From: a virus
Length of the DNA: 64,000 nt
Virus record (IMG/VR): IMGVR_UViG_3300025778_000016
Location: 6,562-70,561 of that record
Strand: one strand, 5' to 3'
Below are positions 1 through 64,000 of the stretch, piece by piece. Each line of letters begins with the position of its first letter. Within the stretch, counting starts at the first letter, position 1. The notes under the pieces were generated by a model. The model worked only from the letters and a program-made list of their open reading frames with translations. It ran no database searches and was not told where the DNA came from. A program made the translations under genes and the position numbers.

Positions 1-902
1 CCTAAGATAGTAACGTTTTTGCCGTTTTCTAAACAGCGTTTTGCCATGTTTTCTGCTTGTACTTCTCTAGCAGTCATGATGCTATCAAATAAATCATATC
101 CTAAATTTAAACGATCAGCCATATATCTTAATGCGATGTTATCACGTGGGTGGCATGCTCCACCATCGCCCATGCCTGCTGTCATATATTTGCTACTCAT
201 AATTCTATGAGTGCTATTTGCTAATGCGTTTGTAACAATATCAACGTTAATATTGCCATTCTTTTCTGCTACATCTTGAATCATATTGACTAAGGCAATT
301 TTTGTACTAATAAATGTATTATAGAAAATCTTAATACTTTCAGCTTCGTCCCATGTTCCTACTTCGTAACGTGGACTATTTTGCATAAAAGTTTTATAAA
401 AGTCAATCAACTGTTTAGCGTCACCTGTGACATCGCCATCTTCAGTACCGATAATAACCATTTCTGGATTTACCATGTCCCACTTTACAGTTCCCATAGC
501 AATCAAGTAAGGGTTATAAATGAAACGTGCGTTTGTAATACAGGGAGCAAGTATATTGCGAACTGTGCCTGGAAGTGTTGTACTGATAAGAACAACTAAT
601 TGATCTTTTGTTACATACTTATTAACTTCAGTTAAAATATCTGTGACAACACTATAATCAAAATCTTTTACTGGTAAATGACTAGTTGGTGTTTCACCAC
701 CATATTCAGGATCGTGAGCAGTTGGAGCAGCAATAAAAATTAAATCACGGCCTTGTACTGCTTGTTCAATAGTACTCGACATAGGAAAATTACTAGGATT
801 TCTTGGTACAATATCATATCCTGTTACATCATAACTTTCTGCCATTACTTCTGCGCAGTCTTGCCCTAATTTTCCAACTCCAATCATTGCCACTTTTGTC
901 AT
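1..902 (-). CDS. UDP-glucose/GDP-mannose dehydrogenase family protein (runs off the window start; absent from the ORF track)
   Basis: Manual translation from ATG at 902: MTKVAMIGVGKLGQDCAEVMA (Rossmann GxGxxG), VVLISTTLPGT, AESIKIFYNTF, catalytic GMGDGGACHPRD. SD-like GAGG lies upstream. Confidence 0.9.
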   Translation of the reverse strand, partial: MTKVAMIGVGKLGQDCAEVMAESYDVTGYDIVPRNPSNFPMSSTIEQAVQGRDLIFIAAPTAHDPEYGGETPTSHLPVKDFDYSVVTDILTEVNKYVTKDQLVVLISTTLPGTVRNILAPCITNARFIYNPYLIAMGTVKWDMVNPEMVIIGTEDGDVTGDAKQLIDFYKTFMQNSPRYEVGTWDEAESIKIFYNTFISTKIALVNMIQDVAEKNGNINVDIVTNALANSTHRIMSSKYMTAGMGDGGACHPRDNIALRYMADRLNLGYDLFDSIMTAREVQAENMAKRCLENGKNVTIL

Positions 903-915
903 AATTACCTCTGAA

Positions 916-2139
916 CTATTTATTTTTGTAGTTTACCTTGTGTATAAAATTATCTTTGTTTTTAAGTACATTTAAGTTATGATTTGTAATCTCTTTACAT
1001 TTGTCTAAAAATTCAGATAGTTCTTCACTAGATAAATTACACAATCGGTTGATTTCTGCTATTATTTTTAATAAACGTTTGCCATCGTTGTATTCTTGGT
1101 CATAACTTTCATCAATATAAGGACTAAAAGTTTTATATCCCAATTCATGTAAAGCAGACAATATGTTTGGGCAAGCCACTAATATAAATGGATGCTCACA
1201 AGCAATCGCTTTAAATGTTTTTTCTGTTAAATATCTGCCGCCGTTATGTGATGGATCACTATAATAATTGGTTTCAGTAACAACACTAAAATATGTATCG
1301 TTATACAAATAATCAGTTGATGTATCTAGTGTGGCGCGATTAGTTACTAAATCTGGGGTATCCAAATACAACGGTTCTAAATTAAAAATCCTTTCCATAT
1401 TTGCTTGTAGCAACTCATGAATCGCATCATATCCTTGATGACTATGTAGTATCCAATCCCATGTTTTAGCCCAGTCATGATTATCATCAGCATTACCTAA
1501 ACTTACATGTCCATACTTTAATAAATCATTTACTTCAAGTAATGCTACTAATACAGGGCGATGTAAACGCCATCTTCTGTTGAAACACAGATATTTTTTA
1601 TCATACTTTTTATGTTGTAATGTGTTTAAACTCATTGGCATGCTAGGCATTACGTCAGGGTTGGTACCTTCGTTTAAATTTCGTTCGTGTTGTAGTTTGT
1701 ATTCTAATTCCATGAATATTTCAACACGTATTTCAGGTAAATTATAAAGTTGGCTACATCTCAGAACTTCATTGTACAAGTCAAAGTTGCCTGTGCCAAT
1801 AATAATTTGTTCTGCTGGTATATTTTGCCCAATTACAACGTGTTTATATATTGCTTCTACACCATCTATAAACCCTTCGTGAAAATTTACACACATTAAA
1901 AAAGTTTTCTTTTTGCGTATATTTTCTAAAGTTCTTGGATTCATAAAACTATCTAAAGGAAACAACTCAAATGCGTTTCCTCCTTTATACTCAAGATAGT
2001 AGTAATCATAATCACAGTCTTTGCCAGGAATTTGTGTTTGACGCATTTGCCAAGCAAGTGTGTTAGTCCAATACTCCAATCTAGTATTATGACTAAATGT
2101 GGATAAGTTATAATATCCGTCTCTGTTTAGTAAGCCCAT
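916..2139 (-). CDS. putative glycosyltransferase-like protein (GT-B / fucosyltransferase-like C-terminus); paralog of 2989..4170
   Basis: YFSVVTET...LTEKTFKAI resembles the xxEN...TEK donor-binding motif of GT10-like enzymes. It lies in a sugar-modification cluster. Confidence 0.5.
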   Translation of the reverse strand: MGLLNRDGYYNLSTFSHNTRLEYWTNTLAWQMRQTQIPGKDCDYDYYYLEYKGGNAFELFPLDSFMNPRTLENIRKKKTFLMCVNFHEGFIDGVEAIYKHVVIGQNIPAEQIIIGTGNFDLYNEVLRCSQLYNLPEIRVEIFMELEYKLQHERNLNEGTNPDVMPSMPMSLNTLQHKKYDKKYLCFNRRWRLHRPVLVALLEVNDLLKYGHVSLGNADDNHDWAKTWDWILHSHQGYDAIHELLQANMERIFNLEPLYLDTPDLVTNRATLDTSTDYLYNDTYFSVVTETNYYSDPSHNGGRYLTEKTFKAIACEHPFILVACPNILSALHELGYKTFSPYIDESYDQEYNDGKRLLKIIAEINRLCNLSSEELSEFLDKCKEITNHNLNVLKNKDNFIHKVNYKNK

Positions 2140-2987
2140 TAGATTAAATGCTCACTGTTATAGTAATTAGGTGTACTATTATAAAGATTTCTACTCCACA
2201 TTAATATATCATCATGGTTTGTTAATTGTAAAAGTTCATCATATACTGTGTGCGCTTTTAATTTAACCGGACTTGATAAATTAATACCTATATTTTGTAA
2301 ATATGACATATAACGTACAGGGCTTGGATGATAATCTTGGTACATACCGCCCTTACCATTGTTATGATGTTTGTTAAAATATTCGTGGGCATTAATCCAA
2401 TTATAAGATCCATATTGATCTATTGCCTTTACACAATCATACAATGTTTCTGGCATACTTTCTATAGTGTCTTTGTATAAATCTATTACGTCTTCAAACC
2501 CATAGCCTTCGAAATATCTACTATCGTATCTTGGATTTACTGCGTGTAACATTAGACTATCACAGGGCAGTTGTTGTAACATATATTTTATACTTGTTAT
2601 GATAGCCAAATCTCTAACAATATAACCTTTAGCGCAGGCAAACTTTTTAAGAAATTCATCATCATAACTACCCTGAGTCCAAATATTGCCAGGTGTTAAC
2701 CAACCGTTTTGAATATAACGATCTTCACGACAATATGTACTCCAATGTGGTATTACCAAATCAGTTTCGTTAAATTTATATTTTTGATTAGCTGCTACTA
2801 ATGTTGCTGCTATAAAAAGATTACCACCACCTGACTGTCCAAAGTTATAGCAAGTAACGTTTGGTATTTCCCAGTGTAGTATGTTAGCCCAAGTTGGCCA
2901 ATAGTAGTTTGTAAAACTACATCCAAAGATAAAAATTCTTTGATATTTGTTTTTTAAATAGTTTAAATGTTCTGGTTTTATAAGCAT
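2139..2987 (-). CDS. SGNH/GDSL-like hydrolase or acyltransferase
   Basis: FGCSFT (block I), NFGQSGGGN (block II) and DYHPSP (catalytic DxH). Confidence 0.65.
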   Translation of the reverse strand: MLIKPEHLNYLKNKYQRIFIFGCSFTNYYWPTWANILHWEIPNVTCYNFGQSGGGNLFIAATLVAANQKYKFNETDLVIPHWSTYCREDRYIQNGWLTPGNIWTQGSYDDEFLKKFACAKGYIVRDLAIITSIKYMLQQLPCDSLMLHAVNPRYDSRYFEGYGFEDVIDLYKDTIESMPETLYDCVKAIDQYGSYNWINAHEYFNKHHNNGKGGMYQDYHPSPVRYMSYLQNIGINLSSPVKLKAHTVYDELLQLTNHDDILMWSRNLYNSTPNYYNSEHLI

Positions 2988-2988
2988 T

Positions 2989-4170
2989 TTAGTAATTTAA
3001 CCTGCGGCAAAATAATGTTTTATTTCTTAAAACATTGTAGTTGTATGTAGTAATTTCTTTTACTCCGTTTAAAAAAGTTGTCAATTCATCACCTGACAAT
3101 TCACTTAATCGTTTAATTTCTTTTATAATTTTAAACATTCTTAAACTTTCATTACTTTCACTATCATAGCTTTCATCTATATAAGGACTATAACTTTTAT
3201 AACCCAATTCAGTCCATTTTTCTAACATATTCGGCACACTGACTATAATCAATGGATGACATTCTGCTACTGGTTTAAAGATTTTCTCACTAAAAAATCT
3301 CGCGCTTTCATCTCTACCATACGTTGGACTTTTAAAAAAGTTAGTTTCTGTTACTACACTAAAATAACTATTGTCATAAAACGGATGAGTAGCGTCATCT
3401 AATAAAGGTTGATTTTCTACTAAATTTGTATTATCAAGATACATTTCGGGTAAACTTAAAATGTCACTTTTAAATCTTTTTAATTTAAGTTTACTGGGTT
3501 CGTGATTTAATAAACTGTCAATCCATGTAAACAGCCCTTCATTCCAACTCATGTTATCATCTGCTTTACCTAAACTAACATAGCCATAATCTAGTATTCC
3601 ATAAGCTTTCATTAATGCTACTAATAATACTCTTTGACTACGCCATCTTCTATTAAAGTTTAAGAACTTTTTACTATAATCTTTTAATTGTAATCTATTG
3701 GGAATGTCTTGTTCATTTGGATAACGTTCTTTAATATTAACTTGAATGTTGTATTCAAATGTACATATCCATTCTGCTTTCATCAATGGTTGATTGTATA
3801 AACTAGCAATTCTTTCGATTTCTGTTGCTATATCAGCACTTTCAGTTAATAACAATATTTGATCTGCTGGTATTCCCTGTTTAATAACTAAACTTCTATA
3901 CAATGGGTCAATTATGCTATGATATGATTCATGGCAATTATCAATACACAACATTACTTTTCTATCTTTAATAGATTGTATTTCTTCATTTGTTAAAAAT
4001 TGATGTAATGGATAGTAATCAAATACATCTCCATCTTTAAAATCAAAAAAGTAATAATCTACTGGATCATTGTGAAAATCACGAATAAACCATGTGCTGG
4101 TACTTTCACGCTTTTCAATAAAATCTCTTGAACCTAAATGATAAAAATTGTCTCTGTTTAAGATTGCCAT
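2989..4170 (-). CDS. putative glycosyltransferase-like protein; paralog of 916..2139
   Basis: Shares the LNRD N-terminus, FNRRWR, YFSVVTETN, (T/S)EKxFK and YIDESYD with 916..2139. Confidence 0.5.
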   Translation of the reverse strand: MAILNRDNFYHLGSRDFIEKRESTSTWFIRDFHNDPVDYYFFDFKDGDVFDYYPLHQFLTNEEIQSIKDRKVMLCIDNCHESYHSIIDPLYRSLVIKQGIPADQILLLTESADIATEIERIASLYNQPLMKAEWICTFEYNIQVNIKERYPNEQDIPNRLQLKDYSKKFLNFNRRWRSQRVLLVALMKAYGILDYGYVSLGKADDNMSWNEGLFTWIDSLLNHEPSKLKLKRFKSDILSLPEMYLDNTNLVENQPLLDDATHPFYDNSYFSVVTETNFFKSPTYGRDESARFFSEKIFKPVAECHPLIIVSVPNMLEKWTELGYKSYSPYIDESYDSESNESLRMFKIIKEIKRLSELSGDELTTFLNGVKEITTYNYNVLRNKTLFCRRLNY

Positions 4171-5135
4171 AATTCACTAGCCTTTGGAATAATAATATCT
4201 GTGCCACAATGGCAATGTTCTTTTTCACAAATTATTTTTTTGGGTCCTGCTTGGCTTACATCTTCTAAAATATTGCCTACATACCCACCCTGTCCACAAC
4301 TTGCTAAACTCATTTCGCCAATTGGATTAATAAACAAACAGTCGCCTACATTACATGACCAACCACTAAAGAAGTTATTTCCAGATACTATAACTTCATT
4401 GCTGTTACATACCTCACTAGTATTGTCATCATATTTACAATAGCTTACAGTAAGAGTTGTACGTTTCATTGGCTTTCTTTTAGTTTGATGTATTTCTGTT
4501 GTATTCTTTTTAAGCCATTCTTCTTTTTCAGGGTCATTATAGTGCCATGGACTTGCGTTTACTGTCATTTCATCGAATAGTGGAGTCCATTCAATAAAAT
4601 AGTTAGGCATTACCGTCTTTAAATAATTGCCAAACTCTACAACTTCCCAGAAACGTTCTTCGTGCATTAGCATTTTAGTAGCAAGATAATTAACCTTTTC
4701 ACATAAGAATATACTGTTTTCTTCATACTTCTTCTTATTGCTATATTCAATATGAAAGCTAGCGACTACATCGTCAAATAGATAATAGTGCTTTTGCCAC
4801 CAAGCTAATGGGCGACTTAAGTTTGTGTTTACTGCTAATGTTGCTCTTGGTAATTCGTTATAAATCCATTCGCAAATAGGTATAAAATTACTCCAAGCAG
4901 TTGGTTCGCCGCCACTAAAGAAAAACTTAAAGTTTTTATAACCTGCGTCTTTGTATTTGTTTATAATTGTAGATAAATTTTCAATATAACGATCTAAGTT
5001 ACCTTCATTTCTATCAGTACCGCTCCAGTTTCCAGGATTGCAATAACTACATTTATAGTTACAGTAGTTATTAACTTGCCATGTAACTGCTAGATAGGGT
5101 TGAGGTGCCTCAATAGCAATTAACTTTCTGCCCAC
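4158..5135 (-). CDS. radical SAM enzyme with C-terminal Cys-rich (SPASM/twitch-like) region
   Basis: CNYKCSYC (CxxxCxxC), SGGEPT, TNLS, and C-terminal WSC...ASC...CEKEHCHC. Confidence 0.9.
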   Translation of the reverse strand: MGRKLIAIEAPQPYLAVTWQVNNYCNYKCSYCNPGNWSGTDRNEGNLDRYIENLSTIINKYKDAGYKNFKFFFSGGEPTAWSNFIPICEWIYNELPRATLAVNTNLSRPLAWWQKHYYLFDDVVASFHIEYSNKKKYEENSIFLCEKVNYLATKMLMHEERFWEVVEFGNYLKTVMPNYFIEWTPLFDEMTVNASPWHYNDPEKEEWLKKNTTEIHQTKRKPMKRTTLTVSYCKYDDNTSEVCNSNEVIVSGNNFFSGWSCNVGDCLFINPIGEMSLASCGQGGYVGNILEDVSQAGPKKIICEKEHCHCGTDIIIPKASELWQS

Positions 5136-6391
5136 TCAAACACCTCTTTTAAATCTGGAACTAAATCTAATAAACTTTCATCACGTAAACTATCTATTTC
5201 TTTTGTGTGTTGAATAAACTCTTGTATGCCACCTTTGTTTTCTTCGCCCACTGTTAAGTTGTAAATGATCATTTTAAAACCGTTATAGATATCAATATTA
5301 TTTTTATAACGATTTTGATATACACGATATAATTCAACAAGTCTACGTTTAACATGTGCTGGCAATATCATGATATTAGCATACCACGGGAAAGTAACTA
5401 AGTTAAATCTTGGACTGCTCTTAGTATCAATAAATCCATTCTTAATCATATAATCAAAGAAGTCAGGGAATGTAAACACGTTCCAAATACTAATTGTGGG
5501 AGTAATTTGAAACTCTGCGTGTGGGACTTCTTGTTTGATTAGTTTAATATTATTAACAATACGATTCCAATCAGTACCCTTACGTATGACTTCTGCCAGT
5601 GAGCCATGTGCGTCTAAGCTAGCCCATATTTTTAATTTAGGAAACTTTTTCCAATAACTAATTAAGTCTACATCTTTTCTATATTTTAATTGACTTAGAT
5701 TAGTGGTATATGTTAATTCAACTTGATCTGTTAATCCATTCTCAATCCAATAATCTAAACATTCATAATGTTCAGGCTGAATAATAATCTCGCCGCCAGC
5801 AAAATATACTTCTGTAACGTCTTTAAGATGTGGCTTTAATTTAGCCATAAACTTAAGATCATCATTGTTGCTTACAACAATTTTGGTATTGTGAAAGTGT
5901 GTTTGATACTTTTCAATGCCATTGTTTTCTACATATTCTTGTGCCCATTGGCTACTACAGCCTGGACCACAACTACGGCACTTCATATTACATAGATTAC
6001 TAAAACGTATATCCATGTATTTCATTTCAAACTTATCTAATGTACCATCTTTTTGTGTGTTTTCAGCAATATAGTTTACATACTCAAGACCTTTGCGTTT
6101 GTTATGACTTTGACGCATGGTCCATGTGCCAATTAATTCTAAGTCATAGCAACGCTTGCAGGTTTCTACAGGCTCATCATCTAACATAGCAACACGCAAC
6201 TTCTTAAAGTCATCGCTATTCATCATATCAAGAATGGATTCATCATCATTTATTGACGCAACAGGCATATTGCTGTCCGCAACACAGCAGGGGAGTACTC
6301 GCTTATCGGGCCAAGCGTGAAAATGAATCCATGGTAGCACACAAAAGTGTTTACCGTTCTGTACTAAGTTTTGTATCTTATTTTTATCCAT
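5120..6391 (-). CDS. radical SAM enzyme with N-terminal twitch-type Fe-S domain
   Basis: N-terminal FCVLPW...PCC...CKRC, then CNMKCRSC and AGGE. Confidence 0.9.
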   Translation of the reverse strand: MDKNKIQNLVQNGKHFCVLPWIHFHAWPDKRVLPCCVADSNMPVASINDDESILDMMNSDDFKKLRVAMLDDEPVETCKRCYDLELIGTWTMRQSHNKRKGLEYVNYIAENTQKDGTLDKFEMKYMDIRFSNLCNMKCRSCGPGCSSQWAQEYVENNGIEKYQTHFHNTKIVVSNNDDLKFMAKLKPHLKDVTEVYFAGGEIIIQPEHYECLDYWIENGLTDQVELTYTTNLSQLKYRKDVDLISYWKKFPKLKIWASLDAHGSLAEVIRKGTDWNRIVNNIKLIKQEVPHAEFQITPTISIWNVFTFPDFFDYMIKNGFIDTKSSPRFNLVTFPWYANIMILPAHVKRRLVELYRVYQNRYKNNIDIYNGFKMIIYNLTVGEENKGGIQEFIQHTKEIDSLRDESLLDLVPDLKEVFEWAES

Positions 6392-6479
6392 TATTTTTTT
6401 GTAAGTTTGTAAGTTTATCTTTTCTATTGTGTTTTTTCAATCTATAAGCAGACCATGTTAGATATTCTGGGCGGTACAT
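6384..6479 (-). CDS. 31-aa small ORF (MYRPEYLTWSAYRLKKHNRKDKLTNLQKNNG), absent from the ORF track
   Basis: Strong SD AAGGAG 5 nt before the ATG at 6479. It fills the gap between two radical SAM genes, and its end overlaps the next start (ATGGATAA). Confidence 0.55.
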   Translation of the reverse strand: MYRPEYLTWSAYRLKKHNRKDKLTNLQKNNG

Positions 6480-6481
6480 AA

Positions 6482-7711
6482 TTACTCCTTGAGTGTTGCT
6501 AAGTTATTTAACTCGGGAAATATTTGCCAGAAGTTTTCATTGCGTATGCTATCCATACTTTGTGTATACTGTAAAAATGTATTACGATTATCAGCCCATG
6601 TATCTTGTTCATTAGCAAAATTAACTGCTTCGTTGCCCAATCTATGTAATAATCCATTGCTTTCTTTATTGTTATCTATAAACTTACGCAGTTTATCGCT
6701 GGCTTCTAGTTTTAAACTTTTGGGCATACTCTTAGCACAATAATGTGTTGGATGTACTGCTAGATACAAACTATGATACCAATCATAGCCACGTACAATG
6801 TTTTTGCTTTTAAGGTATTCGTAAAATTCACCCAATGTATAATAGTTAAAAATACTTAGTACTGTATTGATTTGAAAGTCAACATAGTCTAAATTTCTAA
6901 ACGTAAGTAAGTTACTTTCTACTTTACCCCAATCTGTGCCATGACGTATCCATTCAGCACGACTTCCATAATGATCGATGCTACAACTTAGTTCAATCTT
7001 TTTAAAGTGTTTCCATAAATCAAGTATATCGTGTTTTTTGTATTTGATATTGCTTGCGTTTGTGTTATATCGTAATGTAATATCAGTGCGACCCAAACGA
7101 ATCATTTCTTCTAACATAGTATAATGTTCGTCTGTGATTAATGGTTCGCCACCAGCAAAGTATGCTAGATCAATATATGGAACATGTGTTAATACTTCTT
7201 CTAGTATATTGCCCTTGTTGTTATCTACATGTATTACAACTGGCATGTTTTTGTCAAAGTTCTCACGCATTTCTGCTGCCCATTGACTGCTAAATTCACT
7301 GCCACAGGTACGGCATTTAAAGTTACAGATATTGCTAAAGCGTATATCAAAGTAACGCATTTTAAAATCTGGCACAGTACCGTCTGGCTGTGTAGTAGTC
7401 ACAACTTCATCAAAGTATTTGGCAAAATGATCTTTGCTATAGTTTCTAAAACTATGTGGTCCGGCTTCTTCGTGCTTATAACAAAACGTACAAATACTAT
7501 TCTTGCGTTCGTTTAACATATCCAAACGCAATTGTTTCATTTTTTCATTATTAAATGCTTGTTCTAATGTGCTGTCTTTTGTGTTAGCAAATGGACTTTG
7601 ATAGTCATTGCTACAGCAGGGATAGATATCACCCTTGGGTGTTGTGTTTAAATGTACCCATGGAAACATACAAAAGACTTTGCTTTCATTTAATAAGAAG
7701 TCTTTGTTCAT
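6482..7711 (-). CDS. radical SAM enzyme with N-terminal twitch-type Fe-S domain
   Basis: FCMFPW...PCC...CTFC, CNFKCRTC and AGGEP. Confidence 0.9.
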   Translation of the reverse strand: MNKDFLLNESKVFCMFPWVHLNTTPKGDIYPCCSNDYQSPFANTKDSTLEQAFNNEKMKQLRLDMLNERKNSICTFCYKHEEAGPHSFRNYSKDHFAKYFDEVVTTTQPDGTVPDFKMRYFDIRFSNICNFKCRTCGSEFSSQWAAEMRENFDKNMPVVIHVDNNKGNILEEVLTHVPYIDLAYFAGGEPLITDEHYTMLEEMIRLGRTDITLRYNTNASNIKYKKHDILDLWKHFKKIELSCSIDHYGSRAEWIRHGTDWGKVESNLLTFRNLDYVDFQINTVLSIFNYYTLGEFYEYLKSKNIVRGYDWYHSLYLAVHPTHYCAKSMPKSLKLEASDKLRKFIDNNKESNGLLHRLGNEAVNFANEQDTWADNRNTFLQYTQSMDSIRNENFWQIFPELNNLATLKE

Positions 7712-8982
7712 ACTACTGGTAACTGTCTTTTGTTTGTTCTGATGTTGTAAACTAAAGGAGCAAGTTCAGGGAATACCTGTATAAAACTTTCACCGCGTAT
7801 TCTATCAAGTCGTGTAATTTCAGTAATGAAATTATATTTTTCTTTTTCCCATGTATTTTGACTGTAAATCCATTTATTAGCGTTTACAAGTTCTAATACT
7901 TGTTCAGGTGTAAAGTTATTATCTTTTAGTAACTGCTGCCCATTTTCTAAGCTAATCTTAGCTTTGGCTTTAAGCTCGTCTGGCAATATGTGTGCTGACA
8001 GATGCGTTGGTGTACTCATATTATATAATGAGTATGTTGGGCATGTTGGATGGTACATGTTTTTACTAACAAGATATTCATAAAATTTATCAATTGTTAA
8101 AATATTAAACACACTTAGTACTGTATTAATACAACAATTAATGTTTTCTTGTTTCTTAACTTCCATGAAGTTAGATTCGACTACACCCCAATCTGTACCA
8201 TGTCTAATATATTCTGCTCGTTCTCTAACATGATCAATACTAACATATAGATTAATTTTTGGTTTAAAATGTTTCCAAAGACCAATTAAGTCTTTGTCTT
8301 TAAATTTTAAATTACTTAAGTTTGTATTGTACAACAGTAAAATATCTGTTCTACCTTGCTTAATCATTTCTTCTAATAAGATATAATGCTGTTCTGTGAT
8401 TAAAGGTTCTCCTCCAGCAAAATAAGCGCCATACATATGTGGAATCTGTTTAATGATATCTTCTAATAATTTTTTATTATCATTTTTTGGTAACACCTTA
8501 GCGCCATGTTTTTTATATTTTAAATCTTCTTGTTCCCATTGACTACTATAATGACTTTGGCATGTTCGACATTTAAAATTACAAATGTTATTAAATCTTA
8601 TATCAAAATATCGCATTTTAAATTCTGACAAGCCACCATCTTCTTGTGTATAGCTAATAGCTTCTTCGAAAAATTGACCATAGTGTTTATTTACACTTTG
8701 TCTGCTGCTTTCAATACCTTGAGCCTCGTGTTTATAACAATTTTCACATTCAGGATTGGGTTCGCCTTTTAACATATCCAATCTTAAATCACGTTGCCCT
8801 TTGCTATTAACCAAACCCATTAAATCATAGTCTAATGGACTAAGAGCATAGTCATCAGTACAACTTTTAGCAATACAGCAGGGCGCAGTTCTGCAAGATG
8901 GAGTAGTATGAATATGTATCCATGGATACATACAAAATGTTTTGCTTTGATTCAAATAATATTCTTTATCGTATATACTCAT
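7708..8982 (-). CDS. radical SAM enzyme with N-terminal twitch-type Fe-S domain
   Basis: FCMYPW...PCC...CENC, CNFKCRTC and AGGEP. Close paralog of 6482..7711. Confidence 0.9.
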   Translation of the reverse strand: MSIYDKEYYLNQSKTFCMYPWIHIHTTPSCRTAPCCIAKSCTDDYALSPLDYDLMGLVNSKGQRDLRLDMLKGEPNPECENCYKHEAQGIESSRQSVNKHYGQFFEEAISYTQEDGGLSEFKMRYFDIRFNNICNFKCRTCQSHYSSQWEQEDLKYKKHGAKVLPKNDNKKLLEDIIKQIPHMYGAYFAGGEPLITEQHYILLEEMIKQGRTDILLLYNTNLSNLKFKDKDLIGLWKHFKPKINLYVSIDHVRERAEYIRHGTDWGVVESNFMEVKKQENINCCINTVLSVFNILTIDKFYEYLVSKNMYHPTCPTYSLYNMSTPTHLSAHILPDELKAKAKISLENGQQLLKDNNFTPEQVLELVNANKWIYSQNTWEKEKYNFITEITRLDRIRGESFIQVFPELAPLVYNIRTNKRQLPVV

Positions 8983-8989
8983 AATATGC

Positions 8990-8996
8990 TATTTAA
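8990..8996 (-). promoter_or_regulatory. putative late promoter (TTAAATA)
   Basis: Variant of the TAAATA core found in most intergenic gaps, 7 nt before the ATG at 8982. Confidence 0.45.
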
Positions 8997-8999
8997 TTC

Positions 9000-10400
9000 C
9001 TATAATGGATTAGTTCTATTTACATCCTGACATAATCTGTAAAAATTCATCATTTCTGGAAACACACTAAGCATGTCTGTTTCTCTGCGTTCGTCTAATT
9101 CATTGAACCAATTATAAAAGTCTCTACGACCTTCAATTAGTTTTTCATCACTGTAATGTGTTTCAGCCATGTAATCAACTACACGTTTAAACTTTTCATA
9201 TTCAATAGTGCTAAATTTCTTGCCGCTAGTATCATCAACATTAGCTTTCATAAACTCTAGTGTATCATACATATATGGCATAAACTCGCCTTTAGGCAAT
9301 ATATTCATATCATATTGTATAGGATCACGTAAGTATGGAGTATCAAAACGCACACGATGCTGTGGGTTTACAGGATCATCATACCAATCATAAGTGTTGC
9401 GCCATTCTAATATCTTTTCTAAAAACGATTTAAATGTAGTTACACTAAAAATATTAAACGTAATCATAAACGTGATTGGACTATCTGTTTGTGTTAGATA
9501 AGTATGAAAGTTTTTCTCCCATAATTCTAAATCTAATCCTGTGCGTATATATTCAGCACGTTCTCCCCATGTATCCATACTTGTAAACAATTTAAAACTA
9601 CGAATTTTCTTTTCGTCACATAGTTTTTTAACTGAACTACTAAGCTTTTCAATTAGTGCTGTTTTAGTACCTAAGTTGCTATTGATATTCAATTCAAGCC
9701 AAGGCATTGGATCTTTATCAATTTCATTTAATAGTTGCCATGTACTACGATGCATTGTGGGTTCGCCACCTGTAACACGCATAATGTTTAAACTTTTGCG
9801 TAGTTCGGGCCACCATTCCCAAAATGCGTCAACATAGGGATTTTCTTCTTCACGTTGAAATAGTTTCATCCAGTCAACATCACATCTATGATTTCGTACC
9901 GTTTGTACTGGACCATGTTCTACAATTTCATTATAGAAACGTGTGCTATATTTAGGATGACAATATCCACATTTAAAGTTACATTCATTACCAAAGTTGA
10001 TTTCCAGATACTCTGGATTAATGTTCTGATCCCAAGGTCTTTTGGCTGTTTGTTCGTAACGTTCTTCTGTGAATATACTACCATTACGTATATGACGATC
10101 ACTGATATAGTCTGGGCCCATTGCCTCAATGTTCCAACAGTAAACACACCCATCAGGCTTACCGCCTTCTAACATTAGTTTGCGTTCTTGTTTCTTTTCG
10201 TTCGTATTGTGTAATGCTGAAGGATTATCTTTTAGTTCTTCTAATGGAATCTTGTGTGGTCGTGGATGATAACAACTATGTGTCTCCCCACTTTGTAAGT
10301 ACATTGTAACGTGGTGCCACTTTGCTAAACAGAATGTAGGTCCTACTTCCTGTTCAATCTTAATTTTAATTTGTTTGATGCGATCACTTTCGTAACTCAT
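9000..10400 (-). CDS. radical SAM enzyme with N-terminal twitch-type Fe-S domain (divergent)
   Basis: FCLAKW...HSCYH...CVYC, CNFKCGYC and TGGEP. Confidence 0.9.
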   Translation of the reverse strand: MSYESDRIKQIKIKIEQEVGPTFCLAKWHHVTMYLQSGETHSCYHPRPHKIPLEELKDNPSALHNTNEKKQERKLMLEGGKPDGCVYCWNIEAMGPDYISDRHIRNGSIFTEERYEQTAKRPWDQNINPEYLEINFGNECNFKCGYCHPKYSTRFYNEIVEHGPVQTVRNHRCDVDWMKLFQREEENPYVDAFWEWWPELRKSLNIMRVTGGEPTMHRSTWQLLNEIDKDPMPWLELNINSNLGTKTALIEKLSSSVKKLCDEKKIRSFKLFTSMDTWGERAEYIRTGLDLELWEKNFHTYLTQTDSPITFMITFNIFSVTTFKSFLEKILEWRNTYDWYDDPVNPQHRVRFDTPYLRDPIQYDMNILPKGEFMPYMYDTLEFMKANVDDTSGKKFSTIEYEKFKRVVDYMAETHYSDEKLIEGRRDFYNWFNELDERRETDMLSVFPEMMNFYRLCQDVNRTNPL

Positions 10401-11347
10401 TACCAGCCTTCTATCTTACGTATGATTTTCATTTCAGTAACTAATGGGCCTAAGTTGTGTTTATCTGCTGTGTAATGACGTTTGAAAAATTTACTTTCTT
10501 CTATGTGATAATTACATATAGGCAAATCTAATTTTAGTTTTAACTCTTTGCCTAATCGTAGCATTTCTTCATGTGGATCGTTATCTTTATGTTCTTTCCA
10601 CAATTCAATATAGTTATCAAACCATTGTACGTTATGTGCGTTCCAATCTGTTAGCATAGTCATATACGTGCCTAGTCTTGCGCCATATATTGCCCATATG
10701 CCATTTTGAGTGTCAGCGCCAATGTTATGCCATATAGTAAGATTGTTTAAATTGCGACTACTTACATTTGTTTTAAAATCGTCAATGCTAGGCACAACAC
10801 CACGTACTAAACACATCTTTACGCCTTCACGAAAACCAGCGCGCCATGCTTGAAAACTTGTGTAGTTAGGATATGTTGTGCTATAGCAATCATACATTGC
10901 CCAATACAAGTTGTCATTGCTATCTAAGCAAAAGTCAGCAATACGTGACGCATCACCATCAGTTTGATTTTCATGCGTCTTCATATTCATTACATAAGTT
11001 TTAGTCCAACTACTCATGCCGCCATTGCCATAACGCAAGCCATTAATAATGTTTGTTGCTTTCCAACGAAACTGTGCTTGTTTATATCGTGGGTCTTTGT
11101 CAGTAAAGTCTAATTGTAAATTGAAAAATTCTTCATTGGGCATGTTGTCGCCGTCAATAAGAATAAAACGTTCGGTATCACTAGCCTCGGCCGCTGCTTT
11201 ATGTGCGGCATCACTGCCCTTAACGCCATCTACACGTTTGGCATAGGGAACCATGTTTTTAATCTTTAACCAAAATTCTTCTTTTTGTGGCTCATCATAG
11301 CTTAGATAGATACAATCTAAATCAGCAATGTCAATAATATTATCCAT
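10400..11347 (-). CDS. putative GT-A fold glycosyltransferase
   Basis: N-terminal CIYLSYDEP strand and FILIDGDN (DxD motif), in cluster context. Confidence 0.6.
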   Translation of the reverse strand: MDNIIDIADLDCIYLSYDEPQKEEFWLKIKNMVPYAKRVDGVKGSDAAHKAAAEASDTERFILIDGDNMPNEEFFNLQLDFTDKDPRYKQAQFRWKATNIINGLRYGNGGMSSWTKTYVMNMKTHENQTDGDASRIADFCLDSNDNLYWAMYDCYSTTYPNYTSFQAWRAGFREGVKMCLVRGVVPSIDDFKTNVSSRNLNNLTIWHNIGADTQNGIWAIYGARLGTYMTMLTDWNAHNVQWFDNYIELWKEHKDNDPHEEMLRLGKELKLKLDLPICNYHIEESKFFKRHYTADKHNLGPLVTEMKIIRKIEGW

Positions 11348-11687
11348 ATTCTTTAGTGACTAATTTCCATTTTTGTTTTTTAGTTTTAACTTTATTTGAA
11401 ACAATAACACTTATATCGTCAGTATGTGTACTTACACCTTCAGTGTCGTGTGGCTGTAGTTTACTAATTACTAAATTACTAGCAACAGTTGATATCTTAC
11501 CATTAACAACTCTAACATCAGGTCTTGCTTCGGCAAATGTCTGACTATCAATTTCAATAAAGTTACCTTCTAACTGTTCACAAGTATAACATATGACATT
11601 GCCTTTGTCATCATAATATAGTCGAAATGTTGGTTTAATTACAGTTGGAGCTGACCAAATAGTTATAAATTCTTCATTTTCACTCAT
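11340..11687 (-). CDS. hypothetical protein
   Basis: Overlaps both neighbours in the operon. No recognisable motif. Confidence 0.75.
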   Translation of the reverse strand: MSENEEFITIWSAPTVIKPTFRLYYDDKGNVICYTCEQLEGNFIEIDSQTFAEARPDVRVVNGKISTVASNLVISKLQPHDTEGVSTHTDDISVIVSNKVKTKKQKWKLVTKEYG

Positions 11688-12478
11688 AACCCTGCCTCTA
11701 TTTTTTTAGCAAATGTTTTTACATGATAGTGAAATGGATACTGTTGTGGTACTGTATTAACTCTTAGTGAGTGTGGCAATATTTCATATGCCAATATATC
11801 AGTCCAGTTTTCTGTTGGTAATCCATTTACCCATTGTTTCATATGTACCATGCTCATTTCTTTGAAATGTGGCATAGTTGTATTCTCATTGCCTAATATA
11901 TGACATGCTATACTATACGCCCAATCTGTTGTTACAGGTTCGTGTGGATGACATTTTAATATTGCTTTATAATCTTTCCAGTTTTCAAAAACATCTCTTA
12001 CAATTCTAAAAAATTTTTCTGCTAAATCGCCTTTCTTAAAATATGTAATAGCATTATACACATCTGGTAATTTGTTATCATCAATAAGTTTTCTATAAAC
12101 TCTTACATCGGAAATTTCTTGTTTAAAATTTCTAATTGTAGAACTTACAACTAAATCTTTTTGGCACAATACGTCCCACCAGTAGTCAATACTTTTTGGC
12201 AAATACATATCTGCTTCTAATTTAATAGTATATTCGTATGGGCTAGCTTTATAGACCTGCCAATCATTAGCAAGTTTCCACTCTCCTAATGGATTTAAAT
12301 CTCCATAGGGAAATTTTACCACTGAGTCAAATATTTCATTAAATGTAATGTTGTCTGATATTAAAGTTACTTTAGCTTTGGGCATAACTTTTTTGATGCT
12401 CGTTGCTAAAACTTCAGCACATTTTACGTAATCAGTTTTGTATGTATTTTGTGCTACAATAACAAAGCCTTTATTCAT
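11684..12478 (-). CDS. putative GT-A glycosyltransferase (GT8-like nucleotide-diphospho-sugar transferase)
   Basis: SPYEYTIKLEADM (ExD variant of DxD). Paralog of 12471..13277. Confidence 0.6.
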   Translation of the reverse strand: MNKGFVIVAQNTYKTDYVKCAEVLATSIKKVMPKAKVTLISDNITFNEIFDSVVKFPYGDLNPLGEWKLANDWQVYKASPYEYTIKLEADMYLPKSIDYWWDVLCQKDLVVSSTIRNFKQEISDVRVYRKLIDDNKLPDVYNAITYFKKGDLAEKFFRIVRDVFENWKDYKAILKCHPHEPVTTDWAYSIACHILGNENTTMPHFKEMSMVHMKQWVNGLPTENWTDILAYEILPHSLRVNTVPQQYPFHYHVKTFAKKIEAGL

Positions 12479-13277
12479 TGATCAACTCCACAAAGATATC
12501 TTTATTCATAACATGAAAATCCATATCCTTGATTGTAATATATTCTTTACGAATCTTACTACGTTGCCAATTGTCAAACATCACAGTATACTGCGTATTA
12601 AATTTTTCGTTTGTATCTGCGTATACTTGAGTGTTTTTACCAACGTGTAATAAGTTCCATGGGATAATATCTCCTGGCAACAAAGTATGTCCATTTACAA
12701 TACGTAATGCTAGTGTAAGTGCGTAATCATTGCGATATACACCGCCAATGAAATTATGAATATTAGCATAATGATCATAATTATTTTGTACCATTTCTAA
12801 ACATTCAAAAATTTGTTTAGCACGTTTTGTTTTTCTAAAAGCAACTACTGTTGCCCATAGTGTGTTATAACTATACACGCTAAGACATTCTTGTGTAGCA
12901 TTAGGATGCATTAAAAAATTTGTTGTGTCGTGGCAGCAAAAATCTTCTGAGATTTCAAAAGTTTTAAGTAACTTGTCACTATTAACCATATAGTCAACAT
13001 CCAATAATAATGTTTCATCATATGGACTTAGTTCATAAGCTTGATAACGTCCTTTATTAATCCAAATTCCAAAATCTCTTACATTGTTTTTGTCTGGAAT
13101 AACTTTTATGACTTTATCAAACTTATATTTTGATTTTTTTGGGCAAGTCTGCTCGTCTGTAACTAATGTTACAGGCATGCCCAAAAAATGATTTATACGT
13201 TTAGCAGTATAAACTGCCATGTCATAATAATTATAAGTTGGACTATTGAAAGCAAATAATATTGCTCCACGACTCAT
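12471..13277 (-). CDS. putative GT-A glycosyltransferase (GT8-like)
   Basis: SPYDETLLLDVDY (DxD), RNDYAL and a C-terminal HVMNK. Confidence 0.65.
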   Translation of the reverse strand: MSRGAILFAFNSPTYNYYDMAVYTAKRINHFLGMPVTLVTDEQTCPKKSKYKFDKVIKVIPDKNNVRDFGIWINKGRYQAYELSPYDETLLLDVDYMVNSDKLLKTFEISEDFCCHDTTNFLMHPNATQECLSVYSYNTLWATVVAFRKTKRAKQIFECLEMVQNNYDHYANIHNFIGGVYRNDYALTLALRIVNGHTLLPGDIIPWNLLHVGKNTQVYADTNEKFNTQYTVMFDNWQRSKIRKEYITIKDMDFHVMNKDIFVELINE

Positions 13278-13579
13278 CGTTTAGCCTCAAGATGTTTCCA
13301 TTCAGCATAGTATTCTGACATTATAACTGTATATACATCAGTTAATTTTTCAAGTAACAGAGGTCTGTCAACTTCTACTGGATTATCAAATGTATCATTT
13401 AAAACAAGTGTAGGTGTGTCAAATGCTCTTAATAAACTAATTGTGGTAGCGTCAGCGCGCCATAGACCGCCCTGTTCTGCTAACAGTAGTTTAGCATTGT
13501 ATTTTTCTTTTAAATAGCTTTTTGCTGAATTGTGATTAAATCTGGCTTTTGCTTCGGTAATTAACGTTTTAGTATCCAT
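13274..13579 (-). CDS. hypothetical protein, first gene of the sugar/radical SAM operon
   Basis: SD AGGGAG, a late-promoter motif upstream and an ATGA overlap with the next gene. Confidence 0.8.
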   Translation of the reverse strand: MDTKTLITEAKARFNHNSAKSYLKEKYNAKLLLAEQGGLWRADATTISLLRAFDTPTLVLNDTFDNPVEVDRPLLLEKLTDVYTVIMSEYYAEWKHLEAKR

Positions 13580-13595
13580 ATATACTCCCTACGAG

Positions 13596-13602
13596 TATTT
13601 AG
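13596..13602 (-). promoter_or_regulatory. putative late promoter (CTAAATA)
   Basis: Matches the T4 gp55-type TATAAATA core. Intergenic, upstream of the SD of 13274..13579. Confidence 0.6.
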
Positions 13603-13627
13603 ATAGCTATAAACATGTCCTAAAAAA

Positions 13628-14581
13628 TTATGAGCCTGTTACTGATCCAGCGAGAGTAATTGTTCCCCAACTATTAGCTAAGTTAGTTGTTTCTGGTGGG
13701 CGAACTGTCATAGTCGTAGCACTGCCACTACTTGCTGTTAACCCAGTTGGGATTTCTGTCCATAAACAGTAGATTGTAATAATGCTACCTGAGTCACCGT
13801 TGGTTCCCTGTGTACCATTTGATTTAATTAAAAACTTAATGTTTGTACTTAAGTAACCACTTGGTCCGGTACTAGCGGCTTGTTGGAAAACGTTTGCGTT
13901 TGCTGTTGTCAACGCATAGTAACCATTATTTGTTAGATATGGGCTTGGGGCGTTGCCGCCGCCGCCGATTTTAGTAACGCCCGAATAACTTGTACTACTA
14001 ACTGTGATTGTTGGACCTGTTGGTGCACTTAATACAACTGTACCAACGTTACTTGCTAAGTTGTTTAACAATAAGTTAATACCTGTACCAGTTGGGTGAC
14101 TGCATGTTAATGCTAATTGACCGCCACTGTTAAAGAAATAACGAGCAGCATCGCCGTTGGCAAATGTAGCAGTAAATGTGAATGTTAACGCACTACTCCA
14201 TGTGCTACCAAAAGTTGCTGTGTTTGATGTTGTTGAACCTTGGCTAGCAGCATTAAGTCTGCTATTATAAATTGTTGTTAAGTTTGTTGAAATAGCACTT
14301 ACATATGTAATTGTGTTGCCAGCTACAGGTGCTGTGACTGCTGTAATGCTTGTGCCCTGGTGTGTAGCTGCGCTTGCTGTGTTACTAACTAATGCATTCC
14401 ATTGACCTGCGGCTGTTACAGTGCCGCCTGCTGTTACTTGACCTACTGCTGTTTGTCCATATCCTGCACTACCACCACCTGTTGCCCAAACCGTATTAAG
14501 TGTGCCTGCTGTAAAGTTAGTAGTGCCAACTAACGTGTTAAAATCTGTTGCTTGTATCAATCCATACTGTGCGTAAGTCAT
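13628..14581 (-). CDS. virion structural protein (tail fibre/baseplate-associated)
   Basis: T/G/S/A-rich beta-type composition with almost no charged residues, in the tail operon. Confidence 0.65.
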   Translation of the reverse strand: MTYAQYGLIQATDFNTLVGTTNFTAGTLNTVWATGGGSAGYGQTAVGQVTAGGTVTAAGQWNALVSNTASAATHQGTSITAVTAPVAGNTITYVSAISTNLTTIYNSRLNAASQGSTTSNTATFGSTWSSALTFTFTATFANGDAARYFFNSGGQLALTCSHPTGTGINLLLNNLASNVGTVVLSAPTGPTITVSSTSYSGVTKIGGGGNAPSPYLTNNGYYALTTANANVFQQAASTGPSGYLSTNIKFLIKSNGTQGTNGDSGSIITIYCLWTEIPTGLTASSGSATTMTVRPPETTNLANSWGTITLAGSVTGS

Positions 14582-14593
14582 TTCTAAACCCTA

Positions 14594-15817
14594 TTATACT
14601 ATCATTACTATGGCTTCTACTGTGCCAATTCCATCTGTTGTTTTACTATTTAGTGCGCGACCAATTACGTTAAATGCTGTAATTTCATTTCTGTTTGCTG
14701 CTCTAGCAAGACCATTTCCCGCACTTACTAATCTATCATTTTTGTTAACTTTACCAGTAACTTTTACTTGTACTCTACCTGTAACCGCTACTGGAGGATG
14801 TGTGTCATCATCGCCTGCGCCGCTATTCATCAAATAAGCAGCAGTATTACTTATAACACCAAATACATCTTCACTTAATTCATATTTTACAGCAGTAATT
14901 TCTTTTTCACCACCTAATTCTACAACTGTGCCCGCGTCATATGCTTCGTCAGCGGCAAATCTTTCTGCCAAGTCAGCGTATGTAGCTACTAATCTTGATC
15001 CTGCTGTTAATGCCCAGTTACCTGTAATTGAACCTGGGTTAGTGTTTGCGCCAGTTGTTATTACGTTTGCTGTAATTTGAGTAACTAATATATTACCGCC
15101 ATATGTTGGCAGATACGCTGCTACGTTGCTATTGCTGTATGTACCAGCGAAACTAATAGGGTTACCATTGGCATAATAATAGTTATCAGTTCTAATACCG
15201 ATATTACCGCTACCTCGAACTAATAAATTGCCACCTGTAATGTACATTGCTGTACCTGCTGCGCCATTGGCAGTTCCTGAACCTGTTGCTGTCCATACAC
15301 CTGTGATTGATCCTGATGTAGAAGAACCACCTGTTGTAATTACTTGTGTTGTTAATGTGCCAATGTTAGCAGAAGTTATGCTAGCGTTGCCTATTGTGGC
15401 ATTGCTATTTACAGTAAGAAAATTAACACTAGCAGCGTTTGCTGTTGTAGTATTAACAATAGCTGCGTTATTAGCAGACAAGTTGCCTGTAACTGTTACT
15501 GCGCCGAATGTTGTGTTACCACCGCTTGCTGTAGCTGTAAGTGCTAACCAAGATGCTTGATTAGTTGTGCCATCAGCAGGGCAAATATACATTGTGCTGT
15601 TGTTTGTATTAAACCAAAGTTGACCTGCTAAAGGATTAGCAGGAGGAGTTGATTTGGCAAAATTTTCAACTAGATATACAAAGTTTTCATCTAATGCTTG
15701 ACCATAACCAGCATAGTTTCTGCCAGGTAAGCCTAAACTAGTACTTGTTGTATTAATTGTGCCGTCAGCAATAGTTGTTAATACTGTACCATTGCTTTTA
15801 ACTATCGTATATGCCAT
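14594..15817 (-). CDS. tail fibre protein with C-terminal chaperone/peptidase-G2-like domain
   Basis: N-terminus shared with 15854..18316. C-terminal YADLAERF...GTVVELGG...VFGVIS...PVAVTGRVQVKV...GDRLVS-like segment, typical of intramolecular-chaperone-type fibre ends. Confidence 0.7.
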   Translation of the reverse strand: MAYTIVKSNGTVLTTIADGTINTTSTSLGLPGRNYAGYGQALDENFVYLVENFAKSTPPANPLAGQLWFNTNNSTMYICPADGTTNQASWLALTATASGGNTTFGAVTVTGNLSANNAAIVNTTTANAASVNFLTVNSNATIGNASITSANIGTLTTQVITTGGSSTSGSITGVWTATGSGTANGAAGTAMYITGGNLLVRGSGNIGIRTDNYYYANGNPISFAGTYSNSNVAAYLPTYGGNILVTQITANVITTGANTNPGSITGNWALTAGSRLVATYADLAERFAADEAYDAGTVVELGGEKEITAVKYELSEDVFGVISNTAAYLMNSGAGDDDTHPPVAVTGRVQVKVTGKVNKNDRLVSAGNGLARAANRNEITAFNVIGRALNSKTTDGIGTVEAIVMIV

Positions 15818-15836
15818 TCAAAAAACTCCGTTACTG

Positions 15837-15844
15837 TATTTATC
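15837..15844 (-). promoter_or_regulatory. putative late promoter (GATAAATA)
   Basis: One mismatch to T4 TATAAATA. Intergenic and followed by a GGAG SD. Confidence 0.65.
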
Positions 15845-15853
15845 TAAATTAAA

Positions 15854-18316
15854 TTATGCTGGTCCAAAAGCTACCCATGTAAAGCCGTTAAGGTTACCTG
15901 AACTACTTGTTGCTCTTTGATATTGAACCGAGAAATTATAGTTATTCGTAAGTCCCCAAACTACCTGAAGCCATAAGTCCACAGTCCCGCTAGCCCCGTT
16001 TATATAAGGAGTAGCTATTACAGACCATGGTGTATTGCTAAAAGGTACAGGATAAGCTACTGGACCCACAAGTTGTTCATTAGCAGTGTAGTCAAATTTG
16101 CCCCATTGCATTAATATTCCACCTGGCAAAGTAATATATCCTGGACTACCTGCGCTTGGATTAAAATTGCTTGTATTTAAAAATCCTGATGGGTTGGTTG
16201 AGTTATAAGGTGTAAATCCCAATGCACTTATAATTTGAGGTGAATTTAATGTAGTAACTGTAGAGGCTAGCCCAGCATTTGTGGCGTATCCTGCGTTTGC
16301 TGCGTAGGTTGCGTTAGCAACTGTACCTGTCACGTTTGCGCCAGTTATATTAGCTAATCCGCCACCATCACCAGATAGTGAACTTGCGCTTAAACTTCCT
16401 GAAACACTTAGACTGCTTAATGTACCTACACTTGTAATGTTTGGTTGTGCTGCTGTTGTAACAGTGCTTGCTGTTCCGGCACTTGTCGCAAATGTGCTTG
16501 TTCCTGCGCTATTAGCGTAATTAGCATTAGCTGAATTAGTTGAGTTAATTGCGTTGCCAGCATTATCGGCATAACTTGCGTTAGCAACTTTGCCTGAAAC
16601 ATTACCACCCGCTACGCTGTTAGCTACAGCGGCGTAGCTGACTTGTCCTGATACGTTAACCCCAGCTACACTATTTGCTACTGCTGCGTAAGTGGCGCTG
16701 TTAACTGTTCCTGAAACATTACTTCCTGATACGCTATTAGCTACATTTGCTACTGAAACTGATCCTACTACGTTAGCACCTGCTACGCTATTTGCGCTGG
16801 CAGCCACTGTGGCACTTGCTACTGTTCCTGAGACATTTGCTGCAGCTACACTATTAGCTGTAGTTGCGTATGCTACTGCTCCTGTTACATTGGCACCATT
16901 TATATTACTAATGCTGGCTCCATTTCCTACAAAATTGCCTATAAAACGCAACCCTGTTATATTACCAGAAGATGTTAAGTTGGTAAGTGTACCTACACTT
17001 GTAATATTAGGTTGAGAACCAAATACTACTGTTCCAGCAAAATTTGCGTAATTTGCGTTTGATACTGTAGCAGATGATATGTTTAAATTTGTTAATCCAT
17101 GCCCATCACCAACAAAGTAGTTTGCTGTTACTACATTTCCTAAACTTGCGTTAGCTGTTGTTATATTTCCGGCTACTGTTAAACTATTTAATGTGCCAAC
17201 AGTTGTAATATTAGGTTGACTTCCTGTAATCAAGCTTCCAACATAACCGCCATTTGCTGTTACAGTGCCAGCTACGTTTACACCTGAACTTGTAAAAACA
17301 ACAGTATTAGGAATACCAAATACAGAAACAGTTACGTTCGCATCTGCTGAAGCAATATTAACATTACTTGCGCCATATCCAATATTTGGTTGTACTCCCT
17401 TGTTAACTCCGGTTAAATAATAACCATTGCCTAAAATAAAGTTACCATTAACATTACCAAAATTATCTCTTATAACTGCTGTATAAGGAGTGTTTGATAT
17501 ATTACTGCTGTATCCATTTAATAAATTAGCGTTTAAATTAGCAACTAGTGTGTTGCTAGCAATATTAAATGGGCTTGTTCCTTGTGGAGTAGTAGAAGTA
17601 TAGATGTTTGAGGTTATCCCACCTGATACTGTTAGATAAGTTAATGTTCCTAATACATTAATATTAGGTTGAGCATTGGCTGATACTTCGCTAGCTACTG
17701 TAGCAACATTGGCACTAGCTACGCTGCCAATAATATTTGCTGCTGAAATGTTTAATCCGTAAATATTTGAACCTATACCAAGAGTCCAGTTACCGGTAAG
17801 AGTGCCATTTGTTGATGAACTTCCTGTAGTAATATTAGTTGATAAAATTGAATTTAGTGTGGCATTGCCATTTACTGAAATATTTGCGATATTGGCATTG
17901 TTTTTAACTGTCAAGTAATTAACGTTCGCAAGATTAGCTGAGACATTATTAGTTGCTGATATATTATTAGCAGCAATATTTCCATTTACAGTTAAGTTTC
18001 CTAATATTAAATTGGCGCTTGATGGACTAATACTTACAACAGTTTGCCAATTGGCAGCATTACTTTCGCCGTCAATAGGACACAATTGTAAAACATTGTT
18101 TGATGTATTATACCATAATTGTCCTGCTAAGGGATTTTGTGGTACATTACTACTAGCAAAATTTTGAAGTAACCAAACAAAGTTTGTATCTAATACTTGA
18201 CCATAGCCTGGATATAATCGTCCAGGCAATTGAAGTGAAGTCGATGTGGTATTAATAGTGCCATCTGGTATAGTTGTTAATATTGTACCATCAGTTTTAT
18301 AAATTACATATGACAC
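15854..18316 (-). CDS. long tail fibre protein
   Basis: Four QPNIxxxGTL repeats, ANSVAGxNVSG repeats, and a C-terminal GYITLPGGILMQWG...YPVPF...WVAFG fibre-tip domain. Confidence 0.8.
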   Translation of the reverse strand: MSYVIYKTDGTILTTIPDGTINTTSTSLQLPGRLYPGYGQVLDTNFVWLLQNFASSNVPQNPLAGQLWYNTSNNVLQLCPIDGESNAANWQTVVSISPSSANLILGNLTVNGNIAANNISATNNVSANLANVNYLTVKNNANIANISVNGNATLNSILSTNITTGSSSTNGTLTGNWTLGIGSNIYGLNISAANIIGSVASANVATVASEVSANAQPNINVLGTLTYLTVSGGITSNIYTSTTPQGTSPFNIASNTLVANLNANLLNGYSSNISNTPYTAVIRDNFGNVNGNFILGNGYYLTGVNKGVQPNIGYGASNVNIASADANVTVSVFGIPNTVVFTSSGVNVAGTVTANGGYVGSLITGSQPNITTVGTLNSLTVAGNITTANASLGNVVTANYFVGDGHGLTNLNISSATVSNANYANFAGTVVFGSQPNITSVGTLTNLTSSGNITGLRFIGNFVGNGASISNINGANVTGAVAYATTANSVAAANVSGTVASATVAASANSVAGANVVGSVSVANVANSVSGSNVSGTVNSATYAAVANSVAGVNVSGQVSYAAVANSVAGGNVSGKVANASYADNAGNAINSTNSANANYANSAGTSTFATSAGTASTVTTAAQPNITSVGTLSSLSVSGSLSASSLSGDGGGLANITGANVTGTVANATYAANAGYATNAGLASTVTTLNSPQIISALGFTPYNSTNPSGFLNTSNFNPSAGSPGYITLPGGILMQWGKFDYTANEQLVGPVAYPVPFSNTPWSVIATPYINGASGTVDLWLQVVWGLTNNYNFSVQYQRATSSSGNLNGFTWVAFGPA
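16590..16900 (-). repeat. tandem coding repeats of about 16-19 aa (ANSVAGxNVSGxV) in the fibre shaft
   Basis: ANSVAAANVSG, ANSVAGANVVG, ANSVSGSNVSG, ANSVAGVNVSG, ANSVAGGNVSG. Coordinates approximate. Confidence 0.75.
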
Positions 18317-18329
18317 TATCTAAGCTCCA

Positions 18330-18965
18330 TTAAACCTGTGAAGGACTTGTTGTAACTAAGTTTGTTAAACTTTGAATACGAATTGTATAATCAATTTGAA
18401 TCTGTCTATTCAAACTTTTTTGAACTGGATGAAATACAACATGTGTTAATAAACTTGTAATAACTTGCCCATATGTATCTACACCATTATTTGCTAATAA
18501 CCCCAATTCATCGAAAATAAACGAACTATTAGTTTGCGTGCTGTTGTCAAAAGCATTTTGACCAGCAGGTTCGCCGTAGTCTAATAAACACTGAACTAAT
18601 ATATCACTATAAACTGTGCCACTTGTATGATACACGGTCATATTATTGCGTGTTGGATCTGTGTTAAAAACGCTGTTATCATCTACTATTTTGGCATATG
18701 TTTGGTTGTAAAGCGAAGCGTTTTGCCCTGTAGTATTTGGGGGAAGATATGTAATTACCCCTGTGCTGTCTACGCTGGCTGCGCCATTACCAAATGCCAT
18801 TTGATAGATTTCACCATAGCCTCTGTTACTTAATGTGTTTGCTAATGCTATACTCATGTTTTCATAGTTAATAGCATTTTTCTTTTCTACAAACACTTCT
18901 AAATTGTTTGGATCATAAATTTTTAAAAAGCCTTCAACTTTTAGGGCATAATTGATTATTGACAT
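18330..18965 (-). CDS. baseplate/tail fibre attachment structural protein
   Basis: MAFGNG, FDELGL and FHPVQKSLNRQIQIDYTIRI resemble phage tail-collar/baseplate domains. Lies between the wedge and fibre genes. Confidence 0.65.
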   Translation of the reverse strand: MSIINYALKVEGFLKIYDPNNLEVFVEKKNAINYENMSIALANTLSNRGYGEIYQMAFGNGAASVDSTGVITYLPPNTTGQNASLYNQTYAKIVDDNSVFNTDPTRNNMTVYHTSGTVYSDILVQCLLDYGEPAGQNAFDNSTQTNSSFIFDELGLLANNGVDTYGQVITSLLTHVVFHPVQKSLNRQIQIDYTIRIQSLTNLVTTSPSQV

Positions 18966-19118
18966 TTAATTATCCCCTCTTTTATTAACCAAAACTTCTT
19001 TGGTATTAGGGTCATAAATCTTCACATGCGATGAAAATTGTATTGATCCTAGTTCATTTGGCTTTTTAGCTGGATTGGAAACCACAGTGTTTTCCTTCTT
19101 TTCTTTATTTAAATTCAT
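18966..19118 (-). CDS. 50-aa small protein (MNLNKEKKENTVVSNPAKKPNELGSIQFSSHVKIYDPNTKEVLVNKRGDN), absent from the ORF track
   Basis: ATG 5 nt after GATAAATA, and its stop abuts the next ATG. Its C-terminal half resembles the N-terminus of 18330..18965. Confidence 0.75.
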   Translation of the reverse strand: MNLNKEKKENTVVSNPAKKPNELGSIQFSSHVKIYDPNTKEVLVNKRGDN

Positions 19119-19123
19119 AGAAT

Positions 19124-19131
19124 TATTTATC
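19124..19131 (-). promoter_or_regulatory. putative late promoter (GATAAATA)
   Basis: Motif in a 20-nt intergenic gap. Confidence 0.65.
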
Positions 19132-19138
19132 ATAGTTT

Positions 19139-22100
19139 TTAATCCGATTGTAAGAAGGTCGCTGGCGTTGTATCAGCAATTTGTAATGGATCTCCCTCTG
19201 TTACATTATAAACACCAGGAATTGGATTCCAAGTTTGATTATAATATATTTCAGGCAATAGATTTCGTTGTAATAATCCTAATACAGGAGTATTTACTGG
19301 AATATAAGTTTGCTGTGCTGTACCGTTTGCCCCTCTTTGTATTCCACATAATGTATTTTGACTGACTGCTGTGCCAGTTCCTGTACCAATTTGTGTACCG
19401 TTTGGATTACTTGAAATACCATCATTTGCTACAAATGTGACCCCAACTGTATTGCTACTTGCGCCTATTCGTGTAAAGTCAGTTGTACCTATGTAATCAA
19501 TGGTATAAGTTTGTCCTTTGACGATATAACCAGCTTGAACTGGGCCATTGATACTTGTAAACTTGATTTGTTCTCCGTTTACGTAAACTGTGTTACCTTC
19601 TAATGCTGTGATTGTAAGATTATCACCTACATTTACGCCATTTGTTATAAAGACATAAGGATATAAGTCAATAAGTTGTACATAATAATCACTAGTTGGC
19701 AAGTAACTTGCTGTATTGTTGTTGTAAACTGTAAGACTGCTTAATGTTCTCTTATCTACATTTAATGGAATTTCGATAATATTATTAGTTTTACTTGGGG
19801 CAACTACATTTTGAACAATTGTTTGTGTTAATTGTGTCACATCTTTAACATAGATTGTGCTATCTAAATCACCAACTGGTAATATTAACCAAGTAGTTGA
19901 ACTATTAGCATTGTACACTGTTGGAACGCCATAACGATTTACATTTAAGTAGTAGCGCATCATATTAGGAGTTGCTGAAGGAACCATGCTTGTAATAGTT
20001 ACACTGTCAGATTGTTGAATTGTACTTAAAATACTTATGTAATTGCCTGGATTAACACGCAATGAACTTGAAGGAACTCTGTACCCATTAATAGTTACAT
20101 ACAATCTATCAACATTTGTTTGTTGCCATTGGGTTACATTTACTGTTTGACCGCTAGTTGAACCCAATGTTAAATTTGTACCATAACGACTTGTGCTTAC
20201 ATAGAAATGAGTGCTATCTACAATGTCGTTGACATAGTATTCTGTGCCTGTAGTAATTGCCCCTAATACTGTTTGTCCCAGACTTCCCTGAGGTGTTGTA
20301 AAATACACAGGTGTTCCAATTTGTAAACCGTTAGTTGATGATACTGTGATTTCCCCTTGTACTGTTGAAGCTGTGGCTGTTGTATCACTTATAATATAAG
20401 TACCATCTATCCAAGCATAACCACCACTTTGATAGGTTGAAACTCCAACTACTGGGCTATTTACACCTGACATAGTGTAACTTGATGTGTAAATGTCAAA
20501 ATTGTTACTATCAATTACATGTACGTAATATGTGTTATTGTTAAGTTGGCTACTACCTATAATGCCATCAAGTCTTACAATGTCGTTAGTTGAAAGATTA
20601 TGTGCTATTCCTGTTGTAATTCTTGTTGTACCAGCCACAGACATAACATTGTTGTTGACAAATACAATATTAGCAACTGTATTATTTGTTATTCCTGATT
20701 GAGTATGCAAATACTGATAATCGGTCAAGTTATATGTAGTTACCGCTATTGTGCCAGACGGAGCGCTGTTAAATGTAATATTGTTATATGCTGGGCTTAT
20801 AGTGTAAGTTGAAGGATCTACTCTTAAACCCTGTACTTCTACAATTGCGTTTACACTGCTGTCAGTATCAATATAATTTGATAAATTAAATACTGTTGTC
20901 GAACCATTACCTGTAAAGATTTGAGTTTCAGGCATAGTATAACCATATTGAACTGGTGTTGTTTGACCAAACAATGTATAACTTATGTAGTCGCTACTAC
21001 CATAATTACCACTGAATATTATATCACTAGTTAAACTATCCTTTGCCAATCCAATAGCGTAATCATAAGTTACAAAACTTGAACTACCAGTAGCATTACT
21101 TAGTGTAAATGTTGAGCCGCCGTTTGTAGCTGAAATTGTAAAACTATTATTAGTTGGGTTAACTGTTTTAACATAATATGTTTGTAAAGGAGTTATGCCA
21201 CCAAAAATATTTTTATCAAATGTAACTGGTGTTCCAGATACTAATTGACTTACGCTTGCGCAAACAATAGAATTTGTGCTCGATATTGTTGTTGAAACAA
21301 AGTTTAATTGTCCAGCAACAAGTTTAGTTCCATTGTGATAAACAATTGGACTTGTCCAATAAACACCTGTTGATCCAGCAATAATACATGTCATATCACC
21401 AATGTCATCAGCCAACGCAAAAGTTGCGCCAGCTATGCCTGTACTATTGTCAATAGTATCAGATATTGTTATACTGCTTGTAATAGTACTAATGCTTTTA
21501 ACATAATATGTTGTACCTTCAACAATATTACCAAATACGGTGCCTTGGAAGCTAATAGGTTTGTTTAATGTAAAATTGCTTATTCCAGTAACTGTTATAG
21601 AATTTGTGCTGCTGCTTGTTGCTAATGCGTCTACTTCAATTGGCTGTGTTCCTGGTCTGATTACCCCGTTGCCACTAGAAATCTCTCCTGCGTAATTAGC
21701 AGGAGTATGAATTGTTTCAAACCCATTTGAATTAATTACTATTGGATTATATTGTGTGCTTGATTTTACTAACTGATAACCGTTACCAACCTCATAAACA
21801 TCTATTCTTAAACTATCAGTTACTGAACCGAAAGTTAAAGGTGAACTTAATGTTACTGTTTGATTAATATAATTTACAGTATAGTTATAAATTTTTGTAC
21901 ATAATCCAGTACTACCACTGATTACATATACTGCTATAGTTGATGGTACTTGAACTTCTGCTGAAGCAAAACTATACACAGTTTGTAATGCTGTAGTTGG
22001 AGTTAATTGAATGCTTGTAACGCCAAATCCTGTATGCGCATATTCTGTTGGATCCCAGTTTGTACCTGGTCTTGTATTGACAATCATACTTAAATTGTCT

Positions 22101-25100
22101 GACACTACACCTGCTACTAATTCTTCAGGTCCATAACCAAAATCAAATGGAGCACCTGTTACATTATATATGGCACTTGGAGTTTCAAATATGCCAGTTT
22201 GTGTCCAAGTTGATAAGTTATTTGATTGAATTACTGTATTATCATAACCAACCACAGTATAAGTGCCACTGTGATAAGTAGATCCTGTTAAGTTTTGTGT
22301 TGTACCAGAAGTTTGACTTGCCCAAGTTATTCCATCTGTACTTGTTTTTATTAACCCTGTATTACCTACTGCTACAAAATGTCCGTTAATATAATTTACA
22401 TTTGTTAAGTCTGTTGTATATGGATAAGCGTACATTAATGCTAATCCAACAGTTGGATTAGTTCCGTTTAATGTAACTGCTGATCCGCCACTTGTTAAAG
22501 AAACTTGTACTTGTGTGCCATTTACTATATTTTTAATATAGTAAGTTGTGCTTGATGATATTACGTCAAATGATTGTGTAAATCTTACAGTTTCCCCTAC
22601 GGTAAATCCTGAAGTATTGCCTACGTTTATTACATTTGTATTTGTGTTGACGCCAACAATATTTGTTTCGTTGATACCATTCCAATTTGTGCCATTGGCG
22701 CTTGTGTAAATTGCGCCGTTTTGGCCAACTGCTACTAATGTATTATTATTTGCTGTTACACTATAGAATCCATGATAAGCAAATGATGGCACTACATTCC
22801 AAGAACTACCATTTGTACTTGTTAATACTATGTCCGTTGGTACAATTTCTGTAAAGCCAGTGCTATAATCAAATCTTTGGCCAATGCCCACAGCAACGAA
22901 TCCTGTGAATCCATTTAATGTCACATATGTTACGCCATATAACATTTCTGTCAAGTTATTATTAAATGTAAATGTTTGATTCCAATTTGTAGCATCAGTG
23001 CTTGTAATAATTGAAGACCCAACTGCTACATATACTCCATTACCATACGCGCTGTCTTGAAGTGTTAAGCCAGCTAAATTTAATGTTGTTGTTGTGCCAC
23101 TTGTATAATAGCCTAAGCTACTCCAAGTTATACCGTCAACGCTTCTAAGTATAGGCGTAGCACTGTTACCTGTTGTCAATAAGTATTTGTTGTTTACAAA
23201 ATTAATTGAGGTAATATCTGAATTGCTTGTTGTTAAACTTGTTACATTCCATATGTCATCAGATGTATTTGTAGCCAATGCTGCCCCTTGACTTGTATTA
23301 GCCGGAGATACATATGTTACACCATTGTAAATAATGCCAGCTAAATTAATTTGCGATGGATAGAATGGTTTATCTTGTAATTCTACATCAACTGGCAATT
23401 CTAAACTTGGCTGGAAGTAATTACCAAAATATGTGCTGTATGGATATATGGTGCCAGTCAACAACTGACTCATATCAATAACAGGTATACCTAATTGTAT
23501 TGCTCTGTCTTGATAATAACCATAACCTGGCATATTGACAGTTGGTTGATAATATCCTATAATTCTATCTAAAGCGTTTAACTCTCTTGAACCACTGTCA
23601 AGAAGTTGCCATTTACCATAGATAAACTCTTTGTCATTGTTACTGACAATACAAATATATACTTGCCCATTGAAGCGTACAACGCTTTGTTGGAAATAGA
23701 ATGGTTCAGGTAAGAAAGCATAACTGCCTGCTTTGGCCATTGTCATACTTCCTGATGAAGTACCTAGGCTGATTGCTGAACCGCCTACAGTATTTGAAAT
23801 TGTAATACTTGTACTTGGTGTTATACTTGCTATATAATAAGTTTGACCTAAAACGATGTTTGAATTAAAAATTGTTCCAGTAAAGACTACTGGATCATAA
23901 ACATTAAATCCACTAGTGCTTGCTACTGTAATTGTTGAACTACTAGTTGCTGTAGCTGTTGTAGTCGTGAAACCAACATATGGGAATACATCAGGTAATC
24001 CGCTGACTGGTGCTGTCAACAATGGATTACTATACACTTCAAATGTATTTGTTCCTGTTACTCTCATGTAATATTGATTTGATGTATCACTTGGAGGAGT
24101 TCCTGATACTTGAACACTTAAGATTGCTCCATAACTATCAATATTGTTTACACGCAATGTTATATCGTTAGCAGGTGAAAGCCCATCCGGTGTAATAGTT
24201 GTTCCGCTAATAGTAATAATATTGTCTATAGCAAAACCCTGTCCAGCACTTTCAATAATAGCATTATACCCACCTATTACATAACTAACTGAGAATGATG
24301 GTGTGCTTACTGGTGTTTGTTCATATGTTACAGGACCAAATTCTGTATGGCTAATTGTTACAGGAGTTGGGGTAGTACTTAATGGATTACCTGTTTCTAA
24401 TGTAATATATGGTGTACCTGTTCCAATCATTAAACCATTATCATTTTGTAATACAGATTCAGAATAGTCGATAAATCCAATCATTGGATATGTTGGTGAA
24501 CTACTTGTTAGAGTTAATGCGCTTCCGCCTGGTGTAGCACTTATTGTAAAGTGTGTTAAGTCTACAATAGTTTTTACATAATATTCTGTATTCTTTGTGA
24601 CTCCACCTGTGACATCTGCTACAAATGTGATTGGTGTTTCAGGGGCTAAATTTAAAGTACTATCGCAAGTAAACTGACTTGTATTTGATCCTGTAATTTT
24701 TACAGTTTTAATTGGTGTGTAGCTAATTGTAAAGTGTTGACTATCAGTAATTGTGAATACAAAATACTGTTGACCAATTACAACTGTTCCTAAACTTACA
24801 CCTGTGAATATAATTGGCATGCCAGGATATAATACATCTGTGTTACTACAGGTTAATAAGTTTCCAGTTGATGATGTGTTTGTTACTGTTACTGAAATGT
24901 TACCAATAGTACTTACATAATATAATCCAGCACTTAAACCATTAAATCCTGACCCAACAGTAAATGGCATATTAACATACATATGATTTGTGCTATTAAC
25001 TGAAACATAGTTAGTTGTTGTCAAAATAGCATTGATGTTGCCACTTAATTGATTGCTTATTACACCACTAGTAATGCCAGCATATTGTTTGCTTGTTTGA

Positions 25101-28100
25101 TATAATGTAAACAACTGATTTTGAACTTGACCAGGGCTGACAGGTAATGACAAGTTAATAGTCATACTGCCTGTAGCAGAACTTAATAACAATGTGTCAG
25201 ATTGACTTGTTAATGTTGCGCTAGTTTCGTCATTTGCGCTTACATTACCTGGATCAAACACATTACCATTATATTGAGTAGAAATTGTAATTTGTGTGCT
25301 ATTAATAATTTGACTTACATAATAGATTGTTGATGAACTGATATTACCAAAGGTAGAACTTGCTGTTCCGTTTATAATAGCATCGTTGATCACAAATGGT
25401 TCGTTTACGCTTAACCCAACTGTTGTTTCTAATGTTACGTATTTCGTACTTGAACTGGCTGAAACTACACCAAATGTGGTTAAATCTGTTGTTTGAGACA
25501 ATGTAAAGTTTTGTTTATCTAAAATAGTATGTACATAGTAAGTTACATTTTCAATAACTCCACCAAATACATCACCTACAAAGAATACAGGTAATCCAAT
25601 ATAGAATCCAGTTGTGCCACCTGTACCTGTTGAGTTCAATGGAATAGTGAAATAACCTCTGTTTACATAACCATTGGCTGTTGTACTTGTAACTTGTCTA
25701 ATACCAGGATAATTTACAGTTAATGTTGCTGTGTTTACAACTTGAGCAACAAACATTGAACATCCTGCTACTGAAATTATCTGATTGTTTAAGCTTAATG
25801 TAGGTCCACCAACTGTTGCTGAAATTGTAAAATCAGTTAAGCTTAAAATTTCTTTTACATAATAAACTATACCAACACTTAACCCACTGTTGCCTACACT
25901 TCCAGCAAATTGAACTGGCATGTCAACTGTCATACCAATTGTACTGCCTGAGGCATTTTCTAAATTACCGCTATCAAGTTTTAAGCTGACGCTATTAGTT
26001 GCGCTAACAGTAGCATAAACATATCTTACTGAGCTTGACCATTCAACTTGTTGATTGTTGCCAACACTTACTATTTCAAAACCGGCGCCATGTGCGCTAG
26101 CTAAGATGCTGCTAATTGGAGGTTGAGAATTTTGTAAAGATAGATCACTACTACTGACTTGCTCAACATTTAATAAATCGCCAGCAAAGAAGCTACCATA
26201 GAATGCGTCTGCTTTCCAGTCTGTAACTTTTGTATTATATGTTGTTCTGTCATATTTTAATGTTACAATATTTTCTCTTACTGGAACTGCGGTTGAAACA
26301 GCACTAGCACGAGCGGTTAAGTTTAATGTATGGTTATTGCCTGTTCCTGTGCTTAAAATATTAATACGGTTTGTGTCGTTTACGCAATCAGCATAATTTT
26401 CATACAAAGCAACAATAATAGCTGGAACGGTTTCAAGTACATTTAAATAGTACCATTGATTGTTTTGTAATCCACCTACATTCACTCCATTAGGATCACT
26501 TAAGTATTTTATTAAGTCTCCTGTTTGGAACTGTGGAGCGTAAATTTGAATTGTGTTATTTAAAATATTGACATTGTTGCTACTGAATGGAACTGTAACT
26601 GCTGTGTCAAATATAATTTCTGGAAGAACGGCATAGCCTCTGCCTGGATTAATAACATTTACACCTACTACAGTATCTAAACTCATGACTGCTTCTAACA
26701 CTGCTGCTTCTTTTGGAGCAGGGTATATGCTTGTGTCAATATAAGCTAGTACTCTTGGTGGGTTTTGATAGCCTCGTGAACCATTCAATAACAGCACAGC
26801 AGGCAAATCTATTATAATATCTGATCCTGGTAAGTGAGTTTGAACAGTTGTTTGGTTGTAACCTCTAATTAATTGACTTAAAACATTTGTAGCACGATCT
26901 ACATGTCCATAGGCAATTTGTTCAGTACCAATAGTAATCACACCATTGATTGGGAAACCACTAGCATTGTACACAACAATGAAGCTGCTGCCTAAACTTA
27001 TATATGCTTTTAATGTTGTGATAGTTACATCAGTTTGACCTGTTAAACTTACACCATAATTTTCAAACCAGTCATTGTATTGTTGTTCTTGCCAAATTTC
27101 TGCTGTTGGCAAGTAAGTTGTAGTATTGTCTGGATTTTCATAGACAAGTTCTGGACTTACAAACTGTTCAATTGTAGAATTATAACCAGCAGGTAAATCA
27201 AAATCAGTTAATGTACCAGCATACAATTCATTACCTGTATAAACATATGTAAAGTTCTTAATAAAGACGTGGAATGGTAATGCTTCAGTCAAGTATTTTG
27301 ATAAGAAATCTTGATTATCACTTTGATAATTTTCTAATGGAAGCAAGTTTCTAATATTGTGAGATACATCAACTAAGCTTGTTTTGTTTAACCATGTAAG
27401 ATAATTTTGTGATGATGTTGCTTCACTTTGAATATATTCAAACATCAAAATCAAACTTTGATTTCTATAAATTAATAATTCACTTGTGTAAATTTGTTCA
27501 TTTAATGCTCTAATAATCCAATATGTTTCTTCTGAAGGATAATTGTCATAACTACTTGTGCCATAGAAATTACCTGCCCAGCCATATCCCGCGCTAGCAT
27601 AATCATATAGACTACTGCTAAACTGTATAGTTCCGTTTTGTAATCCTATTCTAATCCAGCTATCAGTAGCACTTGAATAGATATACCATTCATTTAAACC
27701 TTTACCGTTTTTCTGAACTTTTGCTATTGTTTTGTCTGCTACTGTTAGTGTTGACAAATCAGCATAAATGCTAACAACAACATTTGCTCTTACACTATCA
27801 TCATAGCCTGGTGCCCACCAGTTTACATAAGTCCAATAATCTTGTGTGTTATAAAATTCGCCGCTGGCAAACAAGAATGTAGCATTTTCTCTTGTTTCAG
27901 CTATAGGATATTGTGCCAATGTACTATTAGCAAATAAAATATAGTTTTGTAAGGCAATAAATCTGTCTAAGAAGAAACTTTGTCTTGGTCTTGCGCTAAT
28001 ACCAGTTTGTACTGCTAGCGGCAAGAATGGATCTGGTACTACTTGTCCTAAACCGTCAACGCCTGACAAGCTGTATAAGAATCTACGATATAATAATGTT

Positions 28101-31100
28101 GGTTCAGGAGTTTCTAGTGTTGGCAATCCTGGCAAGAAATCTTCATAATAATTTTGTTTAATTAAAGCATATTCACTATGATATTCGTCATCTGTTTTTC
28201 CAGTTGAATATCCAATGTTAAGAACACTTGTATTGCCGTTTAATAATTGTTGACTGTTATAAACACTAAACACACTTGGCAAGACTGGTGCTAGATAACT
28301 TATACCAGAATAGAATGGATAAGCAATATAAGTTGCTATAGTATTATCACTTAATGTTTTGCCTATATTTTCAAAAATTATGCTACTATTTCTTACCCAG
28401 AAATAATAAACAACTGTTGCTTCTTGTGAACTGTTTAATATAGTTTCAATAGAGAATAAGTTTGTGTTGTATGGTATACCTGGACCTTGATAGCTACTAG
28501 GTGGAACTGCGCTTTCTATCCATGAATAGACAGCGACATCACTGCCTGGGAATACTGTTCCCCAGTATGCGCTGTTATATGTAACATCATTTTGATGATA
28601 GTTTACAAAACGTACGTTTGATGTATTAAACCAAATATTACCAACTTTTTCTTTGCCCCATACTACTGATTGTTGTGTTACATTACCGTTGTTATAGCTA
28701 GCAGGGTCGATTTGACTAACAACATCAATGTTTTCTGCTACTATACCAAATAATTTTCCTTGTAGTGGATCAAAATAATCTAAATGTAAAAGTGTTTGGT
28801 TATTTTGAGAATTAAAAATTTGAGTATAACCAATACGATTAATATCAACGATTGGAGATGTTTGACGCAATACTGACCAGTCTTGAGTTCCTACAGTGTT
28901 TACATAAGTTACAACTTGTCCGTAACCTAATGTAAAGCTATCATTGAAGTTATTGGGAATGCCAGCAAATTTACTTGAGCCTATTACAACTCTATTACCT
29001 ACAAAGTCTAGTGCTGTGCCATACATTGGCTGATTGCCATACACTAAATCATTTGCGTTTACACTTTGAGCATAAACAAAATTTCCAACATTGTTTATTG
29101 TTTCATTGAAATCTTCTAAGTAATCAAACATATAAACAGCACCAGCATTTGGGAATGTGTCAATAAACTGTGTGGTGTTGTTATCAAAGATTGTATCATT
29201 GTCTGGATATTGTATGTTATCAAATGTTGTATCTTCATATCTTGTGCCAACTGGCGCACTAGCTACAAAGCTGCCATATTCATTGAATTTAACAGTTGTA
29301 CCAAACTGTGTTGCCCCATCTTCGTGTGGACAAAGTATTGTTTGAGTTAATGTATATGGAGTAATACCTAATTCTGTTAAAGCTGCGCTATCAAGTGTTG
29401 AAATTAACAATTTTTCATTTGCTTGTGCTAAGTCATTATTAATTATACTAATTGTTAAAATGTTATTACTTGCTGATGCTGTAACATTTATAATATTAGC
29501 TTGAATGATTGCCTGTGCTGCTGATGCTGCGTCACCAACTGGAAGAACAGCTTCAAATCCATTGATTAAAATAGTTCTTTGTTGTGTTAGATTAACAGCA
29601 CTTGTGCCTGTGATGGTACCAAATCTACCGCCACTATTTGTGAATCTATATACAGCGCCTTCAACTAATTGAGTTGTTAATTCAAACGGTGCGCCAACAA
29701 TGATTTCTGTGCCATATGCTGTTGTATCAACACTGTTACCAAACTGTACACCTACTTCAGGTGTTGATTCTGTAGTTAAAGATTGAACTTTTGTGAATAC
29801 ATTGTCACTGACATTAACAATGTCACCAGCTGTTAATTGTCCTGTGTAAATTAATGTTGATCCAGCAACAGCGTAATTGCTGTCATCTACAAGATTACCA
29901 TTTACACTTACATATAAAGGATCTGTTTGTACATTGACATTGAAATATAAACCAGTCGCATTAGTTAATGAAACTGGGGTTGTTGATGATCTTGAAGTTT
30001 TAATGGTGATGTTACTGCCACTGATACTGTTTATGTAATAAACAACATATGGAACTACACCACTGTTGCCAAAATTCACTGATGCTAATGCTGTGCCAGT
30101 TCCTGACCCTACGCCTGTTGCTGTAAATACTACACCAACGTTATTACTACCTGCGCCAATAGCTGTGAAGTCTGTAGTACCTACGCTGTCAATAGTGTAA
30201 GTTACACCTACAACAAAACTACCTGCTACTGTTGGAGTTGTAAATGCTGTAAACATCACGGGTTGATTTACACTAAATCCTGTCATGTCGGCATTACATT
30301 GTATAATAGTACCGCTGCTTACAGCATTTGCTGTTCTATCTACGTGTGTTGGTGTCCATGCTAAATTAAATTTGCTAATTATGTCAATATTTGTAAATTG
30401 TGCTACGAAGTTTTGAACGCTACGTTGATAGACATATGAACTACCCCAATTTGAAATTGTTGAAGGAACATATTCAACTCCTGGTGCGCCAATCACAACT
30501 GTGTCGCCATAATAGTCAGTTGCTATGCTGTTACCAAATTTATCTCCACTTGAACTAAAGAGGCTACCATCGATAACTGTAGAATATTTGTATGATATTT
30601 GTGTAGCTGTGCCTGTGCCTGACCCTGCGCCTGTTGCTACAAATATTGTACCTACTGTGTTTGTAATCGGTGTAGCGCAAATAGTCTTAAAGTTAGTTGT
30701 GCCAACACTAGTAATGATATATGTTTCACCTGCTACAAAATATCCTGCTTGTAAAGGTATATTTTGTTTTCTATAAACATAAACTTTATTGTCAGCACTA
30801 TCACCAACATATAACCAGTTAGTGTCATTAGACAATGCCAAACTATTTCCAAAGACTGTAGCCCCACCGGGTGCGGCTATCTCTTGTGTTTCTGTTAAAT
30901 AATCGCTTAATATTGAATTGTTAAGTGTGTAAATGTAAATTTTAGGTGTGCCAGTTGGTTGACTGATAACATAAGTTAAACCTTCATTGACCATGCTAGT
31001 GCCATATGATACATCACTACCTGTTAATGTTTGGAAAATATCATAATTTGTTGTAATAACATTATAGTCATAACGATATACTTCGCCTAACTTGTTATCA

Positions 31101-34100
31101 CTAATTAGATATCCACCTAATAATTCATTATAAAGCACTGCCGCGCCAAAAGCTAAAGTTTCAGCGTGATTTATTTCTTGTTCATAATTGTAGTTTAATG
31201 TTTTTTGATATACTGCCCAACCACCATCTGTGTTTGTATCTACCCAAACAGTGTTTGGTTCAAATTCAAATGCTAATAAAGGCAAGTTAGCTATATCACC
31301 TGGAGTACTTACTCTTTGCGATGATAGCATCATGCCTACACCTATACCATTGATTGCTCTTGTTGTAGTGCTTAGTGATAATGAAATTGTTACTTGTGTT
31401 AAACTTACAACATTCAATACTGAATAATAACCATTTACATTAGTGTTAAAGTTTACAATAGCAAACAAATCATATTGTTGTAAATTATGTGGTGTGGCAA
31501 ATGTTACAACACATGTGCTGTTTAAATTGTTTTGTACATTAATAACTTGGTTAATTGCTATAGGCGTGTAGACATTCCATTTGTTTAGATAGTTTGCTAT
31601 CCATACATAATCACCTACATAAAAATTGCTTAATGGTACAAGTGTGCCTTGTTGATTAACTGCTGAACCTAATTGACTGTAAAAATATGAAACCATTTTT
31701 ACATCGTTATAGTTTACATAACCTGCGTCAGGTAATAAAACACTAGGAGCATATGGTATTGTTGGCAGTACGTTAACATCGTTTACTGGCTCACTAAAGT
31801 TGTAAAGTGAGTATAACGGAACTTCTTGTTCTACCCCTGGTATTGAAACTCCATCAGTTAACCCAACAATAAATGGATTTCCTGCTAACTGTGCTGCGTC
31901 TAACTTAAATTGAATAAAGTTGTTATTTAATACACCGCCATATTTTGATGTTTGAATAGCCCAGTTTTCGTATACGTTGTAATTAATTGAACCTTGTGGT
32001 AAGTTTGCCCCAACAAATGCGCTTACAGCATTTGTACTACCTTTTGTTTTAATTAAATTTTGATAGACATTAACTTGTGTTTCGTCAGTTAAATCAACTA
32101 ACGCAGCATAGTCTCTTGGTCTGTACCCAATCAAACTGTAACCTAATAGGTTAGCATCTGGATTTAAAGCAGTTGAATTAATATCATAGTATCGTGTGCT
32201 ATCTAAGCTGTTAGTACTGCTGTTTGGCAATAAACCATTTTGAATCTGTCCATAATTACTAATCATCCAATATTTTTGTTGGAAGGTTGCGCTTGGTTGA
32301 ACAATTTGTTGTGCGACCCAATATTGATTTTTGTAAAGAACGATTTCGCCTTTGGTATATCTTAATGAAGGATCCCACTGTTGTATGTTTGTCTGATTTA
32401 TGATAAAGCCTGAAGCATTATATGTGCCGTCCCAGTTAGCTGTTTTAGCACCTCTTACATAAATTCTGTTTTGTCTTATGCCAGTAATTAAATCATAAAT
32501 TGTATCATTAAACAATGTGTAATTATCAAACACTACAGCGTTTTCAAAATTGCTTAAATTAAATTGACCATAGCTAATTGTATCGCCTTTGTTTAATGCT
32601 GCTACTGTAAATTCTGTTCCATTACGAACAATGTTTAAATCTGAATTTTTAATTGGATATAAGTTTTGATTTAATACAAAGTTAATACCTTGTAAACTCA
32701 ATGGCTGTACAATTTGATTTTCTTTGTCAATAGTTAATTCATAAGCAGCAGGGTTAAGTGCTATAGTAGCACCTGCTGACCAACCAACTTGTGTCCAATA
32801 TAAATATTCCGCTATCATTTGTTGCCAGTCAACAACGACACTATCAACTTGATATTGATAGGCAGCGCCTTGACTGACTAAGTATGCGCCATAACTCGCT
32901 AAGAATTGTGCTACTTGATTAGTATTAATAAAAGTTGTTCCATATGGTACAACTTCGACTGTATCGCTATAATTTTTTGCTACTTTAACTGTTACGTTGT
33001 CTATAGTAATAAAGTTATATTGTCCATCATTCTTTGGTTTTAATACATTGAAATAAGCTGTTGTTTGACTGTTTCCATTAACACTATAGAAATATTGTGG
33101 TGTTAGTTGAACAAGCACACTACTGTATATAAGTTTTTCATATGGAGGATTGCTATATAGCAATACTTGATAGCTAGCATCAGGTATCAACAATGAACTG
33201 TTGTTGCTATTTGGATTTGTACTTTGTACATAGAAGTTTAATAAGTTTTGATCGCTATAACCAGCTAAACGATATACTAAACGTACATCAATGTTGTTTA
33301 GTAATTCAGTTAGTGTTGTTGTACCATCAATACCAAATTGTTTTTGATAGTCTACTATCCAGTTGATATAACTTGTAACTGGTGTGCCATTGCCATATAC
33401 AGGAATGTCAGTAATAATAAGATGACTTCTGTTGTTAACAAGATATTGATTAAATTCACTGTTGTATTTGTAGTCATCTACCCAAACACCTAAATTGAAA
33501 AATTCTGCTGGTTTAGTTAACGCCTGTATTCTCATTAAATCAAACGGCCAAGTGCTGCTGCGTCTGTAACTTAATTCTACAGGGCCAACATCTCCAACTT
33601 GCCAATTGTTTTCAAAACTACCCGAGTAGTAATTTCCTACAACGCTTACAAATGGGCTGACAAGATTACCTTGAGTGTCAACTGGCAATATAGTTGTAAG
33701 ACCTGGTCTTACAGCTTCAGGTATTATTCTGCTGTCGCCATTGTTATAATCAAATCCTATTTCAAGGTCTCCCCACAATACTAAGTTGTTACTTGTATAT
33801 GGAGCACTACCATAACGACTTGTCCACCAAGTTGGTTCGTTGCTATAACCTAACATTTCCCATGGAGTTGTGTTAGGAGTAAATGTGTCATAGAAATATT
33901 GATAGATACCTCTCCAGTAACCTATGCCTATTTGTGAATTATCTAACTTATTATTAGTTGTTCTATAGTTCCAACTTAATTCATCTGTTGAACTATAATA
34001 TTGAGTTTGATATGTTAATCTATTTTGACCAACCCAATTTAAGAATCCTTGTTGATAGATTTCGATAAATTCTTGGTAGCTATATTGATTATTTCTAAAG

Positions 34101-37100
34101 TAACCAGGCAAAATGTCATACAGTTGAACTGGAACTGTATTACTTAATTTTAAGTTGTTGTATATTCTTTTTTCAAATTCTAATAAAGCTTGGTCTCTAT
34201 AATCTACTAATGTGTCTGTTTCAACAATATAGTCGCCATATAGTTTATTATAACTGCCATCATGCCCTTTAATAAAATATGTTGGCTGACTATAATCGCT
34301 ATCTAATACAACTTCTGGAATAAATGCTGGATACAATCCAAGTTTTGTAGGTGTATTTGGTACAAAACTACCATAAGTTTGGTTGTACTCGTTAATTGTA
34401 ACTACATCGCCTGGCATCAATTCAATAACGATTTCTAAACTAGGAGCAGTAGAACTGACAATATAATCTACTCCACGTACTAATTGTTTTGTTGTTGTAA
34501 GATTATCTACTGTTCTAGCCAAGTATACAAGTACACCGTTATAGTTAGCTTGTGAAAAATCATAAACTTGACTTAAAGGATATACTGTAACTTGTAAATT
34601 GTTTTCAAAGGTATAAACATTTGAAGCATAAGGAGATTTTGCTGGTAGCATGTCGCTCCAGAAGAAACTTTGATTATTACTTTTTGTTGCTGTAATAATA
34701 TCCAATGCTGTGTTTAATACATATGCTGGATCATAACGTTGATCAAATGGATAATTGTTAACCGTAGCTACAATTAAATTTTTGTAGTTAATATATTGTT
34801 TGCTGTTGTATGACAATGAATCAAAAAGATTGAAATCTAAATTGCGTAAGAATGTTCCTGGCAATACTAAGCTTGCGCTGTTTTGAATGATAGCATTACC
34901 ATAAGGAACAATGTTTCCTAAGTTTCTATAGTTGTTATTGCCAAATACATCACCTGTAATGTAAGGACAATTATTAAAGATACTTACATATTGTCTTCTT
35001 ATATCGCCAACGTTGGCTGTTGTAATATTACCATTTAATGGGTTATTACTTAAGTTGATAGGTACTTGATAGTATGCTACGCTGCTTACATCATTGCTTA
35101 ATACTAAGACTTGAATTAAAGTATTTGTAATTTCTACAGGTACAGTTACTGTGACAGTTGTAATCGGTGTGCCATTAGCTAATGCCCCAAGTGTTACAGT
35201 ATAATTACTTGAATTTTGAATTACATTGTTTACATAAACTTGTAGTACAGGCCATGGACTGTCAGTTGAAGGTATTGGTTGTACATCTAATACAAATGTA
35301 GCTGTTGGGTTTGAATCACGATACCAGTTATATTCAAATATTTGATATTGTACACTTGGCCCTACTGCTGTTTGCCAGCCCAATAATCTTTCATAAGTTG
35401 TTAAATCAATATCATTATAAACATAACCTGTATTAACATTTACTGTAACAGGATTACTTTCGCTTACATAATTAAATGTATCGCTGTTGAATGAAATATC
35501 AAAACTAATATCACCTATATTGTCTACAGAACTATAACGTAGTGGAAATCCTAAAATAGGATCGTTTGTGCCTGTGCCAATACCGTAGGCTATTAATTTA
35601 CAGCCGGCAAAACTAGTTCCTAGATATACGTCACTGTTACCAAAACTAATACCATTGCTGTCAAATACATCAAACAATGGAGCTTGATTGTTATTTGTTT
35701 TTTCTTGTGATTGTGTCCAAACTAAACCATTATACCAATAACTATAACCCTGACTGTTATAACCTCTGAAAACAACTACTTGGTTGTTTGCTTCTATTGT
35801 GCCATCTGGTGCTTCAGATAATGTGATCACAGGGGGTTGTCCTGCTGTAATGACACTAAAGCTAGTTACAAATATTTTTGCGTTTTGTTCTGGGTCGTTG
35901 GCAAATACTATTCTTGCGCCAGGAAAAAGTTTGTAATTGTTATTATTTGCTGGGTTAGCAACAAGTGATAAGTTATTTGTTAAACTTATTGTTTTGTTAT
36001 AGTCATAGCCAATTCCAATTGTCAAAGTTGTACCATCATTAGCTAATGAAGTAATTTGACTGTTTGGTGGTAATATATTTTGACTATCATTGATATACAT
36101 ACCAACAGCAAATGTGCCACTTATATCATCTAACGGAACTGTTGCTGTTGTAAATAATGCGTTAGCTGTTCCAGTACCTGATGCTGTTGTAACAACATTA
36201 ACAATCATACCTGCTTGGTATGTTACTCCTGTAGTACCTGCTACTGTATTCCAATTAGTAGTACCTGTACTTGTAATAACATAGTTTTGTCCAACTACTA
36301 AACTACCACTATTAACATTTAGTGAACTTGCGTCAAGTGTAGCATTGTATGTTGTGTAAACATCAACGTCAGGATAATATACATATTGTCCAGCAACTTG
36401 ATTTAAACAGTCAGTTGTTCTAAAATCAATAAAGTCAATAGGATCTTTGCCTACTGTGCCACTGTTAAACAATCTTAGATTTGGGTAAAACTCAATAATA
36501 GGTCTTACTGCTTTAAACTGTTCATTAGCATATGTTGTTAAGATACTAGGATCATTGTTATACTGTGCTGTAGCTTGAATAACATCGATGTGGAACCAAC
36601 GATTACCTCTAGACCAAGCATTTCTATTAATTGCTTCTCTGGCAATAGTAATATAATCAGGGGTAACAGGAATATACAAACTATCGTCATAGTTAGCTGT
36701 GTCATAGTTTGTACTAGCGTATGGAGTTAAAATGTCGCCTGTGAATTTTTCTGGTACGACAAAATTTGTAACTGGTAATAATTCAATAGCAACACCAACA
36801 CCTTGTACATAATATTGACCAGTCAAATAACTAGAAGGAATAATATCTCCTACAAATTGTACTTTTAATCCATTTGTAAAGACTACACCATTGCTTGCTG
36901 TATAATTCTTTTTACCTAATATCTCTGTTTCAATATCAATTTGATTTGTAATATTAGCATCAGCAATTTTAATTACACCAACTTGATCAGGATTTGTACC
37001 GTCTTGATAGTATAGTGTTGTTAATGGAGCAGAAATGTATGGTATCATTTCAATATTGTTATATTGATCTAAGAAGAAATTTAATCCGCCGTATGTGTTA

Positions 37101-38491
37101 CCATATACTGCTGTAATTTTTTGATTTACTGGGATTTGTCCTGCTACGCTCAAGCTAATAATAGGATTGTTTGGATCTCCAATATATGTTATTTTGTAGA
37201 AATTTGAATTTACAACGCTATAGTATCCTTGTTCGTATTCCATAGCATTGATTTGACAATTCATAGTGCCAGTTGCGTTCTGCATTGCTACAACTGGGCC
37301 ACCAATTACTAAACTAATTGTAAATTCTGTGGCACTAACAATTTCACTGACATAATATAATACAGCTTGTGTGATATTACCTTGACTATCAGTAAGTGAA
37401 GGAATAATTGTACCAATTGGTGTACCTGTAAAAGCAACTGTTTGATTTACAAACATTCCTGTTGTACTATTACATGTAATTACATTGCCTGTGCTTGATG
37501 TACTTGTAATTGTAATATTTTGAGGTGCTGTGATATCATTATCGTTTTCAGCATATGGAGTATAATCTAAAAAGTTTGATGTATATCCCTGCTCATTTGG
37601 TACTCCAGTATCATAAAACATTACTGTTAAGCCATTAAGACTTGTTACACCATCAATATTTTGTAATGACGATAAGGGTTTACCATTTAAATTTTCATAT
37701 GAAACGTTACTGACAACACTTACTAGATTGTTACCAGGGAAATTGTATCCATTTTGTGCGTCGGCAGGAGGAACAGTAAATGTTACTACTCCTGATTCAG
37801 CGCCATTGTTGTTAACACCTAAAATTTGTCTTACACTTTGATTTGGATTGTTTGCGCTTTTGCCAGAAACTCCTGGTTCGCCCTGAATCCAAAATTGTGT
37901 ATTTTGATTTACAATAAATTCATAGACACCATCTCTTAGTAATGTAATAGTAGGATTAATACTACCGCCTAGTGCTCCTGCTAAAGCAATTTGATAGCCA
38001 CTTGGTTCTGGTGTCACTACAAATGTTTCTGTGCTATAAACAGTTCCTGCGCCAACTGTTACAGCTGGAGGACCTACATCTAACCAGTAATATTGATTAT
38101 AGTTTATCAATGAGTCAAGGTTAATAAAACTATCCCAAGAATAGAATTGACCATTGAATAATCTATTATTATTGTCTGCTATACCCCCATTTTGATTTAC
38201 AGCATCAATAATACCAGGATAACTTATAAAATCTTTGGCTGTACTTGTATTTGGTTGAGTAAAAACAATACCTGGGTCAAGTTGATAGTTTGTTCTTGTT
38301 CTATCAGGTTCTGTTACATAATAATCATTAGCGTTAACACCGTATCCAAAACGATTGCCTACGTAGCCTTGTATTTGTTCTAAATTAGGTGGATTTACTA
38401 ATTGATCGAGAGTAGCACCTAAAAACTGTTGGTTAGTAGTTGTTTGAAATATCTCTGGTAAAAAATCTAAAGTTCTAATTAATGGTGCCAT
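19139..38491 (-). CDS. giant (~6,450 aa) baseplate wedge/fibre-like structural protein (positional gp7 analogue)
   Basis: Uninterrupted 19.4-kb ORF directly after the gp6-like gene, with repeated beta domains, FG-GAP-like and STDGxxW propeller repeats. Start moved from TTG 38497 to ATG 38491 because the TTG abuts the promoter motif. Confidence 0.8.
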   Translation of the reverse strand: MAPLIRTLDFLPEIFQTTTNQQFLGATLDQLVNPPNLEQIQGYVGNRFGYGVNANDYYVTEPDRTRTNYQLDPGIVFTQPNTSTAKDFISYPGIIDAVNQNGGIADNNNRLFNGQFYSWDSFINLDSLINYNQYYWLDVGPPAVTVGAGTVYSTETFVVTPEPSGYQIALAGALGGSINPTITLLRDGVYEFIVNQNTQFWIQGEPGVSGKSANNPNQSVRQILGVNNNGAESGVVTFTVPPADAQNGYNFPGNNLVSVVSNVSYENLNGKPLSSLQNIDGVTSLNGLTVMFYDTGVPNEQGYTSNFLDYTPYAENDNDITAPQNITITSTSSTGNVITCNSTTGMFVNQTVAFTGTPIGTIIPSLTDSQGNITQAVLYYVSEIVSATEFTISLVIGGPVVAMQNATGTMNCQINAMEYEQGYYSVVNSNFYKITYIGDPNNPIISLSVAGQIPVNQKITAVYGNTYGGLNFFLDQYNNIEMIPYISAPLTTLYYQDGTNPDQVGVIKIADANITNQIDIETEILGKKNYTASNGVVFTNGLKVQFVGDIIPSSYLTGQYYVQGVGVAIELLPVTNFVVPEKFTGDILTPYASTNYDTANYDDSLYIPVTPDYITIAREAINRNAWSRGNRWFHIDVIQATAQYNNDPSILTTYANEQFKAVRPIIEFYPNLRLFNSGTVGKDPIDFIDFRTTDCLNQVAGQYVYYPDVDVYTTYNATLDASSLNVNSGSLVVGQNYVITSTGTTNWNTVAGTTGVTYQAGMIVNVVTTASGTGTANALFTTATVPLDDISGTFAVGMYINDSQNILPPNSQITSLANDGTTLTIGIGYDYNKTISLTNNLSLVANPANNNNYKLFPGARIVFANDPEQNAKIFVTSFSVITAGQPPVITLSEAPDGTIEANNQVVVFRGYNSQGYSYWYNGLVWTQSQEKTNNNQAPLFDVFDSNGISFGNSDVYLGTSFAGCKLIAYGIGTGTNDPILGFPLRYSSVDNIGDISFDISFNSDTFNYVSESNPVTVNVNTGYVYNDIDLTTYERLLGWQTAVGPSVQYQIFEYNWYRDSNPTATFVLDVQPIPSTDSPWPVLQVYVNNVIQNSSNYTVTLGALANGTPITTVTVTVPVEITNTLIQVLVLSNDVSSVAYYQVPINLSNNPLNGNITTANVGDIRRQYVSIFNNCPYITGDVFGNNNYRNLGNIVPYGNAIIQNSASLVLPGTFLRNLDFNLFDSLSYNSKQYINYKNLIVATVNNYPFDQRYDPAYVLNTALDIITATKSNNQSFFWSDMLPAKSPYASNVYTFENNLQVTVYPLSQVYDFSQANYNGVLVYLARTVDNLTTTKQLVRGVDYIVSSTAPSLEIVIELMPGDVVTINEYNQTYGSFVPNTPTKLGLYPAFIPEVVLDSDYSQPTYFIKGHDGSYNKLYGDYIVETDTLVDYRDQALLEFEKRIYNNLKLSNTVPVQLYDILPGYFRNNQYSYQEFIEIYQQGFLNWVGQNRLTYQTQYYSSTDELSWNYRTTNNKLDNSQIGIGYWRGIYQYFYDTFTPNTTPWEMLGYSNEPTWWTSRYGSAPYTSNNLVLWGDLEIGFDYNNGDSRIIPEAVRPGLTTILPVDTQGNLVSPFVSVVGNYYSGSFENNWQVGDVGPVELSYRRSSTWPFDLMRIQALTKPAEFFNLGVWVDDYKYNSEFNQYLVNNRSHLIITDIPVYGNGTPVTSYINWIVDYQKQFGIDGTTTLTELLNNIDVRLVYRLAGYSDQNLLNFYVQSTNPNSNNSSLLIPDASYQVLLYSNPPYEKLIYSSVLVQLTPQYFYSVNGNSQTTAYFNVLKPKNDGQYNFITIDNVTVKVAKNYSDTVEVVPYGTTFINTNQVAQFLASYGAYLVSQGAAYQYQVDSVVVDWQQMIAEYLYWTQVGWSAGATIALNPAAYELTIDKENQIVQPLSLQGINFVLNQNLYPIKNSDLNIVRNGTEFTVAALNKGDTISYGQFNLSNFENAVVFDNYTLFNDTIYDLITGIRQNRIYVRGAKTANWDGTYNASGFIINQTNIQQWDPSLRYTKGEIVLYKNQYWVAQQIVQPSATFQQKYWMISNYGQIQNGLLPNSSTNSLDSTRYYDINSTALNPDANLLGYSLIGYRPRDYAALVDLTDETQVNVYQNLIKTKGSTNAVSAFVGANLPQGSINYNVYENWAIQTSKYGGVLNNNFIQFKLDAAQLAGNPFIVGLTDGVSIPGVEQEVPLYSLYNFSEPVNDVNVLPTIPYAPSVLLPDAGYVNYNDVKMVSYFYSQLGSAVNQQGTLVPLSNFYVGDYVWIANYLNKWNVYTPIAINQVINVQNNLNSTCVVTFATPHNLQQYDLFAIVNFNTNVNGYYSVLNVVSLTQVTISLSLSTTTRAINGIGVGMMLSSQRVSTPGDIANLPLLAFEFEPNTVWVDTNTDGGWAVYQKTLNYNYEQEINHAETLAFGAAVLYNELLGGYLISDNKLGEVYRYDYNVITTNYDIFQTLTGSDVSYGTSMVNEGLTYVISQPTGTPKIYIYTLNNSILSDYLTETQEIAAPGGATVFGNSLALSNDTNWLYVGDSADNKVYVYRKQNIPLQAGYFVAGETYIITSVGTTNFKTICATPITNTVGTIFVATGAGSGTGTATQISYKYSTVIDGSLFSSSGDKFGNSIATDYYGDTVVIGAPGVEYVPSTISNWGSSYVYQRSVQNFVAQFTNIDIISKFNLAWTPTHVDRTANAVSSGTIIQCNADMTGFSVNQPVMFTAFTTPTVAGSFVVGVTYTIDSVGTTDFTAIGAGSNNVGVVFTATGVGSGTGTALASVNFGNSGVVPYVVYYINSISGSNITIKTSRSSTTPVSLTNATGLYFNVNVQTDPLYVSVNGNLVDDSNYAVAGSTLIYTGQLTAGDIVNVSDNVFTKVQSLTTESTPEVGVQFGNSVDTTAYGTEIIVGAPFELTTQLVEGAVYRFTNSGGRFGTITGTSAVNLTQQRTILINGFEAVLPVGDAASAAQAIIQANIINVTASASNNILTISIINNDLAQANEKLLISTLDSAALTELGITPYTLTQTILCPHEDGATQFGTTVKFNEYGSFVASAPVGTRYEDTTFDNIQYPDNDTIFDNNTTQFIDTFPNAGAVYMFDYLEDFNETINNVGNFVYAQSVNANDLVYGNQPMYGTALDFVGNRVVIGSSKFAGIPNNFNDSFTLGYGQVVTYVNTVGTQDWSVLRQTSPIVDINRIGYTQIFNSQNNQTLLHLDYFDPLQGKLFGIVAENIDVVSQIDPASYNNGNVTQQSVVWGKEKVGNIWFNTSNVRFVNYHQNDVTYNSAYWGTVFPGSDVAVYSWIESAVPPSSYQGPGIPYNTNLFSIETILNSSQEATVVYYFWVRNSSIIFENIGKTLSDNTIATYIAYPFYSGISYLAPVLPSVFSVYNSQQLLNGNTSVLNIGYSTGKTDDEYHSEYALIKQNYYEDFLPGLPTLETPEPTLLYRRFLYSLSGVDGLGQVVPDPFLPLAVQTGISARPRQSFFLDRFIALQNYILFANSTLAQYPIAETRENATFLFASGEFYNTQDYWTYVNWWAPGYDDSVRANVVVSIYADLSTLTVADKTIAKVQKNGKGLNEWYIYSSATDSWIRIGLQNGTIQFSSSLYDYASAGYGWAGNFYGTSSYDNYPSEETYWIIRALNEQIYTSELLIYRNQSLILMFEYIQSEATSSQNYLTWLNKTSLVDVSHNIRNLLPLENYQSDNQDFLSKYLTEALPFHVFIKNFTYVYTGNELYAGTLTDFDLPAGYNSTIEQFVSPELVYENPDNTTTYLPTAEIWQEQQYNDWFENYGVSLTGQTDVTITTLKAYISLGSSFIVVYNASGFPINGVITIGTEQIAYGHVDRATNVLSQLIRGYNQTTVQTHLPGSDIIIDLPAVLLLNGSRGYQNPPRVLAYIDTSIYPAPKEAAVLEAVMSLDTVVGVNVINPGRGYAVLPEIIFDTAVTVPFSSNNVNILNNTIQIYAPQFQTGDLIKYLSDPNGVNVGGLQNNQWYYLNVLETVPAIIVALYENYADCVNDTNRINILSTGTGNNHTLNLTARASAVSTAVPVRENIVTLKYDRTTYNTKVTDWKADAFYGSFFAGDLLNVEQVSSSDLSLQNSQPPISSILASAHGAGFEIVSVGNNQQVEWSSSVRYVYATVSATNSVSLKLDSGNLENASGSTIGMTVDMPVQFAGSVGNSGLSVGIVYYVKEILSLTDFTISATVGGPTLSLNNQIISVAGCSMFVAQVVNTATLTVNYPGIRQVTSTTANGYVNRGYFTIPLNSTGTGGTTGFYIGLPVFFVGDVFGGVIENVTYYVHTILDKQNFTLSQTTDLTTFGVVSASSSTKYVTLETTVGLSVNEPFVINDAIINGTASSTFGNISSSTIYYVSQIINSTQITISTQYNGNVFDPGNVSANDETSATLTSQSDTLLLSSATGSMTINLSLPVSPGQVQNQLFTLYQTSKQYAGITSGVISNQLSGNINAILTTTNYVSVNSTNHMYVNMPFTVGSGFNGLSAGLYYVSTIGNISVTVTNTSSTGNLLTCSNTDVLYPGMPIIFTGVSLGTVVIGQQYFVFTITDSQHFTISYTPIKTVKITGSNTSQFTCDSTLNLAPETPITFVADVTGGVTKNTEYYVKTIVDLTHFTISATPGGSALTLTSSSPTYPMIGFIDYSESVLQNDNGLMIGTGTPYITLETGNPLSTTPTPVTISHTEFGPVTYEQTPVSTPSFSVSYVIGGYNAIIESAGQGFAIDNIITISGTTITPDGLSPANDITLRVNNIDSYGAILSVQVSGTPPSDTSNQYYMRVTGTNTFEVYSNPLLTAPVSGLPDVFPYVGFTTTTATATSSSTITVASTSGFNVYDPVVFTGTIFNSNIVLGQTYYIASITPSTSITISNTVGGSAISLGTSSGSMTMAKAGSYAFLPEPFYFQQSVVRFNGQVYICIVSNNDKEFIYGKWQLLDSGSRELNALDRIIGYYQPTVNMPGYGYYQDRAIQLGIPVIDMSQLLTGTIYPYSTYFGNYFQPSLELPVDVELQDKPFYPSQINLAGIIYNGVTYVSPANTSQGAALATNTSDDIWNVTSLTTSNSDITSINFVNNKYLLTTGNSATPILRSVDGITWSSLGYYTSGTTTTLNLAGLTLQDSAYGNGVYVAVGSSIITSTDATNWNQTFTFNNNLTEMLYGVTYVTLNGFTGFVAVGIGQRFDYSTGFTEIVPTDIVLTSTNGSSWNVVPSFAYHGFYSVTANNNTLVAVGQNGAIYTSANGTNWNGINETNIVGVNTNTNVINVGNTSGFTVGETVRFTQSFDVISSSTTYYIKNIVNGTQVQVSLTSGGSAVTLNGTNPTVGLALMYAYPYTTDLTNVNYINGHFVAVGNTGLIKTSTDGITWASQTSGTTQNLTGSTYHSGTYTVVGYDNTVIQSNNLSTWTQTGIFETPSAIYNVTGAPFDFGYGPEELVAGVVSDNLSMIVNTRPGTNWDPTEYAHTGFGVTSIQLTPTTALQTVYSFASAEVQVPSTIAVYVISGSTGLCTKIYNYTVNYINQTVTLSSPLTFGSVTDSLRIDVYEVGNGYQLVKSSTQYNPIVINSNGFETIHTPANYAGEISSGNGVIRPGTQPIEVDALATSSSTNSITVTGISNFTLNKPISFQGTVFGNIVEGTTYYVKSISTITSSITISDTIDNSTGIAGATFALADDIGDMTCIIAGSTGVYWTSPIVYHNGTKLVAGQLNFVSTTISSTNSIVCASVSQLVSGTPVTFDKNIFGGITPLQTYYVKTVNPTNNSFTISATNGGSTFTLSNATGSSSFVTYDYAIGLAKDSLTSDIIFSGNYGSSDYISYTLFGQTTPVQYGYTMPETQIFTGNGSTTVFNLSNYIDTDSSVNAIVEVQGLRVDPSTYTISPAYNNITFNSAPSGTIAVTTYNLTDYQYLHTQSGITNNTVANIVFVNNNVMSVAGTTRITTGIAHNLSTNDIVRLDGIIGSSQLNNNTYYVHVIDSNNFDIYTSSYTMSGVNSPVVGVSTYQSGGYAWIDGTYIISDTTATASTVQGEITVSSTNGLQIGTPVYFTTPQGSLGQTVLGAITTGTEYYVNDIVDSTHFYVSTSRYGTNLTLGSTSGQTVNVTQWQQTNVDRLYVTINGYRVPSSSLRVNPGNYISILSTIQQSDSVTITSMVPSATPNMMRYYLNVNRYGVPTVYNANSSTTWLILPVGDLDSTIYVKDVTQLTQTIVQNVVAPSKTNNIIEIPLNVDKRTLSSLTVYNNNTASYLPTSDYYVQLIDLYPYVFITNGVNVGDNLTITALEGNTVYVNGEQIKFTSINGPVQAGYIVKGQTYTIDYIGTTDFTRIGASSNTVGVTFVANDGISSNPNGTQIGTGTGTAVSQNTLCGIQRGANGTAQQTYIPVNTPVLGLLQRNLLPEIYYNQTWNPIPGVYNVTEGDPLQIADTTPATFLQSD

Positions 38492-38497
38492 TTCCAA

Positions 38498-38505
38498 TAT
38501 TTATC
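38498..38505 (-). promoter_or_regulatory. putative late promoter (GATAAATA)
   Basis: Fills the gap between the gp6 stop and the giant gene, 6 nt before the ATG. Confidence 0.65.
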
Positions 38506-41500
38506 CTACACAGCAATCTGTAATTCTGCTGGTGTAAGGGCAGGTATTACAACAATGTTATTAGCGGTTGCGGCATTTACAAAAATTTCATAAGGTGCTG
38601 AATAAATTTCATATAAACTACCAAATGGTTGACTTGGGTCATTTGAAACTAATACAGCACTACTTACATACTGTCCAACAGTATTATGTAAATAAGCAGC
38701 AAGTTCACTAAAGTAAAAAGTATCACCGAAATTCCAATTATTTATGTTGAAATAATCATTCATTGCTGAAAGTACAGCACTTATAATTTCACTATTGCTA
38801 GCACTTGTATTAGCAACTGGAACTATTTTAATAGTACCTTGAAGTGCTGGGTTAGCTTTAGGACCAAACAATGGCTTAAACACTACGCTGTTTGGAATTA
38901 AGCTATCGCTTACCATTTTATAATCTTGTAATTGACCATAGTCTTGATTTAATTCATCAATAGTTGGCATTAACGGTTCTGGTATTGTACCTGTGGTATC
39001 TTGAATATAATTTTGATATTGTGTGTAATAACTTTGTGTTACTAGATACAAGTCAATAATATTTGTTGTTGTAGGATCAATACGAGTTGTGTTATTGCTA
39101 TTATGTCTGTATTGATAGAACAATCCTTGTCTGCCTGTTTTATAACTATAGTTTGGAGCTACAACTAATGAATAGTCAGGTGTTAATGATGTTGGACTTT
39201 GTACTGTTGTAAAGAAAATACCAGTGTTGCCTAAACTATCAGTTTCTCCATAGGCAAAGAATATTTGTCCAAGTGGGTATTCATATTTTACAAGTTCAAT
39301 TTGTGTACTTGTGGAATATTGATAGACAACATCTGATGTAGGAATTAATGTATATCTTGTTAAATTGAACGCATCTGTAATTGTTTGGAAAAATACGTAC
39401 ACGCCATAGTTGTTAGAATCAGGATTATATCCTGTAACAAAACTAAAGAAGTCAGGATTTAAAATTAATTGTTGATTGTTAATACTTGTAGCAGATACTT
39501 CTACTTCAAAGTCATCTGTGTAACCATCTGGTTCAATAGGCTGACCTGTAATACTTATTTTTAACGGAACAGCTTGTGATGAATTGCTAAATGGCAATGT
39601 ATTAGTTGGTAATATATTAATGTAATCTTGTAAAATTTTTCCAGAAAATGGATCATAGATAATTGTATCGCTTGGGCTAGCAAATCTTGTTTCACTAACA
39701 CTACCAAAGTAATAAGTTAATTGTTTGTATGTGACTGTATATGTGTTATTACCACCTACAGCCGTACTCAAGAAATTTACAAAAGCATTAGGATCGTTAT
39801 AATAACTAATTGACCAGCGTTCTTGGTTGATTGGAATTGAGTTATCAAATACTAAACTAAAACTTAATTGTAATTGTAATTTAATTGTTGCTTGTTGTAT
39901 AATATCAACTGGCAGTGTGTTGCCAAAAGTTGGTATGATAGTTGTTAATATAGCTGTGTTTGGCACATAGCCATTTAATGTAATTGGACCTGTACCATTG
40001 GCAAAGCTTCCCATGCCATTGTTGCTACCATCACCAATAACATTTAATGTCGCTGTCCAAAAACCTGTAGTGTCACTTGGTCCTGGAACACCTTGAACTA
40101 ATCTGTGGTTACTGTCAAAATAATATCCAGTTGGAGCTGTAAAGTATAATAGTGCGCCCTGTGTTACATATTCTAGATATGTTGTTGAATATGTGCCTAC
40201 TTGTACTGGGATATTTTGGTCGCCATTGACATAATAAAAATACCCACTACCACTACTGACATCGACTGTGCTGTTTTGCCAATATATAACACCAGGCGCT
40301 GTAGATAAACTTAATGTATATCTAGGATAATACTGAACATAATATTGATTTGCTTTTAAATTTGCCAATGCTGCACTTAATGTTGATGTTAAAAATATAA
40401 TAATGTCACTGTTGCTGTTAATTGTTAAACTTAAAAAGCCTAATGAGTTATCTTGATAAAGTGCGCCATCATCACCAAAACTATTGGTGCTGCTATATTT
40501 GCCTGTACTGTCTAATAGGTCTATGTTTTTACTAATACCAATGCTACTTCTGTTAATTGCTGTTGATTTAATAATTGAACTGTAATAACTATATGGGAAA
40601 TTTGTATAGTCTTGACCGTTTACCATACGATTTTGTGTGTAGTAACCAGCTGGTGCTCTTTGTTTGATATCAGCAATTGTTTCTCTTGCTTGAGCATTGC
40701 TGACAGTTTGTTGTAATTCTAAATTAAAAGTTAATGTTTCAACTGTGCCTAAACGAGTAACGTATTGGAAAGAAACAGCTACACCCTGCATATCGCTAGG
40801 ATAAATTGTATATGTTAATCCATTGCTACTGCGTACATAGCTAATGAAATTGCCAACTGGGATTTCGCTGAATACGCCGTCACCAAACACATATGTAACT
40901 GTATCATTAAATCCTGATGTCACAGAAAATATGCTACGCATACTTCCATTAGTTTGATTTTGTAAGTAAGCATTAGCGTAAATGTTATCTACTTGTGTCC
41001 ATTGACCCAAACTTTGATTGCTATCACTAACTTGATATAACCAAGTATCTGTATTGTTAACGCCTTGTATGTTGCCAATTGCTATTGTTTGGTTAGCGAT
41101 TTGCTGTGCTATTGTGAATGCATAATTTTGCAATGTTCCCTGTTTGAAATAGAAGAACCAACCTGTGTTTGGACTGCCATATCCAAGTTGATCGTTGCGG
41201 AACAACATATTGAACTGACTTGTGGGTGCTGGTGGAAGTTCATAGATATAGCTTTCACCAACACTACTAACGCTAACTAATTCAAAATTGTTGCTTGCGC
41301 CATTAATCGTTGCTGTAAAAGGAACAATTGGTAGTGTGTTGTTAGGAATATGAATAGCATACTCGCTTGTTGTCGCGCCTAAAATATCTGCTGTGTTGCC
41401 AGGTCTACCAACAAATTGACTGTTAATTAAACAAGCATTAACTATTGTGTTGAATTGTTCTTGCCAACTTGGATTACTTGGGTCATTCCAAAGTACAGGA

Positions 41501-41922
41501 ATATTACTTAAGTTAATACCATTTAAATCTGTGATGTTCTGTGTAGTTTGTATGCTAACTACTTTTAAATAACCCTGTCCAGCTAAGTTTCGTTTTGGAG
41601 TATAGCTTACAAGATTTGCTAATTTAACTACACTATCTCTACGTTCTGCTGTATCAATAAAGTTTTCACGGGCATTTAAGTCGTTGCGAAACGCTAGACC
41701 TTGCCCCATGAACGCTATAACATCAAGTAAAGCAATAAACTCGCTGCTTTCAATATAATCATTAAATGTTTCTGGATATGTAATTTTGATATAATTGATA
41801 AAACTTTGACGTAAAGTTTCATAGTTATAACTTGTAAAATCAGCGCCGGCATAAGTTTGGTAGACTTGTGTCCAGTAATTTATACCAAAAAGATTGCTTT
41901 GTCTATTACTTGATAATGCCAT
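38506..41922 (-). CDS. gp6: baseplate wedge subunit, T4 gp6-like
   Basis: DFTSYNYETLRQS, ENFIDTAERRDSVVKLANLVSYTPK, FGDG and ETIADIKQRAP...QNRMVNGQDY motifs. Follows gp25. Confidence 0.85.
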   Translation of the reverse strand: MALSSNRQSNLFGINYWTQVYQTYAGADFTSYNYETLRQSFINYIKITYPETFNDYIESSEFIALLDVIAFMGQGLAFRNDLNARENFIDTAERRDSVVKLANLVSYTPKRNLAGQGYLKVVSIQTTQNITDLNGINLSNIPVLWNDPSNPSWQEQFNTIVNACLINSQFVGRPGNTADILGATTSEYAIHIPNNTLPIVPFTATINGASNNFELVSVSSVGESYIYELPPAPTSQFNMLFRNDQLGYGSPNTGWFFYFKQGTLQNYAFTIAQQIANQTIAIGNIQGVNNTDTWLYQVSDSNQSLGQWTQVDNIYANAYLQNQTNGSMRSIFSVTSGFNDTVTYVFGDGVFSEIPVGNFISYVRSSNGLTYTIYPSDMQGVAVSFQYVTRLGTVETLTFNLELQQTVSNAQARETIADIKQRAPAGYYTQNRMVNGQDYTNFPYSYYSSIIKSTAINRSSIGISKNIDLLDSTGKYSSTNSFGDDGALYQDNSLGFLSLTINSNSDIIIFLTSTLSAALANLKANQYYVQYYPRYTLSLSTAPGVIYWQNSTVDVSSGSGYFYYVNGDQNIPVQVGTYSTTYLEYVTQGALLYFTAPTGYYFDSNHRLVQGVPGPSDTTGFWTATLNVIGDGSNNGMGSFANGTGPITLNGYVPNTAILTTIIPTFGNTLPVDIIQQATIKLQLQLSFSLVFDNSIPINQERWSISYYNDPNAFVNFLSTAVGGNNTYTVTYKQLTYYFGSVSETRFASPSDTIIYDPFSGKILQDYINILPTNTLPFSNSSQAVPLKISITGQPIEPDGYTDDFEVEVSATSINNQQLILNPDFFSFVTGYNPDSNNYGVYVFFQTITDAFNLTRYTLIPTSDVVYQYSTSTQIELVKYEYPLGQIFFAYGETDSLGNTGIFFTTVQSPTSLTPDYSLVVAPNYSYKTGRQGLFYQYRHNSNNTTRIDPTTTNIIDLYLVTQSYYTQYQNYIQDTTGTIPEPLMPTIDELNQDYGQLQDYKMVSDSLIPNSVVFKPLFGPKANPALQGTIKIVPVANTSASNSEIISAVLSAMNDYFNINNWNFGDTFYFSELAAYLHNTVGQYVSSAVLVSNDPSQPFGSLYEIYSAPYEIFVNAATANNIVVIPALTPAELQIAV

Positions 41923-41940
41923 AATTTAATCCATTTTAAT

Positions 41941-41948
41941 TATTTATC
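41941..41948 (-). promoter_or_regulatory. putative late promoter (GATAAATA)
   Basis: Intergenic motif upstream of the gp6-like gene. Confidence 0.65.
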
Positions 41949-41975
41949 GTACCTAAAAACGCAGTTTTTTATGTT

Positions 41976-42425
41976 TTATTGTAAGACTGCGCTATTGGTG
42001 TTAGGGTTAAAATAAATGTTTAACACCCCTGGATTATTGAATGGATTTATTGAAATTTGAACCTGAAGTAATATTCCATTTTCTTGAGGGAACGCTTGAA
42101 CGTATCCTAACTGTATTCTAGGGTCTAAATCTATAAGTCTTTTGATTTCTGCTTCTATTTGATATTGAGTATCAGAACTATTTGGTTCAAAAATAAATGA
42201 CCACAGTGTGGTTCCATATTGCGGTTGCCCTACTTTTTGTCCCTGTGGTATGTTTAAACTATTTAAAAAGTCTCTTATAATTAATTGTTCATCTACTAAC
42301 ATGAATTTGTTACCATAACTAACAGGTTTTAATACGCTGCCAGGCGCTACACCTGTGCCACTATTTAAAGTAGTAGTTCTAGGATCGTTTGCTTGTATTG
42401 TTGAAAAACCTATATAGTTTGGCAT
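41976..42425 (-). CDS. gp25: baseplate wedge subunit, gp25/GPW family
   Basis: GQKVGQPQYGTTLWSFIFEP...DPRI matches the gp25 GER..P.FG...LFEP...EPR pattern. Confidence 0.85.
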   Translation of the reverse strand: MPNYIGFSTIQANDPRTTTLNSGTGVAPGSVLKPVSYGNKFMLVDEQLIIRDFLNSLNIPQGQKVGQPQYGTTLWSFIFEPNSSDTQYQIEAEIKRLIDLDPRIQLGYVQAFPQENGILLQVQISINPFNNPGVLNIYFNPNTNSAVLQ

Positions 42426-42441
42426 ATCATTACTCTTTTAA

Positions 42442-42449
42442 TATTTATC
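42442..42449 (-). promoter_or_regulatory. putative late promoter (GATAAATA) overlapping a stop codon
   Basis: Motif upstream of the gp25-like gene. Confidence 0.55.
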
Positions 42450-44958
42450 CAGCAGTTGTTTGTTTCAAAGCTGTGTACGTTTGTTGTGCTTGAATAATTC
42501 TTGGATCGCCCTGTGGATAATTATTTTGAGCATATTGTAAATTATTATAAGCATTTGTAACTTGACTGTTTAACGCAATTAAGTTGTTGCTTGATGTTTG
42601 TGCGGCCGTTTGTGCTGTAGCTATAGAAGCCGCTGTCTTTAAGTTTGGTGTTGTGAAAGTTCCTCCCAATAAAGTAGGAGGTGTGGCAACACCGTTTAAA
42701 ATTCTTAATACAGCAGCATTGACTGCTGTTCTAACAATGGTATTAGTTGCTACTGTTGGAGTAATTATACCACCAGTTGCTGTGCTACCGCCGTTTCCTC
42801 CACTTACTGAACTGCTACCTGCAAACATTTGAGCAGCACCCGAATTTGTTAAACTATTAACTAGCGATTGTAATGGGCTGCTAGTAATTTGATCTGGAGC
42901 AACCGCCACACTTGCTATTTCACTGTTAAGCTGTGATTGCGCTATCTCCTCGTCTGTTGCCTGTGTGTTATCATTCCAAGCATCAGGATTAAATGCGTCA
43001 GCACCACTCGGCGTTGTGTCTACTTGATATTGAGCGTTTGGACTTAATTCTATTTCTTGTAATCCATTGTTGCCTGAAGATGCGTTTTGTGCTTGTACCG
43101 CAATAGATGTTGAGCCTGGTAAATTGCTATTTGTAGTATCACTTAAATCTACTGTGCTTGCTGTTGAACCGATTCCACCTGGTAATATTAATGCTCCTGC
43201 GGCAATTTCGGCAGCGTTTTGTCCACTAGCTATATTTTGAGCAAGAGGGGTTAATTCGCCTTCTCCTACTAAAAGGGTTGTACTGCTAGCAGCAAAAGTA
43301 TTGTGGCACAAATCATCAGTTAAATTACCTGTACTTTGTTGTATTGGTATTGCGTTTGCTGTATTACTATAATCAGGTTTTAATGCGTTTGTAATTGATG
43401 TTGTAACAGAGTTAAGTGCGCCTTGTATGCTAGTACCAACTGCTTTACCTGCTGATTGTCCTAAGGCAGACACAACTGCATTTCCTGCCTGTCTTAGTGT
43501 ACTACTTGCTATGCTACTTGCTATACTTGAAGCTGAACTTGGGCTTTTTGCTACACTTGCTACTAAAGTTGTTTTAGCTACGTTTACTAGTACTGCTGTT
43601 AAATTTACTGGGACACCAACTTGTAATTTAGGCATACTTGATGCTATAGCAGTAAAGGCTGTTGCTGCTGTGCCTCTTTGTGAACTGTTTAATTGTGCGT
43701 AACTTGGAACTGTACTTAATCCACCCAATGCTGTTTTTAAACCACTTAAGTTGGGGCCACCGCCGCCAAATAGTCCGCCAATAATATTACCAACACCTAA
43801 GGCTTGTAATCCTGCTCCTAGTGCTGCTCCAGCAACACTGCTGACAGCACCGCTAAAGGCATTACCTAGTGCGCCACCTACTTGACTACCAAAGGCACTT
43901 GTTAAACTACCACTTACACTCTGAGTTAAACTAGTTAATGCGCCACCAGTAAGATTATTAATACCTGCCGTAGCTATGCCTCCTAATCCGCCACCTATTG
44001 CCCCAGTGACGCCTGATATTCCTGCGCCAGCTGCGTTTTGTGCCACATTAAATCCTAAACTGCTTAATCCACTTTGAACTAAACTATTAACACCGCTACT
44101 TACAACATTTGTTAATGCGCCTGTGACTGCTTTACCTACGACACCACCTACGTTTTTTCCTAATACGCTGGTAAATGCATTATTAATACTGCCGCTGACG
44201 CTACCTACTAACATTCCTCCAACACCTTTGCTCAGTGATGTTCCAATGTTTACTACGGCATTATTAACCGATGTTCCCAAACTAGCAGGACTTGATGGAT
44301 CTCCTATATAAACATTAGCATAGAAACTTGGACTTGATGGACCAAAACCGCCTGCTGCTATGCCTGTAACTGTTGGGACAGTTGATTGTGCTACTGGCTG
44401 AATACTGTTTAAACCTTTTACTAAAGTTATAGTTTGTGGTACACCAACTAAAGACCCAGCTAATACAGCACCTGCTATTTGACTACTATCTTCTTTACCT
44501 GTAATTAATCCTGAGTTTGTTAATTGTGTTTGTGATTGTTGTAAATTGGTTACAGCTACACTAGCTTGTGCGTTTTGATTTAATATTAGACTGTCAACAT
44601 CAGTAACTCCTAACTTACCTGTGAAAAACTGTGTTGGCATAGCTGTGCGTATATCGGCGCCGCCTGCTATTTGTGAGGCAACTAAATTACTACTACCTGG
44701 TTTGAGAATTCCCGCGCTTTCTAATTGGTAAGGAGTAAGAGCATATGCTCCTACAACAAGTTGATTGATTCCTTGGTCGTTTGGGCTAATAGCATACCCT
44801 ACTGTGCTAGCGGCGACAGTATTTGTATTGTATGCTGTAAAAGCTGCGATAGTCCCCAACAATGCTGTTGTTGTAGACTTGTCAATGCTTTGACTGACAG
44901 CTTGAACTTCAGGCTGACTATTAATAATACCTGTGCCAAACTGAACCGTAGAACTCAT
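42445..44958 (-). CDS. Gly/Ala/Ser-rich virion protein, in frame with and abutting the spike gene
   Basis: Long uncharged glycine-zipper-like central region, within the baseplate operon. Confidence 0.65.
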   Translation of the reverse strand: MSSTVQFGTGIINSQPEVQAVSQSIDKSTTTALLGTIAAFTAYNTNTVAASTVGYAISPNDQGINQLVVGAYALTPYQLESAGILKPGSSNLVASQIAGGADIRTAMPTQFFTGKLGVTDVDSLILNQNAQASVAVTNLQQSQTQLTNSGLITGKEDSSQIAGAVLAGSLVGVPQTITLVKGLNSIQPVAQSTVPTVTGIAAGGFGPSSPSFYANVYIGDPSSPASLGTSVNNAVVNIGTSLSKGVGGMLVGSVSGSINNAFTSVLGKNVGGVVGKAVTGALTNVVSSGVNSLVQSGLSSLGFNVAQNAAGAGISGVTGAIGGGLGGIATAGINNLTGGALTSLTQSVSGSLTSAFGSQVGGALGNAFSGAVSSVAGAALGAGLQALGVGNIIGGLFGGGGPNLSGLKTALGGLSTVPSYAQLNSSQRGTAATAFTAIASSMPKLQVGVPVNLTAVLVNVAKTTLVASVAKSPSSASSIASSIASSTLRQAGNAVVSALGQSAGKAVGTSIQGALNSVTTSITNALKPDYSNTANAIPIQQSTGNLTDDLCHNTFAASSTTLLVGEGELTPLAQNIASGQNAAEIAAGALILPGGIGSTASTVDLSDTTNSNLPGSTSIAVQAQNASSGNNGLQEIELSPNAQYQVDTTPSGADAFNPDAWNDNTQATDEEIAQSQLNSEIASVAVAPDQITSSPLQSLVNSLTNSGAAQMFAGSSSVSGGNGGSTATGGIITPTVATNTIVRTAVNAAVLRILNGVATPPTLLGGTFTTPNLKTAASIATAQTAAQTSSNNLIALNSQVTNAYNNLQYAQNNYPQGDPRIIQAQQTYTALKQTTAG

Positions 44959-46464
44959 TTAGGGGCCACCTCCTGCTATACTATTTACGTTAGACAATGC
45001 TGGGTTAGCGTTGCTAGGGAAGTTTGCTGAGGCATCAAGATCAGATTTTACAGCTACACCCTGATTAGCATTTAGCCATGGCATATGTGCTGGACATCTG
45101 CTTGTAATTGACAATAAACTATTTGGTGCTGCCAAAAAGCCTTTATCGTTGTCAAAAAGTGTATCTGTTTGGGCAGCAAATGGAATTGAACTTTGTCCTT
45201 GTGGCTGAGTGCCAATTTGCCCTGTGTTTAATAAAACTTTTGTTCCTGTCACATAAGCCGCTGCTGCTCCAGCAATACCTATTTCTGCGCCAGAACCTAA
45301 ACTACATGACCCTCCTGATAATACTGTAAATGTTTTATCAGCACTTATATTATAATCTGCGCCTACTCTATGTTTTGCGCCTGCTTCAGTATTAATGTTT
45401 AAAGCATTACTATGTATGTTTAATGTTTTAGTAGCGTGTATGTTAATATTATTATCTGCATGTAGGTTTAAATCACCCTGTGTTCTAACATTAAAACTAT
45501 TAGTACTATAAATGTCTACTGTGCCTTCTTTGCCTAATTCAATATAACTTTGTCCATTACTATGTAAAATTGTTAGTACTTGACCATCGTCACTCATAGT
45601 AATTTGATGACCCAAGGCAGTTCGTATTCTTATTAACTGATCACGTCCTGCGATATCGCCATCATCCATTACTATACTATGACCGCCTTTGCGGCTAATT
45701 ACATCTAATGAACTGGCTGGTGCCGTGTTAGCGTCTTGAATTGCTGTGGCATCATCATATCCACCTTGATAAATTGGTCTACCTGGAGTGCTTACACCCC
45801 AGCCTACAGTACTTGGTGTTTCACGATTTGCGCTACTGCTAATTGGGCCTCGTATTGGATCTCTAATAGTACCCTGTTGAAACATTATTGCTGCTTGATA
45901 GCTATGAATAGGTTTAGGAGCACTTAAGTAAGTTGCTCCATCACTTATTCCTGAATTATCACCATTGATATTAGTTACTGGCAATCTTGGTGCGCCGCCT
46001 AAACTATTTGCTTCGCCATCATTGTTAGGCACAACACTATCAACAGCACCTATAGCAGGTACCATTTGCAGTGCGCTTTCGTCTGGCACACAGCCTATAT
46101 AATAACCTAAGCTAGGATCTCCATTAACAAATACACAAATAACATTTGTGCCAACGTCAGGTGGACTATTCCACATACCATAACTTATTGGATTGCTACC
46201 GAATCCACCATAGCCTGTATTATTACTATTACCCGATAATTGTCCATAAAACGGACTAGCAAAATTTACTTGCATCCAGCTAGTAGGATCTTCAGGTGGT
46301 TTATTGTTAATACCTGCTATATAAACCATTAGTTTGCCTGAACGTGTAGCATCAATATTGCTTTTAACAACGCCTAATACAGGCCAACTTATACTAGCTG
46401 CTCCGCCTGCCTCGGGTTTATTTGCTTTACTAACGCCTTTTTGTTTAATATTATCTTGTGCCAT
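44959..46464 (-). CDS. gp5: baseplate central spike, gp5/VgrG-like
   Basis: OB-fold (GVVKSNIDATRSGKLMVYI...W...PPDVGTNVICVFVNGD), then GHSIVMDD/GHQITMSDD and beta-helix repeats. Confidence 0.85.
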   Translation of the reverse strand: MAQDNIKQKGVSKANKPEAGGAASISWPVLGVVKSNIDATRSGKLMVYIAGINNKPPEDPTSWMQVNFASPFYGQLSGNSNNTGYGGFGSNPISYGMWNSPPDVGTNVICVFVNGDPSLGYYIGCVPDESALQMVPAIGAVDSVVPNNDGEANSLGGAPRLPVTNINGDNSGISDGATYLSAPKPIHSYQAAIMFQQGTIRDPIRGPISSSANRETPSTVGWGVSTPGRPIYQGGYDDATAIQDANTAPASSLDVISRKGGHSIVMDDGDIAGRDQLIRIRTALGHQITMSDDGQVLTILHSNGQSYIELGKEGTVDIYSTNSFNVRTQGDLNLHADNNINIHATKTLNIHSNALNINTEAGAKHRVGADYNISADKTFTVLSGGSCSLGSGAEIGIAGAAAAYVTGTKVLLNTGQIGTQPQGQSSIPFAAQTDTLFDNDKGFLAAPNSLLSITSRCPAHMPWLNANQGVAVKSDLDASANFPSNANPALSNVNSIAGGGP

Positions 46465-46476
46465 AAATTCTCTTTA

Positions 46477-48759
46477 TTAGGGACCTCTTCCTTGATTTGT
46501 AAATAATATGCTTTGTGTATTGTTTTGACTTTGTACAGATATTGGATTTTGATCATCGTTGGTACTAGGTACAGTTGGTGTTAAATTGGATGTAGACAAT
46601 GCGCCTGCTTTAATACCAAAATAACTTTCTACAAGACTTGGTTGAGTTTTTGTTGGGCTATTAGTATTATTATTGTTAGTGTTTCTATTTTGCGATGAGT
46701 TTGTATTATCTTTCGTAGCCAATTGCCATTGCGCACCATTCAATGTCAACTCTTGTTCAAATACACCTTGTCTAAAAGTATTGTTTACATCTAAAATCCA
46801 CAATGGTATACCATTGAATTTGATTCCATTTGGCAATGGTCCAAAACTTATATTGCTGTTTAAGTCTAATAATCCTGTACTATCATTATAATCTGTTGAT
46901 TCTCTAATATTAACTTCTACAAATACTTGCGAACTATTTGGATTTACTGTAAATGAATTAAAATTATAGTATTTGTTGTAGGGGGCATATGCGTTTAAAT
47001 TTGGATTCATTAAAAAATCTGGATCTCCTATGATTTTCATTCTAACATTTACATAAGCTCCTGGATCTTCTAAAAATGTTCTATAACTGTTAATTGCTTC
47101 CATTGTTGGACCAATTTTTCCTTGTTGATTAACATTATTCTTTTTGCCTGGAGCAATTGGAACATTACCGCCATTGTTTGCGCTATATGGATTATTAGGG
47201 TCATTTGTTATAAAACCATAATAGTAAAGATTATCAAACTCAAAATGTAAATCTAATATTTCACTATTTTTTCCTGTAAAAATATAATTATAAAGTTTAT
47301 ATGCTCCAGGATAAGGAGGAGTGTTGGTACCAACAGAAGGTGCCTGAATAGCTGGAGTATCATAAGTTGTTATAATTAATATTATTTTGTAAACCCAGTC
47401 TCCTCTTTTTTTGTCCCAACCTTTTACCTCAACATGCGAACTTAAATTATACCAACTGATTGTACTTGGCGATGCTATGGGCAAATCACTTTCGGCTCCT
47501 GTAGTAGGATCAGACTCACTTGTACTTTTAGGTATGTTTGCTAAAGCATCTGTTATGTATGTGCTTTGCCCTATTATTTGTCCAATTATTGAACTTAAAT
47601 TTTGACCAGAGCCAAAAGATAATGTTCTTTGATTTGGATCAGGCTGTGTGGTAATTGATGTTACGGGATTTACTTGACTTGGATTTGTTATAGTACTTGG
47701 AGTAGCACTCCATGTTGCTTTGTTAACATCGGCAGGAGTAACTAATTTAGCAGTTCGTATTTTATCAGCATCTGGACCTTTGTAGATTATACTATATTCA
47801 TTTGCTAATTCAGCAACACCATCAGCGCTAACATATGATTGTTCAGTTTTATTAAAAGTATTGACTACATCATTTAAGGCATCTTCAACTGTAGCGCCAT
47901 TTACTGTTATTGTACTATCTAAACTGCCTCTTTTACTGCTTATTGCCTCGCCTGGAGGTAAACTTACTGCTACTATATTATAAACTGAGGGTTTCCCAGA
48001 TAATTTAAATTTAAGTGTATTAATTTTTAAATCATAGTAAGTATTGAAAATTCCATTGTTGTTGCCTTGATTATCTAACGTTACACCATTATAAACTTCA
48101 CTGCCATTCGCTATGCTACCATCTTTATTGTAACCTAAAAATTTTATACCTAAAATAAAAATACCTCTTAATGCGGTACTTGGTTTATCGCTATTACTTC
48201 CCTGAACACTACTATCTGGTTGTCCATATAACTGATCGCTAGCATAAGCTATATTTTTAATAAAACTAAAACCATAGGGTTCTATAATATCAAATTCAAA
48301 ATTAATATTAAAATTATCACCGCCTGCTGCTTTAGCAGTCATTAGTGTGTGAAATCTTAAATTGTCAATATAATAATCATATTGAAACCCTGGTGCTCTA
48401 TTTGTTGTTTTATCATTTATGCCACCACTTTGAGCAATTAAATATACACCATTGTTGCTGTTTGGTTGATTTTTAACTTGAGTAATATCATTTCTACCAG
48501 ACTGAACCCATAGATTATACGCTGCGCTAGTAACCATATACAAACTTAATTGATAGGTATAATCAGCCAAATATCCTAATGGATTTTGTTGTCTAACGCC
48601 TGGAGTACTTACTTGATTTGGATTAGCTGTTGTACTTGGTGCTGCTGTTGATGTTGGGTTGCCTGCCGCGCCACTGCTACCCTGTCCATAAACACTGGGA
48701 TTTTGTTGTTGATTAGAACTTGGATTGTTACTTGCTGATTGATCGTCATTTGGTGCCAT
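46477..48759 (-). CDS. baseplate hub protein (gp27-like)
   Basis: Lies between the gp53-like and gp5-like genes. C-terminal MKIIGDPDFL...VNNTFRQGVFEQELTL is typical of hub proteins. Confidence 0.6.
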   Translation of the reverse strand: MAPNDDQSASNNPSSNQQQNPSVYGQGSSGAAGNPTSTAAPSTTANPNQVSTPGVRQQNPLGYLADYTYQLSLYMVTSAAYNLWVQSGRNDITQVKNQPNSNNGVYLIAQSGGINDKTTNRAPGFQYDYYIDNLRFHTLMTAKAAGGDNFNINFEFDIIEPYGFSFIKNIAYASDQLYGQPDSSVQGSNSDKPSTALRGIFILGIKFLGYNKDGSIANGSEVYNGVTLDNQGNNNGIFNTYYDLKINTLKFKLSGKPSVYNIVAVSLPPGEAISSKRGSLDSTITVNGATVEDALNDVVNTFNKTEQSYVSADGVAELANEYSIIYKGPDADKIRTAKLVTPADVNKATWSATPSTITNPSQVNPVTSITTQPDPNQRTLSFGSGQNLSSIIGQIIGQSTYITDALANIPKSTSESDPTTGAESDLPIASPSTISWYNLSSHVEVKGWDKKRGDWVYKIILIITTYDTPAIQAPSVGTNTPPYPGAYKLYNYIFTGKNSEILDLHFEFDNLYYYGFITNDPNNPYSANNGGNVPIAPGKKNNVNQQGKIGPTMEAINSYRTFLEDPGAYVNVRMKIIGDPDFLMNPNLNAYAPYNKYYNFNSFTVNPNSSQVFVEVNIRESTDYNDSTGLLDLNSNISFGPLPNGIKFNGIPLWILDVNNTFRQGVFEQELTLNGAQWQLATKDNTNSSQNRNTNNNNTNSPTKTQPSLVESYFGIKAGALSTSNLTPTVPSTNDDQNPISVQSQNNTQSILFTNQGRGP

Positions 48760-48762
48760 AAA

Positions 48763-49077
48763 TTAAATGCCCAATGCTTGTTGAATTGTTGTTTGCTGTG
48801 GTAAGTAGATAGAAATTCCTGCGACTAAATTAAACACAGGGTCAGGACCTAATACATTTGGATTTCGTGACGCAAATACCCACCATAGTTTACTATCACC
48901 ATATAAGTCATAGGCTAACAAATCAGGTCTATATTGATAAACAATTGGCACTTGATAGTACACATCGCTAACTAAAGCGGGAATAGGACGATATACCATG
49001 ACATCTAAAAATTTATTGTTAAAAACGTCTGTGTTATAGTAGTTGCTTATTTTTGGGTATATATTTTGATTTGACAT
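48763..49077 (-). CDS. gp53: baseplate wedge subunit, gp53/LysM-like
   Basis: YRPDLLAYDLYGDSKLWWVFASRN motif. Confidence 0.85.
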   Translation of the reverse strand: MSNQNIYPKISNYYNTDVFNNKFLDVMVYRPIPALVSDVYYQVPIVYQYRPDLLAYDLYGDSKLWWVFASRNPNVLGPDPVFNLVAGISIYLPQQTTIQQALGI

Positions 49078-50486
49078 TACCAGTATCCTTTACTTAGCAG
49101 ATTTCCTGTAGCGTAATCTTTTACGCTAAAGTTGTTGCTGATATCGTTTCTGCTGACAATTGGGTATGCTGATATTTGAAGTTGCATCATTGTAGGAACA
49201 TACGTAGGCGATACAGTTCCAATAGGTGGAATTCCAAAATCAGGTGGAGGTACACTGCCTCCCTGTGTTACAGTATTACCTAATCGTTGTTGAGAAAGAG
49301 CGGGAGCGTTTGCTAAAGCACTGCTGCTTACACCAGGATTTACAGTTTGTGTGCCTGCTCTAATATAATCTACATCATTAGGTAAACTATAATTAAAATT
49401 TGTTATTACTAATGGATGATTATTAAATTGAAAAGCTCCCAATCCATAAAGATAGCACAATGGGGGTGGAACTCCTGGCTTACTATCTTGTCCATAAAAC
49501 ATTTTTGTAACAGTTCTAAAAAAATGTATAACTGCTAACAAATATTCTGCTTCAGCATTATCTTGTGCTGTAAAATCACAGCCTATAGTTATTTCATCTA
49601 CGCTGCTACTTTGATAATTGTAAATTTTATAATTACTATGTGTTGGGCTTAATGACTCATAATTAGCACCATATCTTACTTGTACTACTGGGGTATATGG
49701 GAAAATTACCCCTTGAGTACGTGCTAGTGGCCCAAGTATGCCTGGAACTTTAGCTTTATACAGTATAGGAGGAGTATTTGGAGCAAGCATTAATTTAACT
49801 CGCCAGTCATTTCCTTGTTGATAGTTTGTGCTATTTTGTAATGACGCTTGTTGTTTTGCGGCATTAGTTTTACTAGGAACACCACTATTAGAATTACTAG
49901 GGTTAGAAGTTGTACCTGACCCAGTGTTAATTGGGACTGAAGTATTACCAGTTGATACTGTGGTACCCGTTAGTGTAGTTTGTACCCCAGAAACAGGTGA
50001 GGGGCTAGTTACAATTGTAATTGGTGTTGACACTGCTTGGCCAACTGCGGTTGAGCCGCCGATATTTAATTGGCTTCCATTGTTTAATTTAACATTACCA
50101 AATAAACCAGAAATAACACCGCTAGCTATGTTAGCTACATTTGATGATTGCTGTGGGACAGGGTTCTCTGGTTGAGTTGTCGGACCAACTTCATCGTCTA
50201 ACTGAGCATTAAATTCAGCAGATAAGTTATTATTATCTCCTATAATTTTTTGTGCGTCTGCATACGATAACGAACCATTTGATACAGCCAATGACAAATA
50301 TGCTGCTTGTTGACCAGTTGGGGCACCTGTAGCTACTAAATCATTAAATTGTTGCTGTGCTTGGTCAAAGGTAATGCCAGGATATGGCTCTTGTTGGTCC
50401 ACAGGAGGAATAACTATATTACCTACATCAGGTACTTCTATTCCCGGATCCTGACCTTGGTCTACTGTTGTATTGTCATCTGCCAT
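49077..50486 (-). CDS. tail tube initiator/baseplate protein (gp48/gp54-like) with a low-complexity N-terminal extension
   Basis: FPYTP...PPPLCYLYG...PLVITNFNYSLP tube-fold motifs, in baseplate operon position. Confidence 0.65.
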   Translation of the reverse strand: MADDNTTVDQGQDPGIEVPDVGNIVIPPVDQQEPYPGITFDQAQQQFNDLVATGAPTGQQAAYLSLAVSNGSLSYADAQKIIGDNNNLSAEFNAQLDDEVGPTTQPENPVPQQSSNVANIASGVISGLFGNVKLNNGSQLNIGGSTAVGQAVSTPITIVTSPSPVSGVQTTLTGTTVSTGNTSVPINTGSGTTSNPSNSNSGVPSKTNAAKQQASLQNSTNYQQGNDWRVKLMLAPNTPPILYKAKVPGILGPLARTQGVIFPYTPVVQVRYGANYESLSPTHSNYKIYNYQSSSVDEITIGCDFTAQDNAEAEYLLAVIHFFRTVTKMFYGQDSKPGVPPPLCYLYGLGAFQFNNHPLVITNFNYSLPNDVDYIRAGTQTVNPGVSSSALANAPALSQQRLGNTVTQGGSVPPPDFGIPPIGTVSPTYVPTMMQLQISAYPIVSRNDISNNFSVKDYATGNLLSKGYW

Positions 50487-50505
50487 TTTATTTCCCAGCG
50501 TTAAA

Positions 50506-50513
50506 CATAAATA
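50506..50513 (+). promoter_or_regulatory. putative late promoter (CATAAATA) facing the gp55 gene
   Basis: Late-type motif in the divergent intergenic region. Confidence 0.4.
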
Positions 50514-50525
50514 GTTTGCTTATAA

Positions 50526-50533
50526 TATTTATC
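50526..50533 (-). promoter_or_regulatory. putative late promoter (GATAAATA) heading the tail/baseplate operon
   Basis: Motif 40 nt upstream of the ATG at 50486. Confidence 0.65.
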
Positions 50534-50566
50534 GCCGAAAAAATCACCAATTTATTCAATAACTTA

Positions 50567-50595
50567 TTGACATTATCTAATGTATAGTGTAATAT
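50567..50595 (+). promoter_or_regulatory. sigma70-type promoter for the gp55-gp47-gp46 operon
   Basis: Perfect -35 TTGACA (50567-72), 17-nt spacer and -10 TAATAT (50590-95). SD AAGGAAG precedes the ATG at 50619. Confidence 0.75.
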
Positions 50596-50618
50596 GTGTT
50601 CAATAATATAAGGAAGCT

Positions 50619-51509
50619 ATGACAGTCGCAAAAAAACCAGTCAATTATTTAAACAATAAAGACATTTTGAAAGAAATTCACGCAAGCAAAACAAGTTATT
50701 GCTGTTATACCAAACAAGAATATCATCAATATGACTTAATTATAGATACACCTGACAGTAGTTTAGAAAATTCGGTAAAACATATAATAAAACCTAGTAA
50801 AATTAAAGAAGCCAAAGAAAACCGTGCTGCCAGATTATCAATTGGGTTAGAAGAAAAATTAACACATAAAGACATACCCACAACTGATTTAGTATTTCGT
50901 GTAATGACTTGGGATCATATCCCAGTTAGTGCTAAACAACCAAAGAAAGTTGTTAAAAAGAAAACTGCTAAAGATATTTTAGAATTTATTGACGATGAAG
51001 AAAATGAATTTGACGATTTAGAAGATACCACTACTAAAGATGAAGTAGATGACATGGTACATGTCAAAGTAAACTTTCCACCCTTTCAACACTTTAAGAT
51101 TGATGAAAATGGCGATCCCTACTGTGTGGGCAAGAGTCATTGGAAAGGTGGGGTCAAAACTGGCGAATTTAGTAAAACTCATGGACAGATTACAGACAAA
51201 CTAGCAAGAATGTATATGATGCTATGTGAAAAGTATGCTATGAAGTTTAACTGGCGCGGTTACACATATAATGACGAAATGCGTGGTAGCGCAATATTAC
51301 AATTAACATATGTTGGGTTACGATTTAATGAGGCAAAAAGTGCCAACCCATTCGCATATTACACAGCAGCTATTACAAATAGTTTCTGTAGAGTATTGAA
51401 TACCGAAAAACGTAATCAAAACATTCGTGACGATATTCTAGAAATGAATAATTTAACACCAAGTTTTACACGACAAATGCAGGGAATGAAGTTCGATAGC
51501 GAAGAATAA
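50619..51509 (+). CDS. gp55: late-transcription sigma factor, T4 gp55-like
   Basis: NYLNNKDIL, NWRGYTYNDEM and NPFAYYTAAITNSF. Canonical gp55-gp47-gp46 order. Confidence 0.9.
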   Translation: MTVAKKPVNYLNNKDILKEIHASKTSYCCYTKQEYHQYDLIIDTPDSSLENSVKHIIKPSKIKEAKENRAARLSIGLEEKLTHKDIPTTDLVFRVMTWDHIPVSAKQPKKVVKKKTAKDILEFIDDEENEFDDLEDTTTKDEVDDMVHVKVNFPPFQHFKIDENGDPYCVGKSHWKGGVKTGEFSKTHGQITDKLARMYMMLCEKYAMKFNWRGYTYNDEMRGSAILQLTYVGLRFNEAKSANPFAYYTAAITNSFCRVLNTEKRNQNIRDDILEMNNLTPSFTRQMQGMKFDSEE

Positions 51510-51510
51510 T

Positions 51511-52524
51511 ATGAATTTATTTAAAAAAGCAGCCGTATTTACGGATATACATTTTGGTTTGAAAAGCAATAGTATACAACACAATGTTGATTGTAGTAAC
51601 TTTGTTGACTGGTTTATAGAAAAAGCTAAAAGTGAAGGGTGTGAAACCTGTTTCTTTTTAGGTGATTATAACCATCATCGTGCTAGTATCAACATTGCGA
51701 CATTGCAATATGGCTTACGTGCGCTGGAAAAACTAAATGAAAATTTTAGCCAGGTTTATTTCATTCCAGGCAATCATGATCTATACTATAGAGACAAACG
51801 CGACATTCACAGCGTTGAGTGGGCTAAACATTTACCTAATGTAACAATTGTAAATGATTGGCATAGTGAGGGCGATGTAGTTATTGCTCCTTGGTTAGTT
51901 GGAGAAGATTATAAGAAATTAAAGCGTCTTGAGGGAAAATACTTGTTTGGTCACTTTGAGTTGCCATACTTTTATATGAACGCAATGGTTGAAATGCCAG
52001 ATCATGGTGAAATCAACGTAGATCATATGAAAAATTTTGAACAAGTATTTTCAGGACACTTTCATAAAAGACAACATAAAAACAATGTTTGGTACATTGG
52101 CAATAGTTTTCCACACAACTATGCTGATGCTGGAGATGATCAAAGAGGTATGATGATACTAGCGTGGGGACAGGAACCAATATTTCATAGCTGGCCTAAT
52201 CAACCAGTGTTTAGAGTTTACAAGTTAAGTGAAGTATTAGAGAATCCATCGGGCTATCTACTGCCCCATTCTAGTGTCAGAATACATTTAGATATTGATA
52301 TCAGTTATGAAGAAGCCAATTTCTTAAGAGAAGAACTAATTCCAAAACATAATTTACGTGAAATGATATTAATGCCAATTAAATCTGAATTACACGCAAT
52401 TGATCTTGCCCCAGGCGAGTTGAAGTTTGAAAGCGTAGATAAGATAATAATTGATCAAATCAGTAACATAGAAAGCAATTCATATGAACCTAAGTTACTG
52501 TTAGAAATTTATAATAATCTATGA
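51511..52524 (+). CDS. gp47: recombination endonuclease subunit (Mre11/SbcD-like)
   Basis: Metallophosphoesterase motifs DIH, GD, GNHD and GHFH. Confidence 0.95.
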   Translation: MNLFKKAAVFTDIHFGLKSNSIQHNVDCSNFVDWFIEKAKSEGCETCFFLGDYNHHRASINIATLQYGLRALEKLNENFSQVYFIPGNHDLYYRDKRDIHSVEWAKHLPNVTIVNDWHSEGDVVIAPWLVGEDYKKLKRLEGKYLFGHFELPYFYMNAMVEMPDHGEINVDHMKNFEQVFSGHFHKRQHKNNVWYIGNSFPHNYADAGDDQRGMMILAWGQEPIFHSWPNQPVFRVYKLSEVLENPSGYLLPHSSVRIHLDIDISYEEANFLREELIPKHNLREMILMPIKSELHAIDLAPGELKFESVDKIIIDQISNIESNSYEPKLLLEIYNNL

Positions 52525-52742
52525 AAACAAGACAATATAGGGATTTAGAGTCGTTGATAAAAATCAATAAACATTTAGGTATTGCGTTAAATGAAATAAC
52601 AAAAGTGCATCCTTATGTTGGTAGTTTAAGAGAACAGAGAACACTTATTAGCGCCAAATTAAAAATAGAAGGAATAATTGAAAGAACATTAAAGGCTGAA
52701 AATTTAGCCAAAAGTGATTTTTTCAGAACACTAGAACAATGA
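52521..52742 (+). CDS. hypothetical protein inserted between gp47 and gp46
   Basis: ATGA overlaps on both sides. Confidence 0.7.
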   Translation: MKTRQYRDLESLIKINKHLGIALNEITKVHPYVGSLREQRTLISAKLKIEGIIERTLKAENLAKSDFFRTLEQ

Positions 52743-54496
52743 TTATACTAAAAAATATTACATTAAGAAATTTCCTTTCAATAGGAAATGTTACACAAGC
52801 AGTAAACTTTGATACTAAAGAACTAACACTTATTCTAGGTGAAAACTTAGACTTAGGTGGTGATGGCGCAAGAAACGGTACAGGTAAGACAACTCTTATT
52901 CAAGGGTTGAGTTATGTGTTGTTTGGAACTCCAATCAATAACATTCGTAAAGATAATTTAATCAATCGTACCAATGGTAAGGGTATGATGGTGACACTTG
53001 AGTTTAGTTGTAATGGTATTGAATATAAGATTGAACGTGGTCGTAAACCAAACATATTAAAATTTTATATTAACGATACAGTACAAAGCAATGATGCTCA
53101 GGGTGAGAATAGAGAAACACAAGAGCAAATTGAAAAAGCAATTGGTATGACACCTGATATGTTTAAGCACATTGTTGCGCTTAATACATATAGTGAACCA
53201 TTTCTAGCAATGAGTGCTAATGATCAGCGTAATGTTATTGAACAATTATTGGGAATTACATTATTAAGTGAAAAAGCCGATTTGCTTAAAAACTTAATTA
53301 AAGATGTAAAAGATAGTATTCAACAAGAAGAATTTAGAATACAAGGTGTTGAAGAAGCCAACAAACGTGTTAAAGAACAAATCGAAAGTACCAAACGCAG
53401 AAGTGCGTTATGGCAAAAGAAACATGCTGAAGATTTGGCTAAACTTGCTTTGGCTTATGATGATTTAACAAAAATTGATATTGATGTTGAACTTCAAGCA
53501 CATAAAGATTTAACTCTTTACAATGAAAAACAAAAGAAAATTAATGATTTAAATAAATTAATTACTCGTTTGGAAAGTGACCAAACAAAAGAAAACAAAA
53601 CTGTTAAAAAACTTTCTAAAGAAATTGAAGATTTAAAAAATCATACATGTTATGCTTGTGGACAAGAGTTCCATGATGAAAATCATAATACTGTTTTGTC
53701 CGATAAAGAAAAAGCATTAGAAGAGGCACTAGCACAATGTGAATCTATTGTGTCTCAAATAACTGAACATCAGTCTGAATTAAACAATTTGGGTGAGTTA
53801 GGTATTATACCAAAAACACATTATGACACTGAAGCTGAGGCTGTAATGCATAGCAGTCAGATCAGTAATATATTAAAACAAATTGATAGTAAAAGTGAAG
53901 AAACTGATCCATATATTGAACAAATCAGTGAAATGGAAAGTCAAGCACTTCAAGTTGTAAGTTTTGACAAGATAAATGAATATACAAAATTAATGGATCA
54001 TCAAAAGTTCTTGTTAGACTTATTAGTAAGTAAAGATAGCTTTGTTCGTAAAAAGATCATTGATCAAAACTTAAGTTATTTAAACGCAAGACTCACACAC
54101 TATCTTGATAGAATTGGATTACCACATCAAGTAGTATTTCAAAATGATTTAAGTGTTGAAATTACAGAATTGGGCCGTGAACTTGACTTTGATAATTTAA
54201 GTCGCGGTGAACGCAACAGATTAATTCTAGGTTTAAGTTTTGCTTTCCGTGATGTATGGGAAAATTTATACTTCCCAATCAATACATTGTTTATTGACGA
54301 ACTTATTGACAGTGGATTAGACACACTTGGTGTTGAAAACAGCATGGCTATCTTAAAAGAAATGAGTCGTAGACGCAGTAAGAGTATTTGGTTAGTCAGT
54401 CACAGAGAAGAACTAGCAGGTCGTGTGCCTAGTGTATTAAAGGTTGTTAAAGAAAATGGATTCACAACCTATAATAGTAGTCATGAGGTACTATGA
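52739..54496 (+). CDS. gp46: recombination ATPase subunit (Rad50/SbcC-like)
   Basis: Walker A NGTGKTT, zinc hook CYAC within the coiled coil, signature LSRGE, Walker B LFIDE and H-loop VSH. Confidence 0.95.
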   Translation: MIILKNITLRNFLSIGNVTQAVNFDTKELTLILGENLDLGGDGARNGTGKTTLIQGLSYVLFGTPINNIRKDNLINRTNGKGMMVTLEFSCNGIEYKIERGRKPNILKFYINDTVQSNDAQGENRETQEQIEKAIGMTPDMFKHIVALNTYSEPFLAMSANDQRNVIEQLLGITLLSEKADLLKNLIKDVKDSIQQEEFRIQGVEEANKRVKEQIESTKRRSALWQKKHAEDLAKLALAYDDLTKIDIDVELQAHKDLTLYNEKQKKINDLNKLITRLESDQTKENKTVKKLSKEIEDLKNHTCYACGQEFHDENHNTVLSDKEKALEEALAQCESIVSQITEHQSELNNLGELGIIPKTHYDTEAEAVMHSSQISNILKQIDSKSEETDPYIEQISEMESQALQVVSFDKINEYTKLMDHQKFLLDLLVSKDSFVRKKIIDQNLSYLNARLTHYLDRIGLPHQVVFQNDLSVEITELGRELDFDNLSRGERNRLILGLSFAFRDVWENLYFPINTLFIDELIDSGLDTLGVENSMAILKEMSRRRSKSIWLVSHREELAGRVPSVLKVVKENGFTTYNSSHEVL

Positions 54497-55506
54497 GTCT
54501 AGCGCTTTGGCATTGGCATATTGAGATAAGCAGTAAATGTACATTGCGTTGTCCAAGATGCGCACGAAGTGAAGTGCCTGAAAGTTTAGTCAACACAGAA
54601 TTAGGTCTTGATTTTTTTATAAAAAACTTTGATGAAAGTTTTATTAAAAATCATGTAGAAAAACTTACATTCTGTGGTGACGATGGTGACCCCATATACG
54701 CACATGATTTTTTAAGTGTGTTAAAGTATTTTAAAAATATTAAGCCGAACATCAGCATTGTTATAGTGACTAATGGCGGATATAAATCAAATGATTTTTG
54801 GAATGAATGTAGCAACATATTAAATGAATATGATACAATTCATTTTAGTTTAGATGGCTGGGATAATGCCAGTAATAATTTATATAGAGTTAATAGTAAC
54901 TTTGATAGTTCAATCAATGGTGCTAAAATATTAATTGAAAGTAATAAATGTTATGTAGTTTGGGACGCAATTGGATTTAAATTTAATGAAAACAAACTAC
55001 GTCACATGAAACAACTAGCAAAGTCATATGGTTTTGATATGTTTCAATTAACTAAAAGTACAAAATTTGGTGCCATATATGAACACTATGGCAAAAATGA
55101 TACATTACAACCAAGTAAAAAATTAATGAGTAGTAGTCATAGATTTGAAAGAGAATACACATATTTCACTGAAAGACGACCTAATGAAAGTTTTATGACT
55201 ACTAACTTGTCACACTATGATAGTGTAGAAAATATAGGAAATATTAAACCTTTATGTCATATTGGCAATAAAGGATTGTTTATTAACAGCAAGGGAGAGT
55301 TTTTCCCCTGTTGCTGGGTAGCTAATAGATATGGTCACAATAATAAATTTGTTGACTTAAGCAAAAGCTACAACTTACACAACGTAACTTTACAAAGTGT
55401 ATTAGATTTAGATTTTTATAAAAAAAATTTTGTTAATGATAGTTTTGAATGTAATATTAAATGTAACAAAGATATTGTTACAAAAAATTATGGTACAGAG
55501 TGGTAG
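54493..55506 (+). CDS. radical SAM enzyme with C-terminal SPASM/twitch domain
   Basis: CTLRCPRC, GDDGDP, VTNG, and C-terminal PLC...PCC...ECNIKC. Confidence 0.9.
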   Translation: MSLALWHWHIEISSKCTLRCPRCARSEVPESLVNTELGLDFFIKNFDESFIKNHVEKLTFCGDDGDPIYAHDFLSVLKYFKNIKPNISIVIVTNGGYKSNDFWNECSNILNEYDTIHFSLDGWDNASNNLYRVNSNFDSSINGAKILIESNKCYVVWDAIGFKFNENKLRHMKQLAKSYGFDMFQLTKSTKFGAIYEHYGKNDTLQPSKKLMSSSHRFEREYTYFTERRPNESFMTTNLSHYDSVENIGNIKPLCHIGNKGLFINSKGEFFPCCWVANRYGHNNKFVDLSKSYNLHNVTLQSVLDLDFYKKNFVNDSFECNIKCNKDIVTKNYGTEW

Positions 55507-55520
55507 GAATATATAAAGCT

Positions 55521-56087
55521 ATGCCAAGTCCACAAAAAGCAAAAGGTTCAGGTTTTGAAAGAGAAGTCGCAAGATTTCTATCAGACTTATACAATGAATC
55601 ATTTATACGCGCCCCAGGTAGTGGCGCATATGTGGGTGGCAAAAACAAAGCTCGTACACAAATATTACATGAAGGACAAATTCGTAGTTTTAAGGGAGAT
55701 ATTGTTCCAGGACAAAGTTTTCCTAAACTAAACGCTGAATGTAAAAGTTATGCTGATTTCCCATTTCATTTAGTTTTATCTGGAGAATGTAAAGTTCTTG
55801 ACGGTTGGCTAGATCAAATGATGGACGTAGCAGAAGATAATGATCTTAATGTGCTTTTTATGAAATTTAATCGTAAGGGGCGCTTTGTTGTAGTTCAGAC
55901 TAAGTATACATGGGTCACAGACCATTTCTTGTATTACACTAGTGCTAAACACAAAGATTGGATCATTATCGAATTTGATCACTTTTTTAAGTTTAATAAA
56001 GAAATATTTGCGGCATACTCAGGCTCATCAGACACCAAATCAAACTCTCACACTTTACCTCTTAATTCAACTCAACAATTAGTTTAA
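55521..56087 (+). CDS. Holliday junction resolvase-like PD-(D/E)XK nuclease
   Basis: KAKGSGFEREVA...GDIV...AECK (Hjc-type E...D...ExK). ATG 55521 is preferred over the GTG at 55500. Confidence 0.8.
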   Translation: MPSPQKAKGSGFEREVARFLSDLYNESFIRAPGSGAYVGGKNKARTQILHEGQIRSFKGDIVPGQSFPKLNAECKSYADFPFHLVLSGECKVLDGWLDQMMDVAEDNDLNVLFMKFNRKGRFVVVQTKYTWVTDHFLYYTSAKHKDWIIIEFDHFFKFNKEIFAAYSGSSDTKSNSHTLPLNSTQQLV

Positions 56088-56456
56088 TCGGGGTTGCCCG
56101 ATTCTCCTTGAGCAAGCCTGGGAAGCCAGTCGCCTGCGGATTCTGGAGTAAGCATGGCATTTTTTTAAATGTCGTGGAACACCGAGGTGGCACTCGACTG
56201 AGATTGCGAACCACCAACAAGTCTGTAACTACTATGTATTGATGTTACAGAATGTGCGTTGCTGAACACTAGCCCAAAGCTAGCAGATTCACTACAGACC
56301 CATAATACTTTACAGAGCAACCGGTGGCGAATAGCAGCAACAATAGCTGGCTAGTCGGGGTATATACATCAAAGGATGACGGGCAGGCAAGTTATTTTTT
56401 TGGTAGTGCTGTTTAGCACTACCATGGCTTCTAAGCGGCAAGTGGTATGCATACCA
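56086..56456 (+). ncRNA. candidate large structured non-coding RNA (family not recognised)
   Basis: No ORF of 60 aa or more, about 46% GC by manual count in an AT-rich genome, and more than 10 mutually compatible helices including three long-range ones. G-U pairs favour the + strand. Confidence 0.75.
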
Positions 56457-56500
56457 AGTAAAGTTTTTAAATTTATAATAGATTAAGTTACTGTAAAAGA

Positions 56501-56543
56501 TAAGACCGAACGAAGTGAGGGCTTAGACAAACGAAGTTTGTCT
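56501..56543 (+). other. tandem hairpins with AC-GAA-GT triloops (origin/priming signal or terminator)
   Basis: TAAGACCGAAC-GAA-GTGAGGGCTTA (tandem G.A mismatches) and the perfect AGACAAAC-GAA-GTTTGTCT, followed by Ts. Confidence 0.6.
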
Positions 56544-56544
56544 T

Positions 56545-56775
56545 TTAAAAGAAAGGCATTTGTGTTTTCTTAGTTGTTTCCAAATTACTTTCTATCAATT
56601 CATTTAAGGCATTTCTCTCATCACTGGACATATTCAAGATATCGGTATATGTAGCTCCACCTCTCATATACCAAGCCATGGTTAGGCAGTTCTTTTTAAT
56701 GTCCTTGACTTCATTCTCATATCCATCAAAAAGCTTCTTAATAGCGTCGGGTTTTAAATTAAGAAGCCTTAAACG
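56545..56775 (-). CDS. 76-aa -1-frame extension of the gp26-like gene (tail-assembly-chaperone GT/gp51-like domain), absent from the ORF track
   Basis: Open frame RLRLLNLKPDAIKKLFDGYENEVKDIKKNCLTMAWYMRGGATYTDILNMSSDERNALNELIESNLETTKKTQMPFF. No ATG until residue 33; it begins exactly at a slippery site. Confidence 0.8.
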   Translation of the reverse strand, partial: RLRLLNLKPDAIKKLFDGYENEVKDIKKNCLTMAWYMRGGATYTDILNMSSDERNALNELIESNLETTKKTQMPFF

Positions 56776-56781
56776 AAAAAA
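56730..56781 (-). promoter_or_regulatory. programmed -1 ribosomal frameshift signal
   Basis: In-frame U UUU UUC heptamer (56781-56775), 4-nt spacer and 13-bp stem AAGGCUUCUUAAU/AUUAAGAAGCUUU (56770-56730). Confidence 0.8.
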
Positions 56782-57590
56782 TCGGAAATGTTCAGTGTGA
56801 ATTTAGTTTGGTATGGATGCTGACAATTAACACAGGTAACGTCTAATGGTTTTAGTTCGCCTTCTTCACGAATTGAAGCATTTTGCTCACGTACTGCGTT
56901 ATATGTATTTTTATCACAATTCAATAAAAATTCTTTGATAAAAGTCTTTTCTTTTACAATACCGACTGGTGTTTTAATATAATCAATGGCATCAGTTAAT
57001 ATTTTGATAGTTAATTCTGTTATTTTTTCCAATGCTGTTTTATTTTTTTGAAGTCTAACTTCATCGCTATCACTTTCTACATAGGCTGTAGAAGTTGAAA
57101 CATCAAATTGGAACAGACTAATATCAGTCATTTCTTTAAATGTAAATGGTCTAAATTTAAAATACAATTCCCCGACATTGTATTCTTTGTCATAATTTCC
57201 TGATTTTAAATTCAATAACAATCCAGTTAGGTTTACGTTATATTTGCCACTTTCTTCACATTTTGGGCAAACACTTTCAATTTCAAAGTTTTCCCCAGTG
57301 CTTGCTGCTTTAATGGCTATAAGTATAGCATCTAAGTCCATGCTATTAATTTTCCATGGATCTAACATATTTGGTATACAACTCTTAACGATTTCTACTA
57401 CCGCAGTTCCATTAAACAATGCGTCTGGAGTTCGTGCTGTAATTTCATCAATAGCTGTCATTGGATAAACAGGTAAATCGCCTGTTTCTGTGTTGTTCAG
57501 TACAGATTTATCATAGTATAAACCTTGACTAGGCAGTTTAACATATAATGCTGGTCTGCGAAAATATTGTTTAAGTGGGTTATCGGTCAT
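56769..57590 (-). CDS. baseplate hub assembly protein/tail chaperone, T4 gp26-like
   Basis: VKLPSQG, PMTAIDE, DLDAILIAIKAASTGE, CPKC and CVNC zinc motifs, and the DFF terminus typical of gp26-like proteins. Confidence 0.8.
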   Translation of the reverse strand: MTDNPLKQYFRRPALYVKLPSQGLYYDKSVLNNTETGDLPVYPMTAIDEITARTPDALFNGTAVVEIVKSCIPNMLDPWKINSMDLDAILIAIKAASTGENFEIESVCPKCEESGKYNVNLTGLLLNLKSGNYDKEYNVGELYFKFRPFTFKEMTDISLFQFDVSTSTAYVESDSDEVRLQKNKTALEKITELTIKILTDAIDYIKTPVGIVKEKTFIKEFLLNCDKNTYNAVREQNASIREEGELKPLDVTCVNCQHPYQTKFTLNISDFFV

Positions 57591-57623
57591 AAAATTCCTT
57601 ATATATGTGTATTTTTTGGATAA

Positions 57624-57630
57624 CTAAATA
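57624..57630 (+). promoter_or_regulatory. putative late promoter (CTAAATA) for the tape measure gene
   Basis: Motif 24 nt before the ATG at 57655. Confidence 0.6.
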
Positions 57631-57636
57631 CAAGTA

Positions 57637-57644
57637 TATTTATA
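57637..57644 (-). promoter_or_regulatory. putative late promoter (TATAAATA) for the gp26-like gene
   Basis: Exact T4 late consensus on the minus strand. Confidence 0.7.
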
Positions 57645-57654
57645 GGCGAAAATT

Positions 57655-60600
57655 ATGGCTGGCGAAAATCTTAATGAATCAACAGAAAAATTAACTGAAA
57701 CGCAAAATGAAGCGTCTGCAGCTGCCAAAACTTTAGCCGAAGAACTTCTCAAACTTAGTAAGGTTAGTTCAAAAAGTACTAACCAACTTAAAGCTGAACA
57801 ATTAACAGCAGAAAGCAAATTAAAACTAGAACAAGATGTAGCCAAAGTAACTGCTCAGTTAAGCAACGGGCTTAATCAGGTTGTTAACGGCGTTAATACA
57901 TTAGTAGGCTCGTTAAAATCTTTTGGTAATGCGTTAGATAGTGCCGGATATGATTTAAGTAAATTTGGCGGCGCAATACAACAATATATTACTGGTGTCT
58001 ATCAGCTTATACCGCAAACTGAAGCTATAGGTAGAATCACAAATAATTTAGCAGGAGCAGCTGGTGAATTATATTCTAGTTACCTAAAACAAATTGACAA
58101 CACTTACAAAGCTTATGGATCATTAAGCAAATTTGGTGAAGGCGCAGAAATAACACTTGGTCAGTTCAAGTTAATGGCAAACGCAGCAGGTTACAATGCT
58201 GCGAATATGGATAAATTTACAAAAGCTATCACAGACATTGGTCCTGGATTGCTTAGTTTTGGTGGTACTGTTCGAACAGGCGTAGCAGCCTTTAGTGATT
58301 TAAATTCATTAATTGGTGATCATGGCGATGCCGTTCAAAAAGACATAGATCATTATAGAAAATTAGGTCTTGAACAAGATGAATATCTTGCTATGCAGGG
58401 TCAGGCACTTAATTATTTCTTAAAATCTGGTCAAACAATTTACAGTATTGTAGGTGAACAACAAGATAGAACAACAGCACTTAGAAAAGCATCTAACGAA
58501 TACATTGATCAGTTATATGAATTAGCAAATATAACTGGTAAAAATGTCAGTGATTTACAAAAAAGTCGTGAACAAGTATTAGCAAATACACAATATCAAT
58601 TATATCTTACTCAGCAAAATGCACAAGTTGAGACACTTAGAAGAAGTGGTCGTGATCAAGAAGCTGATGCTTTACAAAGAAGATTAGAAAGTATAACAAA
58701 TACCTTAACAGTAGCAAAAGATTACTTAAGTCCAGAAAGATTTGCCGCACTTCAAAGAGGATTTGCCACACAAGGTCAATATTATGGCAACAACCCTGAG
58801 GCTGTAGCAGGTCTATTAGGATTGGTACCTAATCTTACAGAACTTATTAGAAACAGTGACCCACAAAAAGTATTAGCTACGTTAGGTGAAGCAAGTCAAC
58901 GTAGAGCAGAAGGACCTGTAGGTGCTGGCGGAACCTTCTTAGAAGATAAAACATTGACAGCACTTGGTATAGACGCTGGATCCTTAGAACTTGGTCGTCA
59001 AATTAAAAACGCAGGCGGCATAGAAAATTTCTTAGAACAAAGAAAACCTAAACCAGGAACAGAAACAGAACAAGAAAAAACAGATATTGCTATAGATTCT
59101 CTTAACGCATATAAAGACCAAATGCGTGATTTAGGTGTTTACTTTGATGATAACAAATTGGCAATGGCCAACCAATTAATACATTTAGCGAACATATCAC
59201 AAACAATGGGTGGATTACTATATGTTGCTGAATTATCACTTGGTGTATTAACTGCGATTAGAAGCTTAGAAGCAGTAAATGCTTTGACTGGAGGAAAAGG
59301 ACTATCTGGTTTATTTGGAAAAGGCGCAGAAGGTTTACTAGGAGGAGCAAAAGGAGCATTAGGAAAAGCAGGAATGGCTGCTGGAGCTTTAGCAGTTGGT
59401 TATGGCTTATATGAGGGCTTTAAGGACGATGACGATGATGATAATACTGGGCAATCAACGGGTAATATACCCGGCATGCCATCGATGGGAATGGGACAAA
59501 ATTTAGGATCAGACGTCACAGGAACTGCTTTAAACATGATCGGTTTAAAACCAATCGGTGGATCTATGCCTGGAGGTGTTGTCCCTAACATTCCTTTACC
59601 TAGATTGAATCAACAACAAAGACAAGTTAATGAACAAAAAACAAAATTAGAAGAAAATACAAAGCAAAATGAAAAACAACTAAAAGAAATCAAAGATACA
59701 AGTGATGAATCTTGGGGTGTTTGGTTTCATAAACATAAGGAATTTTTAGAAGATGCCGCAATTTCAGGAAGTTTAGCAATTGCAGCAGGCGTTGTAGAAG
59801 GCGCAAGTTTTGGTCTCGCTACCCCTGTAGCGGCAGCACTGGGAACTGCTTCGCTTTATTATGGAGGTCAAGCATTAGCTGAAGGCGCTAAAGATTTGGG
59901 AAAAGATATAAAACAAAATCGCCGTGCTGCTGATCAAAGAGATCAAAAAGCCAATGCGGCATCATCTAACACACCAGAAGCAATAATTGCTCAAAAAATT
60001 AAAAATCCAAAATATAACCAAACTGTTTTCTATAAAGGAAAAGCCTACATATATAAACAAGGCAGATGGTGGCCAGCTGATGCTGCGCAAGCAACTATAG
60101 CAGCAGGAAGTAAGGATCTCAGTACTTTACAGAAAAATCAATATACTAGTTTAGAATTAAGCGATACAGCAAGTGTAGGTGAATCAGCAGCAAGAGGCAC
60201 ATCAAACTTGCCAAGTATTACAACTGCTACATTGCCAAATGCTTCAGTAACAACAGATACATCAACTGAACGAAGATCACAAGTTGGATTAGACTCAGCT
60301 AATATGCTAACCTCACTTGTTCAAATACAAAAAAATACTGAAACTACAGCACATGAATTAGCAGACATCTATGACATTGTAAATGATTGGTACATCAAAA
60401 CTGCGGTTGATACAGCCATGCCAACTGGCGGTGCTGGCGGTGGCGTAAGTGGCGGCGGAAAGAATAAAGATTTAGGTGATGTTGCTAAGATTGGCGGAAA
60501 AACACGATCAGGCGGTGGAATTGCTTGGAGAGCAAATAATCCAGGCGATATTACTGCCGGCGCAACTGCAGAAAAACTCGGTGCGTTGCCTAATCAATCA

Positions 60601-61227
60601 CTAAGAGTACAAGATCCTTCTGGTAAAATTATAAAAATTGCTGTATTTCCCGATGTGGAAACAGGTAGAAAAGCACATGAAGCTTTGCTTAAAGAAAAGT
60701 ATGGAAATCTTAACATTGCTGATGCTGTATCATATTACACTGAAGGGGTAACAGGAGGAAGCCACCCTGAGTTGGCAAATATAATAAGAGATATACAAAA
60801 GGAAACTGGAGCAAAAATCACAACTAAATTAGGAGATTTGAATAAAGATCAATTTAGTAAGTTTGCTCAAGTTCAAGAAAAATGGGAAGGTGGTCAAACC
60901 CCAGGTAAAGTACTGGGTATGGGTGGCATTACTGATGGCATAAGCATTGCTGGCGAAGCAGGCCCAGAAGCAGTTGTTCCATTGCCAAACGGTCGTAGCA
61001 TACCAGTTGAACTTACGGGTGATAAGACAGAAAAATTAACAAAACAAGATATGGAAAATATCATACAACCAGTGTTTAATAACAGCGAATTGACTAGAGC
61101 AATGCAAGAATTAGCAAATCAAAACAAAACACTTAATAATACCTTTTCAGCAAAATTAGACACTGTGATAGCAAGATTAGAATCAAGCAATTCTTTACAA
61201 GACAAATTGTTAAGACATTCTATATAA
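57655..61227 (+). CDS. tail tape measure protein with a possible C-terminal muralytic domain
   Basis: Long helical Ala/Leu/Gln-rich N-terminal part with Gly-rich hydrophobic segments, an RANNPGDI lysozyme-like motif, and the GGI...AGEAGPEAVVPL tape-measure motif. Confidence 0.75.
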   Translation: MAGENLNESTEKLTETQNEASAAAKTLAEELLKLSKVSSKSTNQLKAEQLTAESKLKLEQDVAKVTAQLSNGLNQVVNGVNTLVGSLKSFGNALDSAGYDLSKFGGAIQQYITGVYQLIPQTEAIGRITNNLAGAAGELYSSYLKQIDNTYKAYGSLSKFGEGAEITLGQFKLMANAAGYNAANMDKFTKAITDIGPGLLSFGGTVRTGVAAFSDLNSLIGDHGDAVQKDIDHYRKLGLEQDEYLAMQGQALNYFLKSGQTIYSIVGEQQDRTTALRKASNEYIDQLYELANITGKNVSDLQKSREQVLANTQYQLYLTQQNAQVETLRRSGRDQEADALQRRLESITNTLTVAKDYLSPERFAALQRGFATQGQYYGNNPEAVAGLLGLVPNLTELIRNSDPQKVLATLGEASQRRAEGPVGAGGTFLEDKTLTALGIDAGSLELGRQIKNAGGIENFLEQRKPKPGTETEQEKTDIAIDSLNAYKDQMRDLGVYFDDNKLAMANQLIHLANISQTMGGLLYVAELSLGVLTAIRSLEAVNALTGGKGLSGLFGKGAEGLLGGAKGALGKAGMAAGALAVGYGLYEGFKDDDDDDNTGQSTGNIPGMPSMGMGQNLGSDVTGTALNMIGLKPIGGSMPGGVVPNIPLPRLNQQQRQVNEQKTKLEENTKQNEKQLKEIKDTSDESWGVWFHKHKEFLEDAAISGSLAIAAGVVEGASFGLATPVAAALGTASLYYGGQALAEGAKDLGKDIKQNRRAADQRDQKANAASSNTPEAIIAQKIKNPKYNQTVFYKGKAYIYKQGRWWPADAAQATIAAGSKDLSTLQKNQYTSLELSDTASVGESAARGTSNLPSITTATLPNASVTTDTSTERRSQVGLDSANMLTSLVQIQKNTETTAHELADIYDIVNDWYIKTAVDTAMPTGGAGGGVSGGGKNKDLGDVAKIGGKTRSGGGIAWRANNPGDITAGATAEKLGALPNQSLRVQDPSGKIIKIAVFPDVETGRKAHEALLKEKYGNLNIADAVSYYTEGVTGGSHPELANIIRDIQKETGAKITTKLGDLNKDQFSKFAQVQEKWEGGQTPGKVLGMGGITDGISIAGEAGPEAVVPLPNGRSIPVELTGDKTEKLTKQDMENIIQPVFNNSELTRAMQELANQNKTLNNTFSAKLDTVIARLESSNSLQDKLLRHSI

Positions 61228-61231
61228 TTTA

Positions 61232-61238
61232 CTAAATA
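61232..61238 (+). promoter_or_regulatory. putative late promoter (CTAAATA)
   Basis: In a 19-nt gap, 8 nt before the portal ATG. Confidence 0.6.
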
Positions 61239-61246
61239 CTTAACGT

Positions 61247-63070
61247 ATGGCACATAAACGCAAATTTTTAAACAAAGCAGGTACCAGTAGCCCAATTTCG
61301 GGTATTAATAGCAATACTGGCGCATGGAATAGTAGTCCAGGACAAAATGGTTCAAGCACTGGCGGTTGGAATAACACTGACTTTGGTTATAAAAATTATA
61401 TGTCACGACTTCCTGAAGTCTATACAGGACATCCTAATCGTATTGAACGTTATAACCAATATGAAATGATGGACGTTGACGCAGAAATTAACGCATGTTT
61501 AGATATTCTTGCTGAATTTAGTACACAGAAAAATCAACATAACAACACTCCATTTAACATTAATTTTAAAGATGATCCAACAAATCATGAAGTTGAATTG
61601 TTAAAACAACAGTTACAACAATGGAGTAAACTTAATGAATTTGATGTGCGTATCTTTAAGATTTTCCGTAACGTTGTTAAATACGGAGATCAGGTCTTTG
61701 TTCGTGACCCAGAAAACTTTAAACTATATTGGGTTGATATGGTTAAAGTTATTAAAGTTATTGTAAACGAAAGTGAAGGTAAACTACCTGAACAATACGT
61801 AATTAAAGATATAAACATCAACCTACAGAATTTAAGTGTAGCACAAAAAACAAACACAGACTTTGCTGCTAACCCAGCAACAGGCTTAGGTGGTAGTGGT
61901 GGCGGAACAAACACACCATATACAGTTCCGGCTATGCCATATAACACAACAGGTAGCCGTTTTACATTGGGACAAAGTGAAAGCGCAGTAGATGCTAAAC
62001 ACATTGTTCACTTAAGTTTAACAGAAGGTCTTGACAGATTCTGGCCATTTGGTCAAAGTATTTTAGAAAACATTTTTAAAGTCTACAAACAGAAAGAATT
62101 ACTTGAAGACGCGGTTCTTATCTATCGTGTACAACGTGCTCCAGAACGTAGAGTATTTAAAATTGACGTAGGTAACATGCCAAGTCACATGGCTATGGCA
62201 TTTGTAGAACGTATTAAGAACGAAATTCACCAAAGACGTATTCCAAGTTTATACGGTGGACCAAGTATTGTTGACGCAAGTTATAATCCATTAAGTATGA
62301 ACGAAGATTACTTCTTCCCTGTAACAGCAGAAGGTCGTGGTAGTAGCGTTGACTTATTACAAGGCGGTCAAAATCTCGGCGAAATTGATGACTTGAAATA
62401 CTTTAATAACAGACTAGCACGTGGCTTACGTGTTCCAAGCAGCTACTTACCAACAGGCCCAGATGACAATACTACTCCAATGAATGATGGTAGAGTTGGC
62501 ACAGCCATGATTCAAGAATTTCGTTTCAATCAATATTGTGAACGTTTACAGAATTATATTTCATTGAAGTTAGATGAAGAATTTAAATTATTCTTGCGTT
62601 GGAGAGGCTTTAATATTGATAGTGGATTATTTCAAATAAGCTTTAATCCTCCACAAAACTTTGCTAGCTATCGTCAGGCTGAAATGGATACTGCTCGTGT
62701 TAATACTTTCCAAACAGTAGAACAATATCCTTATATTAGTAAACGTTTTGCAATGGAAAGATTTTTAGGCTTGACTGAAGAAGAAATTTCTAAGAATGAA
62801 AAATTATGGCGTGAAGAAAACGAAAAAGAAGTATTGGACACAGCAAAGGGTAAAGACTTACGTAGTATTGGTGTCAGTGTTGGCGACATAGAAAGCGACA
62901 CAGAAACAGCAGATAATATAGAAAACTCACCAGAAAATCAAGAAGGTTTAGGACCTGAAAATGTAGCAGGTCCAGTAGGTACAGCTCCAGCTGGACAAGC
63001 TGGCGCGGCAGCAGGCGCAGCAGGCGCACCCGCAGCAGGTGGATTAGCAACACCTGGCGCAATTGGATAA
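61247..63070 (+). CDS. gp20: portal vertex protein, T4 gp20-like
   Basis: LEDAVLIYRVQRAPERRVFKIDVGNMP, EDYFFP and LGEIDDLKYF...LRVPSSYL. Confidence 0.97.
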   Translation: MAHKRKFLNKAGTSSPISGINSNTGAWNSSPGQNGSSTGGWNNTDFGYKNYMSRLPEVYTGHPNRIERYNQYEMMDVDAEINACLDILAEFSTQKNQHNNTPFNINFKDDPTNHEVELLKQQLQQWSKLNEFDVRIFKIFRNVVKYGDQVFVRDPENFKLYWVDMVKVIKVIVNESEGKLPEQYVIKDININLQNLSVAQKTNTDFAANPATGLGGSGGGTNTPYTVPAMPYNTTGSRFTLGQSESAVDAKHIVHLSLTEGLDRFWPFGQSILENIFKVYKQKELLEDAVLIYRVQRAPERRVFKIDVGNMPSHMAMAFVERIKNEIHQRRIPSLYGGPSIVDASYNPLSMNEDYFFPVTAEGRGSSVDLLQGGQNLGEIDDLKYFNNRLARGLRVPSSYLPTGPDDNTTPMNDGRVGTAMIQEFRFNQYCERLQNYISLKLDEEFKLFLRWRGFNIDSGLFQISFNPPQNFASYRQAEMDTARVNTFQTVEQYPYISKRFAMERFLGLTEEEISKNEKLWREENEKEVLDTAKGKDLRSIGVSVGDIESDTETADNIENSPENQEGLGPENVAGPVGTAPAGQAGAAAGAAGAPAAGGLATPGAIG

Positions 63071-63072
63071 TA

Positions 63073-63080
63073 GATAAATA
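63073..63080 (+). promoter_or_regulatory. putative late promoter (GATAAATA)
   Basis: In a 15-nt gap, 5 nt before the ATG at 63086. Confidence 0.65.
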
Positions 63081-63085
63081 GTTGT

Positions 63086-63316
63086 ATGAAACTCACAGAA
63101 ATGTTTGACCCACCAGTAGCAGGATTTCAGGATGTCAATGTTGACAACAGCAAACCTACCTGGCGAACAAGCAGAAAAACTAAACTTACACTTAAACAAA
63201 TTCGCAAATTACGTAGAATGTTAGATGTGAGAAATTATGAAAAGAAAGATTATTTAAAGAAAGTTCGTAGTCAATATGGAGCTAAACCAGCAGAAGGCGC
63301 AGCCCCAACATTATAA
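63086..63316 (+). CDS. small basic head-region protein
   Basis: RKTKLTLKQIRKLRRM basic helix, directly after the portal gene and a late promoter. Confidence 0.75.
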   Translation: MKLTEMFDPPVAGFQDVNVDNSKPTWRTSRKTKLTLKQIRKLRRMLDVRNYEKKDYLKKVRSQYGAKPAEGAAPTL

Positions 63317-63317
63317 T

Positions 63318-63539
63318 ATGAAGATGTATCAAACAAATCCTGTACTGAACGAACAGAAGATAACAAAAAACCTAAATGAATCATCTATTAAAAGAATAGA
63401 AAAACTAGAAAGCAAAGTAAGTCAATTATCTGAGCAAATCAATAAAATTTTAGCGCTTGTAGAAGATAATCGCAAAACTACTCGTAGACAAGCTAATGAC
63501 ATAGATAAGGTCAGAGTAGCAGTCAATAAGCAATTATAA
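63318..63539 (+). CDS. small coiled-coil hypothetical protein
   Basis: In-frame ATG at 63318, 1 nt after the previous stop, is preferred over 63276. Heptad pattern IEKLESKVSQLSEQINKI. Confidence 0.6.
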   Translation: MKMYQTNPVLNEQKITKNLNESSIKRIEKLESKVSQLSEQINKILALVEDNRKTTRRQANDIDKVRVAVNKQL

Positions 63540-63600
63540 TACCATTTAATCCAAAAACGTAAAAAAAACGACTATATTGAGTACTTTTTTGAGATACTCA

Positions 63601-63607
63601 CTAAATA
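63601..63607 (+). promoter_or_regulatory. putative late promoter (CTAAATA)
   Basis: Intergenic motif upstream of SD AGGAG and the ATG at 63643. Confidence 0.6.
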
Positions 63608-63642
63608 AATCTACAAAGCCATTCACTATTAGGAGAAATTCA

Positions 63643-64000
63643 ATGAATAACAAAAAATGGGAACAACTTATTGATTTAGTTATCAATGAGGATAATGAAA
63701 AAGCAAGTCAATTATTTCACGAAATCATTGTAGAAACATCACGCCATGTTTATGAAAACATGATGGATGAAGAAATGATGGGCATGGAAGAAGGCATGGA
63801 CATGGAAGAAGACATGGACATGGAAGAAGGCGGTATGGGCGGACAAGTAGGTGATCTACTTGACGAAATTAACGCTGAAGAATCAGGCATGACCGAAGGT
63901 GAAGAAGAAAGTGCAGTATTCGACTTATCTGGCGACGAACAGGGCGACATGAGCGATGAAGAATCAGCACATCACGATATTGAAGATCGTGTAGTTCGCG
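63643..64000 (+). CDS. acidic prohead core/scaffold-type protein (runs off the window end; absent from the ORF track)
   Basis: SD AGGAG and MNNKKWEQLIDLVINEDNEKASQLFHEIIVETSRHVYENMMDEEMMGMEEG...; very acidic. Lies downstream of portal, where T4-like phages place core proteins. Confidence 0.75.
   Translation, partial: MNNKKWEQLIDLVINEDNEKASQLFHEIIVETSRHVYENMMDEEMMGMEEGMDMEEDMDMEEGGMGGQVGDLLDEINAEESGMTEGEEESAVFDLSGDEQGDMSDEESAHHDIEDRVVR

Follow-up and report, generated by a model that had tools for sequence, protein, structure and literature searches.

A conserved ~350-nt RNA with two pseudoknots encoded downstream of a resolvase-like nuclease gene in uncultured aquatic jumbo phages

Large pseudoknotted RNA classes have rarely been discovered, and each of the known ones (group I/II introns, RNase P, GOLLD, ROOL, OLE, and raiA) opened new biochemistry or structural biology. 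GOLLD and ROOL are phage-borne RNAs of approximately 580-800 nt, and group I introns have a P3/P7/P8 strand order. The ω-RNAs of TnpB and IscB and the reRNAs are encoded directly 3' of a nuclease gene, and the phi29 pRNA is one of the phage RNAs that work as components of protein machines.

In this study, a structured noncoding RNA gene of approximately 350 nt was located at 56087-56441 on the plus strand of the window, that is, the whole 64-kb stretch of viral DNA analysed. Like GOLLD and ROOL, this RNA is large, G+C-rich relative to its surroundings, multi-helix, pseudoknotted, and phage-borne, with variable expansions at hairpin tips; unlike them, it is only ~350 nt long, has no similarity to their Rfam models, and is accompanied by no tRNA in the 64-kb window. 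It also resembles the phi29 pRNA as a folded phage RNA with a module strongly conserved in sequence, through which it might bind a partner, whereas it has no homology to pRNA by Rfam and belongs to a different phage group. The features of the locus are as follows.

50567..50595, plus strand: sigma-70-like promoter (TTGACA, 17 nt, TAATAT; 10/12 consensus matches)
50619-56087, plus strand: operon ending in the RNA, downstream of the sigma-70-like promoter
55521..56087, plus strand: PD-(D/E)XK (PDDEXK_15) resolvase-like nuclease gene (Pfam PF24608, E 6e-24)
56087..56102, plus strand: Ha, the 5' hairpin, 6 bp in the window
56104-107/56145-148 (span 56104..56148), plus strand: helix S1, CUCC with GGAG, enclosing Hb
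56108-111/56138-144, plus strand: conserved internal loop within S1, UUGA and GGAUUCU
56112-56137, plus strand: hairpin Hb
56153..56176, plus strand: Hc, a variable-length hairpin
56180..56326, plus strand: four-way junction core
56180-184/56322-326, plus strand: J, the closing helix of the junction
56186-215, plus strand: arm Hd
56217-255, plus strand: arm He
56258-263/56316-321, plus strand: arm Hf, carrying Hg
56264-290, plus strand: Hg, a variable hairpin on Hf
56291-315, plus strand: conserved 25-nt single strand in Hf, CUACAG..CCC..ACUUUACAG
56298-56301/56358-361, plus strand: pseudoknot PK1, ACCC of the Hf internal loop with GGGU
56234-238/56365-369, plus strand: pseudoknot PK2, the He loop with UACAU
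56328..56357, plus strand: hairpin Hh, between the junction and the pseudoknot strands
56358..56369, plus strand: shared 3' segment of PK1 and PK2
56401..56424, plus strand: Hi, a 10-bp hairpin of near-invariant sequence
56425..56441, plus strand: conserved 3' tail, AUGGCUUCNAAGCGGCAAK
56502-524: hairpin T1, preceded by an A-rich run, candidate minus-strand terminator
56525-543: hairpin T2, followed by a U run (56544-547), candidate plus-strand terminator

A first-pass annotation, made from the letters of this DNA, had proposed an RNA starting at the nuclease stop codon, in the sole long noncoding stretch of the window and within a GC-rich island (~46%). All of these points were confirmed. The longest stretch with no ORF of at least 60 aa in any frame was 56088-56768 (681 nt; the runner-up had 132 nt), and the GC content of 56086-56456 was 47.4% against 34.8% for the window, the maximum among all 371-nt windows (top 0.02%). 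The stop codon (TAA, 56085-56087) touches the first hairpin, Ha, in which pairing begins at 56087. At the other end, blastn matches to relatives ended at query positions 356-363, indicating that conservation stops near 56441; a hairpin at 56445-456 lay outside this end and was not conserved. The core is noncoding, since any one frame was open across it in at most 7 of 123 sequences, and the predicted plus strand was favoured by 113 G-U cells versus 29 A-C cells.

The comparison with shuffled sequences that had been proposed as a check gave only a marginal result: for the single-sequence fold of the plus strand, z was -1.72 and 3 of 100 shuffles equalled or bettered it, whereas z was -3.15 for the minus strand. 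Because the plus-strand fold was not clearly better than the shuffles, the case for the RNA rests on covariation. Alignments were made by MAFFT without fitting to any structure, and the core was evaluated with 65 sequences less than 90% identical, giving 3356 cells for 52 proposed pairs. Paired bases were found in 96.2% of these cells, versus 79.3% in shuffled controls, none of which (0/500) reached the observed value, and 31-40% in slid controls. Double changes were observed in 43 of the 52 pairs. The model of the whole RNA has 87 pairs (94.4% paired), and the RNA contains at least 11 helices and two pseudoknots. Insertions were confined to the hairpin tips of Hc and Hg; these tips and the linker 56370-56400 were the variable segments within the predicted limits of the RNA. 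On this evidence, we are almost certain that the element is a true RNA of conserved structure and that its family is uncatalogued.

Comparison with the relatives shows the predicted 5' domain to be a three-way junction of Ha, S1/Hb, and Hc. All six pairs of Ha had double changes, and a hairpin of at least 5 bp occupied this position in 121 of 124 unique family sequences, with 73 distinct sequences there. S1 was invariant in alignment A1, and was replaced elsewhere by CUCU/AGAG, CCCC/GGGG, or CUUC/GAAG. The CTCC/GGAG match had been suggested earlier as a pseudoknot; the pairing was correct, whereas the pseudoknot was not, as the two strands form the nested helix S1. A role of CCUCCUU as an anti-Shine-Dalgarno mimic was rejected because GGAG is the pairing partner of this motif and the two strands co-vary. 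Double changes were found in 7 of 9 pairs of Hb (82% of cells paired) and in all nine pairs of Hc (90%). The Hc segment ranged from 18 to 169 nt over the family, with insertions of up to ~150 nt in relatives and expansions in L253 and L052. Overall, the comparison with relatives upheld six of the local hairpins first drawn from this one sequence (56087-102, 56153-176, 56186-215, 56222-251, 56328-357, and 56401-424).

Next to this domain lies the four-way junction core, most pairs of which had double changes in the 65 sequences less than 90% identical. Pairing was found in 98.2% of cells for J, 100% and 99.5% for Hd, 99.7% for He, and 96.7% for Hf. Furthermore, PK1 had double changes in 4/4 pairs (93.5% paired), Hh in 9/11 (95.5%), and PK2, which emerged when all column pairs were scanned for covariation, in 5/5 (98.8%). 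In the predicted fold, the covarying pairs of PK1 and PK2 anchor the internal loop of Hf and the loop of He, respectively, to the strand immediately 3' of Hh, locking the four-way junction. The ACCC/GGGT contact offered in the first-pass annotation is thus a true pseudoknot, and the helix abutment at 321/322 is real. Four long-range helices had also been listed, of which CACCG/CGGTG (96% of cells paired) and GTTGCT/AGCAAC (98%) hold and the other two fail. GAAGCCA/TGGCTTC was paired in 45% of cells, and the coaxial stacking at 424/425 lost its support because it depends on this unconserved helix. GCCTGC/GCAGGC was paired in 51% of cells and was rejected as a conserved helix, its cognate duplex (-6.28 kcal/mol) being close to the non-cognate (-5.95 kcal/mol) and shuffled (-5.75 kcal/mol) ones; a short GCC/GGC contact may form there. 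The suggested hairpin 56367-378 was not conserved either, and overlaps the covarying pseudoknot strand 56365-369.

The 3' module consists of Hi and the tail. Among 55 sequences that had been picked by the neighbouring protein, without regard to Hi, six of the ten counted pairs of the Hi stem were invariant, two changed on one side (G-U), and two departed in one or two sequences, with no double change. Rare variants of Hi found by the core pattern kept the pairing, with two double changes in L238 and one in L253; in L226, U-A was changed to G-U. The most divergent copies kept Hi although every other helix had changed, and divergent copies also retained AUGGC of the tail. In a scan of the window, neither a second site complementary to the tail nor a second copy of the Hi hairpin was found.

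Relatives were collected in several ways. Among 80 IMG/VR loci fetched by the nuclease protein, blastn located the element after the nuclease gene in 79, with 67-78% nucleotide identity over the aligned parts; the 80th (L044) ends 123 bases beyond the nuclease gene. The hairpin motif was present in stretches from viruses (at least 120) and from metagenomes (at least 119), and had no match in 185,579 bacterial and archaeal species genomes, as an exact pattern that misses divergent copies. A scan with the core pattern returned mostly chance matches; of 62 new loci without the hairpin pattern, only 17 gave a match to R1, a model of the central core of the RNA, and the other 45 were dropped. More than 140 unique family sequences were collected in all. 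The carriers, which number in the hundreds, are uncultured jumbo myophages of aquatic habitats that have T4-type core genes and make up a large clade. The RNA was present as a single copy in each of two complete genomes (525 and 367 kb), and record G001 contained two diverged copies, one in an unrelated neighbourhood. No match to GenBank phages was obtained by blastn using the RNA of the window or the divergent copy of L175 as the query.

The RNA was then compared with known families. With Rfam 15, no match was found in the window at the gathering score or in the 801-nt region 55900-56700 at E ≤ 10. Ten relatives gave no family at E ≤ 5, with only scattered matches at chance level and none recurring, and three stretches of cultured phages likewise gave only chance-level, non-recurring matches at the gathering score. 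GOLLD, ROOL, OLE, HEARO, and raiA were rejected because none of their covariance models matched the window at the gathering score or was among the matches listed for the region and the 10 relatives. ARAGORN detected no tRNA or tmRNA in the 64-kb window, which together with the lack of an Rfam match excluded tmRNA; RNase P RNA was rejected because it had no Rfam match and the only candidate for an end-joining helix, GAAGCCA/TGGCTTC, was the poorly paired one described above. No RVT_1, TROVE (Ro60), or RtcB was found in five RNA-carrying records, two of them complete, and a retron or DRT-type template RNA was rejected on the lack of RVT_1. The literature that could be searched, including by the hairpin sequence, did not describe the RNA, supplements and many PMC articles being outside its reach. 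The early proposal of an ornate phage-encoded RNA distinct from tmRNA, RNase P RNA, and group I/II introns therefore agrees with both the strong covariation and these searches.

On one side of the RNA are homologues of the recombination genes gp46 and gp47, and on the other is gp26, a baseplate gene. No promoter-like site was present on the plus strand immediately upstream, and we infer that the RNA is transcribed from the sigma-70-like promoter at 50567-50595. The RNA is followed by an AT-rich, non-conserved spacer of ~60 nt and then by T1 and T2, a hairpin pair (56502..56547) that recurs in relatives with compensating stems. T1 was read as a minus-strand terminator because an A-rich run precedes it, and T2 as a plus-strand terminator because a U run follows; a consensus terminator scan missed T2 because it has only two G-C pairs. 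Judging from this arrangement, T2 is likely to be the 3' end of the primary transcript.

As to function, we tentatively favour, at somewhat less than even confidence, a scaffold or decoy RNA, or the RNA of an RNP, which would act in trans through the near-invariant 3' hairpin and tail. An early, sigma-70-type operon whose genes serve recombination and repair would be transcribed with the RNA as its final segment, the transcript would end at the conserved back-to-back terminator pair, and the RNA would probably be freed by processing. The folded RNA would then act in trans, with the pseudoknotted core displaying Hi and the tail to a partner, protein or nucleic acid, that either the phage or the host supplies, and would neither guide the neighbouring nuclease nor regulate a gene in cis. 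Action in trans is supported by copies independent of the nuclease gene (L195, the second copy of G001, and L287). The near-invariance of Hi could instead come from tertiary contacts or catalysis rather than a bound partner.

Catalysis brings in the main rival to the scaffold/RNP reading, namely that the RNA is a new natural ribozyme whose modelled pseudoknotted four-way junction would be the catalytic centre, for example for self-processing or for action on another RNA. We consider this unlikely. The size and complexity of the RNA, with its many helices and two pseudoknots, the many invariant unpaired nucleotides in the junctions and the Hf internal loop, and the need to separate the RNA from an operon transcript of ~5.9 kb would suit a ribozyme. 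The strand order is also suggestive: J and PK1 interleave with Hh between their 3' strands (J 5', PK1 5', J 3', hairpin, PK1 3'), all covarying, in the order of the P3/P7 pseudoknot with P8 of group I introns, and the stacked arms Hd and He are inserted after the 5' strand of J. This is a resemblance only. The J8/7 strand is absent, with 0 nt between the end of Hh (56357) and the 3' start of PK1 (56358), an extra helix (Hf) encloses the 5' strand of PK1, there is a second pseudoknot, and no match to RF00028 was obtained. A group I intron was rejected, as there are no exons or host gene, the RNA is flanked by a complete nuclease gene, ending in its stop codon, and by terminators facing convergent genes, and no plus-strand ORF runs on beyond it. 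Against a ribozyme of any kind, no Rfam 15 ribozyme matched the window or the 10 family members, and conservation is highest in a simple hairpin rather than in a junction.

A cis-acting or ligand-sensing 3' element, with riboswitch-like control of termination or of antisense read-through or as a stabiliser of the mRNA 3' end, is improbable. The RNA sits between the last plus-strand gene and the back-to-back terminators facing late minus-strand genes, and its four-way junction with a pseudoknot is an architecture common in riboswitch aptamers. However, the genes that follow lie on the minus strand, leaving no downstream plus-strand gene to be controlled, for which reason a riboswitch or other 5' UTR leader was also rejected. 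Moreover, no expression platform is visible because the non-conserved spacer separates the RNA from the terminators, and the second copy of G001 and the copy of L287 lie in other contexts and strand arrangements.

Like the ω-RNAs and reRNAs, the RNA is encoded directly 3' of a nuclease gene and touches its stop codon, is of similar size, and has pseudoknots; it follows the nuclease gene directly in 79/80 protein-selected loci and in nearly all motif-selected ones. It could accordingly be asked whether it is a guide or partner of the PD-(D/E)XK nuclease, as had been raised at the outset, a reading now weakened and, in our estimation, very improbable. The neighbour is a PDDEXK_15 resolvase-type protein rather than a RuvC-type one, cultured jumbo phages have homologues of it that bear the annotation Holliday junction resolvase, and junction resolvases need no guide. 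A guide role is unlikely because adjacency is lost in four divergent loci (L195, L206, L175/L207, and L287), where the RNA has other neighbours, in L195 a SegE-type GIY-YIG endonuclease gene upstream; the 60-103 kb examined of three such records, which are 17-30% complete, contained no nuclease homologue. Conversely, three cultured jumbo phages (Sinorhizobium phage Phosso, Salicola phage SCTP-2, and Agrobacterium phage Atu_ph07) encode proteins homologous to the nuclease or to gp26, yet R1 found nothing in their whole genomes at E ≤ 0.1 and, in the syntenic stretches, no match below E = 0.12. A TnpB/IscB ω-RNA was rejected because it would require obligate linkage to a RuvC-type nuclease gene. 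No transposon ends were seen, and the variable parts within the predicted limits of the RNA were hairpin tips and the linker rather than a guide-like end. As most loci keep the adjacency, the RNA and the nuclease may still be functionally linked in trans.

Equally improbable to us is an origin transcript, in which the folded RNA would serve as an R-loop primer by analogy with ColE1 RNA II or T4 oriF/oriG. The position between the gp46/gp47 homologues and gp26 recalls T4 ori(uvsY), which lies beside genes 25 and 26, and an AT-rich spacer follows the RNA. Beyond this suggestive position, nothing specific speaks for an origin. However, this spacer is not conserved, two covarying pseudoknots and a four-way junction far exceed the known needs of R-loop priming, and one phage record (G001) has two copies at different places. 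Least probable of all is that the searches missed a divergent member of a known family, such as tmRNA, RNase P RNA, or the group I introns. The RNA is similar in size to RNase P RNA, and the Rfam group I model is known to miss phage introns, but even the permissive Rfam searches and ARAGORN gave nothing, no conserved helix joins the ends, there are no exons, and the motif is absent from the bacterial and archaeal species genomes.

Returning to the RNA as a family, its covariation is unusually clean, including two tertiary pairings, and it is absent from all catalogues searched; annotation pipelines leave such RNA genes blank. A wider and rather unlikely possibility is that it founds a class of large functional RNA not seen before and restricted to jumbo phages of aquatic habitats, made early and needed by the whole phage clade, which would be either a non-splicing ribozyme with a group-I-like double-pseudoknot core or an RNA forming a higher-order particle like ROOL and GOLLD. 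As an object of ~350 nt with a structure model and natural variation, it is suited to structure determination and to the study of early RNA use by giant phages. A search of sequencing runs found this sequence in 24 runs, all of DNA, and the RNA is widespread in lake metagenomes and occurs in some marine metagenomes.

The source record is an IMG/VR fragment of an uncultured phage (70.5 kb; CheckV completeness estimate 20%). The + strand genes of the window encode a Mre11-like phosphoesterase, a Rad50/gp46-like ATPase, a radical-SAM/SPASM protein, and a PDDEXK_15 nuclease, and the RNA begins at the stop codon of the nuclease gene.

50567-50595, + strand: sigma-70-like site of the operon
55521-56087, + strand: PDDEXK_15 nuclease gene
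56087-56441, + strand: structured RNA
56769-57590, - strand: T4 gp26-type baseplate hub gene, converging on the nuclease/RNA unit

The first-pass annotation had singled out the sequence behind the nuclease gene as the only long non-coding stretch and as GC-rich. Indeed, no frame of 56088-56768 (681 nt) contained an open reading frame reaching 60 aa, the next longest such stretch in the window being 132 nt, and 56086-56456 had the highest GC content of all 371-nt windows (47.4% vs 34.8% for the whole window). The radical-SAM/SPASM gene (54493-55506, +), between the gp46-like and nuclease genes, was found by tblastn in only a minority of related loci and is thus an accessory insertion in the module. 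A 44-aa open reading frame downstream of gp26 (56545-56679, -) had no Pfam match; the coding sequence of its C-terminus was conserved among related loci. A single 6452-aa open reading frame (19139-38497, -) lies beside other large - strand frames.

With the nuclease protein, 80 IMG/VR loci were retrieved (71-86% amino-acid identity). Blastn with the non-coding stretch located an RNA homologue directly downstream of the nuclease gene in 79 of them; in the remaining one, the sequence stops 123 bases after that gene. Within the aligned parts, nucleotide identity was 67-78%, and the matches ended near 56441-56448. The exact pattern of the 3' hairpin (56401-56424) was matched in at least 120 further viral stretches and at least 119 from metagenomes; a set with one genome for each of 185,579 species of bacteria and archaea gave no match. 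Two of these metagenome records carry TARA or marine in their names, and the DNA sequencing runs containing the window have freshwater or lake labels; none of the runs listed as containing it was an RNA run. Complete records of family members are 525 kb and 367 kb. The closest cultured phages, judged by gp26 and the nuclease, were jumbo myophages (Atu_ph07, Phosso, SCTP-2, PA5oct, and the 121Q/PBECO4 group) with only 32-42% identity.

The secondary structure was examined by covariation. RNAalifold on a MAFFT alignment of 55 unique sequences predicted 65 pairs, with compensatory changes in 37, and a scan of all column pairs in a 124-sequence alignment recovered the helices together with two pseudoknots.

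56298-56301 with 56358-56361, + strand: pseudoknot PK1
56234-56238 (loop of the hairpin 56217-56255) with 56365-56369, + strand: pseudoknot PK2

In 65 core sequences with mutual identity below 90%, a 52-pair core model left 96.2% of 3356 cells paired, compared with 79.3% for shuffled partners (0 of 500 shuffles attained the observed value) and 31-40% when partners were slid by 1-3 columns. Both sides had changed in 43 of the 52 pairs, including all five of PK2 and all four of PK1, the latter having been anticipated as ACCC/GGGT. A model of the whole RNA (87 pairs) was 94.4% paired in the 55-sequence alignment. The proposed helices CACCG/CGGTG and GTTGCT/AGCAAC also held, being 96% and 98% paired among relatives, and six of the eight local hairpins were supported; that at 56367-56378 clashes with PK2. 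Two long-range helices failed: GAAGCCA/TGGCTTC was only 45% paired, and GCCTGC/GCAGGC was 51% paired with no energetic advantage of cognate duplexes. The GCCTGC strand instead extends a local hairpin (56112-56137) with partial covariation. A hairpin at 56445-56456 lies beyond the conserved part. Compared with shuffles, the folding energy of the single sequence did not settle the matter, with z scores of -1.72 (+ strand) and -3.15 (- strand).

The first hairpin (56087-56102) was present in 121 of 124 unique sequences, in 73 distinct versions. The helix 56104-56107/56145-56148 reads CUCC/GGAG throughout the 55-sequence alignment; in other members it becomes CUCU/AGAG, CCCC/GGGG, or CUUC/GAAG. 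Given these joint changes, the likeness of its strand to an anti-Shine-Dalgarno sequence is incidental. Position 56326 covaries with 56180, its helix partner (90% standard pairs), and also with 56309 (98%; UA 80, CG 22, UG 18). Positions 56383 and 56435 switched jointly from G/G to U/U, which may be a single lineage event. Length varied only at the tips of the hairpins 56153-56176 (18-169 nt) and 56264-56290 (14-184 nt); hairpin-rich insertions of about 50-150 nt, natural expansion segments, were seen in the latter in one locus and in the former in two. G-U cells outnumbered A-C cells (113 vs 29), favouring the + strand, and an open reading frame covered the core in at most 7 of 123 sequences, whichever the frame.

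No Rfam 15 family matched the RNA at the gathering score; at E <= 10 (the region) and E <= 5 (10 relatives), weak scattered matches appeared and none recurred. ARAGORN and blastn against GenBank phages gave no match, and no description of it turned up in searches of article text or in one preprint checked by terms. Taken together, it is almost certain that the + strand encodes a real, conserved, structured RNA whose family is missing from current catalogues; that the searches missed a known family is hardly credible, given the Rfam and ARAGORN results.

The 10-bp 3' hairpin was nearly invariant, with no double changes in the 55 sequences picked via the nuclease protein, and was kept in the most divergent copies, where all other helices differ. 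A core pattern, used in place of the hairpin pattern, yielded 62 candidate loci, of which 17 scored with a model of the central core (R1). Rare variants among these members preserved pairing: two double changes in one locus, one in another, and U-A to G-U in a third. The hairpin is thus a genuine helix whose sequence is unusually constrained, which points to partner recognition or a dense tertiary role. The favoured reading, at less than even odds, is an RNA acting in trans through this hairpin and the tail, as a scaffold, RNP, or decoy. Five RNA-carrying records encoded no reverse transcriptase, Ro60, or RtcB. The interleaved order of 56180-56184/56322-56326, PK1, and the hairpin 56328-56357 is reminiscent of the P3/P7/P8 core in group I introns, but the RNA lacks exons and J8/7 and has an extra enclosing helix. 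A ribozyme would be unlikely.

No promoter-like site was found just upstream of the RNA on the + strand, and gp26 carries a T4-type late TATAAATA. Two hairpins follow the conserved tail at a distance of about 60 nt.

56502-56524: T1 hairpin, abutting T2
56525-56543: T2 hairpin, followed by a U run to 56547

Both are kept in relatives with compensating stems; the T1 loop is conserved (11-12 nt; GAACGAAGUGA or GAGCGAUAGCGA), and that of T2 is of the CGAAG type. They look like back-to-back terminators of convergent early and late units, and the RNA would form the 3' end of the early operon transcript. We consider a cis-acting or ligand-sensing 3' element quite improbable, and an origin primer still more so.

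The order nuclease, RNA, and opposite-strand gp26 holds in most loci. In L195, a SegE-type GIY-YIG homing endonuclease gene (2656-3096, -; E 7e-33) upstream of the RNA replaces the PD-(D/E)XK gene, as does a homing-endonuclease-type gene (2816-3256, -) directly upstream in L206; the NUMOD3 motif of the latter gene is marginal (20.3 bits vs cut-off 20.4). One record, G001, carries two diverged copies (R1, 123 and 106 bits), one close to gp26 and following a gene whose NUMOD3 motif is marginal, the other with a tail-fibre-like gene on one side and a gene unrelated to it on the other. The RNA of L287 is related to the latter copy, in yet another context. No nuclease homologue was found on the 60-103 kb searched of the L195, G001, and L287 records, which are 17-30% complete. 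R1 also had no match anywhere in the genomes of Phosso, Atu_ph07, and SCTP-2. These exceptions make a guide or obligate partner of the nuclease unlikely; a link in trans may remain. Despite the usual adjacency, with linkage broken in L195, L287, and G001, we give a nuclease partner as little credence as an origin primer. Seg and Mob are free-standing homing endonucleases, for which conserved targets are expected; by analogy, those beside the RNA would fit a highly conserved target sequence.

In Phosso, 1 kb without annotated genes between the resolvase and RNase HI genes (record 229759-230772; L202 5760-6773) lies in the region syntenic to the window, and showed no R1 match, Rfam match, or GC excess. 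Repeated 'G..HRE(D/N)GPA' motifs mark pairs of small proteins that adjoin divergent RNA copies in L206 (473-1170, -) and L287 (oriented, 2484-3164); the two contexts are unrelated and the co-occurrence may be chance. These proteins appeared MORN-like by eye; the two from L206 had no Pfam match.
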